DNA of 64,000 nucleotides. Origin: Mobula hypostoma. Lineage: Eukaryota. Each line of letters begins with the position of its first letter. Positions within the stretch are counted from its first letter, which is position 1. The stretch lies in the NCBI RefSeq assembly GCF_963921235.1, contig NC_086097.1, forward strand, positions 98,272,001 to 98,336,000, written 5' to 3'. The notes under the pieces are model-generated. The model saw nothing but the letters and a program-made list of their open reading frames with translations, did not search any database and had not been told where the DNA came from. Below are positions 1 through 64,000 of the stretch, in pieces. The translations under genes and the position numbers were made by a program.

Positions 1-1400
1 CCAAGTTCAGCTGTCGGTCTCTTTTAAATACACCAGTAATGGTTGCCGGATTTTTTCAAATTCCTTGAGTCTCCCTTGCAGAATTCTTAACTCTACCCAC
101 AAGGATTCTACCTCTTCCGATCCTATGTTACTCCAAGGATTTGATTTCATTTTTTATGAACAGAGCCATGCCACCGTCTCTGCCATCCTTTTGATACAAT
201 GTGTATCTTTGGACGTTATGCTTCCAGCTATTAACTTCCTTCAGTCACCAGTCAGTGATGCCCATGACATCATACCTGTCAATCTCTAACTGTGCTGCAA
301 GATCATCTACCTTATTCCGTCTGCGTGCATTCAAACCTAACACCTTCAGTCCTGTATCTGTCACCCTTTTACACTGCAACTCATCCCAGAGACTGCAATT
401 TTGCCCTATCATCTGCCTGTCTTTCCTGACAGTCTCACTACACACTGCCTCTGCATGTAAACTAACAGCCCTATCACTCCAGTTCCCATCTCTCTGCCAA
501 ATTAGTTTAAACCGTCCCCAGTAGTTCTAGCAAAATAGCCTGCAAGGATATTGGTCACTCTTGAATTCAGATGTAACCCATCCCTTTTGTACAGGTCAAA
601 CCTTCCCCAGAAGAGATCCCAATGATCCAGAAATCTGAACCCCTGCACCAGTTTCTCAGCCATGCATTTATCTGCCGAATCATCCTATTCTTACCCTTAA
701 TGGCGTGTGGCATTCTCTGCAATCCAGAGATTGCAACCCTGAAAGTCCTACTTTTCAGCTTTCTACCCAGCTCCCTAAATTCTCTCTGCAGGACCTTCTC
801 ACTTTTCCTACCCATATTATTGGTGCCAATATGTACCAAGACTTCTGGCTTCTCTCCCTCCATTGAACACATCCCTGACCCTGGCACCTGGGAGGCAACA
901 TACCATACGGAGGTCTCTATCGTGTCTATACTCTAATAATGGAATCCCTATCACTCCTGCAGTCCTCTTCTCCCCCATCCCTTCTGAGCCAAAACTCCAG
1001 ACAGTGCCCAAGATCCAGTTGTTGTGCTCTTCACCCGCCAACCCCACCAACCACAATAGGTTATCCCCCTCGACAGTATCAAAAACAGTATAAGTATTGA
1101 GGGGAACAGCCATAGGAGTACTCTGTACTGGCTGCCCATTTCCCCGCTTTCTCCTGAAACTCACCTAGTTACCTGCCTCCTGGAACTTGAGGGTGACTAA
1201 CCTCCTGTAGCTCCTATTACCTCCTCAGTTTCCCGTATGGTCCAAAGGTCTTCAAGCTGCAGCTTCCATTACTTTACATTTTCTCTGAGGAGCTGCAGCT
1301 CAGTGTATCTAATGCAGATGTTGTTCATCAGGGAGGCTGGAGGTCTCCCAGAATTCCCACATCTCACTCAAAGAACACAACACAGCCCCTGGAGCCATTT
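1..1400 (-). mobile_element. CR1 LINE 5' portion (ORF1 SGNH esterase and start of ORF2 endonuclease), decayed
   Basis: ORF fragments VLVHIGTNNMGRK...FRELGRKLKSRTFRVAISGL, MVCCLPGARVRDV and LNARRRNKVDDLAAQLEIDRYDVMGIT; multiple frameshifts. Confidence 0.9.
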
Positions 1401-2449
1401 ACTTACAGACAAAGAATGAAGGACATACCAGATACATACCTCGTCCAAGCCTTCTCGCTGAAGTCTGACAAGTCAAAGCCTCCCCACTCTAACACTAATA
1501 CTCCCCACTTTACTCCACCAAAGTCAGCTCTGCCCTCTTTATCTGCCCTTGCTAATGAATCACAACTGCACCACTGAAAAGAGCCAAAATCTCACAAAAG
1601 CTTCTTTTTCAAATCTCTTGCTCCTGTACCGGTGTGAAGCCTCCTGCGCCAATTCAACTGTGCTGCCAAAAAATACTCAATTGTCGCTTAAAGAACATTT
1701 GCTCTTCCATCTAGATATGGTGCAGCTTTCTGGGCTCAACTATCAACTCATTTTGTCTGCATCAGAACAGACCATTTCTACTACAACTTATCCATCTCCA
1801 ATTTTGTTTCATTGTTGCCTCTCGTTAGCAGAGCCTGACCTGCTGGATGTGTCCCACAACTCTGCATTTTGGAAGGTGTTCATTCCTTTGTTTTGTGTCT
1901 TCACCTGAACTGCCCTCATTTCATTGCGCTTGTTCACCTTGTCTCTAACTGCCAGTTAACCCACTGAGAGAAAGCTTGTATCATCTGTCCTGCTCTCACC
2001 TTATCAGTGATATTTTTCTCCTCACCAGACCTTCTCTGGAAATTGGAAACTACGCTTTCTCTCTCATATGTAACACAGAAGAAAATGTTGGCCACACTTA
2101 ACACGTCATAACCATTTGTGGTTAGCGAAACGTGAGCATTTCAGATCAAAAATCAGTTTAATGAAGAATCTTTGATTTGAAACATCAACTCTGCTTCTCT
2201 TTCCACAGACACTAATCTACAGAATTATAAACAGTATTTTCCTGTTTATATTTCCATTTTATGGATTTAACTCCCCACTGTCATCTATGGACTCCAGCAA
2301 ATGTGACTCGAGGAGCTTGGGATAGAAAAGTTGGCTAAATTTCAATGTCTGAATACTACTTGAGTCTTGATTAACCTGATATAAAACAAGCTACATATTT
2401 TGTTCAGGTAGTGTTAATGATTGCCTGTTGTTTATTTTTTTTATAACTT

Positions 2450-2685
2450 TATTCAGAGTTGCAGTACGGTAACAGGCCCTTCTGGCTCAATGAGCATGGG
2501 CCACTCAATTACACCCATGTGATCAACCCACAAGTCTTTGGCATGTGGGAAGAAACTGAAGGGAACCCACATGGTCACAGGGAAAATGTACAAACGTGGT
2601 TATGGGAAGAATAAATGACATGAATTGAACCCAGGTTGCTGATGCTGAAATAGTGTTACAATAACTAGTATGCTACTCTGTCACC
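2450..2685 (-). mobile_element. tRNA-derived V-SINE/HE1-like SINE
   Basis: B-box GGTTCAATTC on the minus strand plus V-domain-like TTTGTACATTTTCCCTGTGACCATGTGGGTT. Related decayed copies near 12880-13050, 17000-17160, 18220-18460, 25290-25920 and 27720-28030. Confidence 0.65.
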
Positions 2686-3031
2686 CATTATTGTGAGAAT
2701 AAAATATACGCAAATCAAAATATGACATATTAGAATAAAACATAATATATTCAATGATAACAGAATGCTGGAAAACCTTAGGCTATCAAGCATCAGTTAT
2801 GGAGAAAAATGAGTTGAGGAAAGATCATTAGTCAAATATTTCATGCATTTTTATTCTGCATTACCTGCAATATTTTGATTTTTGATTAAATTTCCTTAAA
2901 ATGTCCAATTGTCATCCACTTTGTACTTAGATATGCCTTCAACACCACTTGTCAACAATCCCCACACTTCATGGTATAGAGTGATGTTTTTTGACAGCAT
3001 TGAACAGTTTATTCTGACTACTGCCAGGTAC

Positions 3032-3175
3032 CTTGAGAACAGCTGCACTGTGCTGCAAGAATCGGATTTTTCTTGGCGGGAGGCCGAGATGACAGACCAG
3101 ACATTCTCCCAAAGTACTGACGTGGCTGGGAAGAAGGCCTCCTGTCTCTGTGGAGAACTGCAGAACATCGGCAAC
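3032..3175 (-). CDS. EXD1: EXD1 coding exon (144 nt)
   Basis: taatatgcag|...AAG|gtacct. Translates VADVLQFSTETGGLLPSHVSTLGECLVCHLGLPPRKIRFLQHSAAVLK, similar to VADVLQFSMETGGYLPNCITTLQESLIKHL. Confidence 0.94.
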
Positions 3176-4299
3176 CTGCATATTACAAAATAAATCCATA
3201 ATGTTAAAGTTCAGTATAGCTAAAAGGTACGCCAAATAACTAATCACTAGTCAGAACTGGCACAAAATCCTCTAAACTCATTTGGAGGTGGATCAGCAGG
3301 GAAAGGGTAGGTTAGAAAGTTATAAGCCACAAAATCCACATAGCTCAACTCACTCAATCCATGTCAGCTGAGGCAAGAGTGTACAGAAAGGAAATAACTA
3401 TGTTATTACTGGAGTTGTGAACCATAAAGTCTACTAATCACTAAAGAAAGCTGGGTAAGTACGTTTTAAGCACCGTTCATATATAATTTCTCCCATCAGC
3501 AGAGGTTCACAGTGGTCAACAGGATCTCTTGTGTATTCTACCTATTTCATACATCTCAGCCTTTCCTCATCCCTCAAGTCCTGAACTTCTGGCTTTTGGA
3601 GTTGTAGACATTTTATCAGATCATAGTGCTGTAGTGAGGCACAGGTGAAAGAAACAAAACATGGATTCTCTGGTAATGTCATCCCTCAAGATTATAATTT
3701 AAAATCTAAGTTAGCAAGCTGTCTTTCCACCACAGTTGTCCTTACTTTTCACTTTCCTGTGTGCATGAATCTCCACCTGGACACATCATTCTTTTCTATT
3801 CAAATGTCTTGCTCAATTGTCTGCAAGACAACAAATTCATTGTTCCTGTCTCACCCATTTTTTTGGGGTGTTTCCCAAAATATAACAACCTTTTACTTCC
3901 TGTTTGGTTCCTTTCCTGAAAAATCATGTGTCTGTTGCGGTGCTGATTACCCCACATTTCACCTGTGAGATTATAAATTTGTTCAATGTTCCATATAACA
4001 TCAAGATTTTTACTTAAACCAATGGGTCACAAATCTTCAGAAACTGCATTGATGAGACTGAGAATGAGTCTGAATGAATCAAACTCAGTGTAATTTCGTT
4101 TTCAGTTTTTGAATGCTTCTGGGACTGGAATCAAAAACCCCTTAATGATTGAATTCCAACAATAAAAAGGAAAGAACAATATGGACATCAGCCAATAAAC
4201 ATTTCACAATGTTACAAGACAGTTCAAAAGAAAAGAAAATAAAATTCCTTTATCACACACATAATCTGGTGTTCATATTAAAGTTGATTTTTAAAACTT

Positions 4300-4720
4300 A
4301 TCTACTCATTTGTTTCAGGATCTGGGTGCTGCTGGTTGGGAAAGCATTTGTCTCCTTCCCTAATTACCCATGAAAAGCTGGCAGTGAGCCACTTCCTTTT
4401 GAACCACTGAAGTCCTTTAGGGTACTGTGGAATGGTGTTCCAGAATTAAAACTCAATGGCAATGAAGGACCAACTCCATAGGATGCTGAGCAATTTGGAG
4501 GAGAACATACAGGTGGTGGTGTCCTCATGTACACATGGGTCTTAGAGGTACAGTGGGCAGTGCTGTCAGAGCAGCCTGGGTGTGTAAATGCAATACATTT
4601 TGTACTTGGTACATACTGCAGTCACTGTGTCCCAGTGCTGGAGGGAATGAACATTTAGGGTGATAGATGAAATATCAATTAAGTTGGCCTTTCTTTTAAT
4701 CCTGGATGGCGATGAGCTTT
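4300..4720 (-). mobile_element. Old CR1/L2-group LINE 3' fragment
   Basis: LNVHSLQHWDTVTAVCTKYKMYCIYTPRLL C-terminal motif, shared with the copy at ~50880-52570. Confidence 0.55.
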
Positions 4721-5749
4721 TGATACAACTTTCTGTAATGCTGGGCATTCCCCTTGATCTCATGGAAGTACTGCAGACAGTAGTAAAGAATATAATTTAA
4801 AAAATAAGCTCACTAAAACCAAAGTTTTATGTTCAGAAAATATCAGAATGATTATTTCATGTTTTTCACAAACAACACTAACCACTCTGGACAGGAAGCT
4901 TGGAAGGACATATGAATCACTTTTTTCTAAGACAGTCTAACTTGGCAGCTGTTTTAAAGCACAACTGATTAATAAAGTTGTCACATTCAGCTGACATTTT
5001 AAATGAACTGAAACTTAAGTCACCAGAAAAAGGCATTGATTTGTTCCATTACGGAAATGATACTAAACTAATGGTGGTAACCGAATTGAAAAATTAAAGA
5101 AGTCATTACATTCCCAATACTTTGAAGACACCAGTAGCATGGCATCAGGAAAAAGAGAGAAACTAAATAAATGGTGCAGTAACATCTCACTGTTTTTCTT
5201 GACAATTTCAGTTGCTACTTCAATAAGGATGGAAAACTTAAAGAAAATAAACCACTGGATGAAAGATCCTTGCTGCAAATACCTTGAATCAATAACGGAG
5301 CTAAACTTCATGCATGATTTGCAATTCACCTGGGAGAGCACAATGATGATACGCCACAAGCTGTTGTTTGGAAACGTATTGGATCAGTGTTCTGAAAAAC
5401 GTTTCCTTCTAAATAAGTCAAGTGTTCTGCTGTAGGTTGTTGGATACAGTAACAAATACAAACTAGGACTTCTGCTTGTAGCAAAGTTACACATAAACAA
5501 AATAAATCAATGTATCAATTCACAATACACAGTGATATATGCATCATGTGAACCAAAATGGAAAAAAGCATGAATGCCAGGAAGGTTCACTTAAATAACA
5601 CAGAAACTCAATACGATCAGCCTTTATATTGCATTCAAAAGCTTTATTTAAGTAACATCAAGTATAATATTCATTGCTAAAGTGAAGTGGTTAAAGCAGG
5701 CAGAGATGAGAACAGAAATAAATCCAGAACACCTCTCACTGCTACAGAA

Positions 5750-8700
5750 TGTAGAAAACTGAAAACATGAAACAGTACAGCACGTGGTCCTTTGGCCCAC
5801 AATACTGTATGGATCTACAGAATATCTACTCCATGGTCAACCTAACCCTTTCTTCCTGTACAACCTATAATCTTTCATTTTTCTTACATTTTCTGTGTGC
5901 TTATCCAAGAGGCTCTTAAATGTCCCTATCACTATCCCAACCATGTGTATAGACACCTACCACTGTGTAAAATACCTAATTCTGACATCTCCCCTAAACT
6001 TCCCTCTACTCACAACAACCAATTCTCTGGTATTGGCCATTGCCACCCTGGGAAAAAGGCACTGGCTTTCCACTCCCTCTGTGCCTCTCAATCTTATAAC
6101 ATGTCAATCAAGCCACTTCTCATCCTCCTCCATTCCAAAGAAAAAAGCCCCAGCTCACTCAACTGTTCCTCATAAGACACACTCTCTAATTCAGGTAGCA
6201 TCCTAGTAAGTCTCCTCTGAACCCTCTCTAAAGCTTCCACATCCTTCCTATAATGAGGTGACCAGAACTGAACACAATATTCTAGGTGTGCTCTAATCAG
6301 TTTTATACAGCTGCAACGATACCTCATGGCTTTTTAACTCAATCCCTGGTTTAATAATGTGAAAGCACATAGCACCCAGCTCAAGGATAGAAGCTCTGGG
6401 AACTCTTGTACGATAAGATGGACTCTTGGCCTCACACTCTACCTATGATTTTGCACTTTATCAATTAAAACAGAGATGAGGAGGAATTGCTTTAGCCAGA
6501 GGGTAGTGAATCTGTAGAATTAATTGCTACAGATGGCTGTGTGGAGGCCAAGTCACCAAATATATTTAAAATGGAGGTTGATGGGTACTTGATTAGTAAG
6601 GGTGTCAAAGGTTATGGACAGAATGCAGGAGAATGGGGTTGAGGGCACTAATAAACTAGCCATGATAGAATGGTGGAACAGACTGGATAGACTGAATGGC
6701 CTAATTCAGCTCCTACGTCTCATGGTCTTTATCACTGCATTTTATTCTGCACTGTTATGGTTTTACTTTATTATAGCTCAATATTCTCATATTATGTAAT
6801 GACTTTATCTGTAAAAACATTATGTAATACAAGCTTTTCACTGTATCTTGGTACGTGACAATAATAAACCAATATGCCTTCTTAACTACTCGACCAAATT
6901 CTGCAGCAATTTTGAATTATCTATGGATGTGGATCCCGAGATCCCTCTGTTCTTCCAACTGGTAAGAATTCTGCCAATAACCTTTTACTCTGCCTTTAAG
7001 TTGAATCTTTCCAAAATTTATGACTTGACACTTTTCCGGATTAAACTCTATCTGCCACTTCTCTGCCCAACTCTGCATCCTGTCTATAATCCCGTGGTAA
7101 CCCATCACAACCTTCTACTGCACCCTTAACACCACCAACCTTTGTGCCATCTACAAACTTGCTAACCTATTCACCTTTTCACTTCCACACCCAGGTCATT
7201 TATTAAAAAAAAAACAGAAAAAATAACGGTCCTCAAACAGATCCTTGCAGAACCACTAGTCACTAAACTCCAGGCTGAATACACTCCAACTACAACCACT
7301 CACTGCCTTCTGTGGGCAAAGCAGTTCTAAATCTTCACAGCCAAATTTCCATGTATCCATTGCCATACGACTTTGTGGATGTAACTTCCTTGGAGAAGCT
7401 AGTCAAGCATCTTACTAAAATCAATACACATCACACCCACCACCCCATCTTCATCAATTTACTTTGTCACCTCTTCTTCTCAAATACTCAATTAGACTCA
7501 TGAGGCATGACTTGTCTCTCTCAAGGCTATGCTGACTATTCCAAGCAAGACCATGCTTTAAATGTAGTAATCCAGGGTAAATCTTGTCTGGCTCCAGTGA
7601 ATTATCTAGCCTAACGCTATTCAGAAGCTCTAAAATTGCCTCTATCATAATCTTGACATGCTCCAGCACATTGGTCTGTTCTACGCTTACTGACATTCAA
7701 AGTCCCTATGCCTGGTGAACACTAAGGACCTCCTCTATCTTTTCTGCCTCCAGGCACGTTTCCCCCATTATCTCTGTTTGGATCTATACTCACTCTGGGC
7801 ATTACCCTGTTCCTCACAGATGTGAAGAATGCCTTGGGATTTTCATTCATCCTACTTGGCAAGGCCTTCTCATGTTCCTTTTTTGATATTCCCAAATCCC
7901 TTTTTAAGTTTCTACCTGGCTAAATTGTAACTCTGTGGAGCCCTGTCTGATCCTTGTTTCCTAATCCTTGAGGTATGCTTCCTCCTTCCTCTTGAGATTG
8001 TTCCACATCTCATCAACTACGGTTCCTTCACCCTACTACTCTTTCCCCATTTCAGTGGGAGAAACCTATCCAGGACCCCATGCAAGTGGTCAACCTCCAC
8101 ATTTCTGCTGTACATTTCTCTAACAACAACTCTTCCCAATTTACACTCAAAGAGTTCCTGCCTAATAGCACAATTAGTCTTATCCTAATTAAATACTTTC
8201 CTATATTGTCTGTTCCTATCCTTGTCCACGGCTATCTTAACTATCAAGGAGTTGTGGTCACTATAAAATGCTCTCCCACCGAGATGTCACCTGACCAGGT
8301 TCATTATCAAGTACTAGATCCAGTATGACCTCTGCTCCAGTTGGTCTGTCCACATTCTGTGTCAGGAATCCTTTCCTGACACACGAAACAGCCTCTACCC
8401 TTTATAAAACTTTTATTCCAAGGTGGTGCCAATCTACCCATGACAATAACCTTGTTATTTTTAAACCTTTCCAAAATCTGATTACTTAAGTGCTCCTCAG
8501 TGTCCCCAGTGATTTTTTTTTTGGGGGCCTACAGAATATTCTCAATAAAGTGATCGCTTCTTACCTGTTTCTGACTTGCGCCCACACTGACTCAGCAGAT
8601 ACTCCCTCCATGATATCCTTCTTTTCTTCAGTGGTGATGCTGTCCCAGAATAGCAATGCCATTTCCCCACCTCCTATCTCCCTATCACTTTGAAACGTCT

Positions 8701-9040
8701 AAATGCCATCTAAAGGCCAATCCTACCCATGTAATAGCCAAGTTTCTGTAATTGCATAATTTCATGTACTGATCTATGCTCAAAGTTCATCACCCTTGTT
8801 CTTCTTGCGTGAAGCTAAGCACATTTCAACCCATCCAGCTCACTGCATTAACACCCTCTCCACTGCTTCTCCTTCCTCAGAGTTCCTCTGCACATTACAT
8901 CCACCCTTACACCAACTGCTCCATCATCTGATCTCAAACTCTGGTTTGCATCACTCTGCCAACGTAATTTAAACCCTCACCAACAGCTCTAACAAACCTG
9001 CTTGCAAGGTCATTGATGTAACCACATCCCTTATGTACAG
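5750..9040 (-). mobile_element. Decayed CR1 LINE ORF2, interrupted at ~6340-6880 by younger retroelement tails
   Basis: [28 protein letters not shown] and IDRMQSWAEKWQIEFNPEKC fragments. A plus-strand CR1 3' tail is nested at ~6465-6730. Confidence 0.85.
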
Positions 9041-9815
9041 AGGGACGTGTCCTTAGATTGTCATCCTCTGCATTCCCCACTTTCATCTCTAATTTTAATA
9101 CAACTCAGATTTTATATCTTTGAGCTGAAGGTTATTTGTTCAGTTTGAGCTGTTGCTTGCCTCCTATTGCTCACAGGTCCCTTCTTGTGCTCACCAGGGT
9201 TCTGAATTCAATTTGGTCTATGATGTCCACTTCGTCTTCAGTTTTTCTTCTAAACTTGTTTTGTGCTGTTGGTGTTGCTCAGAAGCAACTGTAGCCTAAC
9301 TTCAACAGCTTCCCCCCACCTGCCACTGAGAGGATCACCTGCCTTTTTGAACTGTTATAGTTCTTCTGCGGAACTGCTCCCACAGTGCAATAAAAAAAAT
9401 AATTCTTTTTAGAAGTACTCAACAGCGACAAATACTACAAAGTTCATTGAGGACTCACTTGGCTTTCCTTGTTTTCAGCTATGCTATCTTTTGGTGGCAT
9501 TTTCCACTGACAGGAGGTCAGCTTTCAGTCATAAATTAACTTTTACATATACTGTCATGACCTTTATCCCTTCCAAGTATGTTCAGTCTGCTGGATCCAT
9601 GCACATTGTACTCTTATATTCACTCATTTTCACCTTGAATTTCTTGCCTTTTTATTGCAGCCATTAGCTGACTAACCAGCTTTTCCCTTGGTAAGGTGTC
9701 ACAATAATAAAAATAATCTAGAACACAACACTAATTTAGTATAATGGAGGATGTCTGCAAGCAGCACAATTCAAGACAAGATGCTGGTTATGATTCAAAC
9801 CAAAGTTCACCTTAC

Positions 9816-9896
9816 CTGCGTATCAAACACATTGGTGAGGTCCACCCTATATTGGTGATACAGGCAGTCAGAGAGCAAGCGACTATCATGGATCAC
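9816..9896 (-). CDS. EXD1: EXD1 coding exon (81 nt), ExoII region
   Basis: tgattcag|...|gtaagg. Translates VIHDSRLLSDCLYHQYRVDLTNVFDTQ, similar to VIHDCRWLSDCLSHQYGILLNNVFDTQ. Confidence 0.96.
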
Positions 9897-10429
9897 CTGA
9901 ATCATATAAAAACATTAAACGTTATCTTAACTACTATGAAATACACAACGAAAATAACCTGGATTTAAGTACGCAGCTCCTTAAATGCACTTCAAGGCAT
10001 AATTTATGACAAGACTGTAGCCTTATATTTGATAGCTCTCCCAGATGAGCTTATTGCAAACCTTTTATTAAAATCCAAATAGGTCCTTTAATAGTGATGA
10101 TATAAACTATGCAATTCCCAGTGGTTTCATTGGTTAATGCAGTATTTATCAATTTAAATCACTTGCTTAAAGCAGGATGTTGGTGGAGTTGAATGCAAGA
10201 GTGATTAAAATGAAACGGTTCAAAGAGGGCAGTAGATAGAGTTTAGCATAAAGCCTACACAGCTGAAAGAGACAGGCATAATCAACCTCTGAATTTTGAC
10301 ATTTCAATGAAATCATTTTTCATTCTTCTAAACTCAATATAGGGATCAGCCACTCCACACAAGACAATACTCTACTGCAGGTATCAGTCTGTTGAATTTT
10401 ACACACTCACTACAAGGCAGAAATAAAGC

Positions 10430-10920
10430 AGGTCTTTTTATACCACTAAAGACTCCAGCCAATTTCTACAATGTACCGTGGGGACCATTCTAACCAGCTG
10501 TATCACAACCCGGTTTGGAGGGGTCACTGCACAGGATCTGAGAAAGTTGAAGAGGGCTGTAAATTTAACCAATGGGCATTAGCCTTCTCACTATCGAGAA
10601 CATCTTCAAAAGACAATGACTTATTAAGGACCCTCATCATCCAGGACATGCTCTCTACTCATTACCATCATCAGGGAAGTCCAGGAGCCTGAAGACATAC
10701 ACTGAATGTTTTAGGAATAACTCCTTCTCTTCTGCCTTTAGATTCTGAACAGACAATGAACCAATCCATGAAGACTACCTCACTATTTTTCCCCTTTTTG
10801 CACCACTTAATAGTTAAATACATATTTTTATTTTATTAATATTTTATGTATTACATTGTACTGCTGCCACAAAACAAATTTCACAACATACATCAGTAAT
10901 AATAAAGCTGATTCTGATAT
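10430..10920 (+). mobile_element. Rex1/Babar LINE 3' fragment
   Basis: AATTTCTACAATGTACCGTGGGGACCATTCTAACCAGCTGTATCACA (NFYxCTVxxILTSCIT motif) and a tail ending ctgattctga. A minus-strand tail of the same group is at ~11105-11550. Confidence 0.75.
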
Positions 10921-11549
10921 CTTTTAAGTAATAAACCCAAGATAGCAAGCACTCCAGATGTGATATTGTTAAATCCAAAATATTAATGAAATTATACTAC
11001 TTGTGTTCCAATATTCTGTATTAAAGGTCAACATCACCAGCTTTAATTGCATTGACAAATACATTGGAGCTGCTACCAGTACTTGTTCCAAACTTGTCAA
11101 TTTTAAAGTTCAAAGTAAATTTATTATCAAAGTACATATGTCACCATATGTAACTCTGAGATTCATTTTCTTGAAGGCATACTCAAATCCATAATAGAAT
11201 AAAGATAACAGAATCAATGAAAGACCACACCAACATGGGCGTTCAACCAGTATGCAAAAGACAAATTACACAAATACAAAAATAAAAATAATAATAAATA
11301 ATCAATAAATATCAAAAAAAATTTAGATGAAAAGTCCTTGAAAACGAGTCCACAGGTTGTGGGAACATTTCAATGTTGGGGCAGGTGAAGTTGAGTTAAG
11401 TTATCCTCTTTGGTTCAAGAGCCTGATGGTTGAAGGATAGCAACTGTCCCTGAACCAGGTGGTGCAAGCCCTGAGGTTCCAGCACCTTCTTCCTGATGGC
11501 AGCAATGAGAAGAGAGCATGTCCTGGGTGATGGAGGTCCCTGACACTGA

Positions 11550-12760
11550 TTATCACTTCTGTCCTCAAATTCACCTGGACTATCTCTGACACTTCCTTTT
11601 CTGGATCATTCTGTCTTCTTCTCATGGAGCACCCTTGCCACTTACAGTTTCAAAAAAAAAACCCTGCAACTCCCAGTGTTAACTCCATTATGGATACAAT
11701 TCCTTTGTGTCAATTTCTCCATCTCTGTTGCACTTGTTCTCAAGACTCTTGCCTGAAGGTTTCAGAAATGTCCACTTACATCTGTAAAAATAGCTTTCTC
11801 TTTCCTACAGTTGATGGAGCCCTCTCACACATTTTCTCCATTCCCTGCATATCTTGTCTCATCATCCACCTCCTTTTCAGCTAGAACAAGAATCCTTTGC
11901 TTCTTAACTTTCATCCCCACTAGTTTCTGCATCGAACACATCTTCCACAATTTCCATGAGTTCCCAAACTGATCCCATGACCAGCAACAGCTTCCCTCTT
12001 CCTTTCTTTCTGCTTTCCTCATGGATCACTTTCCTCAGTCTGCTAATCCCTCCCTACCCATGCCCCCACTTCCCTTTCAACCACAACAGCTGTAACTGTC
12101 CCTTCACCTCCTCCATCACCATCATCCAGGTATGTAAAAAGCCCTTATAAGTGAGGCAGAGGTTAACCTGCAACCAGTGGCCTTCTCTACATTGGTAAAA
12201 CCAAGCATAGACTAGGTGAAGGTTTTGCAGAGCACTATATCCTGTCCACCAAGACAGTCTTGAGCGTCAAGTTCTGTTGTTAATTCTCCTTCCCACTCTT
12301 GCACTAATGTGTCTATCCTCAGCCTTCCCCACTGCTACAGAGGCCAAAGGCAAATCGGAACATCTCACATTCCATGGGTAGTGTACAACCCAACTATAGG
12401 AACTTAGATGTTCAAATTTCAGGTAACCTGCATTCTTGGTGCTCTCCTCCCTTTCTTACTTACCTGTCTGCCTAGATTTCTTCTCCAATTCCCCAGCGTA
12501 CACATGGTTTGATTTGTTCTTCATCCACATCCCATCTGTTTCCACCTAACAACCTGTAAGCATCTATTCCTCTTCCCCCACACCCCACTTTCTGGTTACA
12601 TCACTTACCAGCTTAGACCTCATCCCTACTACACTGAATATGCCACCATTATTTCCTCTTCCCTTTTAATCCTGATGGAGGGTCATGATTTGAAACATTA
12701 ACTTACCATGATTGACCTGCTGAGCTTTTCAAGTGTTCCAAATCTGTAGTCTTGTTTTCA
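11550..12760 (+). mobile_element. Penelope-like element remnant (RT thumb, GIY-YIG endonuclease, pLTR)
   Basis: IPLCQFLHLCCTCSQD (cf. IPFSQFLRLRRICS) near 11700 and GLLYIGKTKHRLGEGFAEH at ~12179-12235. A degenerate hammerhead-like CTGATGGAGGGTCATGATTTGAAACATT lies at ~12672-12699. Confidence 0.75.
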
Positions 12761-13703
12761 TTATTTCTAACTTCTTGCTGTGCTTGGATATTAACTGTGT
12801 ATTATTCACAAATCAGTACCGCTTGATACATTACCACTTACAAATAAATCTGTTTCTATGCTTTCATCACCTTTATTTTAGAGACAGTACAGCAACAGGC
12901 CTTCCTAGCCCAACAAGCATACACTACACAATTACACCCATGTGACTAACTAACCTGTACATCTTTGGACTGTGGGAGGAAACTGGAACACCCAGAGGAA
13001 ACCAATGCAGTCACCGGGAGAACGTACAAACTCCTTACAGACAGCAGCATTATTTACATCTTTGATGCTATGGACAGTCCAGCTAACTTCTTCAAATCCT
13101 TTTGTAGCTTCCTCATTGATTAGTTTTCCCTTAATTTGTGCAGAAAACTGACACATTATACTCGGATCCCTGAATTATGTTACGAATATGCAAATAGGTG
13201 AGATTCCAAGCGTTGACTCTTACAATAGCTCAATTGTTACACAACAACAGTGTGTTTTTTCTTTGAATCAGTTTGCCAATTCTCAACATGCCCTAATTTC
13301 AAAATAACCTTCAAAGGCATCTGATTAAAATGGAGATCCAATTATTCTACTTTTATTGGCTGCCCTATTACTTAAGTTCTCCAAAATCTACTGCAAAATA
13401 AGTAGATGTTTGTTTGTTATGTGCTGTGTTGTATGATGTGGGCGATCATGGTCTTTCCTGGACCATGATTGTTCTTGGCAATTCTATTTATTTATTTGTT
13501 TGTTTTTTTAAAAAAGATACGCTTTGCCATTGCCTTCCTCTGGGCAGTGTCTTTACAAGATGGGTGACCCCAGCCATTATCAATACTCTTCACAGATTGT
13601 TTGCCCAGTGTCAGTGGTTGCATAACCAGGGCTTGTGATATGCACCAGCTGCTCACACAACCATCCCCCACCTACTTCACGTGACCCTGATGGTGGGTTA
13701 AGC

Positions 13704-15659
13704 CAGGAATCCCCAACCTTTTTTGCACAGTGGACCGGTTTAATATTGACGATATTCTTGCGGACCAGCTGACGGGGGTGGGGGGGGGGTGTTAATCACG
13801 ACCGGAATATAGGTGATAAGTCAACTATAATTCACTTAACAGTGGCTAATACACTCAATTTTGTTTCTAAAAGGGTTTATCTAACGAATTTAATAGTAAA
13901 CACACAGCGCATATTTTCCTCGCATGAATATAGTGATAAGTCAATTATAAGGGGGTTCCTTATGTCCAGTCTATTCCGCAGTTTACTTTTCGTTGCATTC
14001 ATTGCAGATAACTCCGCTTCACAGAGATATGATGTTGGAAATGGAAGCGACGTTTTCAGTGCTTTCGTGGCTATCTCAGAATATTCAGCCTTGACTTTGA
14101 TCCAGAATGCCAGCAGAGATGCTATGTCAAACATACATTTCAGCCCACTGTCATTTGCAAGCTTGAGGAGTTGATGATCTTCTCGCGCTGACATGGATGA
14201 TTCACCGGGAACATTCACAAATGGGTCATGGACCCATTCCTTTGCATGTCTTGGGTCATTTGCGGTTGGGAAGTAATGCTCGAATTCTGTCGACAGTGAA
14301 GATAGGTGATCGAGCACCAGCTGTGAGAAGGACGGTGCAGCCTCAGTCTCTCCCAAAATCCCAGCTAATGTTGGGAACATATCAAATATGCTCCTGTCCA
14401 CTCGCTGTCCCCACTGTTCCAGTTTGGCTTTGAAAGCAGACACTTTATCTGCCAACTTGAAGACAGTTGTCATTCTCCCCTGAAGTGACAAATTGAGTTC
14501 ATTGAGCAGGTTGAAGATGTCACACAGATAAGCGAGTTTTGCTATCCACTCCTCGTTACTGAAGTTTGCTGCCAGTGGTGACTTTTTTTCTTGAAAGAAA
14601 TCTCTGTAGCTGCTCTCTTATCTCAAAAACCCTGGCCAGGGCTCTTCCCCTTGATAGCCACCTGACTTCAGTGTGTGAGAGAAGGCGTTTATGCTCTGCA
14701 TCCATTTCCTCGCAAAGCTGCTCAAACAAACGTGAGTTCAGGGCTTTTGCTTTGATGTGATTGATAACTCCAACAATGTCACTCAATACGCTGTTAAGAT
14801 CAGGTGACATTTTTTGGCTAGCCAGCATTTCCCTGTGTGTGACACAGTGTGTAGACTGGCATTCAGGAGCAACCTCTTTGACTTGGATAGTGAAAGCAGA
14901 CTCGTTAAGTTGTTCCAACAGCTGTGCTTCGATGTCCTCCGTTATGTCATCGATTCTCCTTGAAACTGTGGTGGCTGAAAGAGAAACCTGTGCCATCTTG
15001 TTAGCTGCAGCTTCTCCCAACAGTTCACGGCACATGTCCTTGGCAGCAGGCAGAATCAATTCTTCACCAACAGTGAAAGGCTTCTTAGCCTTAGCAATAC
15101 GGCCAGTCACTAAGTATGATGCTCTCAGAGCAGCAGCATTTGTGGAAGTGGTGGCTCTCAGCACTTGCTTCCGTCCCGCTTGCACAAGTTTTTTCCGCTC
15201 AAAAAACTCAAACAGGTTTGTCTTTAAGTGCAGGGTGCTTGGTCTCAAGGTGCCGAAGCAGTTTTGAGGGCTTCATTGCCTCATTAGACAGCTTGTCTCC
15301 ACATATCACACACAGGGGCCTTGGAGCATGCAAGTCACCAGTCGCAGTAAAGCCGTATTTTATGTACGACTTGTCGTTTTTTCTGTTGAAGGAAGCTTTC
15401 TTTTTTTTTGCAGTCTTGGCCCCAGCTGTCTCTGCGCTATCATCATCGTTAGGCCTTTTATGTCCCCTACCATCTCTTCCAAAGAAACTCTCAAACGACG
15501 TGTTTTTTACTCATCGAGTAGTTGCAGGTTAATGACCAATTGATGACCTCGCGTGCGTTCAAGTTCAACAGTGGGCATGACAGGGAATGAGGAAAGGTGC
15601 AGCTGACTCAGATCGTCAAATCATATCATTTCCTCGCGGCCCGGTGGTTGGGGACACAG
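13704..15659 (-). mobile_element. hAT DNA transposon, Buster/Charlie3 (MER1-like) group, internally deleted and non-autonomous
   Basis: Perfect 8-bp TSD GGTTAAGC (13696-13703 and 15660-15667) with central TA. Imperfect TIRs CAGGAATCCCCAACC / GGTTGGGGACACAG. BED finger (CVICGDKLSNEAMKPSKLLRHL), HCVTHRE, EVRWLSRG and PFPTSYLCEAELS motifs, with frameshifts. Confidence 0.95.
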
Positions 15660-16264
15660 GGTTAAGCAGTAGCTTTACTTTGCCCAAGGGTGACCTGCAG
15701 ACTAGTGGAGCACCTTACACCTCCTTTGGTAGAGCTGCATCTGCACCCCCCCCCCCCAAAATGGACATTAACAGTCCAATCTCACTCTGATTTTCTAAGT
15801 TTTGTTTACGATATCTTAATGGATTAACTGACCCAGATAACCAACATTTAATCCTCTATCAGTTATGCTAAACATGCTATGTAAGCAGTAACAATATATT
15901 GTATTCTGCCTCCGAAATTCATTCCATTAACATCAGTGTTAAGGTTTATCATAGTGAAGGCTGATAAAAGTCCTCTGCAATATTTTTTCTTTCCCCCCTT
16001 TTTTTTAAAAATCAAACATCAGAATTAGGTTTGCTGCCAGTCTGAAGAGATCAACTGAATTTGGGAATATACTGACTGAAGGAGTTTTATATTTAAAAAA
16101 AATCTACAGGCTGTCCATTTCAAAGCAAATTTAAATCTTCATAAACCTGCAGATCACAAACTGAAGAATGAATTATGGCAGATAGAGGAAAATGCACCTC
16201 ACAGCAATTGCAAATAATTTTGATTTCACAAACTGAAAACACAAATATGGCCAAATATAATTAC

Positions 16265-16369
16265 CTTCAATACATTAACGTCTTCCAGAACTATCTTAAG
16301 TCCATTTTTAAATGCCGCTGCTCCCAGGAGAAAAATATCAAAGAGGTAGATCCGATCATTTGTTGAAAT
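16265..16369 (-). CDS. EXD1: EXD1 coding exon (105 nt)
   Basis: ttctctag|...|gtaatt. Translates ISTNDRIYLFDIFLLGAAAFKNGLKIVLEDVNVLK, similar to VATNCRVYLFDIFLLGSRAFHNGLQMILEDKRILK. Confidence 0.96.
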
Positions 16370-17729
16370 CTAGAGAACAAGTAACCAGAATTAAATAATG
16401 CACAAACATAGAAATGTGTTAATAAAGCTATGAAGCAATAAAGCTCTGGACTGGAAACCAACACCAAATGCTTCATGAACAGAAGTACAGTTTACAGTCA
16501 AAAGTACTCAAATGACTATGTCACAGCTTGTGAGTCTATTTGTTCAAATATAGTCATCTCCACTCAACCTTGGCTGCATCTTCAGAACAGCTAGTACAAC
16601 AACTTAACTGTGCATCAATAAATTCCATTCAAATTGAACCTTCTTGCACGGAACATTTAAAAAACTGTATTGAAAAACAAGGCTTCCTTACTGCACAGCA
16701 TAGCATGCAGGGACAAACCTTTTTATTCACAATGGAGAATGTGATCTGGCACTAGGAGATATTGACAAAGTATTTTAATAACTACTTTTGAAATGTAATA
16801 AATAAGGTATTCTAGATTAACTATATCTGTCAAAAAAGTCTAGGAACTTCTAAAAACATAGATTGCTTTATTTGTCACATATATATTGAAATAATGAAAA
16901 CATACAGTGAAATGAATTGTTTCCACCAATGACTAACACGGTCCAAGGATGTGCCGGGCACAGCCCACAACTATTGCCATAACTCAGGTGCCAACCTAGC
17001 ACACCCACAACTTACCAATCTTAACCTGTATGTCTTTGGCATGTTGGAGGAAACTAGAGCACCCAGAAGAAGTCCATGTGGTTATGGGGAGAATGCATAA
17101 AGTGTGAAGACAGGTTGATGTGCTGTAATTGTGTTACGCTAACTACAATGCTATGTGCCATCCTATATTCATCCTTTTCAGTAAAAGGATCAGGGAGTAA
17201 AGCAAATCTTTTGTATTTAAGCCATAAATGAAAATGTAATTAAGCAACAGCATTCTGCAGTTTGTAGCCGTCTATGTTTCAAGTACATTTAGACTGTGAG
17301 AGGTTGAGGTACCTCTGAGAACTTGAAAGAGTTGCTTCTCAGGGTCTGGTTGTACTTCAGCTGTACTCTCTTGATGACTGGGCACCTGGTGCAGTTGGGG
17401 AAGCACATTAGAAGACCTCCTTGTCAGTCTGTCTTTAGGCCTTGTTGAGACAGTCAACTACCAAGGCTTCTGCCTAGGCCAACTCTCTCCTCTTGCTTTG
17501 AAGGTGCATTTGTGCCTCAGCATCAACAGGAAGCATGTGGTGTTAACTGGCTTTCAAGAGATTTTTGGGAGTCAATGACTATCTCAGGGGGTGCAGTACA
17601 TCCTGAACTGGGATAGTCACGTTTTAATTTAAGAAGTACCTGCCTGAAAATTTATGCAAATGAAGGTCTTTATGGAAGTAAGTATTTAAATATCAATGAC
17701 TCAGCCCTTCCATTGGGTTAAAACATTAC

Positions 17730-17816
17730 CTGCATCCAGAACAGCTTTCCGAAGCGGCAGACATTAATACCTTTCACTGCAACTCCAATCACATTCTGTT
17801 GTTTAATCTGAAAGAT
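17730..17816 (-). CDS. EXD1: EXD1 coding exon (87 nt), ExoI region of the DEDDy-like domain
   Basis: ttttacag|...|gtaatg. Translates IFQIKQQNVIGVAVKGINVCRFGKLFWMQ, similar to EXD1 ILHIKKQNVLSVAAEGANVCRHGKLCWLQ. Phase 0/0. Confidence 0.95.
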
Positions 17817-18574
17817 CTGTAAAATTCAGGCAAAAAATACTTAAAAGTTGGTCAATTTATTTCTCCTCTGTATTCTCACCTATAACTACAGTATACCCCT
17901 GAAATAAACAAACACTGAAAGCAAAGCAGTTCAGGCAAGACATCCACTCCTACACAACTCACATTGAGATAAAGAAATAAACAAACACTGAAAGCAAAGC
18001 AGTTTTGTCAAATTCCATCAAGCATGTGCATAATAGAAAATCGCAATATGGAATATTTTCTAGGATTGCAATCTCTCTACAATGCAGAGGTGCACTGTTT
18101 TTATCTTCATTTAGATAGTCAATCAAAATTCATCTGAGTACAGATCTTGTGCGATAAGGGACATCCAAGACTTTAAAGGCTTCTTACACCTTTACTCATA
18201 TGCTTTACTACTTTACAATGTAGGACAACATTCGACCCATCCAGTCTATGCTATTTCTCAAAGAAATTCCATGCCATTTCCCTACATTTTTCTGTAACCT
18301 TTCCCTTCACATGTGCCCATTGACCCTACCAATTCCCCCATCAGCCATCTATAAAGGGTTAATTAACTCACCAACCTGTGCACCTTTGGGATGTGGAAGG
18401 AAACTCAAGTGGTCATGAAGGTCAAGAATAAACCTGGATCACTGGAACCAAGAAACAGCTGAACCACTTGCACAGTCACTATACATACACCAACTAATCC
18501 AGCTGAGTTCTAACAGGAAGTTAATGGCATAAGTTTGTTGACTTTCTCAAGATGAGATTCAACAGTTTTCCACA

Positions 18575-18990
18575 AATCCCAAGTTTGGGGCACTCCTTTC
18601 TCCCTGGACATGGCGGAGTTGGTTGTGTTTCCGAGATCCCAAGTGTGAGCCGTCTGGAGCTTAGCTCCTGGTAGGATCGATCACCCATTGTGGTAAGGTC
18701 AAGAGGGAAGTTCCAGACAATGAGCAATCCAACCAAGACCTCAATGATGGAGTTGGTGGAAGATGGCGACACATCACAACAGCACTGAAGGTGGAGGATG
18801 CTGAAGCAGTGAAGAAACCTCAGTTGTCTCGCATGCCATGCCACCGGACTCTGATCCTAAACTGTCAAGGACTATGTGGTGGCTGCCCATGCATCAACCT
18901 CTCCACATTAAACAAAGTCATGCACATGCACTCTCCATTAAGGGAATAACTTCTTGGGAGAACATCATACTTCACTCAAGTGATCACACT
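18575..18990 (+). mobile_element. RTE-clade (Expander/Rex3-like) 5'-end-derived non-autonomous element
   Basis: GTCTGGAGCTTAGCTCCTGGTAGG...AAGGTCAAGAGGGAAGTTCCAGACAATGAGCAATCC resembles recalled RTE/Expander 5' UTR sequence. Confidence 0.5.
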
Positions 18991-20070
18991 ACTAATACAC
19001 TCCACACAACTTCAGCAATTTGATCATTACTCACTGTGTATTGCATAACCTAATAAGCAGGAAACCTCTGGCCAAACTTAATATCACTCAGACTTAAATT
19101 CCAGAGCAGGAGGATTAAGTGCAGCATTATGTCAGTAACAGGTGCATTCCAGCAGAAGAGAGGCTTGTCTGGAAGTGCACGCAGGAGAAATTTAATTGTT
19201 TTCAGGTGCTAAACCCAAGGTGCTATCTTAGCAGTTCTTACAATTAGAGCTTTAATCAGTACCTGCACTGATCTATTTCCCGAAAAGTAACTTGGACATG
19301 GATTACTCCCACATGCCTTATCTTTTTAATGTTATTGGACAGAGGCCACACAATGATGTTCTAACATCCTGCAATACATTTCCAGACAATAAAAACTGTC
19401 TAGATTCAAAGTGCTTGTCATCTTCTCGTGCTGCAGAATGCTGGTCAAACATGTTATACTTTTTTCTTCCAGCTCTACCAAGGGAAAATAGGCTTGAGGC
19501 ATTTCACAGGAATCCTAACAAACAAATCTGACACCAAATTATAAAAGATAAAAGGATAGATGAAACCTGCTATTACATCTGCCAGGAATGTAGGATATAA
19601 AAAATAGAGAGAGGCAAATAGGTAGAGAGGAAATTCAAAAGAGTTATCTCGGCAGCTGTTAACGGTTCAAAACAGGCTGAATGAAATACTAGAATTAAAG
19701 GAGAGATCTTTCTGGGTGCAGATTTGCAGGCTATAGACAGGAAGCGGGTTGAAACCAAGGATTTTTTTTTAAATAATAGGATTAATGGATCAAGAACTAA
19801 TGTACACTGGAAGTACAGGAAGTGGTGAATGAATGAGGCAGACTGAAGAAGCAGGCGATAGTTTTGATTGAATGGAAAACTTGAGCGAAGAGAAAGCTTG
19901 AAAATAAAGGCACACATAAATGATTCAGCTCCTCTGCTGCTGGAGCACAAGTGAACAGGCAATTAAATTGGTAATGTGGCAATGAGCAGATAGAGAGATG
20001 GAAACCATTATAGCATTGAACAAAATGAACTTTTAAAGTTCAAAGTTCAGAGTAAACTTATCAAAATACA

Positions 20071-21679
20071 TAGTAGTGCTCGAAAGTTTGTGAACCCTGT
20101 AGAATTCTCAGTTTCTGCATATGACCTAAAATGTGATCAGATCTTCACGCAAGTCTTAAAACTAGATAAGAGAACCCAATTAAATAAACAAAAACATTAA
20201 TTCTTGTTCATTTATTTATTGAGAAAAATAATCCAATATTACATTATGCTAAGTTAATAAATTTCACGACTCATGCTGGTGATAATAAACTTGATTCTGA
20301 TGTATTTGTTGGAAAAAGTATGTGAACCTTTGTTTTCTGATGTGACCCCCTTGTACAGCAATAGCTTCAACCAAACATTTCCGGTAACTGTTGATTAGTC
20401 CTGCACTTCAGCTAGGAGGAATTTTAGGCCATTCCTCCATACAAATCTGCTTCAACTCTGGTGGGCTTCCTTGCATGAACTGATTGCTTCAGATCCTTTC
20501 ATAACTTTTCTATAGGATCAAGGTCAGAACTTTGACTTGGCCATTCCAAAACACGAGTTTTCTTCTTTTTAAACCATTCTGTTGTTGATTTACTCTTGTC
20601 TTCTGGATCATTGTCCTGCTGCATATCCACCTTCTATTAAGCTTCAGGTTAGACTACTACCCTAGCATTCTCCTGTAAAATGTCATGATACAATTTTGAA
20701 TTAATTGTTCCCTCAACGATTGCAAGCTGTCGAGGCCCTGAGGCAGCAAAGCAGACCCAAACCATGATGCTCCTTCACCATTCTTCACATGCGAGATGTG
20801 GTTTTGATGTTGGTGTGCAGTGCCCTTTTGTGCATTTTTGCCAAAAAGTGCAACTTTCGTTTCATCTGTCCACAGAACATTGTCCCAGAAGCATTGCAGA
20901 ACATCCAGGTGGTCTTCTGCAAACTTGAGACATGCAGAAATGGAGAGCAGTAGTTTCCTCCGAGGGGTCCTTCCAGGAACACCTTCTTGTTTGGCGTTTT
21001 TCTTATAGTGGACATTTGAACAGAGACTTTAGCAAATTCCAGAGATTTCTTCAGGTCTTTTGCTGTTACCCTTGGGTTCTTTTTTACCTTCTTTAGCATT
21101 GCACATTGTGTTCTTGATGTGATCTTTGCTGGATGCCCACTCCTAGGAAGAGTAGCAACAGTACTGAATTTCCTCCATTTGTAGACAATTTCTCTTACTG
21201 TAGACTGATGAACACTCAGGCCTTTAGAAATGCTCTTGCAGCCTTTACCAGCTTCATTTATCTCTACAATTCTTCTAAGGTCCTCTGAAAGTTGTTTTGA
21301 TTGAGGTGTGGTGCATATAAACAGATCTTTCTTGAGAAGTGCAGGCTCTGTCAGTAACCTGACTGTGTCTTCTTTTGTAGGCCAAGATACCTCTACAACC
21401 CACACCTCCAATCTCATCTCATTGATTGGAACACCTGACTCTAAATAGCTTTTGTAGAAGGCATTACCCCAGAGGTTCACATACTTTTTCCAATAAATAC
21501 ATGTAATATTGGATCATTTTTCTCAATAAATAAATGAACAAGTATAATGTTTTGTGTTATTTATTTAAATGGGTTCTCTTTATCTAGCTTAAGACTCACT
21601 TGAAGATCACCTTTTAGGTCATATTTATGAAGAAATTAGGGAAAATTCTACAGGGTGCACAAACTTTTTAGCACCACTG
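20071..21679 (-). mobile_element. Tc1 transposon (IR/DR type), full-length but decayed, inserted in a Rex1 tail
   Basis: ~200-bp TIRs (..GTGCTCGAAAGTTTGTGAACCCTGTAGAATT / AATTCTACAGGGTGCACAAACTTTTTAGCACCACTG|TA) with inner direct repeats. Paired-like HTH QLSEDLRRIVE..GKGCKSISKGLSVHQSTVREIVYKWRK. Confidence 0.93.
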
Positions 21680-21681
21680 TA

Positions 21682-22310
21682 CATCACCATATACAACACC
21701 GAGATTCATTTTATGGCAGGCAATCACAGTAAATATGAGAAACACAACAGAATCAATGAAAGACAGCACCTAACAGCACAGACCAAAATAAAAGCAATGA
21801 TAAACTATTTAAATACAAGAGAAAAAAGAAATAATAATCATAAAAACAAACACTAAATAGAGAACGTGAAATGAAGAGTCCTTGAAAGTGAATCCAGTTC
21901 ATTGGGAACTAAATGATGCAGCGAGTGAAATTCAGTGAATTTATCCCCTTTGGTTCAACAGCCTGATTGCTGAGTGGTAATAACTTCCTGAAACCGCTTG
22001 TGCAGGTCATGGGGCTCCTGTACCACCTTCTTGATAGTAGTTGCAAGAAGAGAGCATGGACTGGATGATGGGGGTCCCTGATGATGGATGCTGCTTTCCT
22101 GCAACAGCGCTGTATAGGTATGCTCAATGGTGGGAAGGACTGTAATGAATAGAGCCATCTTCACTATTTTTTGTAAGCTTTTCCGTTCAGGGGCATTGGT
22201 GTTTTCATACCAGGCCGTGATGCAATCAGTCAATATGTTCTTCACCATACATCTACAGAAGTTTGTCAAAATTTTAGATGACATACCTAATCTTCGCAAA
22301 CATCTAAGGA
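21682..22310 (-). mobile_element. Rex1/Babar LINE 3' fragment (its tail continues at ~20035-20070)
   Basis: RRLGMSSKILTNFCRCMVKNILTDCITAWY motif. Confidence 0.85.
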
Positions 22311-23064
22311 AGAAATTAGGGCGGTAATTAGGTCACAATATTCTGTAATGAAGATTGAGCTCAATGTCAAGCTCATTTTCTCCCAGTAACTTTGAGATAC
22401 AAGATGCAGCTTCATAATATGCTTCAAAGTGATCAAAGATTCATTCAAATAACTGGAATGACCTTGTGGCATTCTGCAGAGACCGTACTAGACTTAGAGA
22501 CAAGTAAAGAGGGAGGGTGAGACAGAGCCTGTGTTGCTGATTGTTCCGGTACTTCTCTTCTATTGTGAACCTCTGCAGGCTAGCCAGCTCTCAGGCTGCG
22601 CCCGAAACAGTTCAAAAGATGCCGGTTGGCAAGAAACTGCTGGTTAATAAACAGGAGGTAGATATGTTCATGTCAATTTGTTTCATTTAAAAAAAAGTTA
22701 TTTTAAATACATGCATTTTCTTCATAAATTTTCAAAAATATTTTAAAATAATCTCCAGATTTTCACCCTCAGCTTTAGTGAGTGGTAAGCAGGAGATCAA
22801 TTCCTATAAGTGAGTGACTGAAAAAGTACATTGGTAAAGTACCGAATGTATTTACTCTGCTAAGGTAAGTTAGAGCAAAGAACGCAAGTGTTACAATAGG
22901 AGAAGAGCCATTCAAGAATAAAATCAAGAAATCAGTATCTATTTAAAAGGCTGTTGTAATCCTGAATACTTTCCAGAAAGACTGGTCGTGTCATTCTGAA
23001 GAGTGAAAATTTTGCCTTTATTTTATGCTTTTCAAGAACTCCTCAAATGATTTGAAACTAAGGA

Positions 23065-23240
23065 AGTATTTTTGAAATGTAGCCACTCGTGTTCTATAAG
23101 AAACGCAACAGCCAAATTATACACTAAGAATTCTTCTAAATAACCATGTGATAATAATCAGATTATCTGCTTTTCTCAGTGACGTTGACTGGAGGATAAA
23201 TACTGGCAAGGACACATTGCTATTCCTTAAAATAGTCCCC
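23065..23240 (-). mobile_element. DeuSINE (SacSINE1/AmnSINE1-like) conserved central domain remnant
   Basis: TTGAAATGTAGCCACT..GAAACGCAACAGCCAAATT..ATGTGATAATAATCAGATTATCTG..GGATAAATACTGGCAAGGACAC matches the recalled reverse complement of the Deu domain. Confidence 0.65.
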
Positions 23241-25524
23241 AACAAGTCTGTGGATCCTCAGCTTTCTCACCTTTCTACTACTAAATGAGAAAGCAAACAG
23301 TTCCACACCCCACACTCTCATAAGTGTTGGACTGGTATGTTAATTGACTACAGTAAATTAACCCTAATATAAGTGGGCAAATAGCGTATCAAGTGAGTGG
23401 GGGGGGGGGGAGACAGAAAGGGAATTAATGATGGGATTACTCCGAGTGTAATGAGTTAGTTGGCCTCTTACGTTGTACAAAAATATGAAACATCAATGTT
23501 GGTAAGGGAATGCCATGAATGGAAAACACTAAAGATGTAAAAAATGCAGTTAAAATGAATGAGTGGCAAAGCAGACTCAAGGGGCTGAAGGAGCTATTGC
23601 TTTTCCAAGCTACATTTAACCATGTATCATTCTCTCTTACTATACAACACCAACTTAGCCAAAAAACTGATTGTAATCCTATAAATACAGAAAATCATAG
23701 TAAACAGATCATTCAGCCTAGGCACTTATGTTCCATCTGAGGGTTGTCATCTTTCTCATCTGAATCTATTAATATAATCCACCCCATTCCCTCAAGTCTC
23801 AGATTTAAAACCTTGAGATTAATTTCATTCCTTTGCAAGATGCCGCTTTTTCCAGACCATTTTTTTTACCCTAAATCACATTCCAGATCTTCAGTTTCTC
23901 TTATGCATCCCATTCCCTCACCTCACCATCATATGGAAGAGACTTCAGCCATTCCTTTCCTCTATCTACCTCACCAGAAATCTATCATTTTGACCAAACT
24001 ATGACCTTGTTATATGCAAATTGCTCATATAGAACATCCCATGTAATGACACCATACAAATGGAATCTATTTTTATTGACAAGATTGAACAGGAACTCTC
24101 AGGGCACCTTCTAATCATGTTTTATGACATACATACCAGCACTGCCCCCTTGTCCTTCAGTACATCTTCAAGGCAACAGTGCGGCAAGCTTAAACAGAAG
24201 CAAATGAGTCATCTCAGTCAATTGCAACTCACCTCAAGTAATTTGTGGACGGCTTTTTTAATAATATAATGCAAATCAAATTTACTGAACCCCACAAAAA
24301 GATACTAATGAAAAACCTGGTTATTTTGAGCTACTGCCCCTTAACTTTGTTAATGAAATAAAACTGCAACTTCTTTATTTCAAAAGCATTGTTGGCAAGG
24401 TCAACAAGTATACTCAGTAAACAAATTTGGAGGCAGATCCAGGTGTGTCCAGAAAGGGATTTTGACATAATATATAGACAAGTTGATGAGAAGAGGCCAT
24501 ACTGCATCTGGTAATAAGCAATGAACCTGGTCAGGCAACGTCTCTCTCAGTGGGTGAGCATTTTGGAGACAGCGACCATAACTCCCTGCACTTTACTGTA
24601 GCTTTGGACCGAGACAGGAGTAGAAGTACAAGACCATAGACATAGGAGCAGAATCAGGCCATTCAGTCCATCCAGTCTGTTCCATCATGGTCGATTTAGT
24701 ATCCATCTCAACCCCCAGTTTCCTGATTTCTCTCAACCACTGAGCACATCAACACGAATTGCTGTTGCAGGAAAGCAGAATCCTTCATCAGGAACCCCCA
24801 CCACCCAGGACTCTTCTCACTGCTGCCACCAGGAAGGTGCAGGAGCCTCAGGACTCACATCACCAGGTTTATAGACAGCTACAGCTGATGGTCTCACTTT
24901 CAAGGACTCTTCATCTCTATGTTCTTGATACTTTATTTCTTAATTTATTATTAATTCTTTCTTTTTGTATTTGCGTAGTTTTAGTTGTCTTCTGCACTCT
25001 GGTTGAAGGCCCAAGTGGGGTGGTCTTTTATTGATTCTTTTATGGTTATTGTTCTATAGATTTATTGAGTATATCCACAAGAAAATGAATGTCAGGGTTG
25101 TATATGATGTACATGTACTTTTGATAATATATTTACTTTAAATGTCACCAGAACTTATCATGGTGGCCTACTTACTATAAAAGACATGGACTGGATTGCA
25201 ATCATCACTTTACATCCCAAAGCTCATCTGCATTTGAAATCCCAAATTATACTTCCATTATAGAGCATTTCCACCAACAGGATAAACCAGGTAGTATAAT
25301 GGTACAGATAATAGGTTCAACAAGAACCTTTGGTGCTGTGAGGAGTTACATATTCTCTCCATCATTATGCGACTTTATCAAGGTGCTCTAGTTTACCTCT
25401 TCCACATCCCAAAAGTGTGTGGGCTGGTTTCAAGTAAACTTACAATTAAAGTACGAAATGTCACCATACATTACTCTGAGATTCATTTTCTCAGTTAACT
25501 GAGATTTGGTTTCTTAGGTAGTTA

Positions 25525-25674
25525 CTGTGTACATACATCTATTGATGCTTCTGGACACATCTTCAGTGATGTTCCTGGAATCATCGGGTGTTTCGGGTCT
25601 TTCAACATCATACAACCTCCTCCAGGTGACCAGCCGGGGCTGATCAGACCTCAGCTTGTGTCCAGATGGCTTGT
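25525..25674 (-). mobile_element. 150-bp 3' fragment of a probable R2/Hero-like non-LTR element between 74-bp direct repeats
   Basis: Minus strand reads QAIWTQAEV* then TCAGCCCCGGCTGG..GTATGATGTTGAAAGACCCGAAACACCCGATGA..CATCACTGAAGATGTGTCC. Flanking repeats at 25451-25524 and 25675-25748. Confidence 0.5.
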
Positions 25675-27147
25675 GTACGAAATGATACCATACATTACTC
25701 TGAGATTCATTTTCTCAGTTAACTGAGATTTGGTTTCTTAGGTAGTTAAATAGTTACTCTTAATTGCCACTAGTGTGCAGATGAGTGGTTGAATTGGGGG
25801 GGGGGGTGTAAATGATCCGAATATAGTGGGGAATAAATGGTGCAGGATTAGTGGAAATGAGTACTTGATGGTAGGCACAGATTTGGTAGGTCAAAGAGCC
25901 TGCTTGTGTGCTGTGGCTCTATAAACAACCATTCTTAATTCAGAAGGAGTTCGTCAATTGTACAATATCTGTATATGTACGGCTGAAACATCTTGAAAGC
26001 CCAATGGCTGGTAATTCTTTTGCTCAGTGCATGAATTCCTGATTGCCATGAGCATCTGTAAACTAAGGCTATACAAGTGATCTAAGGGGAAGAAAAGTAA
26101 AACTCCAGTGAGGGAGGGAACCAGGGCCCCAGCAAGTGGGAAGGCACAGTATACGGCAAACACCACCTAGTGGGCCTGACGCAGAAACATTGGGATTTTC
26201 AAACAGTCAGACAGCGCATGATCAGAGTTCTACTTTAGCTTGTGTTTTCTTTCAGGTATATTAAAACAAAGAGGAAAAGTGATCAATGATGAAACCTATT
26301 TAATATTTGATCAAGTTAGTCCAAGATTAGCTTTATTGACAGAATTAGTTACAAATTTTGAGCAAATAAACAGAAATGTAAGCTTATTTTTCTGATAGGA
26401 TGGGAAATCGATGGAATCAATTATCAGTGTTAGCTGTGCATTGGGAAGTCTTAATGGGTTTTCAAGTAATCAGCTTGACTTTCAAAGTGAAGGCAGAGTT
26501 ACAAGATATATTCTCAGAGAAAACACCATGGATAGGCCAGAGAGATGAAAAGAAAATTAAATAGATATACACATAAATTCTGACAGATTTTGCCAAAAAA
26601 CATTTAACAGCCTCAACCAGTTGACCTCTTAGCTCACTGTAGTATTGCATAGGTTAGTGTAGAAAATATGAAATGCTGCCTGATAACCATTGATCTTAAG
26701 CCCATTGATTTCAGCAATACAGAGGTGAAAATGGTCAAGGCAGTAAAGCAAATAACAGCCAGTATTATTAGGCATGATCACCATCTTAAGACTCCAACTG
26801 GAAAGTATGCAGGTAGCATAAACAACAAATCATGCTTAACCCTGATATATTTCAAAGTTAAGCAAGCACCTATATGCTTACCTTCAAGGTTGAAAATTAA
26901 TAAAGAATGGTGTTCTGACCAAGATGCCCGAATAATGAATGTTCCTTAGTATAGCAAAACTCCAAGGGAGGTTTGTACTCTGGAAAAGACAAACTTTTCC
27001 AGATTCTTCTAATTAGTACAAATAACAGTGTAGACCACCTTCAACATAATCAGTGCTGAACGTAGCACAACCACTTCATATTCAATTAGATTTAACATCT
27101 CCTTGTTTTCAAAAGGAAAATCAATAATATTGTATGAATGAACTTAC

Positions 27148-27227
27148 TGCTGGACCAAATTTCTGATGTAACTGGTCAATGACAATGATTTCCAAATCAT
27201 CATGTTCCAAATATTTAAATTCCAAAT
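27148..27227 (-). CDS. EXD1: EXD1 internal coding exon (80 nt)
   Basis: tttctttcag|...|gtaagt. Translates LEFKYLEHDDLEIIVIDQLHQKFGPA, similar to EXD1 YTVINQFQQKFGAA. Confidence 0.9.
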
Positions 27228-28149
27228 CTGAAAGAAATCAACATTTATTGCAAATGTGCACATAACAAAGCTGAACTTGTAAATATGCATGAAGGGATGT
27301 TCTGAGATGTACCAACACTTATCTATAGAGAGAAAGGATGTAACTGTCAAGTTTTTATATCTTTTATATCATTATTTTTCAACCAAAGCACAGTTATTGA
27401 AAGCTACAAACTCTAAATTAGGGAAAACTGTTATATCATCAACCAATTTGATCCACAGAGTTAGCCAATCCAGAACAACCTGATTAAAGAGCACCACTAT
27501 TTATTTCTATCGAATAACAATGTATATTCAACAAAATTCACACATTCCCAAATGACTTCATAGACTGTCCTAGATTATTTGACACATCTCATTTGTACTA
27601 ATGTTTTTCTTCTCACAAATCACCCAGTTTATTCTTGATCTCTTACCTTCAACCCTCTTCATTTTAACACCTTTTTTGGAAATTGTCCTTCAGTTTGGCT
27701 TTTTGGTCCATAGTCCTCTATGACACAGGAGGTTAGGCATCCCATCAAGTTCATGCCAGATCACAAAACAATCCCATTCTCCTACTAATTGTCCTTGTAT
27801 GTTATTCTCTCCATATTCCCATCAATTCTCCCCAGCTTCCAATATTGACATACATATTAGAGCCAATTTAACCTTCCAATATGTACACCTTTGGGATGAG
27901 GGAGGAAAATGGAGTTGATAGAGGAAGCCCACATGGTGATAGATAGAAAGCATGAACTCCACAGAGACAACACGAGAAGTCAGGATTGAATGCATGTCAC
28001 CAGCACCCTGAGCCAGCAACTCTTACTACGCCAATATTCCATACTTCTTACCAAATTGCCACTGCATTGGAAACAATATTCCACTATAGTAAAGCTAAGT
28101 GGATATTTCATTGTTCAGGACCCCTGATGGTTCAACATCTCGCACACCA

Positions 28150-28430
28150 GGTTTGTTTCCTTACGCTCTCTTTAAATGAACTTGGGCCCCAATTACCACA
28201 CTCCCTTTAAACACACCGCGGCTCTGTTTCCCACACTATTTTAAGCCATGCTGCTTTCCAACTGATGTTATACTCATTGGTTCCCCCACTTCTCACACTT
28301 CCTTTGAATTAATGTGCATTTCTTTGAAGACACCACAGCACTGTTTCCAGGACTCCTTTTAAACTCACTAGTGCCACAGTTTTCACACTCTCTTTAACCC
28401 ACTGGGGTCCTGTTCTGCAAACTCCCTTGG
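28150..28430. repeat. Degenerate minisatellite, ~34-bp period
   Basis: Recurring (ttt)cccacactc(t/c)ctttaaac(a/t)cac..gg..c(c/t)ctg units. Confidence 0.55.
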
Positions 28431-29274
28431 TTTCATTTCTGGTAGCCTCTATAAAGTCACATGTTTACTATAGAAGTTATACTATAGTGTAACATCTGAA
28501 AAAAATATTGGAGTATTAAAAGGAATTATGTCTATAGTCTGGATAATCTGTTAGACCGACACCAAAGGTTTCAAATTATTGAGTTTTACTGTACTCCAAC
28601 ATAAAATTAACCCTTCTCTTCAGGTTAACACTAAAACTTTCATTTTTCAAGTTGCTTACTATCTAATTTTGTATTTTTACCAACATCCCAATGAAACCAC
28701 TGTGTACTTATCATGGAGGTACAAAAAGTTTACAAAATATTCCATTGACAGCCCAAGGTCTTGAAAACCAAAGTTCAAAGTAAATTTATTATCAGTTGCC
28801 ATATACAATCCTGAGATTCATTTCCTTGCACACATACTCAATAAATCTGTAGAATAACCATAACAGAATCAATGAAAGACCACACCAACAGGCAACATTA
28901 TATTGTTGCCTTTTTAATTCTAGATAAGAACTTTTATAATAATCTAAAGGCACTATTACTTTAATCATCTGACTAGTTACACAAATGCTTTCTGCATCTC
29001 TGCTCCATTTGACATTTTATTTAAATACTATTTCCCAATTTTCACCTTTAAAACACTATTACAAAGTATAACTGCTGCTTAGTTATGTGGCTTGTCACTT
29101 GACTCATCCCCTCTATGCTTTCACACCTTATTTGACATTCTTTTTAACAGTAACAAATTTTCATGTTCCTACAATTTCTAAATGCAGATTTTTTATGCCT
29201 AACAAAACACTTCTTCAATGAATGGAAGGTTCCAAAGGAAGAGATTGCAGTAGAAAATGAGTCATCTGAGGTAC

Positions 29275-29339
29275 CTGGGAAATGTTTCTCTCCAAGTGCC
29301 TCCCCCGGAGCTGTATCTTTCCGTTTGCCCTTTTCATCA
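29275..29339 (-). CDS. EXD1: EXD1 probable linker exon (donor site uncertain)
   Basis: Acceptor ttctttatatttttactgaag at 29340-29341. Phase-2 start gives (N)DEKGKRKDTAPGEALGEKHFP(D). CAG|gtacct is a phase-1 donor that fits the next exon; alternative in-phase donors at 29209 and 29173. Sequence conservation is low. Confidence 0.6.
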
Positions 29340-29853
29340 CTTCAGTAAAAATATAAAGAAAAATAGCTGATATTAAGAAGTGATTCCTCTTTTGTTTTCT
29401 TCAAATAACATTCGAGGACATGCAATACCAATTACATATCTATTCTCATTTCACTTAGGAAGAAAATAATAAAACCTGAAAATGGGAATTCACTGTCACA
29501 TGCCTTTGTAGCTTTGATAAATCTTTTATTGTAACTGAATTGCCTAACTCTGTCACATAAATGAAAAAGACAAGCTCAGGCCTGGTTACAAATGGGGAGT
29601 CATTTAATTTTGGATAGCTAGCATGAGCCACTGGTTCCTGTGAAGACAAAGGAGATTTGGAAATGCCATGAACGTCTGGATTGTTTTTTAAACGGCTTGT
29701 TTTGGGGTGGAATAAATAAAAAAAAATAATGAGGTTTTTTTGCATGTTGTTGGTGTGGATTTGAATCTACAACCCCCTCACATCCTGCCAAATAGATTCA
29801 CCTGCTTTAACTCAGGCGCAGTCATAGTCTGGAAACCTAAAGTAGGCCATTCA

Positions 29854-30069
29854 CAAACGAGAAAATCTGCAGATGCTGGGAAGGAAATCCGAGCAACACA
29901 CACACAATGCTGGAGGAACTCAGCAGGACAGGCAGCATCTATGGAAAAGAGTATAGTCAACGGTTCAGGCTGAGACCCTTCAGCAAGACTGTACTAAAGG
30001 GTCTTGGCCCAAAATGTCCACTGTACTCTTTTTCCATAGATGCCTGCTGAGTTCCTCCAGCATTGTATG
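29854..30069. mobile_element. Penelope pLTR-derived hairpin insertion with two decayed, inverted hammerhead motifs
   Basis: Inverted arms (..AATGCTGGAGGAACTCAGCAGG..CATCTATGGAAAA / TTTTCCATAGATG..CCTGCTGAGTTCCTCCAGCATT). 13-bp TSD AGTAGG(C/T)CATTCA at 29841-29853 and 30070-30082. Confidence 0.8.
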
Positions 30070-30789
30070 AGTAGGTCATTCAGCCTTTCAAGCTTGGTCT
30101 GGCATTCTAAGAGTTCAAAGGTAATTTTAAGTCAGTTGTCCGGTCTTTACTCTATACTCTGAAACCTCAACCAATGAAAACCTAAGAGAAAACTAGCTAT
30201 AGGTTGGTGGTGCTAAAATTGAACACGAGCATGGGTTCCTTGTTATTCAATTCCTCACATTTAACATGAGTAATCATAGACAAAGTTTAGACTCCACATT
30301 TCATCCCTAAAAGCTCCTCCATCTTATGTGTGAATGTTTTTTTAGATTTCTTACTTCAATAGCCTAGTGTTAGGTTTATAATAACACCCCTTTGTGCTGA
30401 AGTCCACCAGCAGAAGGGTCCTGTAGCCCTAATACACACAAATAGAATCAGTATAGATAGGAAAATGATGGGCTAAAAGGCCCATTTCTGTGATGCTGAA
30501 CTCCATTTTTGAACACCTTCGTCAGATCATTCTTCTAAACTTAAAGCTAGCACAATTTGTCTTTGTAAATTAAAGTCAGTTGTCACTGTGAACCTTACAC
30601 TTTGTTTGAAAGCTGATATACCCCTCAAGAATCTCAATTACCAACACACACATTACTATTGGTAAATCCAAACACTGGAGAACTAAATGACTCACTCCCG
30701 TTTGCTTGCCCCTAAGATAAAGACCAACATGCCATTGGTTTCTTAGATGACCCATTTATGTGATGTGGGCATCACTTGAGAAGATAGTG

Positions 30790-31350
30790 TTGATAAGAAA
30801 AAAAAGGAGGTGGTCATCTGGCCTGTCGAGCCTGTTTCACCATTCAATTATCTCACGGCTGATCTAGCTGTGATTACAGCAGTTCCATCTACCTGCCTTT
30901 TCCTCAGAACTCTAAACTTCCTATTATGCAAAAAATACATCTGTGTCTTAAATACACTTAATGAGGTAGCCTCTACTGCTTCCTTAGGCAGAAAATTCCA
31001 CAGGTTCATGTCTCTCTGTCCTAAATCTATTCCTCCGAATTTTGATGCAAATTTCAGTTCTGGTCTCACTTACTGGCGTAACAACCTTCCTGCCTCCATC
31101 TTATTTATCCCTTTCAAAATTTTGTGTTTCTTCTCTCTCATTTCCCTGAATTCCAGTGAGAATAGTCTCAGGTAAATCAATCTCTCCTCATAGACTAACC
31201 CCATCGCCACAATCAACCCTGTGAACTTTCTCTGCACTGCCTCCAAAACCAGTATATCCTTCCTGAAGTAAGGAGATCGGAATTGCATACAGTGCTCTAG
31301 CCGTGGCCTCAGTAATACCTCGCGCAGTTGCAGCACCATCCCCTTGTTCA
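30790..31350 (-). mobile_element. CR1 LINE 3' fragment
   Basis: LLRPRLEHCMQFRSPYFRKDILVLEAVQRKFT and NLWNFLPKEAVEATSL motifs. Confidence 0.85.
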
Positions 31351-31451
31351 CCATTTTTAGGCATTCTTACAGTCAAACACCCAGAGGACTCTCTGTTGCT
31401 CAGTATTGGAAAGGGCTTGACCATTTATTATGGATGTCCCAACCTTAATAA

Positions 31452-31708
31452 AAACCTGGCTGGTGGCGCAGTGACATCAGTGCCGGACTCCAGAGCGAAA
31501 GTTCCTGAGTTCGAATCCAGTCAGGCCACCTCCAGGCACGCTTTCCATCCATGCCGGGTTGAGTGTCGAGCTCACAACTCGGCCTTGTAAAAAAAAAACT
31601 GCGCTGTGAGAAGGACGTGGGTGACCACTCACAGGATCTTTCCTCCAAGACAATCACTTGAAAAAGTGGTCGCCGAGGCTCTGGCAGAGTATGGTACACA
31701 AAAAAACC
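31452..31708 (+). mobile_element. tRNA-derived SINE with TSD
   Basis: A-box TGGCGCAGTGA, B-box GAGTTCGAATCC, A-rich tail, and 9-bp TSD CCTTAATAA (31443-31451 and 31709-31717). Confidence 0.75.
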
Positions 31709-32894
31709 CCTTAATAATGGTCCGAAATATGTCAATAGGTACATTTAATGTTAGGGAAATGTAAACAATATACATCCTGAAATTCTTTTTCTTTGCAAAC
31801 ATCCACAAAAACAGAGAAGTGTCCCAAAGAATGAATGACAGTTAAATGTTAGAACCCTAAAGCCCCCAACTCCCCCCTCCAGTGCATAAACAGCAGCAAG
31901 GCAACAAACCACCCCCTCCCCCACAAGCAAAAAAAACATTGGCGCTCCCCACTCAACACTCAAGTGTGCAGCAAAACATCAATAAATTTCACAGTAAGAG
32001 GGGAGACATAACAAGCAATTCGCCGATTTTTATGATGTTAAAAGTCTGTTGCATCGCTTCTTCCGAGCTGTGCCCAAAGAACTCGGGTTCCTGGGCACAC
32101 AGCCAGCTCGCTGCTTCCGATCTTCTGTGTACTTCCATGACACATCAGGCGGAAGCACCACCCTTGAATCAGCCCCTCTCCACAGCCAGGAAAATCTGGC
32201 ATCCTGAAGGGTGCTGGTCTTCCAGGCCACACCTCACACTATCAGGATTAAATTCCACCTACCTTTCATTGCCTGCCTATCTTACCAACCAATCAATATT
32301 GCCTGATAGTGTACAACTATTTTGCACACTAACACCACCTCCAGTTTTCATGCCAACTGCAAACTTACTCGTCACATCTCTTACATTCATATCCAAGTTA
32401 TTAACATATATAACAAACAATATGGGTCCCACCATTGATTACTGTGGCACACCACTTGTCACAGACTTCTAATAATAAATCCTTTACCATCACCCTCTGT
32501 AACCTCACTGTCATCCCATGGGCTCCAAAACTTGCACTATTGTCCTATCTGGGATCTTGATAAAGGTCCAACTTAAGTCTCTAACCACACAGACCATATT
32601 CATATATTGTTATTTCTTTGAAAATTTCAATAGTCAGTCAACTGCCGAAAAAAACATGACATCTTTCAAAAGATAAAATTAATTCTGCCCTTGAGAATAC
32701 TTTCCCTGAACTTTGCTACCATTAGACTCACAAGTCTGTCATGACCTGGCTCATCCCTGTTGCTTTTTTTTGAATAAGGATACCATATTTGTTGCCCTCT
32801 AGTCATTTGGCACTTCATCCACAGCCAACATTGGTTTGAAAATCTTTGTCAAGACCTCAGCAATCTTCACCCTTGTATTCCCCAGCTGCCTGGC

Positions 32895-33307
32895 TGTCAA
32901 AACATGCCATCAAGTTTGTGGATGACACAACAGTGGTTGGCCTCATTAAAAATGACACGAGATGGAATACAGAGAGGAAGTGGAGAGGCTGCTGGATTGG
33001 TATGAGAAGAACAACCCAAGCTTGAACATGGAGAAGGTGGACTTAGGAAGGTGCAGACGAACCATCCTTCTCTGTGAATACATGGCTCCTGCGGAGAGAG
33101 AGTTAAGTGCACCAAGTTCCTGGGAGTTCACATCACAGATGACCTCATCTGGTCCCTTAATATCACCTCCCAGAACAAGGTGGCACAGCAACACTTCCAC
33201 TTCTTAAGATTGAGGTAAGCAAAGCTCCTCCCATCCCAATATCTTAACTGTGTTTTACAAAAGCACCATTCAGAATGCTTTGACAACTTGCATATTTATC
33301 TGGTATA
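32895..33307 (+). mobile_element. Rex1/Babar RT fragment, resuming at ~38058-38580 after a CR1 insertion
   Basis: IKFVDDTTVVGLI and EYREEVERLLDWYEKNNPSLN. It breaks at the CI(F)IWY motif and resumes WYRSSQASDHKSLQR at ~38060. Confidence 0.8.
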
Positions 33308-35863
33308 TCCATTGACCAATCTGGAAGTTTTGAGAGGAGGGATCTTCAATCAGGTCCACTGCCTGAAGGTAAAAGGCAGCAGCAGGTCAGTACAGTGAAA
33401 AACAAGTGTTGACCAGTGACCAATCAGCATTTGGGATTGATTACCAAAAGCAAATTAAACGAAGGCAGGGGCAAGTGCAACGGCCATTGTTGGAGAGGAC
33501 AGAGTCAGAGTGATCATCTTGAGGCTTCATCGAACTACAACTACAAGAAATATATGTAGCTGCAGCTTCCAACAAATTGTGTTAAGGAGTTGGAGCTGGA
33601 ACTAGATGAACTCGGGATCATTCGGGAGTGTGAGGGGGTGATATATAGAACATATGGTGAGGTAGTTACACCGAAGGAGCAGGACACAGGAAATTGTGTG
33701 ACCATCAGGAAAGCGGTTTAGAAGCCAGGAAAGAGTACCCCCGTGGTCACCCCTCTCAACAACAGGTAGATCACTTTGGATACTGTCGGGGGTGGGGGTT
33801 GCGGGGTGAAGAGAGATTGGGGGGTGAAGAGAGACAGAGAGACAGAGAATGAATGACCCAAAGTCACAATGGTCGAGTCTCTGGCACTGCAATTGCCTTT
33901 GCGACTTATAAGGGTAGTGGGGTGGGGGGAGAGAAGAACAAAGAGAGAGGGGGCACACTGTGGTGATAGGGTATTTGTTAGTTAGGGGAATGGACAGGAG
34001 GTTCTGTGGGAGAGAACAAGATTCTCGGATGGCATGTTGCCTCCTGGGTGCCAGGGTTTGGGATATCTCGGATCGAGTCCTCAGTTTTCTTAAGTGGGAA
34101 GGTGAACAGCCAGAAGTCATGGTCCATGCAGGTATCAATGACACAGGTAGGATGAGTAACGAGATTCTGCAAAGTGAGTTCAGGGAGTTGGGTGCTAAGT
34201 TAAAAGTTTAGGACCTCCAGGGTTGTGATCTCAGGAATACTATCCATACCACTTGCTAGTGAAGCCAGAACGAGGAAAATTATACAGTTTCAATATGTGA
34301 TTAAGAAGTTGGTGTAGGCGGGAGGGCATAAGAATTTTGGATCATTGAGCTCTCCTCCGGGGAAGCTGGGACCTATACAGAAGGGACAGCTTGCACCTGA
34401 ACTGGAGGAGGACTAATATCCTAGCGGAAGGTTTGCTAATGCTGCACGACGGGGTTTAACCTGGAGTTGCAGGGGATGGGAACCAGAGTGCCAGAACAGT
34501 TAGTGGAGAGGTTATGGTGGCAGATGTTGGTAAGACCTCAGACAAAATTAGGAATGAGAAGGTTGAGCCTGGGTGCAACTAGTGTCCTGAGTTTACTATA
34601 TTTCAATGCAAGCATCATCGTAGGAAAGGTGGATAATAGCACTAAAGATGGAGCAGCTGGTTTAGAGGCAACGTGTAGTGAGGGGAAGCTGTTGATACAG
34701 CAAATTACAGTCAACAGGATGAGTTGCAACTTAAAAGACAGACAAAATCAAAAAGGGTGAATACAGGAATGTTTCAAATTGTGCAATATACAGAATAATG
34801 TAGATGAACTTGCAGCGCAGTTGCAGATATGATGTAGTAAGCATCACTGAATCATAGGTGAAATATTGCAGCTGTAAGCTTAATGTCCAAGGATACACAT
34901 GGTATCAAAAAGGACCAACAGGAAGGCAGAAGGGGTGGTGTTACTCTGTTGACAAAAAATGAAATCAAATCATCAGAAAGGGGTGACATAGGGTTGGAAG
35001 GTGTTGAATCACTGTGGCTAGAGTGAAGGAACTGCAAGGGTTAAAAAAAAAACCCTGTTGGGAGTTGGAAACAGACCCCCAAACAGTAGAAAGGATGTGG
35101 TCTACAAATTACAATGGGAAGTAGAAAATGCATGCCTAAAGGGTAATGTTACAATCGTCATGGGGGATTTCAATATGCAAGGAGATTGGGAAAATCAGGT
35201 TCGTGCTGGATTCCAGCAGGGGGAATTTCTAGAGTGCCTATGAGATGGCTTTTTAGAGCAGCTCACGATTGACCCCACCAGAGGATCAGCTATTCTGGAT
35301 GGGGTGATACGCAATGAACCAGAATTGATTAGAAAACTAAAGATTGAATTCACTCTGAATTTTGAGGAGAGGCTAAAGTCAGATGTATCAGTATTACAGT
35401 GGAGTAAAGGGAATTACAAAGGCATGAGAGAGGAGTTGGCCAGAATTGACTGGAAGAGAACACTGGCAAGGATGATGGCAGAGCAGCAATGGCTGGAATT
35501 TCTGGAAGCAATTTTGAAGGCACAGGATATATACATCCCAAAGATGGAAGAGGTATTCTGAAGGAAAGATGACACAAAAGTCATCAAAGCCAACATAAAA
35601 GCCAAAAAGGGCAATGATAGAACAAAAATTAGTGGGAAGTTAGAGGATTGGGAAGCTTTTAAAAACCAACAGGAGGAAACAAGAAGTCATTAAGGGAAAG
35701 GTGGAATATGAAAATAAGCGAGTCAATAATATTAAAGAAATTACCAAAAGTTTCTTCAGAAACAAAGTGTAAAAGAGGTAAGAGAGGATATTAGACTGCT
35801 GGAAAATGATGGTTTAGATGTAGTAATAGGGGACAACTTAATGGCGGATGAACTGATTAAGTA

Positions 35864-36381
35864 CAGGTTTCCCCTGCTATCCGAAGGTAGAGCGTTCCTA
35901 TGAAACCGTTCGTAAACTAAAATGGCGTAAAGCACAGAAGCAATTACCATTAATTTATATGGGGAAAATTTTTGAGCGTTTCCAGACCCAAAAAAATAAT
36001 CTACCAAATCATACCAAACAACACATAAAACCTAAAATAACACTAACATATAGTAAAAGCAGGAATGATATGATAAATACACAGCCTATATAAAATAGAA
36101 ATAATGTATGTACAGTGTAGTTTCACTTACCAGAATCCAGAAGACTGAGCCAAAACTGATTTGTAGAAAAAACTGGCACGTACACACATGCACACACACC
36201 TGTCCGCGCAAGGCTTTATGACCATGGTAGTCTTTCTCGGGGTAAACACAAGTTTAAAGCAGGCGCCTTTTTTCAAAAAAGCGAAAATCCTCTTTCGGTT
36301 AGCGCAAACAGGTACTAATATAGGTCTTTCGTAAAAGTGAAATGTCACAAAGCGAACGTTTGGAAAGCGGGAGGACACCTG
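35864..36381. mobile_element. Tigger/pogo-derived MITE (518 bp)
   Basis: TA|CAGGTTTCCCCTGCTATCCGAA...TTTGGAAAGCGGGAGGACACCTG|TA. TA TSD interrupts CR1 ORF2 at ELIKY|FASIF. Same ends as the element at 58859-60471. Confidence 0.9.
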
Positions 36382-37261
36382 TATTTTGCATCAATCTTCA
36401 CTGTGGAAGACAATAGCAGTATGATGGAAGTGCCAGGTGTCGGGGCATTAAGTGTGTGAAGTTACCATTACTAGAGAGAAGGTTCTTGGGAAACTGAAAG
36501 ACCTGAAGGTAGATAAGTCACCTGAACCAGATAGTGTCCACCCTAGAGTTCTGAAAGAGGTGACTGAAGAGATCGTGAAGGCATTAGTAATGATCTTTCA
36601 AGAATCACTAAATTCTGGAATGGTTCAAAAAGACTGGAAAATTGCAAACGTCACTCCACTCACTCTTCAAGAAGGGAGAGGCAGAAGGAAACGAAACTAC
36701 AGGCAAGTTAGTTTGATCTCAATGGTTGGTAAGATGTTGAAGTTGATTACCAAGGATGAAGTCTCAGGGTACTTGGAGGCACATGATAAAATAGGCCATG
36801 GTTAGTATGGTTTCCTCAAGGGAAAATCTTGCCTGACCAACTTGCTAGAATTCTTTTAAGAAATAACAAGCAGGATAGACAATGGAGAATTGGTTGAAAT
36901 TGTGTACTTGGATTTTCAGAAGGCCTTTGACAAGGTACACATGAAGCTGCTAAACACGTTACGAGCCCAATGTATTAGAGGAAAGATTCTAGCATCAATA
37001 AAGCAGTAGCTAATTGGCAGAAGTCAAAGAGTGGGAATAAAGGGAGCCTTTTCTGGCTGGCTCCCAGTGACTCATGGTGTTCCATGGGTGGGGGTCTGTG
37101 TTGGACCAGATTCTTTTTTTGTTATATGTCATTGATTTGGATGATGGAATTGATGGCTTTGTTGCAAAGTTTGCAGATGGCAAGAGGATAAGTGGAGGAG
37201 CAGGTAGTTTTGAGGGAGTAGAGGGGCTACAGAAGGACTTCATAAGGAGAATGGGCAAATA

Positions 37262-37908
37262 AGCCACAGGAAAACTTCACTGCAGCAGGCCCTGGAAGGT
37301 TTGTGAAGGTAGAGGGTAAATTGAATGCAGCACAATGCAGGGAAATCCTGATGCAGTAAGAGAACTGTGACTTGGGAGATTTGTTTTCTAGCAAGACAAT
37401 AATCCCAAGCATTAAGGCAAAGCTACACAGGAATGGCTCAAAAACAACAAAGTTGATGTCCTGGAGTGGCCAAGTCAGAGTTCAGACCGCAATCCAATTG
37501 AGAATTTGTGGCTGGACTTGAAAAGGACTGTTCTCTCACAATCCCCATGCAATCTGACAGAACTTGAGCAGTTTTGGAAAGAATGGGGAAAAACTGCAGT
37601 GTCCAGATGTGCAAAGCTGATGAGACCTATCCACACAGACTCAAGGCTGTAATTGCTGCCAAAGGTGCTCCTACTAAATACTGACTTGAAGGGGGTGAAT
37701 ACTTATGCAATCAATTATTTTGTTTTATAATTGTAATTTAGATCACTTTGCAGAAATGTGTTTTCACTTTGACATGAAAGTCTTTTTCTGTTGATCAGTG
37801 TTAAAATAAGCCAAATTAAGTCCCACTGTGATTCAATACTGTAAAACAATAAACGTGAAAACTTCTGGGTGTGTGGGGGGGGGCAGTGAATACTTTTTAT
37901 TGGCACTG
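37262..37908 (+). mobile_element. Tc1 transposon 3' half (left end lost)
   Basis: Decayed F*QDNNPKH and [21 protein letters not shown] motifs; right TIR ends GGCACTG|TA. Confidence 0.85.
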
Positions 37909-39049
37909 TATATTGAAGGCAGAGGTTGACAGATTCCTGATTGGTCAGGGCATGAAGGGATATGGGGAAAAGTCAGGTGATTGGGGCAGAGGGGAAAATT
38001 GGATCAGGCACGATGAACTGTTGGAGCAGGCTCGATGCTCCTATATCTTGATAGTCTTATGGTACAGGAGCAGCCAAGCATCTGACCACAAATCCCTGCA
38101 AAGGACTGAGAACAGCTAAGAGGATCATAAGCATCTCCCTACCATCCGTTGGAACATTTATCAGAAGTGCTGCATATGCACGGCCCTTAATATTATTAGG
38201 GATCCCACCCATCCATCCAGCATCCTCTGACTTTCTATCATTAGGCAGGAGACTCTGATGCATAAAAACAGGAACAGTCAGGATGGGATAACATTTCTTC
38301 CCCCAGGCTTCTAGACTTCACGCCGTATCGTATTCGAAGTGTCACTGGTTAATCTGTTCTGTACCTTACAATGTTTAATATTAATGCACTTCAGTTTGTT
38401 ATTTATGCATGATTCATCTGTAGATTTTATCTTTACCTTCATTAGTTATCATGTGTAATGTGTGTTAAGAGTACTACTTCACATCCTGGTTCAGAGAAAC
38501 GTTTTCTAGTTCCTATGAACATTATATGATTACATATGACATATACATGTATATAGTCAAATGACAAACCTGACTTGAACACATCTCACATGCATAATCA
38601 GAAGATTAACCCCTTGCTTCCACCATTTCCGATTTAAAAGTCCAATTTCCAATCTGTTCTAATTTCTATTAATAAACCTGTCTGAATCTCACTGAATGCT
38701 CCAGTGACCTTTTAGGCAATATATTTCATCATTTATTCCTTATTTATCTTGCTAATGATTTCAATTAATCAGATGTGACGTCCTTAAAGCTCTGATGGGC
38801 GATGTGCTCAACTGTCTCTTACTAAACTGTCTAGTAACAGGCCACAAGAAATGTTACACTAATAGACCAAGTTATCAATAACAGAAAATGCTTAAACACT
38901 GAATGGGTCACATGGCATTTGCAGAAACAAAAACACAAGTTAATGGTTCAGGTCAAAGATCCTTCTGGATAACAGATTTCTATTTACTTAGCTTCACTTT
39001 CACCCCCTCAATGTGATGGTTGCATTTTAAGCAGTACGTGATACAATTT

Positions 39050-39177
39050 ACACACAAAGTTGCTGGTGAACACAGCAGGCCAGGCAGCATCTCTAGGAAG
39101 AGGTACAGTCGACGTTTCGGGCCGAGACCCTTCGTCAGGACTAACTGAAGGAAGAGCTAGTAAGAGATTTGAAAGTT
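39050..39177 (-). mobile_element. Penelope pLTR fragment (single arm) containing an intact hammerhead motif
   Basis: Same arm sequence as the hairpins at 39556 and 45916, extended through the ribozyme core. Confidence 0.8.
39107..39142 (-). ncRNA. Minimal type I hammerhead ribozyme motif (Penelope-associated)
   Basis: AGUC-CUGACGA-A-GGGU(CUCG)GCCC-GAAA-CG-UC/GACU: stem I AGUC:GACU, complete core, 4-bp stem II, loopless palindromic ACGU stem III, GUC cleavage triplet (between 39111 and 39110). Confidence 0.8.
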
Positions 39178-39555
39178 TAACATTTCAACGAGCAAATTCT
39201 GAAAAAGCTGTTACTTGGTGAGAAGAGTACAGTTCACAATCTTGAGTTAACATTTCCAGCTGCACACACACCCCGAGTGGTTATCTATTATTCAATGCGC
39301 ACTTGGCATTCTAAATTAGATAGCGTTTTACTGAGTTAGAAAAGCTAAAAATTGGCCTCTTACAGAAGACATTTTCACAGCGTATTTAATGCAAGACCAT
39401 GAGATGAAAGGGTTAGTCAACCACTCTGCACTTAATTCTGCTGGAAACAGACTGGCTGGTGTCTGAAAGCGTTTTGAGTGTGCAGCAATGCCATTTGCCA
39501 ATAGCACTTTTGTTATGGTCTCACTGTGACAGAGAAGAAAGCAATCCCAGTCCTA

Positions 39556-39734
39556 GCAACACACATCAAAGTTGCTGGTGAACACAGCAGGCCAGCCAGC
39601 ATCTCTAGGAAGACGTACAGTCGACTGTACCTCTTCCTAGAGATGCTGCCTGGCCTGCTGTGTTCACCAGCAACTTTGATGTGTGTTGCTTGAATTTCCA
39701 GCATCTGCAGAATTCCTGTTGTTTGTGTTTTTAA
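39556..39734 (+). mobile_element. Penelope pLTR-derived near-perfect palindromic insertion
   Basis: 67-bp arms 39556-39622 and 39623-39689 with 2 mismatches and no spacer. Perfect 13-bp TSD AATCCCAGTCCTA (39543-39555 and 39735-39747). Confidence 0.88.
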
Positions 39735-39808
39735 AATCCCAGTCCTACTTCCTTTACTTGCAGCCCTCCAACTTATTCTGACTCACTTATCAATTAACTT
39801 CCCATACA

Positions 39809-42800
39809 CAGTGGATTCTAGTTAATTGGGACACATCAGAACTAGTACATTTTGGCCCAACTAAAGGTCCACCCCAATTAGCTGAAATTTCATGGAAATA
39901 GTTAAAATATAAAAAAGACAAATTACCATTTAACTGAGTAACAAATTATGTATTTAAATGAAACAGAACAAATTAGAACACAACCAATACTACTACAGTA
40001 CTATAAAACCGTATTAGTTTCTTACAGCTATCAAAAGAATTCATCCAGGGTACGCTGCCATGTTCTTTTGATTGACAGTAAATGAACAAAGTCAGCACAG
40101 ATACCTAGTGTAGATAATGAACTGCCTTCATAACAATGTTTTTGACAATTATTTATTTCCAAATATTTATTTCCTTTGTAACATTCAAGATGATTGTCAA
40201 TACCTACAAATATACCTATAGCGCTTAACTTGAAGCAGCAAAAGGGTTTCATTTTCACTCCCAGCTGTTTCTGGCATCTCCAAACCTGAATGCTTGAAAC
40301 CACCGTGAGCAAAATGAAAATGGTTCTGAATTGCCCTACTGCTTATCGCTCACCAACTGTCAGTGCAAGAATCACTGCTGTTGGAAGACAAACGTGCACA
40401 TCTGATGCTACTTTAAAACTGTTCACTCTAAGCACACCAGTACACGACTGATGCTAGTTAGAACCTATTCAGCAACATTCAGTCTTTTGTTGGGGGGGGG
40501 GGGGGAAGAGACAGCATCAGTGGCCGTGCCTCTGGCAAGGGGTTTAGATGGGCTGGAGTTTGTTAGGTGTGTTCAGGAAGGTTTCTTGACACAATATGTA
40601 GATAAGCCTACAAGAGGAGAGACTGTACTTGATTTGGTACTGGGAAATGAACCTGGTCAGGTGTCAGCTATCTCAGTGGGAGAGCATTTTGGAGATAGAG
40701 ATCACAATTCACAATAGCAATGGAGAGCGGAACAAACAAGTTAGAAAAGCATTTAATTGGAGTAAGGGGAATTATGAGGCTATCAGGCAGGAACTTGGAA
40801 GCTTAAATTGGGAAAAGATATTCTCAGGGAAAGGTACAGAAGAAATGTGGCAAATATTCAGGGGATATTTGTGTGGAGTTCTGCATAGGTACGATCCAAA
40901 TAGACAGGGAAATTATGGTAGGGTACCAGAACTGTGGTGTACAAAGGCTGTAATAATTCTAGTCAAGAAGAAAAGCTTACAAAAGGGTCAGAGAGCTAGG
41001 TAATGTTAGAGGTCTAGAAGATTATAAGGCTAACAGAAAGAAGCTTAAGGAGGAAATTAGGAGAGCCAGAAGGGGCCATGAGAAGGCCTTGGCGGGCAGA
41101 TTAAGGAAAACCCCAAGGCATTCTACAAGTATGTGAAGAGCAAGAGGATAAGAGGTGAAAGAATAGAACCTATCAAGTGTGTATGGAACCGGAGGAAATA
41201 GCAGAGGTACTTAATGAATACTTTACTTCAGTATTCACTATGGAAAAGGAGCTTAGTGATTGTAGGGATGACTTGCAGCAGACTGAAAAGCTTGAGCATG
41301 TAGATATTAAGAAAGAGGATGTGCTGGAGCTTTTGGAAAGCATGAAGTTGGACAAGTCGCCGGGACCAGATGAGATGTACCCCAGGCTACTGTGGGAAGT
41401 GAGGGAGGAGATTGTTGAGATTCTGGCGATGATCTTTGCATTATCAATGGGGACATGAGAGGTTCCAGAGGATTGGAGGGTTGCGGATGTTGTTCCCTTA
41501 TTCAAGAAAGGGAGCAGAGATAGCCCAGGAATTTATAGACCAGTGAGTCTTACTTCGGTGGTTGGTAAGTTGATGGAGAAGATCCTGAGAGGCAGGATTT
41601 ATGAACATTTGGAGAGGCATAATATGATTAGGAATAGTCAGCATGGCTTTGTCAAGGGCAGGTCATGCTTACGAGCCTGATCGAATTTTTTTGAGGATGT
41701 GACTAAACAGGTTGATGAAGGAAGAGTAGTAGATGTAGTGTATATGGATTTCAGCAAGGTATTTGATAAGGTACCCCATGCCAAGCTTATTGAGAAAGTA
41801 AGGAGGCATGGGATCCAAGGGGAGATTGCTTTGTGGATCCAGAAATGGCTTGCCTACAGAAGGCAAAGTGTGGTTGTAGATGGGTCATATTCTGCATGGA
41901 GGTCAGTGACCAGTGGTGTGCCTCAGGGATCTGTTCTGGGACCCCTGCTCTTTGTGATTTTTATAAATGACCTGGATGAGGAAGTGGAGGGATGGATTAG
42001 TAAATTTGCTGATGGCACAAAGGTTGGGTGTGTTGTGGATAGTGTTGAGGGCTGTCAGAGGTTACAGTGGGACATTGATAGGATGCAAAACTAGGCTGAG
42101 AAGTGGCAGATGGAGTTCAACCTGGATAAGTGTGAAGTGGTTCATTTTGGTAGGTCAAATATGACTGCAGAATATAGTATTAATGGTAAGACTCTTGGCA
42201 GTGTGGAGGATCAGAGGGATCTTGGGGTCCAAGTCCATAGGACACTCAAAGCAGCTGCGCAGGTCGACTCTGTGGTTAAGAAGGCATACGGTGCATTGGC
42301 CTTCATCAATCGTGGAATTGAATTTAGGAGCCGAGAGGTAATGTTGCAGCTATACATGACCCTGGTCAGACCCCACTTGGAGTGTACTGTGCTCAGTTCT
42401 GGCCACCTCACTGCAGGAAGGATGGGGAAACCAGAGAAAAGGTGCAGAGGAGATTTACAGGGATGTTGCCTGGATTGGGGAGCATGCCTTATGAAGACAG
42501 GTTGAGTGAACTCTGTCTTTTCTCCTTGGAGCGAAGGAGGATGAGAGGTGACCTGATAGAGGTGTACAAGATGATGAGAGGCATTGATCGTGTGGATAGT
42601 CAGAGGCTTTTTCCCAGGGCTGAAATGGCTGCCACAAGAGGGCACAGGTTTAAGGTACAGAGGAGATGTCAGGGGTAAGTTGTTGTTGTTGTTTGGTTTC
42701 TTTTAAAAAATGCAGAGTGGTGAGTGCGCCGAGTGGGCTGCTGGCAACGGAGGTGGAGGCGGAATTGACAGGGTCTTTTAAAAGACTTTTGGATAGGTAC

Positions 42801-43067
42801 ATGGAGCTTAGAAAAATAGAGGGCTATGGGTAACCCTAGTAATTTCTAAGGTAGGGACATGTTTGGTACAACTTTGTGGGCTGAAGGGCCTGTATTGTGC
42901 TGTAGGTTTTCTATTTTTCTGTTCTCCTGATCCAATTAAGCGGCATGGTGTCCAAATAAGCAAAGGAAATCCTGGTAATTTTCTCGATTAGTGTTTGTTC
43001 TTTAAGAGTTGCCCCAAATAAGCGGCTGACCCGATTGACCCACGGCCCAATTAACTAGAATCCACTG
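39809..43067. mobile_element. Non-autonomous Tc1/mariner-superfamily (Tigger-like) DNA element split by a CR1 insertion
   Basis: 22-bp perfect TIR CAGTGGATTCTAGTTAATTGGG / CCCAATTAACTAGAATCCACTG|TA. Confidence 0.8.
40525..42925 (+). mobile_element. Relatively young 5'-truncated CR1 LINE (ORF2 endonuclease end, RT, 3' tail)
   Basis: YMDFSKVFDKVPH, SGVPQGSVLGPLLFVIFINDL, KFADGTK and LVRPHLE, with few stops or frameshifts. Confidence 0.95.
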
Positions 43068-43914
43068 TATTAATTTGCAATAAAGCAGTGGCCAATTGAT
43101 CCAACATATTGGAGGAAACCAGACCACCAGGTAAAAACCCACTTAGCCATGGGAAGAAAATGCAAGACAAAAGATCTGGAGCTGCAGTAGACTGCTTTCC
43201 AGTTGGTACAGGCAGACACAATATAGATTATATGGAGGAATGTTCACTTCTGCTATCCCTACCACCCAATCACATTCTCCAGCTCTTCAAACTACATGGA
43301 TCCAAAGGTGAAGGGTTTCACAGTCAGTTGCTGTCACTCTGGCTTCCAAATTGTATCAGAGATGATAGAGGAGGGTGGGGGGGAAATCTACGTCATAGTT
43401 CCCAGTTTTCTGCTTGCAACTGCATGAAAGAAGTCATCTCTGTGTTCTATTGTGGGTGTCTGATGTTTGCTTTGGTAGCTGAGGAAAGCCAAGAGAGTAA
43501 GGAGTACAGCTGAATAGAAGACTGCTGAAAATGACCAGGCGCTGGGTCAAGGAATTCTGCTCAACAACTCTGATGTCACACACATAAAGGCTAAAATAGG
43601 GAAGAATGTGAAAAGGATGCTGAAGCATTGGCTGACAGTGTAGGATAGGCATATGGGTAAGTTTTAAGGAGCATTAGTGAAATATAATTCTATGCCACAA
43701 AACACGAATCTCAATTTATAAAAATGTGGAACTTCTTCCTGAACTACTAATATATGCTAAAAATTGGTGCAGGAGCACATCTTAAGTCATTTCTAACTCT
43801 TCTGGCACCTCAGGGACACAGATTATATCTTATTTCCAACACATTCAATAAGATGTTCCAATCAGAATAAGTAAACTCAGGTTTGCATCCTCTTCTGTAG
43901 CAGTTTCTGATGTC

Positions 43915-45080
43915 TGTAAGACATAAGAGCAGAGTTAGGCCATCTGGCCCATCGAGTCTACTCTGTCATTCAATCATGGCTGATCCTTTTTTTCTAGCTC
44001 TTCCTCAACCCGTTCCCGGCCTTCTCCCCGTAACCTTTGATGCCATATCCAATCAAGAACCTGAGACTGTGCCCTCTTGTCCTAGACTCTCCCACCATGG
44101 GAAACACTCTTTCCACATCTACTCCATCTCGCATCTTTCAATATTCGAAAAGGTTTCAATGAGATCCCCCCCACCCCATCCTTCTGAATTCCAGCGAATA
44201 CAGACTCAGAGCCATCAAATGTTCCTCATATGATAACCCTTTCATTCCTGGAATCATCCTTGTGAACCCGCTCCAATGCTAGCAAATCTTTTCTAAGATG
44301 AGGAGCCCCAAAACTGTTCACAATACTCAAGGTGAGACCTCACCAATGCCTTACAAAACCTCAGGATCACATCCTTGCTCTTGTATTCCAGACCTCGTGA
44401 AATGAATGCTAACATGGCATTTGCCTTCTTCACCATCAACTCAACCTGCAAGTTAACCTTCAGGATGTTCTGCACAAGGACTCCCAAGTTCCTCTACATC
44501 TCAGATTCCTGGATTTTCTCCCCATTTAGAAAATAGGTCACACATTTATTTCTACTATCAAAGTTCATGGCTATGCATTTTCCAACATTGTGTTTCATGT
44601 GCCACTTTCTTGTCCATTATCCTAATTTGTCCAAGTCCTTCTGCAGCCTACCTGTTTCCTCAACACTACTTGCACCTCCACTAATCTTCACATCATCTGC
44701 AAACTTGGCATCAAAGCCATCTATTCCACCATCTAAATCATTGATATACAGCACAAAAAGAAGTGGCCCCAACACCGACCCCTGTGGAACACAACTAGTC
44801 ACTGGCAGCCAATCAGAAAAGGATCCTTTTATTCCTACTCGTTGCCTCCTACCAATTAGCCAATGTTCTAACCATGTTAGTAACTTTCCTGTAATGCCAT
44901 GGGCTCTTAACTTGGTAAGCAGCCTCATGTGTGTCACCTTGTCAAAGGCCTTCTGAAAGTCCAAATATATAACATCCACTGCATCCCCTTTATCTATCCC
45001 TGAAGGAAACCACGCTGACTTTGGCTGTTACCAAGTACGCCATCACCTCATTCTCAGCAATTGACTCTAACATCTTCCTA
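43915..45080 (-). mobile_element. CR1 LINE RT/3' fragment
   Basis: YLDFQKAFDKVTH..VPQGSVLGPLLFVLYINDL..KFADDVK. Confidence 0.92.
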
Positions 45081-45445
45081 ACCACACAATACACACACGT
45101 TAAGCAGTGTTGTGGCTTGTTGGAGTCAAAGCTGCTCTTTAAGGATCTCTGTGAAAGTCCTTTGATTTCCTCCCATGTTCCAAAGTCATACCAGGAAGGT
45201 TAACTGGTCACTGTAAATTGTCCCATGTTTAGGTTAGGGTTTATCAGGGCTGTGGGGTGGCATGGCTCCAAGGGTTGGAAGAGAGCTATTCCAATCTGTA
45301 TCGTTCAATAAAAAGTAAAACCCTGAAGCCAGTGGTGAGTCAGCTGCTTGACTTAAAGCCATTATTTTGATGCAGTTGAGCTGCTGCCTCACAGTTTCAG
45401 TAATCCATGTTCAATTCTAACCTTCTGTACTGTGTAAGTGATGTG

Positions 45446-48400
45446 TGTAACCCTCTCCCCGGCCGCCTGCACCAACTTGGCTTAGCAGAGCTAGCTGTCA
45501 ACAGCCATGTGACTCAGCAGCAAGAAGGCTAGCTTTCATAAGCAATATAGGTCTAGGGTTGGTATGATTTGGGGTTCAACCAAACAGGAACCTCCTGATG
45601 TTCTGATTAAAGGAACCTCGATTTGAGTGAATGCTGTGTAAATATTGCCCATACACAGTTATCGGTCGCCCAGAAATAACAGATTGCACACCAGCATAAA
45701 ATTAAGTATATTTACCAAATTTACAGTTACAGAAAAAGGAAAGAAATAAAAAGGCCCATTACAGCTAAACCAGTCCAATGTGCACATAAACATTGGAGCT
45801 CATTTCTTGAGTAGTCGGGGGTGTATTGCTTTACTCACATGGTGAACCCATGGTTTGCGTGAGAGCACCTGTCACAGTCAGTATTTCCCTCGAAGACCAT
45901 CTTGAATGAACTGGCAAAACACATAAAAGTTGCTGGTGAACACAGCAGGCCAGGCAACATCTCTAGGAAGAGGTGCAGTCGACGTTTCAGGACGAGACCC
46001 TTCGTCTGCACCTCTTCCTAGAGATGCTGCTTGGCCTGCTGTGTTCACCAGCAACTTTTATGTGTGTTGCTTGAATTTCCAGCATCTGCAGAATTCCTGT
46101 TGTTTGAATGAACTGGCTCTTTTTGGAGTTACTCACCTGTACAAGGCACTTCTTGCAACACGACTTATCTTCCAATGGTATTCTGTGGCATCTTCCCTTG
46201 TGCCCCGCTCCACAGCTCCCGCCAAGAGGACCCCAGACTACTGTCCTCCAGAATTCTCTTCCCACCCAGCTCGCTAGAACCTTCTCTACATCCCACAATC
46301 CTGACTGGTTGACAACACGGCTCCTTATCTTTCACCAAAACATTTTTACCAGAACACACTGCATTTACAGAAACTGCTAAAATAAAGTACTTCACAGCAT
46401 AGCAATAGAAATCTTAACCAGGGCATTATCTTCTCCTCCCACCAAAAAGTCATGTCCTCGCGAGTTTGGAACTCATTAAACCATTATTAAAAATACAGCA
46501 TTGAAATAAATATTATGATTTCAGTACCCCCAATCCATTTCTAAATATCAGTAACATATCTTGCTACTGGGATGGACACAACTCTGTTTCCCCGGTGCAT
46601 TATATGCCAGCTTATCAGGGGATTTCCTAACTGACACTTTATCTCATCGTCAGCTTCTTCAGCCTCACGTACTCCTTGTGACTGTTCCGTCTACTTGGGG
46701 ATGCCGCCTCGTCTATCACTTGTACCTACCAGCGACTCGGGTCTCCCTACCAGCTGACGGAACTCAGCTTCATTCCCAATTATATTGGAGCCCAGTTTGA
46801 ACAGGTGCTGCTGAACATAGTCAACCTTCACTGGTGCTAACCAGCGAGACCTCTCCTGGAAAGGGATGTCCTCCATCACTATAGTGTGGTGAGTACTCTT
46901 GGAGCAGCAAACAAACTCATCAGTAAAAAAAGACATCTTCAAGCTTCAACATCCTTTCCCTTTCCATTCCTCGGGTATTGGGGAGTTAACAAAGTCAAAT
47001 GACTTTGCTGTTAACTTTCCCGATTCAGGAGACTGTTCCTCTCCCAGGTAAGGTCTCCCTCTGAGGTGTTCCTGATAATCACTGTCATCCTGTTCCGTGG
47101 ACAGCTGAAGGTTTCTGCAGAGTTCAGGTCTCACCAACGCTCTAGCACGTAAGCGTGACCCTTCCGTGGTCCTCCAGAGCATCCACCTGCAGGGGCCATG
47201 GCATCGGGCATTCCGGAGGAATCTGGGGTTTCCCGTCACTCTAGCTACTTCCCCAGGATGTAGAATGATGGGTTTAGACTGGGTGTACCAAACAGTTTCT
47301 CAATTATGCTCATCATCCTGATTAGGAGGAAATTGCACCTTCTCAAAAACAGCTCTGAACACTGAGTGAAAGGACAGGGTGCTTTTTGGATGGTCCCACG
47401 AGCCTTCTCACAATGGGAGTATTTGTTCCCACAAGAACGGAAGCTTCACTTTTCTCCAAGTAAAATGTGGACTGCCCATGGTCCCACCTCTCCAGGCTCC
47501 CCAATCTTCTCACGTCATCAGAAGCCTGGACTAACATGACATCCTTACCAGCTGATTGGTCAAAATGCATTAAATCAGCGTAACTTCTTCAAAACTTTTA
47601 CAGAATTCAGCGCTTTAAACCACAGGGCGTCAGGGATTTGAATAACCACTCCACTCTGAACACCAGTATTACTTGTGGTTAACCTCTTCAAATTGCACCT
47701 TAATCCCAGCAGCATCCAATACAAAGTACTTTAATTACAACACACCTCACTTTCCCCAAACACCAGTTTACACACTAGTTTAAACACACAAATAAAACCA
47801 CTTAATCAATCCTTAAACAGCATTCACCCAGCATCTGAAATCCAGGGTGAGCACCCTACAAATGTAACCTTCTCATCAGGCTTGTACCCCAACTTGGCTT
47901 GTTAGTTAACTCGTTTACCAGCCATGTGACTCAGCGGTGAGAAGACCACCTTCCATATGCAATAGGGTCGGTATGAGCTGGGGTTCAACCAAACAGGAAT
48001 GTTGGGATGTCTCAATTAAAGAAACCCCAATTTGAGTGAATGCTGTGTAAGTACTACCCACACACAGATATTGGTAGCCCAGAAATGACAGATCTTACGC
48101 CAGCATAAAAACATAAAAGAAAGCATATTTACCAAATTTACATTTACAGAAAAAAAATAAAAGGGGCCCATTACATCTAAACATATAAACGTTGGAGCTC
48201 ATTTCTGGAATAGTCAGGGGTATCACTTCACTCACACATTGGACCCACCGTCTGCATGAAAGCACCCACCACAGTCCAAATTTCCCTTGAAGACCATCTC
48301 AAATGAACTGGCTCTCTCAGGCATATGGGCTTTTCCTCCTTGGAGCGATCCTGCCAAAAGGATCCCAAACCAGACTATTGTCCTCCAGAAATCTCTTCCC

Positions 48401-48569
48401 ACCCAGCTTGCGAGAACCTTCTCTACATTTCAGAATCCTGATTGGCACACAATATTCCTAAATTGGACAACAAGGCTTCTTATCTCCAGAACACACTGCT
48501 TTTACAGAAACTGCTAAAATAAAATAAAGCATAGCAGTAGAAATCTACACGTGTAGTACAGGGCATTAC
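45446..48569 (-). mobile_element. Internally deleted Gypsy-like LTR element: 3' LTR ~45446-46430, 5' LTR ~47863-48569
   Basis: Two diverged ~700-800 bp direct repeats, both bounded by TGTAAC..GGGCATTA. Polypurine tract GGTGGGAGGAGAAG (46431-46444, minus). Degenerate tRNA-Pro-like PBS at ~47840-47862. Gag traces IPDALWFKALNSVKVL and IGEPGEVGPWAVHIL. No TSD found. Confidence 0.78.
45916..46103 (+). mobile_element. Penelope pLTR-derived hairpin insertion inside the LTR
   Basis: Inverted arms around a partial antisense hammerhead. Perfect 14-bp TSD TTGAATGAACTGGC (45902-45915 and 46104-46117). The insertion is absent from the other LTR (~48302-48313). Confidence 0.88.
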
Positions 48570-49372
48570 CGATAAAAATCTTTACACACATGAAACTTGC
48601 AGGTATTTGCATGAGAACCAAGATAAAATATATAGCCAAACCAAAACTGGCACAGGTCAACTAGCAGAGCTTTAGCATTCTTTTACTACTACTGGATTAA
48701 TTCCTAGGCCCATAGTTTAGCACTTCGCCAATAGCAACAATTAGTTTCCTGGGGCAAAAATAATACATGAGATAATTAAATGGTGGAACTTAATCCCTGT
48801 GAAATGAAAAATTCGTTCATGAAATTATACCATTGTTCTCAAAATATGTGCACCCCATCAGAATGGCAAATTTCGATGTCCATTTGGGAAACTCTTAGAT
48901 AAGCATATGTATGAAAAATGGAGGGCTACGTTGGAGGGAAGCATTAAATTGATCTTAAGAGCAAATTGAAAGGTCAGCACAACATTGTGGGTTGAAGGGC
49001 CTATACTCTGCTATAGTGTTTGATGTTCTATGTACTGTGGAGAACACTGACTGAATCACAGTCTGATATGGAGGTTTCAATGCACAGAATCAAAACAGGC
49101 TTCAGAGGGTTGTAGATTCAGACAATTCCATCACGTGCACCATCACTGGGGACACAGATATCAAAGTCGGTTTCTCAAGAAGGTACCACCCATCAATAAG
49201 GACCCCCATCATTTACATACATTCTTCTCTCAGGTAGGAGGTATAGGAGTCTGAAGGCCCATACTCAATGTTTTTCCCCTCTGCCATCAGATTTCAAACT
49301 GTCCATGAATCTATGAACACTGCCTCACAATTCCACTTTTGAATTATTTTAAATTTTAACTGATATTACTTA

Positions 49373-50807
49373 CAAAACCCATTTCTAGAAAAGTTGGGAT
49401 ATTTTCCAAAATGCAATAAAAAAATCTGTGATATGTTAATTCACATGAACCTTTATTTAACTGACAAAAGTACAAAGAAAAGATTTTCAATAGTTTTACT
49501 GACCAACTTAATTGTATTTTGTAAACGTACACAAATTTAGAATTTGATGGCTGCAACACACTCAACAAAAGTTGGGACAGAGGCATGTTTACCATTGTTA
49601 CATCACCTTTCCTTTTAATAACACATTTTAATCATTTTGGAACTGAGGATACTAATTCTAGTAGATTTGCAATTGGTAATTTTGTCCATTCTTGCTTGAT
49701 ACAAGACTTCAGCTGCTCAACAGTCTGTGGTCTCCATTGTCTGATTCCCCTCTTCATGATGCACCATACATTTTCAATAGTAGATAGATCTGGACTGGCC
49801 GCAGGCCAGACAAGCACACGCACTCTGTGTCTACAAAGCCACGCTGTTGTAGCCCGTGCAGAATGTGGTCTGGCATCGTCCTGCTGAAATAAGCATGGAC
49901 GTCCCAGGAACAGATGTCACCTTAATGGCAACATATGTCTCTCTAAAATCCTAATATACGCCTCAGAGCCAATGGTACCTTCACATACATGCAACTCACC
50001 CATGCTGTGGGCACTGATGCACCCCCATACCATCACAGATGCTGGCTTTTGCACCTTTTGCCGATAACAATCTGGATGGTCATTTTCATCTTTGACACAG
50101 AGAACTCGACGCCCGTTTTTTCCGAAAACTAGCTGAAATGTGGACTCATCTGACCACAGCACACGGTTCCAGTCTTTCGGTCCATCTGAGGTGAGCTCGG
50201 GCCCAGAGAACTTGCCGGCGTTTCTGCATAGAGTTGATGTATGGCTTCCTCCTTGCGTAATACAGTTTCAAGTTGCATTTCTGGATGCAGCGATGGACTG
50301 TGTTGAGTGACAATGGTTTTCCGAAGTACTCCCGAGCCCAGGTGGCTATAAGTGTCACAGTAGCATGAAGGTTTCTTAGGCAGTGCCGCCTGAGGGCTCG
50401 AAGATCACGCGCATTCAACAGTGGTTTCCGACCTTGCCCTTTACGCACTCAGATGTCTCTGAATTCTCTGAATCTTTTCACAATATTATGTACTGTAGAT
50501 GTTGAAAGACCTAAATTCTCTGCAATCTTGCATTGAGAAATATTCCTTTTGAACTGATACTTGAATATTCTGTGCACTTTTCAATCCTATTTTAACTCTG
50601 TCCCAACTTTTGTTGTGTGTTGCAGCCATCAAATTCTAAATTTGTGTATATTTACAAAATACAATTAAGTTGGTCAGTAAAACTATTGAAAATCTTTTCT
50701 TTGTACTTTTGTCACTTAAATAAAGGTTCACGTGAATTAACATATCACAGATTTTTGTTTTTATTGCATTTTGGAAAATATCCCAACTTTTCTGGAAATA
50801 GAGTTTG
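49373..50807 (-). mobile_element. Tc1 (DD34E) transposon with ~210-bp IR/DR TIRs, decayed
   Basis: TA|CAAAACCCATTTCTAGAAAAGTTGGGATATTTTCCAAAATGC...TATCCCAACTTTTCTGGAAATAGAGTTTG|TA. Motifs WSDES, VMVWGCIS and FQQDD-(34)-SPDLSTIE; one in-frame stop at 49917 and a frameshift near 50165. Confidence 0.95.
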
Positions 50808-50879
50808 TATATATTGCACTGTTTTGCTGCCACAAAACAACAAATTTCACAACACATGTCAGTGATTATAAAGCAGCTT

Positions 50880-52570
50880 GTAGATGATACACAGAGCAGC
50901 CACTGAGTGCCAGTGATGGAGGAAATGAATGTTCAATGTGGCTGATGTGGTACTCTGATGCTGCACTCTGTTATTCTCCTGATATGTGCCTTGCAGATGG
51001 TGGTAAGGCCAGGGATGTCGGGCAGTCGTCACCAATCTCTGAACTGTTCTTGTAGTTAATGGCTGGTCCACTTGAATCTCTGGTCAACAACAAGCCCCAG
51101 AATCTTGACAGTTATGTTACTACCATTACTAGAGTCCTTCTAGTTAGAGACTTTTGTAGTCTAGAAGTTACTTTTCATCTTTTTGTCCATGCCTGAATAC
51201 TGTCTTGGTGTTGTTGATGCTCCAGTTGAAGAATTGTGCATAGACCTGTACAATATGCATTGATACATTTATGAGTGAACATCCTCATTTTAGTCTCATG
51301 ACAAAAGATCACAGATGAAGCAGCTGAATTTGGCTGGCTCAACAACACTCTGAGAACTCCTGCAATTCTGGGTCTGGGATTATTGACCTCTGACAACAAT
51401 CTTATTTTATGCGAGACATTACTCAAACCGTAAGCCTTTTCTCTTTGATGCATACTGGCATAGGTTTTACCGGAGCATATTAATGCTACACTTGATCAGA
51501 TTCTGCATCGATACCACATTCACTTCTAGAATTCAGTTATGACCCACATTTCGACCAAAGCTGTGATAAGGTCCATAGCCAAGTGGTCCTGATGGAAACC
51601 AAACTGGACGTCAGTGGTAAACTATTGAATAATTGTTGCTTATTAGTGTTGCCAATGACAGTTTCCATTACCCCTCTGATTATTGAGGTTGGACTGATTG
51701 GGTGGTAATTAGCCAGACTGGATTTGACCTACTCTCTTTGTCAATGTAATATACCCAAGTAAGCATTCATATTGCAAATGTGCAATTGTACTGGAATAGC
51801 TTGGCAGCAAGCATAGCTGGTTCCAGGTCTTCAGCTGCAACACGCTGGGAAAGGTTTCACTGCTAACGCAATGGTCTTTCTGTAGAAGCCGTGTTTGTGG
51901 TTAGAGATAACAGGTGCTTTGGAATGTGAGTCGTCCAATGAAGGGAGTGCGTTTTCGTGTTGTGTGCCTGACAACGGTGTGAGTTGGGTCTTTTGTTCAG
52001 CGAGAGATGAAGGAAGATGATGCCAGAGAGTGGACCTGGAATGGGGCCATCATTAGACAAAGCCCTGGGAGATCGAAGGAGGATCGATGAAGGGGGAAAC
52101 TGTGTGCACATTAGACTGTTTCATTAAAATGGGCCCTTTTCTTATTTGGCTTTTTCATTACTAACCCTTCAGTTGAATTAAGAATTATAAAGTTAAATTG
52201 TTTAATTGTATGCGGTGTCCTGTCTGTTATTTCATGGTACTGATTTGCAACAGGGTAACGAATCATGCAGGGGGCTTTGGGGTGGGCTTGCGCTTTAATC
52301 TTCCACGCTTGGGGCTGAAGATTGTCTTCTCTAGACTTACGCAGCCGACAGAACTGGAGTGTGTCACAACACTATAGCTGTGATAATGTCTTGTCCCTTT
52401 ACTTTAGCGATACCCCTCTTAACCATTTATTGATATCCTGTGGAAGTAATGGAATTAACAGGAGAATGCCTTCTGTGATGGTGACCATTGCCACTCGAAA
52501 CCAAAGTAGACTGCAAACCCTAGATCTGGACCATTTGTTGTGAGATGACTCAACTGTCTGATGTAACTTC
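50880..52570 (-). mobile_element. Old CR1/L2-group LINE fragment interrupted by a solo LTR
   Basis: LNIHFLHHWHSVAALCIIYKL motif; decayed RT-like sequence on both sides of 51836-52368. Confidence 0.55.
51836..52368 (+). mobile_element. Probable solo LTR (Gypsy-like)
   Basis: TG..CA ends. Internal GGGCCCTTTT..GGTGT..TCTGTTATTTC blocks resemble the reverse complement of the LTRs at 45446 and 47863. Confidence 0.55.
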
Positions 52571-52719
52571 ACTAGGCTAGCACCTATCAAATAGAATAGG
52601 CTTGTCAGTTATTTGATATTCCTCCCATCCTACCCTGTTCATGACTTGCCCAACCAGCAAATTTTCTGTTCTAACAGATGATATATCCAACATAAATTAC
52701 TTCACTTCACAGCATGAAA

Positions 52720-53470
52720 GATTCACTTTGGAAGGTCGAAGCTAAAGGCAGAATACAGAGTTAGTGACAAGATGGATTAGCAGTATGGAGGAACAGAGGC
52801 ATCTTGGGCTCCACATCCACAGATTTTTCAAAGTTGCCACGGAAGTTGATAAGGTGGTTAAGATGCCGTATGGTGTGTTTATCTTCATGAGTTCAAGGGC
52901 CACGAGGTAATGTGGCAGCTCTATAAAACCAAGGTTAGACCACACTTGGAATATTGTGTTCATTTCTGGTTGCTTCATTTTAGGAAGGATGTGGAAGATT
53001 TAGAGAGGGTGTAGAGGAGATCTACCAGGAAGCCATCCAGATTGAAGTTCATGTCTTATGAGAATAGCTTGAGTGAGCTAGGGCTTTTCTCTTTGCAGCA
53101 AAGGAGGATGTGAGGTAAGTTGATAGAGGTGTACAAGATTACAAAGAGATGTAGATCAGTGGACAGCCAGAGACTTGCTCCCAGGGTGGAAAGTGCTAAT
53201 ATGAGGGGCCAGAATTTTAAGGTGATTGGAAATATGGGCAGGGAGCTATTTGCTTTTAAACACAGAAAGTTGTGGGTGCATGGAACACACTACCAGGAGT
53301 GGTGGTAGAGGGAGATACATTAAGGACATTTAGGAGACTCTTAGATAGAACAGTAGACAAATGGAGGGCTATGTGGGAGGGAAGAGTTACATTGACATTA
53401 GAATAGATCAAAAGTATGGCACAACACCATGACTAAAGAACATTCTGTGTTGTAATGTTCTATGTTTTAA
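52720..53470 (+). mobile_element. CR1 LINE 3' fragment
   Basis: AGACCACACTTGGAATATTGTGTT..AGGAAGGATGTGGAAG (RPHLEYCV..RKDVE) plus a CR1 3' tail. Confidence 0.85.
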
Positions 53471-54830
53471 TACTCCAAAACACATTTTATTCTAGTACTT
53501 AATAGATTATTGATTTTCTACTTAAAATGGTCAGCCTAAAAGGGAATTCAGGTATTTAGGTGTTAGTGAATTTAAAGACGACCAGATGCTGAACCATCAG
53601 GCTTTGAATAGTCAGGTAGCACATTATTGTAGTTTAAACTTTGTTTTTCTATTATAGATTCAAAGTACTTCTTGATTTTGCCTTTAAAACAGGCCCCTAT
53701 TGCCCTCATCCGGCCTTTTAATCGTGACACATTTACAATGATGCTTACATTTAACTTGACTCAGTTCTTCCACATTTTCTCTTTTTTTGTGGATTTTTGG
53801 GGACTTCTGATGCTTTCAATGTTTCCTCAATCTTAAGTATGGAAAGCAATAACTTTATTGTTTATACTGTAACCATTTTTGTTTTGTAAGTGACCTTACA
53901 ATTGAAACTTCTGCTCTTTAGAAGCAAGCACTGATCTAAAGTAGCTCTTTGTGAACTTGCCTGTGTTTTCTCTGTCGGGTCACTGGCCAATCGCTCAACC
54001 TAGTTTAACGTTTCAAATTATGTCAAAACCTGGACTTACGCACAGTATGCTTCATCCTTCTCGAGCTCTTTCATGGTGGGTTCATTGACTGCAAGATTAT
54101 TGCTCACCCCCACATTAATTCATTTTGGCTTGTTACTCATTACCAAGTCTAGTGTGGTTTTATCAGTTCAAAAAAGCTTGTTCTCTTTAGACAGCTGCCC
54201 TAAATACAGCCTAGAAATTAATTGGATTTACAATACAAGTTGTCTTCCAGTCTATGCAAAAATTAAAATACTCCATTACAATTTTACTTCAGGGAAACAA
54301 ATAATAAAAGAAAGCTTTTAAATATCTACTGGCAGAAACTTCTAGATTTATTCCCTTTTCACGGACCTTCTGGGTCACAACCTGAAGGTTAAATTAACCA
54401 GTCTCATAACTGTACCCAGAATTCTAACCTAACTGAAACTTGAATTAAATCCACAGGTAGGGAAGAAAATTTAAACCAGTCTCAATCCACTTCATAGTGA
54501 GCAAGAGCCATCAGCACAAAACACCTCCAAATAAGGGAAATGGAAACATTTCTATGTGCTACATTATATCAGTAAACTTGGAGACTGGTAAAACATGTAT
54601 AGGGCGAGTCAAGGATGATTAAATCTATAAATGTACTACTAATGACCAGAAACATCTCCCTCTGTCAGAAACTAGTAAGTATCCCAGTTGTGCAATGAAA
54701 CTCAGAATATATTGCAGTGGACTGTATTTGACAGGTGAATATCTATGGTAATGATCTATAAAATGTAATGTGAAATAGGGAATTAATTTTTCAGGCAAAA
54801 TTGTGCACTGATAAGTAAACTTTTACTTAC

Positions 54831-54888
54831 TTGTTATCATTTGTTCGCTTAATTTCAGATGCAGTCGACAAGGCATCAAGGATCTCCA
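54831..54888 (-). CDS. EXD1: EXD1 internal coding exon (58 nt)
   Basis: ctgtttcag|...|gtaagt. Translates (L)EILDALSTASEIKRTNDN(N), matching the VELLD position of EXD1. Phase 1/2 is compatible with both neighbours. Confidence 0.85.
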
Positions 54889-57800
54889 CTGAAACAGATA
54901 ACATGTACAAGTAGAATCTGATTTTAATGACAGAAGTTATAATTATTAAATCCACTTTAATTAAAAACTGAGATCCTCCATTCTTGATGGTAAATAAAAG
55001 AACTGGAAAGTCAGACTAGGCTCATGTACACAACAGACACGTTGCTCCAAAGTCCATCTTTGCAGTTTATGGCAAACCACTCAAAAGACAGTACATATTC
55101 AAAATTTTTATCCCCAAAGAATGATCAAAGCCCCGAGCCTGTTCTCTGAAAACTGGTGCACAGTAAATCCCAAGCAGCAATAAGTCTCTTGAAAGGGAAG
55201 GATTAAAAAACAATTTGAGAACATACAGCCATTTTGAAAGCTGTATTTTCTGATCAGTCTTCTACATTCTCTTCCAAAAACCATGATGGTATTAATCCCT
55301 ACTCTCATTGGCATTAAAACTTAATATGAAAGCTAGCTCTCAATAAACTGATTTATATTTTTCCCATTAGAGTCTGTCACCTTGTGAGCTTAAAAAGAAA
55401 CCATAATATTACTGAATTCTATGCATCACACCTTCTGTACTTACAAGATGCTTTCATTGCTCACCATCCTACATACTAAGACATACACAGACAACTTGGC
55501 TATGGAGGCCTCAGACCAGTGATGAAGAGTTGCGGTTTATTCAGGCTAATATTAAAATTCAATCAAACTTCCACTCCAAGCTCGCCCACACATGCTTTGA
55601 CCCATAATATCCTCTCCAAGACATTCAGAACTCTGCCATAGTTTTTGGGGTTGAGATTGGGGATGGGGGGATTGCAAGAGAACGCGGCGCTTGCCAGCTC
55701 CACAATGGCAACAGCCTTCAATACCTCACAGGGCCATTTTCAGCGTTTAACTAATGCATTTAATCATTACTGGGAACGTAATTTGTTAATATAATAAAAC
55801 AAAGATTTTCAGGTTTTAATTTAGCAAAAGAAAAACAAAAACAAACATTGTTCTCATTATCTGCAAGAGGTAAGGGCATAATTACGTGGATAATAATACA
55901 CAAAGAACACATGCTAGCTGTTACAGATATTGAAATCAGGTGGCACAGTTATATGGACAAAACAGGTGATAGTGAAATAGCCCAAGCAGGAATCACTCGA
56001 CCAAATGGTGTATGATGTGGAAACTGATCAATGGTTTTTATACTGATAATGATTTTTCTCCATATCAGTTCAAAAATATCTGAGATGGGCCTGGGAGCAA
56101 CCATACCAGTATGTGAATTCATGAACAACAAACCAACAGCTAACAAGGACCAAAAGTACTATGGATCATGGAAATTAAGATATTTAGTTATAAAGCTTCA
56201 TTCTGATTTGATCCAAGCTCAAGGATATTAAATTACAAACTCAATTTAACCTTATACATATAGTTATGTCCCCTTGGGTTTGAATGCATAGTTGTGAAGA
56301 TCTGGGGACAGCTCAAAATCTCAAACCCTCAATTATGCCAATACCATTTAGAAACAGAAAACCTACAGCACAATACAGGTCCTTCGGCTCACAAAGCTGT
56401 GCCGAACATGTCCTTACCTTAGAAATTACCCAGGGTTACCCATAGCCCTTGATTTTTCTAAACTCCATGCACTTGTCCAGGAGTCTCTTTAAAGACCCTA
56501 TTGTATCTGCCTCCACTACCGTTGCCAGTAGCCCATTCCATGCACTCACCACTCTCTGTATAAAAAAACTTACTCCTGACATCTCCTCTGTACCTACTTT
56601 CAAGCACCTTAAACTGTGTCTTCTCATGTTAGCCATTTCAGACCTGGGAAAAAAACCTCTGACTATCCACACAATCAATGCCTCTCATCATCTTATACAC
56701 CTCTATCAGGTCATCTCTGTCCTCCAAGAGTCTTACCATTAATACTATATTCTGCCATTATATTTGACCATCCAAAATGAACCACCTCACACTTATCTGG
56801 GTTGAACCTCATCTGCCACTTCTCAGCCCAGTTTTGCATCCTATCAATGTCCCACTGTAACCTCTGACAGCCCTCCACACTATCCACAACACCCCCAACC
56901 TTTGTGTCATCAGCAGATTTACTAACCCATCCCTCCACTTCCTCATCCAGGTCATTTATAAAAATCACGAAGAGTAAGGGTCCCAGAACAGATCCCTGAG
57001 GCACACCACTGGTCACTGGCCTCCATACAGAATACGACCTGTCTACAACCACTCTTTGCCTTCTGTGGGCAAGCCAGTTCTGGATCCACAAAGCAATGTC
57101 CCCTTGGATCCCATGCCTCCTTACTTTCTCAATAAGCCTTGCATGGGGTACCTTATCAAATGCCTTGCTGCAATCCATATACACTACATCTACTGCTCTA
57201 CCTTCATCAATGTGTTATAGTCACATCCTCAAAAAATTCAATCAGGCTCGTAAGGCATGACCTGCCCTTGACAAAGCCATGCTGACTATTCCTAATCATA
57301 TTATGCCTCTCCAAATGTTCATAAATCCTGCCTCTCAGGATCTTCTCCATCAACTTATCAACCACTGAAATAAGACTCGCTGTTCTATAATTTCCTGGGC
57401 TATCTCTACTCCCTTTCTTGAATAAGGGAATAACATCTGCAACCCTCCAATCCTCTGGAACCTCTCCCGCCCCCATTGATGATGCAAAGATCATTGCCAG
57501 AGGCTCAGCAATCTCCTCCTTTGCCTCCCACAGTATACTGGGGTACATCTCCTCCGGTCCCAGTGACTTATCCAACTTGATGTATTCCAAAAGCACCTGA
57601 AAATCCTCTTTCTTAATATCTATGCTCAAGCTTTTCAGTCCATTGCAAGTCATCTCTACAATTGCTAAGGTCCTTTTCCATAGTGAATACTGAAGTAAAG
57701 TACTCATTAAGTACCTCTGCGATCTCCTCCAGTTCCATACACACTTTCCCATTGTTACACTTGATTGGTCCTATTCTCTCATGTCTTATCCTCTTGTTCT

Positions 57801-58858
57801 TCACATACTTGTAGAATGCCTTGGGGTTTTCATCAATCCTGTCAGCCAAGGCCTTCTCATGGTCCCTTTTGGCTCTCCCAATTTCTTTCTTTGGTACCTT
57901 CCTGCTGGCCTTATAATCTTCTAGATCTCTATCACTACCTAGTTTTTTTGAGCCTTTTGTAAACTCTTCTTTTCTATTTGACTAGATCTACAAGACTTTG
58001 TACACGACGGTTCCTGAACCCTAACATCCTTTCCGTCTCATTGAAACGTATCTACGCAGAACCCCAAGCAAATATCCCCTGAATATTTGCCACATTTCTT
58101 CTGTACGTTTCCGAGAACATCTGTTCCCAATTTATGCTTCCAATTTCCTACCTGATAGCCTCATATTTCCCCCTATTCCAATTAAAAACTTTCCTAACTT
58201 GTCCGTTCCTATCCCTCTCCAAAGATATGGTAAAGGAGATAGAATTGTGATCACCATCTCCAAATTGCTCTCCCTGACACCTGACCAGGTTCTTCTCTGA
58301 ATGACAATAGAAGAGGACTATGTGTCTTCATAATCTAAAAAAAATGCTTTCCTGACTTGTCTGTTCCTATCTCTCTCCAATGCTATGGTAAAGGAGATAG
58401 AATTGTGATCACTATCTCCAAAATGCTCTCCCACCGAGAGAACTGACACCTGACTAGGTTCATTTCCCAATACCAGATCAAGTACAGCCTCTCCTCATGT
58501 AGGCTTATCTACATATTGTGTGAAGAAACCTTCTTGAACACACATAACAAACTCCACCCCATCTAAACCCCTTGCTCTAGGGAGATGCCAATCAATCTTT
58601 GGGAAATGAAAATCTCCCACCACGACAACCCTGTTGTTATTATTATATCTTTCCAGAATCTGAGTCCCTATCTGCTCCTTGATGTCCCTGTTACTGTTGG
58701 GTGGTCTATAAAAAACACCCAGTAGTGTTATTGACCCCTTCCTGTTCCTAACTTCCACCCATAGAGACTCCGTACATAATCCCTCCATGTCTTCCTCCTT
58801 TTCTGCAGCCGTGACACTTTCTCTGATTAACAGTATCATGTCCTTTCCGAAACAGCTA

Positions 58859-60471
58859 CAGGTTTTCCCCACGACCCGAAGGTAGAGCGTTCCTATGAAA
58901 CGGTTCGTAAGCCGGAATGTCGTAAAGTGAAGAAGCAATTACCATTTATTTATATGGGAAAAATTTGTGAGCGTTCGCAGACCCAAAAAAATAACCTACC
59001 AAATCATGCCAAATAACACAAAACCTAAAATAACAGTAACATATAGTAAAAGCAGGAATGATATAATAAATACACAGCCTATATAAAGTAGAAATACTTT
59101 TCTACAATCATTGCCACACTGTTCTCTGTAGCGAAAATCTTGTGCAAGCGCTCTCGGCAGAAACACTCTGTCCAGTAACCTTTAAGCTATGAATCTGCCA
59201 AATCATACAACTAACACATAAAAATACACAGCCTATATAAAGTAGAAATAATGTACAGTGAGGTATCACTTACTGCAATCGAAAAGTCAGTGCCAAGCAC
59301 ACTGATGATGGTGTGTTAGGCTGAGTTGTTGGAGACTGGGGTGGTGGAGTGGTCCCCAACTTCCGGGCAATGAACCGATACCGATCCGTGGAGAATGCAG
59401 CGGTAGCCGGGACGCATCCAGCACATCTTTAAGAAAAAAGCCGAAATAAACAAGCTAATTAATTAGGTGCCGCCCGGCACGTAAATGTCGGCCCAGATCA
59501 GAGGTGACGCAATTGGCAATCACCTCTGATCTGGGCCGACGTTTACATGCCAGGCTGCACCTAATTAATTAGCTTGTTTATTTCCGCTTTTCGCTTAAAG
59601 ATGTGCTGGATGCGTTCCTGCTACCGCTGCAATCTCTGCGGCAATGTATTGATCCGTGGCCCGTGGGTTGGGGTGGTGGGACACTGGGGTGTCATCTCGT
59701 CATCGTTTGTTTCCATCAGGGCAGGCAGGTCATCCTCTCCTATGCCTGCCTGCCTCTATGTCAAAGGTTGAGGTTCATCGTCTGCTGTGGCTCATGTGGA
59801 AGGCTTGAAAAACGACAGCATGCTTGACTGCTTAGCCTCGTGCATTTTCCTATCACACAGTTCTTTGTAAGCACTCAAACCATCCTGCAAATATGCCCTA
59901 AAGCTACGTACCCCTTCAAAATTAAAGTTGTAATTTTCTGCAATCATTGTTGTCAATTGCAGCGAAAATCTCATGCAGTTGCTTCACGTTCAATTCCTGG
60001 ACGACTTCACTTTCGGTCCGTTCGCTACTGCATTTGGTTTCGATTGTTATCCTTTCCTCTTCCAATTGCATCAGCTCTTCATCTATCAGTTCTTGGTCAT
60101 GGGATGCCAAAACCTCTTCAACATCATCTTCATCAACTTCCACAAGCCAAACTCACTTTGTCCTTACTTCATTCACCACGAACGAAACGCTTAATTATGT
60201 CTAGTTTTACGCTAAGTGTAACATCCTTACGAGCTCTTTTAGGCTTTTCCGATACCTTAGAACTCATTTTGCTAACGGCTGCTCACAGGCACGTGTTTAA
60301 GCAATGCCGGCTAGAATGCCGTTCCGGGGCAGGAGCTTGGCTGCTTGGGGCACGCGCTGCCTTTTATCGCGCGCTGCTTTTTTTCGTAACGGTGAAAATA
60401 GGTAACTAATGTAGGTCTTTTCTAACAGTGAGATGTCATAAAGCGAACGTTCGAAAAGCGGGGTACACCTG
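58859..60471 (-). mobile_element. Tigger/pogo deletion derivative (1613 bp)
   Basis: TA|CAGGTTTTCCCC...GCGGGGTACACCTG|TA. N-terminal psq-like MSSKVSEKPKRARKDVTLSVKLDIIKRF joined to C-terminal DEDDVEEVLASHDQELIDEELMQL; the DDE core is missing. Confidence 0.9.
59347..59686. mobile_element. Charlie/MER1-like hAT MITE forming a long hairpin, nested in the Tigger
   Basis: AGTGGTCCCCAAC left end and GGCCCGTGGGTTGGGG..GGACACTG right end; ~115-bp internal inverted arms within 59397-59630. Confidence 0.7.
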
Positions 60472-61512
60472 TAAAGCCTGGCACTCGAAGTAACCATTCC
60501 TGCCCCTGAGCCATTCAAGTCTCTGTAATGGCCACATCATAGCTCCAAGTGCTGATCCATGCTCTAAGCTCATCCGATTTGTTCATAATACTCCTTGCAT
60601 TTAAATAGACACATTTCGAACCATCGGTCTGAGCGCATCCCTTTTCTATCACTTGCCTATCCTCCCTCTCACACTGTCTCCAAGTTTTCTCTATTTGTGA
60701 GCCAACCGCCTCTTCCTCCGTCTCTTCAGTTTGGTTCCCACCCCCCCCCCAGCAATTCTAGTTTAAACTCGCCCCAGTAGCCTTTGCAAATCTCCCTGCC
60801 AGGATATTGGTCCCCCAGGATTCAAGTGCAACGTCCTTTTTGTACAGGTCACACCTGCCCCAAAAGAGGTCCCAATGATCCAGAAATCTGAATCCCTGCC
60901 CCCTGCTCCAATCTCTCAGCCACACATTTATCCTACACCTCACTCTATTCCTATATTTACTGTCACGTGGCACAGGCAGTAATCCTGAGATTACTACCTT
61001 TGTGGTCTCGCTTCTCAACTTCCTTCCTAACTGCCTGTAGTCTGTTTTCAGGACCTCCTCCCTTTTCCTGCCTATGTCGTTGGTACCAGTATGTACCATG
61101 ATCTAGGCAGTTCACTTTCCCACTTCAGGATATCATGGACATAATCAAAAACATCCTGGACCCTGGCACCTGGGAGGCAAACTACTATCTGTGCTTCTTT
61201 CCTGCGTCTACAGAATCGCCTGTCTGACCCCCTAACTATAGAGCCCCCTATCACTGCTGCCATTCTCTTTCTTTCCCTACCCTTCTGAGCCACAGGGCCA
61301 GACTCTGTGCCAGAGGTGCGGCCACTGTTGCTTCCCCAGGTAGGCCGGCTCCCCCTCCCAAACAGTACTTAAGCAGGAGTACTTATTGTTAATTCTGCCA
61401 ATACCATTTAGGGGAAAACAACTCAGTTCTACTCCCAGGACCTCTGACAATGATTGCAAACTGTTTTATTTCACTGAAAATCGAAGTACAAAAGTACCAA
61501 AGAAATACTTAC

Positions 61513-61581
61513 GATTTTTGATCTCATATCCATAAAATATTCTGACACCAGGCAGCTTTAGCTTATTATCCAAATATTCAA
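61513..61581 (-). CDS. EXD1: EXD1 internal coding exon (69 nt), N-terminal Lsm-like region
   Basis: ttatctgcag|...|gtaagt. Translates (x)EYLDNKLKLPGVRIFYGYEIKN(L), similar to recalled vertebrate EXD1 VKNVETGRSVPGVKLFFGHEIVNV. Phase 1/1 joins the 58-nt exon. Confidence 0.88.
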
Positions 61582-62114
61582 CTGCAGATAAAAATCAAAG
61601 AGTTAATTTGGAACCCATCATTTAAGCACATAAAAATAAAACAACGTCCTTAGCATGCTGAACTCCTGAAAATTAGTTGGATACAACAAAGATGCCAAGT
61701 TTCAACCAAGGAGGCAGAAAATATTTCCCCAGAATAATACCAGGGGATAAAGATTTAGTTTGGAGGTGGTGGTCTTGATTTTCCTGAGGGCACAGAGGGC
61801 AAGAGAAAACTCGATGTATGTGTACAAAATCTTGATTGGTACAGATAATGTCAATAGAGGGAAACAGTTTCCAGTAGCACCAAAGGAAAGGTTTTAAAAC
61901 ATGGAGCTAAAGGTACAACAGGGACGCGAGGAAAAACATTTTTATCATTAATATCGCAATTTAGAATTCACTGGTTATAACAGTAATCAAATCAATGTCC
62001 AGCAAAACAAAGTGGACAGCTAAATTATAGACAACTAATAATCTGCAGAGCTTCAGAGATAAAGTCAGCAAATGGGGACAATGGAATTGTTCTCACTGCT
62101 GGCACAGAACTGAT

Positions 62115-62870
62115 GAACATAAGAATAAGGACGAGTAGGTCATCCGGCCCATCGAGCTTGCCCCGCCATTCAATAAGATCATGACTGATCCATCCGTAAA
62201 CTCAGCTCCATCTACCTGCCTTTTCCCCATAACCCTTAATTCCCTCACTATGTAAAAATCTATCTAACTGTATCTTAAATATATTTAGTGAAGAAGCCTC
62301 AACTGCTTCCCTGGGCAGAGAATTCCACAGATTCACCAATCTCTGGGAAAAACAGTTTCTCCTCATCTCCGTCCGAAATCTTCTTCCCTGAATCTTGAGG
62401 CAATGTCCCTTAGTTCTAGTCTTACCTACCAATGGAAACAACTTTCCTACTTCTATCTTATCCATCCCTTTCAAATTTTTGAATGTTTCTGTAAGATCCC
62501 CTCTCATTCTTCTGAACTCCAGAGAGAATAGTCCTCTCCTCAATCTCTCCTCAAAGGTTAACCCCTTCATCTCTGTAGTCAACCTGGTGAACCTCCTCTG
62601 CACTGCCTCCAAAGCCAGTTTATCCTTCAAGTGTGGAGACCAGAACTGCGCACAGTACTCCAGGTGCGGCCACACCAGTACCCTGTACAGTTGCATCACG
62701 ACCTCCCTGCTCTTGAATTCAATCCCTCTAGCAAAGAAGGCCAACATTTCATTTGCTTTCTTAATAACCTGTTGTACCTGCAAGCCAACTTATTGCGATT
62801 CATGAACAAGCACTCCTAAGTCCCTCTGCACAACAGCATGCTGCAATCTTTCACCATTTAAATAATAATG
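62115..62870 (-). mobile_element. CR1 LINE 3' fragment
   Basis: 193-aa open fragment KKANEMLAFFARGIEFKSREV..NLWNSLPREAVEA. Confidence 0.93.
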
Positions 62871-63369
62871 AGCCAAATGGTATCCTTTTGGTATGCTCCA
62901 TCAATTCTACCATTCCAGTTCTTGACTTTCTCAACTAGTTTACCATGCTCGACTCTGTAACCTTTAAAAAAAAACTCATTTGAAAAATTAGTTTAATTAA
63001 ACTCAATTAATTTTTTTAAACTGCTGAGCAGTTATTTGTGTAAACCCTCCTACAGTTGTGATACAACACAAATCTAATTTCGAGCTTATGTCCTTGGCAT
63101 GCTACTTAGTTTCTACTTTGTATCCCACCTACCTTGAGATAGGAGTCAGAATTCTGTTAATCACTATAAAGCATTTTGTGTTTATCACACTGTACTTTGT
63201 GACTATTTTCACTCACAATATTGTAACTTTTCTTTCATAATTCCTAGTGGATAATATTTTTCATAAATAGAACATTTGCCAAAATATGCCACTTACAACC
63301 CCTCCCCCCCATTTAATTTGGTTCATTTTCTCGACAGCTAACAAAACTAAAACTGGTTTCGATGGTGAC

Positions 63370-64000
63370 ACAAGACACAGCATATCACAAGACAAAGGAG
63401 AAGTAGGCCATTTGGCCCATCGAGTCTACTCCACCATGAGCTAAACTATTCTCCCATCTAGTTCCAATTTCCAGCTTTTTCGCCATATCCCTTGATACTC
63501 TAATTAGATACTTATCAATCTCCTCCTTAAACACCCTCAATGATTGGGCCTCCACAGCTGTATGTGGCAACGAATTCCATAAATCCACGACCCCCTGGCT
63601 AAAAAATTTCTCATCTCAGTCTTAAATGGGTATCCTTTAATTCTAAGACTGTGGCCTCTTATCCTGGACTCACCCACCAAGGGAAACAGTCTCTCCACAT
63701 CTACTCTGTCCAACCCTTTCAACATTCGAAATGTTTCTATGAGATCCCCTCTCATTCTTCTATACTCTAATGCATACAGTCCAAGAGCCGACAGACGCTC
63801 CTCATATGTTAGCCCCTGCATTCCAGGAATCATCCTCGTAAATCTTCTCTGAACTCTCTCCAACATCAGTACATCCCTTCTAAGATAGGGGCCCCAAAAG
63901 TGTACACAGTATTCCAAATGAGGTCTCACCAGTGCCCCATAGAGCCTCATCAACACTTCCTTACTCTTATTCACTATTCCTCTTGAAATGAATGCCAACA
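63370..64000 (-). mobile_element. CR1 LINE 3' fragment (runs off the window)
   Basis: LYGALVRPHLEYCVHFWGPYLRRDVLMLERVQRRFTRMIPGM. Confidence 0.93.

Follow-up and report, generated by a model that had tools for sequence, protein, structure and literature searches.

We find that an intron of EXD1 in Mobula hypostoma contains a 125-bp remnant of a Penelope-like retrotransposon, an element end truncated at its 5' side. The remnant carries a standard minimal hammerhead ribozyme (min-HHR) in the sense orientation, and two relatives lack it at the orthologous position. We infer that this stub is an inert passenger, spliced out of the EXD1 transcript uncut, and place the probability of the reading as a whole at roughly 0.88. 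The stretch analysed, called the window throughout, comprises 64,000 nucleotides (contig NC_086097.1 of assembly GCF_963921235.1, positions 98,272,001 to 98,336,000).

The motif, identified by sequence read-out and folding, is a minimal type I hammerhead at 39107..39142 on the minus strand. From 39142 to 39107 it reads AGUC-CUGACGA-A-GGGU(CUCG)GCCC-GAAA-CG-UC/GACU, and cleavage would fall between 39111 and 39110. All positions of the core (CUGANGA, GAAA and the UH triplet) are kept. Stem I has 4 bp (AGUC/GACU), stem II has 4 bp with G10.1-C11.1, and one extra base follows A9, between 9 and 10.1. Helix III is absent; in its place stands a loopless palindromic ACGU (15.2-16.2) that permits a dimer, which can be drawn without crossing pairs. 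The earlier note had given this sequence exactly, including the core, stems I and II, the ACGU and the cut site.

Judged by its letters, the motif fits every sequence feature of the metazoan min-HHRs of Penelope-like elements (PLEs). With those described in PLE pLTRs (PMC4209133) it shares the type I core, the short stem I, the extra base 9/10.1, G10.1-C11.1, the palindromic 15.2-16.2 and the missing helix III, as well as a genomic distribution of mostly single truncated copies with a few tandem pairs ~3 kb apart around an ORF. Its stem II of 4 bp differs from the 7-8 bp of the Schistosoma min-HHR (PMC4209133). Assignment to the minimal type I hammerheads of the Penelope pLTR kind, also proposed in the earlier note, is borne out by these features and by the parent elements described below.

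The hammerhead motif is real as a repeat: exact copies of its 31-mer core number 6,207 in the genome, and the reversed control sequence has none. Within the window, the loose pattern CTGANGA..GAAA was not above chance (10 occurrences against 5.8 expected; 7 of 100 shuffles reached 10). A search with hammerhead models had been suggested beforehand and did not add support, as the Rfam covariance-model scan returned no hammerhead family at E<=1. The miRNA matches in the same scan correspond to a hairpin at 39555-39690.

A pattern requiring the full core and both stems found 11,886 motifs genome-wide, split evenly between the strands (5,900/5,986), while a 31-mer from the tail had 53,258 exact genomic matches. 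The ray copy number of at least 11,886 exceeds the 4,000 for the coelacanth and 9,000 for Xenopus quoted in PMC4209133; the first half of that paper mentions no ray family.

The motif lies within a 5'-truncated pLTR piece of 125 bp at 39051..39175 (minus strand), delimited by copy alignment. Counted from the cut site, this stub runs from -66 to about +61. It matches another copy in the genome at 95% identity over 128 nt and has flanking sequence in common with 30 other genomic copies of the core. It is bracketed by a 4-bp duplication, TTTA, recognised by flank comparison on the left (39047..39050, plus strand) and present on the right at 39176..39179 (plus strand), where the left flank joins directly in the relatives with an empty site; one base of each TTTA copy could equally belong to the element. 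The orthologous site is empty in two related organisms (sequence runs X19 and X20, one contig each), whose flanks differ from the window by ~5% and in which the flank at 39176 is directly preceded by the sequence left of the insertion. Since the site is empty in both, the simplest reading is that the stub was inserted after the split from the X19 and X20 lineages. At 39011-39016, X19 also has ~85 bases more than the window (its aligned pieces are 123 letters apart, compared with 38 letters of flank); this indel is independent of the ribozyme insertion.

Longer copies of the family run upstream into an ORF with RYIDD and GVIY..YIG motifs. Most of 82 homologues of this ORF contained PF00078 and some PF01541, and a genome search with one homologue gave 56 scored matches, most of them stop-free. 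Dozens of Penelope-like copies have open frames of 730-1,054 codons, and the family is therefore young and probably recently active. Among the 22 parent loci fetched, 10 had a frame of 1,043 codons and 10 had a complete hammerhead at both ends, ~3.5 kb apart. The parent elements have the layout pLTR-ORF-pLTR, and partial pLTR tandems with a hammerhead in each were seen at loci L155, L156, L160-L165, L167 and L170. The 1,043-codon frame matched RVT_1 (E=0.0023) and GIY-YIG (E=0.0011), both below the curated Pfam cut-offs, and Pfam searches of three partial parent ORFs gave no match. RYIDD was found in L055, and the pattern search had no match in L156. The parent is an EN+ Penelope-like family. 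A CX4CXXC linker, CKRNKCYTC, precedes GIY-YIG in the L156 protein; a CX2-5CxxC linker between RT and EN has been described for Neptune elements, with a similar one in Nematis (PMC8557442). In this linker motif, the feature on which the likeness is based, the parent appears to resemble the Neptune clade.

The stub keeps a canonical G10.1-C11.1 pair that is absent in the ORF-intact copies examined. In the latter, 37 of 38 hammerheads have U instead of C at 11.1, giving a G-U pair, and one has no stem II; these loci were chosen by likeness to one query, and other intact subfamilies may exist. Decay of a CpG was considered as the source of T at 11.1 and rejected, as the neighbouring G is invariant (49/49) with C/T at 19/29. 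The G-U at 10.1-11.1 is a subfamily variant.

Two kinds of hammerhead outside autonomous PLEs offered themselves for comparison. Metazoan non-LTR retrozymes (PMC7229834; bioRxiv 10.64898/2026.07.22.740005) are likewise short, non-coding, Penelope-related repeats with a type I hammerhead, and the latter study reports them in one chondrichthyan. The domesticated hammerheads of amniotes (RECK, CTCL, DTNB; PMC6155905) share with the ray motif a type I fold within a host-gene intron. If the stub were a non-autonomous retrozyme unit, it should belong to a tandem, circular-RNA-forming array; it is single, with no tandem partner in the window, and for want of tandem units it failed this comparison. 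Rather than being a retrozyme, it derives by truncation from an autonomous element, the family's upstream sequence leading into an RT-EN ORF. Nor is it a domesticated intronic hammerhead like RECK or CTCL, because the site is not conserved in X19 and X20: the amniote examples have cross-species conservation and tertiary contacts (PMC6155905), whereas the ray motif is lineage-specific, minimal and embedded in a transposon. The stub also lacks the canonical helix III and closed loop 1. The empty site and the RT-EN ORF of the parents already largely refute both explanations, whose remaining probability is negligible.

To examine how such stubs arise, we mapped the ends, to within a few bases, of the first 90 among 100 listed exact tail matches. 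All of these lie within the initial 5 Mb of a single contig, and in a few cases two of them are arms of the same insertion. The 3' ends fell into two classes, 56 at +38..+78 and 34 at +92..+110. Their separation matches the 30-40-bp tail of PLEs, a signature that Frangieh et al. (2024, PMC11167929) tie to reverse transcription starting at two internal sites. The 5' ends lay beyond -240 in 39 copies, at -239..-46 in 15 and at -45..-6 in 34, with 18 at -36..-28, and only 2 of the 90 were within 5 nt of the cut site. In all, 51 of the 90 copies were 5'-truncated within 240 nt, and an inverted arm was flagged in 27; such arms, together with tails and truncation, typify PLEs (PMC8557442).

Per-base loss over the ribozyme was about sevenfold that upstream, with no rise at the cut. 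Exact genome-wide counts for one subfamily fell from 7,871 to 7,359 (0.935) with 5 nt more on the tail side, to 5,713 (0.776) once -36..-32 was added, and to 5,425 (0.950, about background) once -39..-37 was added. Point variation as the cause of the drop at -36..-32 was rejected: among the first 100 copies, 23 were lost at this step, 18 of them truncations or junctions and 5 point changes. The 5' ends have a sharp upstream edge near -35, coincident with TCAGTT, the end of a pyrimidine-rich stretch directly 5' of the ribozyme (39143..39165, minus strand) that was recognised from the sequence and the family 5' ends, which accumulate immediately downstream of it. We take this stretch to be initiator-like, and also 3'-splice-acceptor-like.

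Given this distribution of 5' ends, the family seems to be copied through an uncut ribozyme, with many stops at its 5' edge, which suggests an RNA template that begins shortly before the ribozyme and is mostly left uncut. Our preferred reading of the edge is run-off from the transcript start; RT stalling or template switching via stem I, or self-priming, are alternatives. Initiator-like sites have been described in the pLTRs of D. virilis and Adineta. Of the 12 full-length elements with 5' pLTR sequence, 3 have starts close to the ribozyme (-46, -17, +19), and the pLTR of the other 9 extends further upstream.

Poseidon_Ac (PAc) of Anolis carolinensis (PMC11167929) is similar in several respects, with two classes of 3' ends 30-40 nt apart, an AT-rich (ATT) target, and a ribozyme that is copied without being cut and lies near the pLTR-ORF junction. 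In the ray parents the open frame begins ~60 nt downstream of the cut site, whereas that of Poseidon_Ac begins at stem II, and the ray protein differs in its Neptune-type linker before GIY-YIG.

Three more insertions of related sequence lie in the window. At 29857..30043 (minus strand), copy alignment revealed a diverged relative (78% identity) with a short inverted arm, in which the core, GAAA and cut triplet of the motif at 29955-29990 are damaged. A head-to-head insertion of the same family at 45914..46105 was found by self-comparison and copy alignment; its sense arm has lost the 5' strand of stem I, and its core and stem II are broken, but GAAACGUC/GACU is kept, the GACU sitting in a 69-bp hairpin arm (45914-46070). 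The earlier note had called these two minus-strand copies (~29955-29990 and ~45977-46007) damaged, which they are, although the second keeps an intact substrate half. Its inventory was incomplete, since it missed a fourth family insertion at 39555-39725, another head-to-head arrangement without a catalytic core (again from self-comparison and copy alignment). Inspection of the copies also confirmed its statement that the window holds no intact hammerhead partner in cis.

The insertion at 39555-39725 consists of two tails joined at a palindromic GTCGAC that holds the cut site. We considered whether this joint (39622/39623) could be a general record of ribozyme cleavage, and rejected the idea: just 56 perfect junctions of this type exist genome-wide. 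The scarcity of copies starting at the cut weakens it further, and the GTCGAC palindrome favours joining anyway. In EXD1 pre-mRNA the insertion would form a hairpin with 68-bp arms (-130 kcal/mol), a possible dsRNA or editing substrate. Old fragments of Penelope-like ORF regions (75-77% identity), antisense to EXD1, occur at 31743-31918, 44070-44161 and 63652-63727 (plus strand).

EXD1 has a described role in piRNA biogenesis. One exon in the window is identical over 50 residues to P0001, the Mobula hypostoma protein "piRNA biogenesis protein EXD1", and 8 coding exons of P0001 map to the minus strand from 61591 to 3029, a visible coding span of 58.6 kb. Gene identity is based on the P0001 match and exon mapping: a Pfam search of 15 ORF pieces from the window detected no EXD1 exon, and a PDB search gave EXD1 at E=0.58 only. 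The same exon mapping places the hammerhead motif, in sense orientation, in a GT-AG intron of 25,491 nt (29340..54830, minus strand). It had been proposed from the sequence that EXD1 runs on the minus strand and that its pre-mRNA carries the motif in an intron of ~25 kb, and both points hold.

Other repeats populate the window. Two long LINE-type RT copies within EXD1 (40535-42916 and 56352-58575) lie in opposite orientation and are ~90% complementary. A decayed Tc1/mariner-type transposase at 20785-21513 (minus strand) matches a Sleeping Beauty HTH (E=1e-13). Broken frames at 13877-15532 (minus strand) presumably resemble a hAT/Buster-type transposase; Pfam gave no match for them. Inverted-repeat elements, MITE- or Tc1-like, occur at 59354-59673 (154-bp arms, 12 nt apart) and 49415-50761 (147-bp arms, 1,053 nt apart).

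The presence of a sense motif in such a gene is not unusual. With insertions spread uniformly, the EXD1 intron has a 0.043 probability of containing an intact motif in sense; the figure is 0.095 for the 58.6-kb coding span and 0.157 for a 100-kb gene. With per-gene probabilities of this size, many genes must carry one.

Folding predictions and published experiments bear on whether the motif would cut. In the predicted minimum-energy fold of the monomer, core GACG pairs with the cut triplet; shuffled sequences fold about as well (z = -0.96). Under a nearest-neighbour model, which leaves out the tertiary energy of the core and help from protein, a strand-swapped dimer of the active type has -14.7 kcal/mol against -23.8 kcal/mol for two monomers, and is thus ~9 kcal/mol less stable; such a trans dimer is held by three 4-bp helices. 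With 761 nt of context, stems I and II had predicted probabilities of ~0.84 and ~0.98; with 251 nt, the value for stem I was only ~0.10. The long-context values count against an inert motif, as does its canonical G10.1-C11.1 pair. For Schistosoma, a single min-HHR did not cleave and dimers cleaved at a low level (Cervera and De la Pena 2014, PMC4209133), and 8 of 9 Xenopus retrozyme dimers were inactive (bioRxiv 10.64898/2026.07.22.740005). The anole motif cuts only with the element protein present; cleavage was dispensable for insertion, and no RNA-seq reads ended at the cut site (Frangieh et al. 2024, PMC11167929).

These results weigh on the proposal that Penelope transcripts pair in trans with the motif, so that a dimeric hammerhead cuts EXD1 pre-mRNA and links a piRNA gene to transposons. 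The intact core and sense orientation would allow it, and many ORF-intact parents could supply both RNA and the protein, which enables cleavage in the anole (PMC11167929). Against this, the insertion is absent in two relatives, and ~12,000 equally intact motifs would compete for any partner, so that an effect would not be specific to EXD1. The dimer is disfavoured in the model, published min-HHR monomers are inactive and dimers weak, and the likely partners have the weaker G-U at 10.1-11.1. Family copies seldom start at the cut site. Moreover, cutting EXD1 during transposon activity would be expected to weaken defence, not raise it. The coupling of EXD1 RNA to transposon expression, on which the earlier note had ended, is therefore unsupported, and we consider it highly improbable.

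A low-level, non-adaptive effect of the stub on EXD1 RNA has a somewhat better, though still small, chance of being real. It would consist of occasional protein-assisted cleavage, as in thousands of introns, or of cryptic splicing into the upstream pyrimidine-rich CAG/TAG. The sense orientation would suit either route, and we presume that 39165-39141 is acceptor-like sequence. No joint to the stub appeared among the contig matches listed for two presumed-RNA runs, with the exons lying outside the compared stretch, and truncated genomic copies have no common upstream exon. In D. virilis, an intron 3' end does map to the 5' end of helix I (PMC4209133).

The inert passenger is consistent with the following course of events. 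The GIY-YIG endonuclease of the element would have nicked an AT-rich site. From an internal start on the RNA, ~60 nt downstream of the ribozyme, the element's RT would then have copied across the still uncut motif as far as -66, leaving the 4-bp duplication. The lone motif could not form helix III and would probably misfold with its core paired to the cut triplet, and cutting would require a second copy and probably also the element protein. The insertion is recent and common, and for EXD1 it is almost certainly of no consequence.

Looking beyond EXD1, the role of the minimal ribozymes of PLEs has been described as unclear (PMC8557442). We tentatively suggest, at somewhat less than even odds, that the ray copies are a fossil map of the Penelope template RNA, which would start at the 5' edge of the ribozyme and be reverse-transcribed uncut in the germ line, with the ORF-intact subfamily already without G10.1-C11.1. 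A literature search of main texts, covering few subscription papers, turned up nothing about this ray family, nor about a pile-up of 5' ends at a PLE hammerhead; shark and ray min-HHRs could be in supplements, such as Table S1 and Fig. S2-S3 of PMC4209133. If true, the fossil map would be in vivo evidence that the min-HHR of an active vertebrate Penelope does not process its template, and the ribozyme-bearing stubs would be run-off products of internal priming near the 5' end of the RNA. From the distribution of ends one would predict that the capped RNA begins at about -36 and that cleavage ends at +1 are scarce. The ray family, with its many intact parents and >50,000 copies available for end counting, is a useful test bed for Penelope biology.

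What the first reader, a model, noticed from the sequence alone, without database searches (positions are those of the whole stretch)
39543..39747. Spacerless palindrome whose axis is exactly the predicted ribozyme cleavage site
Seen: 67-bp arms (2 mismatches) meet at AGTC|GACT. The right arm starts GACTGTACC, which is precisely the 5' end that hammerhead cleavage of the neighbouring copy would generate, and the insert has a perfect 13-bp TSD. Inference: a self-cleaved RNA was reverse transcribed to its 5' end and then copied back on itself, leaving a fossil of ribozyme activity. Alternative: deletion between two GTCGAC sites of a longer hairpin would give the same product.
Basis: partly seen in the sequence, partly recalled or inferred. 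Interest (0 to 1): 0.7.

Follow-up and report, generated by a model that had tools for sequence, protein, structure and literature searches.

The report
Penelope hairpin centred on ribozyme cut
This 179-base hairpin is one of about a hundred similar stubs of a Penelope-type jumping gene; it likely folds at the predicted ribozyme cut site because a six-letter palindrome sits there, but other copies in the genome stop at exactly that site about twice as often as at neighbouring bases, which suggests that self-cut RNA is occasionally copied back into DNA.

Summary
Observation confirmed: 67-bp arms (2 mismatches), no spacer, exact 13-bp TSD, axis at the predicted GUC|G cut of a minimal hammerhead. 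It is a two-armed Penelope-like (PLE) insertion, a known architecture. This locus cannot prove cleavage, because GTC|GAC is itself a 6-bp palindrome. Spacerless junctions also form at other palindromes: GTCGAC 100 loci, GTAC 41, ACGT 30 (needs uncut RNA), GGCC 10. Against 40,860 exact tail matches, the class is about 0.2%. The main pile-up of arm ends lies 21-40 nt upstream. Fold-back copying and later deletion find no support. However, genome-wide, arms joined to non-element DNA end at exactly +1 about 2.3-fold (1.6-3.4; hand counts) more often than at control positions. They rarely use microhomology (1 of 17 versus 13 of 44), and 8-9 loci have both arms ending at +1 around filler bases. This is the run-off signature known from ribozyme-cut R2 RNA. 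A pre-set replication on new loci alone was not significant. Odds that this copy used cut RNA: about 0.3; that a minority of the family did: about 0.6. The scan noted similar loci, and the small excess, elsewhere in this genome.

The parts
39543..39555 (.). left target-site duplication, 13 bp
   Evidence: exact copy at 39735-39747
39556..39622 (-). short (tail-less) arm: inverted copy of pLTR positions +1 to +67 (+1 = first base after the predicted cut)
   Evidence: outer end falls in the family's +65 to +69 mode (183 of 750 arm ends)
39620..39625 (.). GTCGAC 6-bp palindrome at the junction; axis equals the predicted GUC|G cut
   Evidence: sequence; present in intact copies
39623..39689 (+). 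long arm, paired part: pLTR +1 to +67
39690..39734 (+). one-sided tail (+68 to about +103) plus about 9 nt seen at the 3' end of some other copies
   Evidence: arm-end mode +100 to +104, 203 of 750
39735..39747 (.). right target-site duplication, 13 bp
39049..39180 (-). separate neighbouring single-armed copy that retains the hammerhead
39106..39143 (-). minimal type-I hammerhead motif: helix I 5 bp, CUGACGA, extra A, helix II, GAAA, CG, GUC; predicted cut between 39111 and 39110
   Evidence: motif and pairing; no Rfam hit

Best explanation
This is a TSD-flanked, head-to-head two-armed insertion of a Penelope-like element, likely made when both cut ends of the target primed reverse transcription and the two cDNAs were joined, likely by annealing at the element's own GTCGAC palindrome, which sits on the predicted ribozyme cut. 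Shown: arms, TSD, one-sided tail, recurrence, and the same kind of junction at other palindromes. Inferred: staggered cutting, priming from +103 (tail) and +67, joining through 6-bp microhomology. Separately, a small minority of the family's cDNAs likely ran off an RNA end at +1; this copy may or may not be one of them.
For: Spacerless junctions occur at every short palindrome tested. GTCGAC 76 (one subfamily; control 1) or 100 (all subfamilies and CpG decay; control 1); GTAC 41 (control 5); ACGT 30 (control 0), which lies upstream of the cut and needs uncut RNA; GGCC 10 (control 1). They carry TSDs alike: 17 of 20, 13 of 15, 5 of 5. No symmetric blunt join without microhomology was seen at +2 (100 of 119 rows listed) or +5 (100 of 234). 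Recurrent asymmetric junctions use 2-4 bp matches, e.g. about 28 of 100 listed rows are one 2-bp class (hand count). Arm outer ends are bimodal at +65-69 and +100-104, matching the two RT start sites used from both target strands in vitro (PMC11167929, first 20,000 of 33,404 characters read). Head-to-head palindromic junctions with a tail are described in PMC3846280 and PMC8557442 (passages).
Against: The dependence of junction frequency on microhomology length is not calibrated, so part of the 100 versus 30-41 difference may come from cut RNA. Ends at +1 are in excess and mostly microhomology-free. 8-9 of 50 listed loci have both arms ending at +1 around filler, which microhomology joining does not make (hand count). 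Both arms here share an uncommon TG at +39/40 (TG/TG in 1 of 70 arm pairs), so they likely had one template or source, which raises the chance of correlated ends at +1.
Confidence: 0.6

Rival explanations
1. At least one arm of this copy was made from hammerhead-cut RNA: RT ran off the 5' end at +1, and the end was joined bluntly to a second cDNA ending at +1, or annealed by its terminal GTC to an uncut partner.
For: Flank-type ends, estimated from hand counts and corrected for filters: +5 39, +4 36, +3 24, +2 43, +1 87, -1 16, -2 14, -5 43; ratio 2.3 (1.6-3.4) over the mean of +5, +4, +3, +2, -5. Single-arm TSD junctions with microhomology of 2 or more: 1 of 17 at +1, 13 of 44 elsewhere (p=0.086), 9 of 25 at +2 to +5 (p=0.031); blunt or up to 4 nt filler 10 of 17 versus 10 of 44 (p=0.013, pooled). 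Both arms at +1 with filler, inspected with TSDs: L508, L509, L510, L527. Among 50 of 66 listed loci, +1/+7 joins number 7 and +1/+4 joins 6, versus 1-3 for other 0-1 bp classes (hand count). R2 precedent: PMC3774820 (passages).
Against: The pre-set replication on new loci alone failed (4 of 8 versus 3 of 6, p=1; controls few). Only 4 of 97 unbiased arm ends fall in the 0 to +9 bin versus 36 at -40 to -21. Scaling about 10 filler loci by the blunt-to-filler ratio gives only some 3-10 blunt +1/+1 joins among 100 (inference). The hammerhead fold is not the minimum-energy fold (-9.5 versus -14.1 kcal/mol). In PMC11167929 cleavage was dispensable in vitro and no RNA-seq reads ended at the cut.
Confidence: 0.28
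2. A longer two-armed insertion later lost its spacer by deletion between the two GTCGAC sites.
For: The product would be identical (sequence logic). Internal deletions at 2-3 bp matches are common in this family.
Against: Palindromic loci are not older than spaced inversions: arm-to-arm mismatches 2.14 per 48 nt (n=22) versus 2.21 (n=24), p=0.69, on pattern-selected samples. A contig matching sister locus L013 carries the junction centre without spacer in organism B (only 8 bases of the far arm, one sample).
Confidence: 0.08
3. One cDNA reached the cut RNA end and folded back to copy itself.
For: The arms share the uncommon TG variant. Some fillers at +1 are short self-templated copies (L510, L527). 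PMC3846280 invokes self-priming for such palindromes (passage).
Against: The short arm's outer end sits at the independent priming site used by single-armed insertions with TSDs (L447, L454, L249, L459, L468 start at +63 to +69). Fold-back would have to stop there by coincidence. A hairpin with no loop cannot self-prime (inference).
Confidence: 0.04

Closest known systems
Inverted-pLTR insertions of endonuclease-bearing Penelope-like elements (PMC3846280, PMC8557442; passages read)
   Same: Head-to-head 5'-truncated arms, palindrome at the inverted junction, one-sided 30-40 bp tail, TSD, microhomology at 5' junctions.
   Different: Reduced to 179 bp with no ORF and no intact ribozyme; junction on the predicted cut site, which those passages do not discuss.
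Poseidon PLE of Anolis in vitro (PMC11167929; first 20,000 characters read)
   Same: Two RT start sites that define the tail; both target strands cut and extended; hammerhead in the pLTR.
   Different: That study found cleavage dispensable and no RNA-seq ends at the cut; here genomic junctions show a small excess at the predicted cut.
Minimal hammerheads of metazoan PLEs (PMC4209133; passages read)
   Same: Conserved core, extra base between 9 and 10.1, G10.1-C11.1, palindromic 15.2-16.2, no helix III, presumed dimer activity.
   Different: Activity of this family's motif is untested; the paper states that in vivo evidence is absent.
R2 5' junctions set by HDV-like ribozyme cleavage (PMC3774820; passages read)
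   Same: RT running off a ribozyme-cut RNA end leaves junctions with non-templated bases.
   Different: In R2 it is the main pathway, with tested ribozymes; here it would be a minor route (likely under 1% of copies) of a different ribozyme and element class.

Membership tests
EN+ Penelope-like element insertion | Inverted 5'-truncated pLTR in head-to-head orientation | tested here: met
EN+ Penelope-like element insertion | One-sided 30-40 bp tail | tested here: met
   arm ends +67 versus about +103; modes 183 and 203 of 750
EN+ Penelope-like element insertion | Target-site duplication | tested here: met
   13 bp exact; 35 of 40 palindromic sister loci
EN+ Penelope-like element insertion | RT domain in longer family copies | tested here: met
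   L049:1555-2724 hits Pfam RVT_1, E 1.4e-20, ORF ends 336 nt upstream of the cut site
EN+ Penelope-like element insertion | C-terminal GIY-YIG endonuclease | tested here: inconclusive
   GVIY...YIG motif seen by eye in translations (motif recalled); no Pfam GIY-YIG hit at E 0.01
EN+ Penelope-like element insertion | RT phylogeny within a PLE clade | not tested
   no tree built
Minimal type-I hammerhead | CUGANGA, extra base, G10.1-C11.1, GAAA, palindromic CG, GUC | tested here: met
   neighbour 39106-39143; CTGAYGA/GAAA/CGTC in 33 of 57 motif matches in loci L016-L065
Minimal type-I hammerhead | Helix I and helix II can pair | tested here: met
   5-bp helix I with one G-U, helix II; -9.5 kcal/mol, but not the minimum-energy fold
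Minimal type-I hammerhead | Match to an Rfam hammerhead model | tested here: not met
   0 matches at gathering score in the window; whether those models cover minimal forms was not checked
Minimal type-I hammerhead | Self-cleavage as a dimer | not testable with these tools
   needs in vitro transcription; indirect genomic excess at +1 only

The most novel reading that the evidence does not exclude
Genomic junctions of this family are a fossil record of in vivo hammerhead cleavage: a minority of Penelope insertions, possibly this one, were reverse transcribed from self-cut RNA whose 5' end is +1, leaving microhomology-free ends, filler-separated +1/+1 hairpins and end-to-start template jumps. 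This would be in vivo evidence that metazoan minimal hammerheads cut and that the 3' product is an integration template.
Probability: 0.6. Interest if true: 0.62.

Novelty: new member of a known kind. Interest (0 to 1): 0.4.

Why it matters
Whether the minimal hammerheads of animal Penelope elements cut in vivo is open: PMC4209133 found low in vitro activity and notes no in vivo evidence, and PMC11167929 found cleavage dispensable. The single locus is ordinary. The family-wide excess of microhomology-free ends at the predicted cut base offers a purely genomic test that can be repeated in any genome with many copies. It also suggests that cutting is a side route and not the main way copies are made. 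I found no paper reporting such a junction census in five answered library searches (open-licence PMC and bioRxiv only; no supplements read).

Tried and rejected
Rfam scan of the window: no hit. Monomer folding z -0.39; an unconstrained dimer cofold did not give a hammerhead. First automatic junction classifier was noisy and was used only as a guide. I first read discordant arms (GTAC versus GCAC, 6 of 50 listed loci) as proof of two templates; the one locus inspected (L336) shares its other subfamily markers, so I withdrew that; the +17 concordance column used a wrong position and is disregarded. A transcription start at +1 was considered: a cap would add C to the cDNA, but first letters after +1 ends are A 129, T 92, C 53 of 274, so no cap signature. 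Trimming back from CpG-containing ends (-1, -2) to reach microhomology could shift ends to +1, but +1 junctions mostly lack microhomology. Later insertion at hairpin tips could give filler loci; at the GTAC axis 0-1 of 50 listed loci show it, a weak control. Orthologue test: organism B's contig crosses the left junction by 24 bases (under the tool's 31-base bridging rule); contigs of organisms C and D end at or near the TSD; the interior could not be resolved. No RNA holder listed. The binomial test is significant only after dropping 19 ACGT palindromes, 6 ambiguous loci and the 8-9 filler loci (11 of 17, p=0.004); with the first two groups kept it is not (11 of 42, p=0.79).

Full report
Observation. 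The insert spans 39556-39734 between exact 13-bp duplications (39543-39555, 39735-39747). A 67-bp left arm is the reverse complement of the first 67 bp of the 112-bp right part, with 2 mismatches and no spacer. A separate copy 376 bp upstream (39049-39180, minus strand) carries a minimal hammerhead motif whose predicted GUC|G cut lies between 39111 and 39110. I number the base after the cut +1. But intact copies read GAAAC-GTC|GAC-TG, so the cut lies at the centre of a natural 6-bp palindrome. Any join that anneals at GTCGAC is centred there whether or not the RNA was cut.

What it is. The family has 40,860 exact matches to a 29-nt tail motif in a 3.48-Gb genome. Longer copies carry an ORF with an RT domain (Pfam RVT_1, E 1.4e-20) and a GIY-YIG-like motif seen by eye (no Pfam hit). 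Arm outer ends are bimodal: 183 of 750 at +65-69 and 203 at +100-104. This is the architecture described for endonuclease-bearing PLEs: inverted truncated pLTR, palindromic head-to-head junction, one-sided tail (PMC3846280, PMC8557442; passages). In vitro, a PLE protein cuts and extends both target strands from two RT start sites (PMC11167929; first 20,000 characters). The simplest reading is that each cut end primed one arm and the two cDNAs were joined (inference).

Is the axis special? Spacerless junctions were counted by exact patterns. GTCGAC: 76 for one subfamily (control 1), 100 with all subfamilies and CpG decay (control 1). GTAC (+5 to +8): 41 (control 5). ACGT (-5 to -2), which needs uncut RNA: 30 (control 0). 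GGCC: 10 with a strict pattern (control 1). The patterns differ in stringency, so these are rough comparisons. TSDs were found at 17 of 20, 13 of 15 and 5 of 5 inspected loci of the first three classes. A 6-bp match giving 2-3 times as many joins as a 4-bp match needs no cleavage, though the length dependence is uncalibrated. The class is about 0.2% of the tail count. In an unbiased sample, 36 of 97 arm 5' ends lie at -40 to -21 and 4 at 0 to +9. Another inverted copy in this window (45914-46106) has its junction elsewhere.

Is there any trace of cut RNA? I counted arms that end at a given base and continue with three non-reference letters: +5 234, +4 165, +3 144, +2 119, +1 274, -1 66, -2 67, -5 206. 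These totals mix in microhomology classes and small indels, and the last pattern letter excluded the three main microhomology classes at +1. I therefore counted by hand the listed rows that continue into non-element DNA: 15, 22, 15, 36, 32 of 100 listed, 14 of 66, 12 of 67 and 14 of 100. Scaled and corrected for filter and CpG loss, these give 39, 36, 24, 43, 87, 16, 14 and 43. The ratio of +1 to the mean of +5, +4, +3, +2 and -5 is 2.3 (95% 1.6-3.4); against +2 alone it is 2.0 (1.3-3.2). Positions -1 and -2 were left out of the control mean because their ends contain CpG. Some hand-classed rows proved on inspection to be inversions with long filler, so the estimates are approximate.

Junction type. 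A position-blind caller on single-armed insertions with a TSD gave blunt or up to 4 nt filler in 6 of 9 at +1 versus 7 of 38 elsewhere (p=0.008, criterion chosen after seeing data). I fixed that criterion and fetched 60 new loci. The new set alone gave 4 of 8 versus 3 of 6 (p=1), so it did not replicate the contrast; pooled 10 of 17 versus 10 of 44 (p=0.013). Microhomology of 2 or more: 1 of 9 old and 0 of 8 new at +1, versus 13 of 44 elsewhere (p=0.086) and 9 of 25 at +2 to +5 (p=0.031). The control set includes some very short second arms scored as filler.

Two-armed cases. Of 55 loci where both arms reach +1 with a 1-10 nt gap, 50 were listed. By hand, about 19 are ACGT palindromes, 8-9 have both arms ending at +1 around filler, 11 have one arm ending at +1 with 0-1 bp match, 6 are ambiguous and 6 have neither arm at +1. 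Four filler loci were read in full and have TSD-like flanks (L508, L509, L510, L527). At the GTAC axis, 0-1 of 50 listed loci (66 total) show a central filler, while +1/+7 joins (7, plus 2 with filler) and +1/+4 joins (6) outnumber other 0-1 bp classes (1-3 each). L507 has three successive units that stop at +1, add T and restart near +61; L528 has the same joint once, so the two may not be independent. No cap signature was seen (A 129, T 92, C 53). In R2, RT running off ribozyme-cut RNA leaves such non-templated junctions (PMC3774820; passages). A structural RT stop at the ribozyme core remains an untested alternative.

This locus. Perfect +1/+1 joins can come from uncut RNA (6-bp match), one cut and one uncut template (3-bp match), or two cut ends joined bluntly. 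The last is probably 3-10 of 100 by scaling from the filler loci (inference). I put about 0.3 on cut RNA here. Fold-back is unlikely because the short arm begins at the independent second priming site. Late deletion is not favoured by arm divergence (2.14 versus 2.21 mismatches per 48 nt, p=0.69) and could not be tested on an orthologue.

Verdict. The locus is an ordinary member of a known kind. The family-level excess at the cut base is modest, partly hand-counted and not fully replicated, but several tallies point the same way. It bears on an open question (PMC4209133, passages). Earlier scan notes reached similar readings on other loci of this genome; these are not independent support. Supplements of the papers were not read and may hold junction data.

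Noticed in passing
element positions -33 to -29; window 39139-39143: The commonest arm 5' ends lie at the front of helix I (36 of 97 at -40 to -21). The sequence there has a pyrimidine tract and two AG sites resembling a 3' splice site; PMC4209133 reports an intron end at helix I in D. virilis. Several junctions have GG or AGGG before GTCCTG, which could be a cap, an exon or a template jump.
   Followed up: partly
window 39049-39180, 39556-39734, 45914-46106: All three young copies in the window, and both arms of the two-armed ones, share TG at +39/40, which is uncommon (TG/TG in 1 of 70 arm pairs). This may point to a common source or a local burst.
   Followed up: partly
L336 and five other loci: At the cut-site axis, 6 of 10 GCAC-type loci have GTAC on the other arm, versus about 1 of 10 at the ACGT axis (hand count, p=0.057). 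In L336 the other markers agree. Unexplained; editing or a late template switch are possible.
   Followed up: partly
L507, L528: Tandem 62-bp units from +61/62 to +1 joined by one T, with units differing at subfamily markers; serial template jumps or a small circular RNA are possible.
   Followed up: partly
L269 and G000:C50:17751330: Telomeric TTAGGG repeats as filler at arm ends at -1.
   Followed up: no
window 45914-46106: Another two-armed insertion with its own TSD; left arm runs through the ribozyme to about -25, right arm starts at about +3.
   Followed up: partly
window 29852-30000: Older, about 77-79% identical relative of the same pLTR on the minus strand.
   Followed up: no
window 39596 and 39614: Both arm mismatches are G-to-C changes in the left arm.
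   Followed up: no
window 39808-39830 and 43046-43068: A perfect 23-bp inverted repeat pair 3.2 kb apart, possibly ends of DNA-transposon copies.
   Followed up: no
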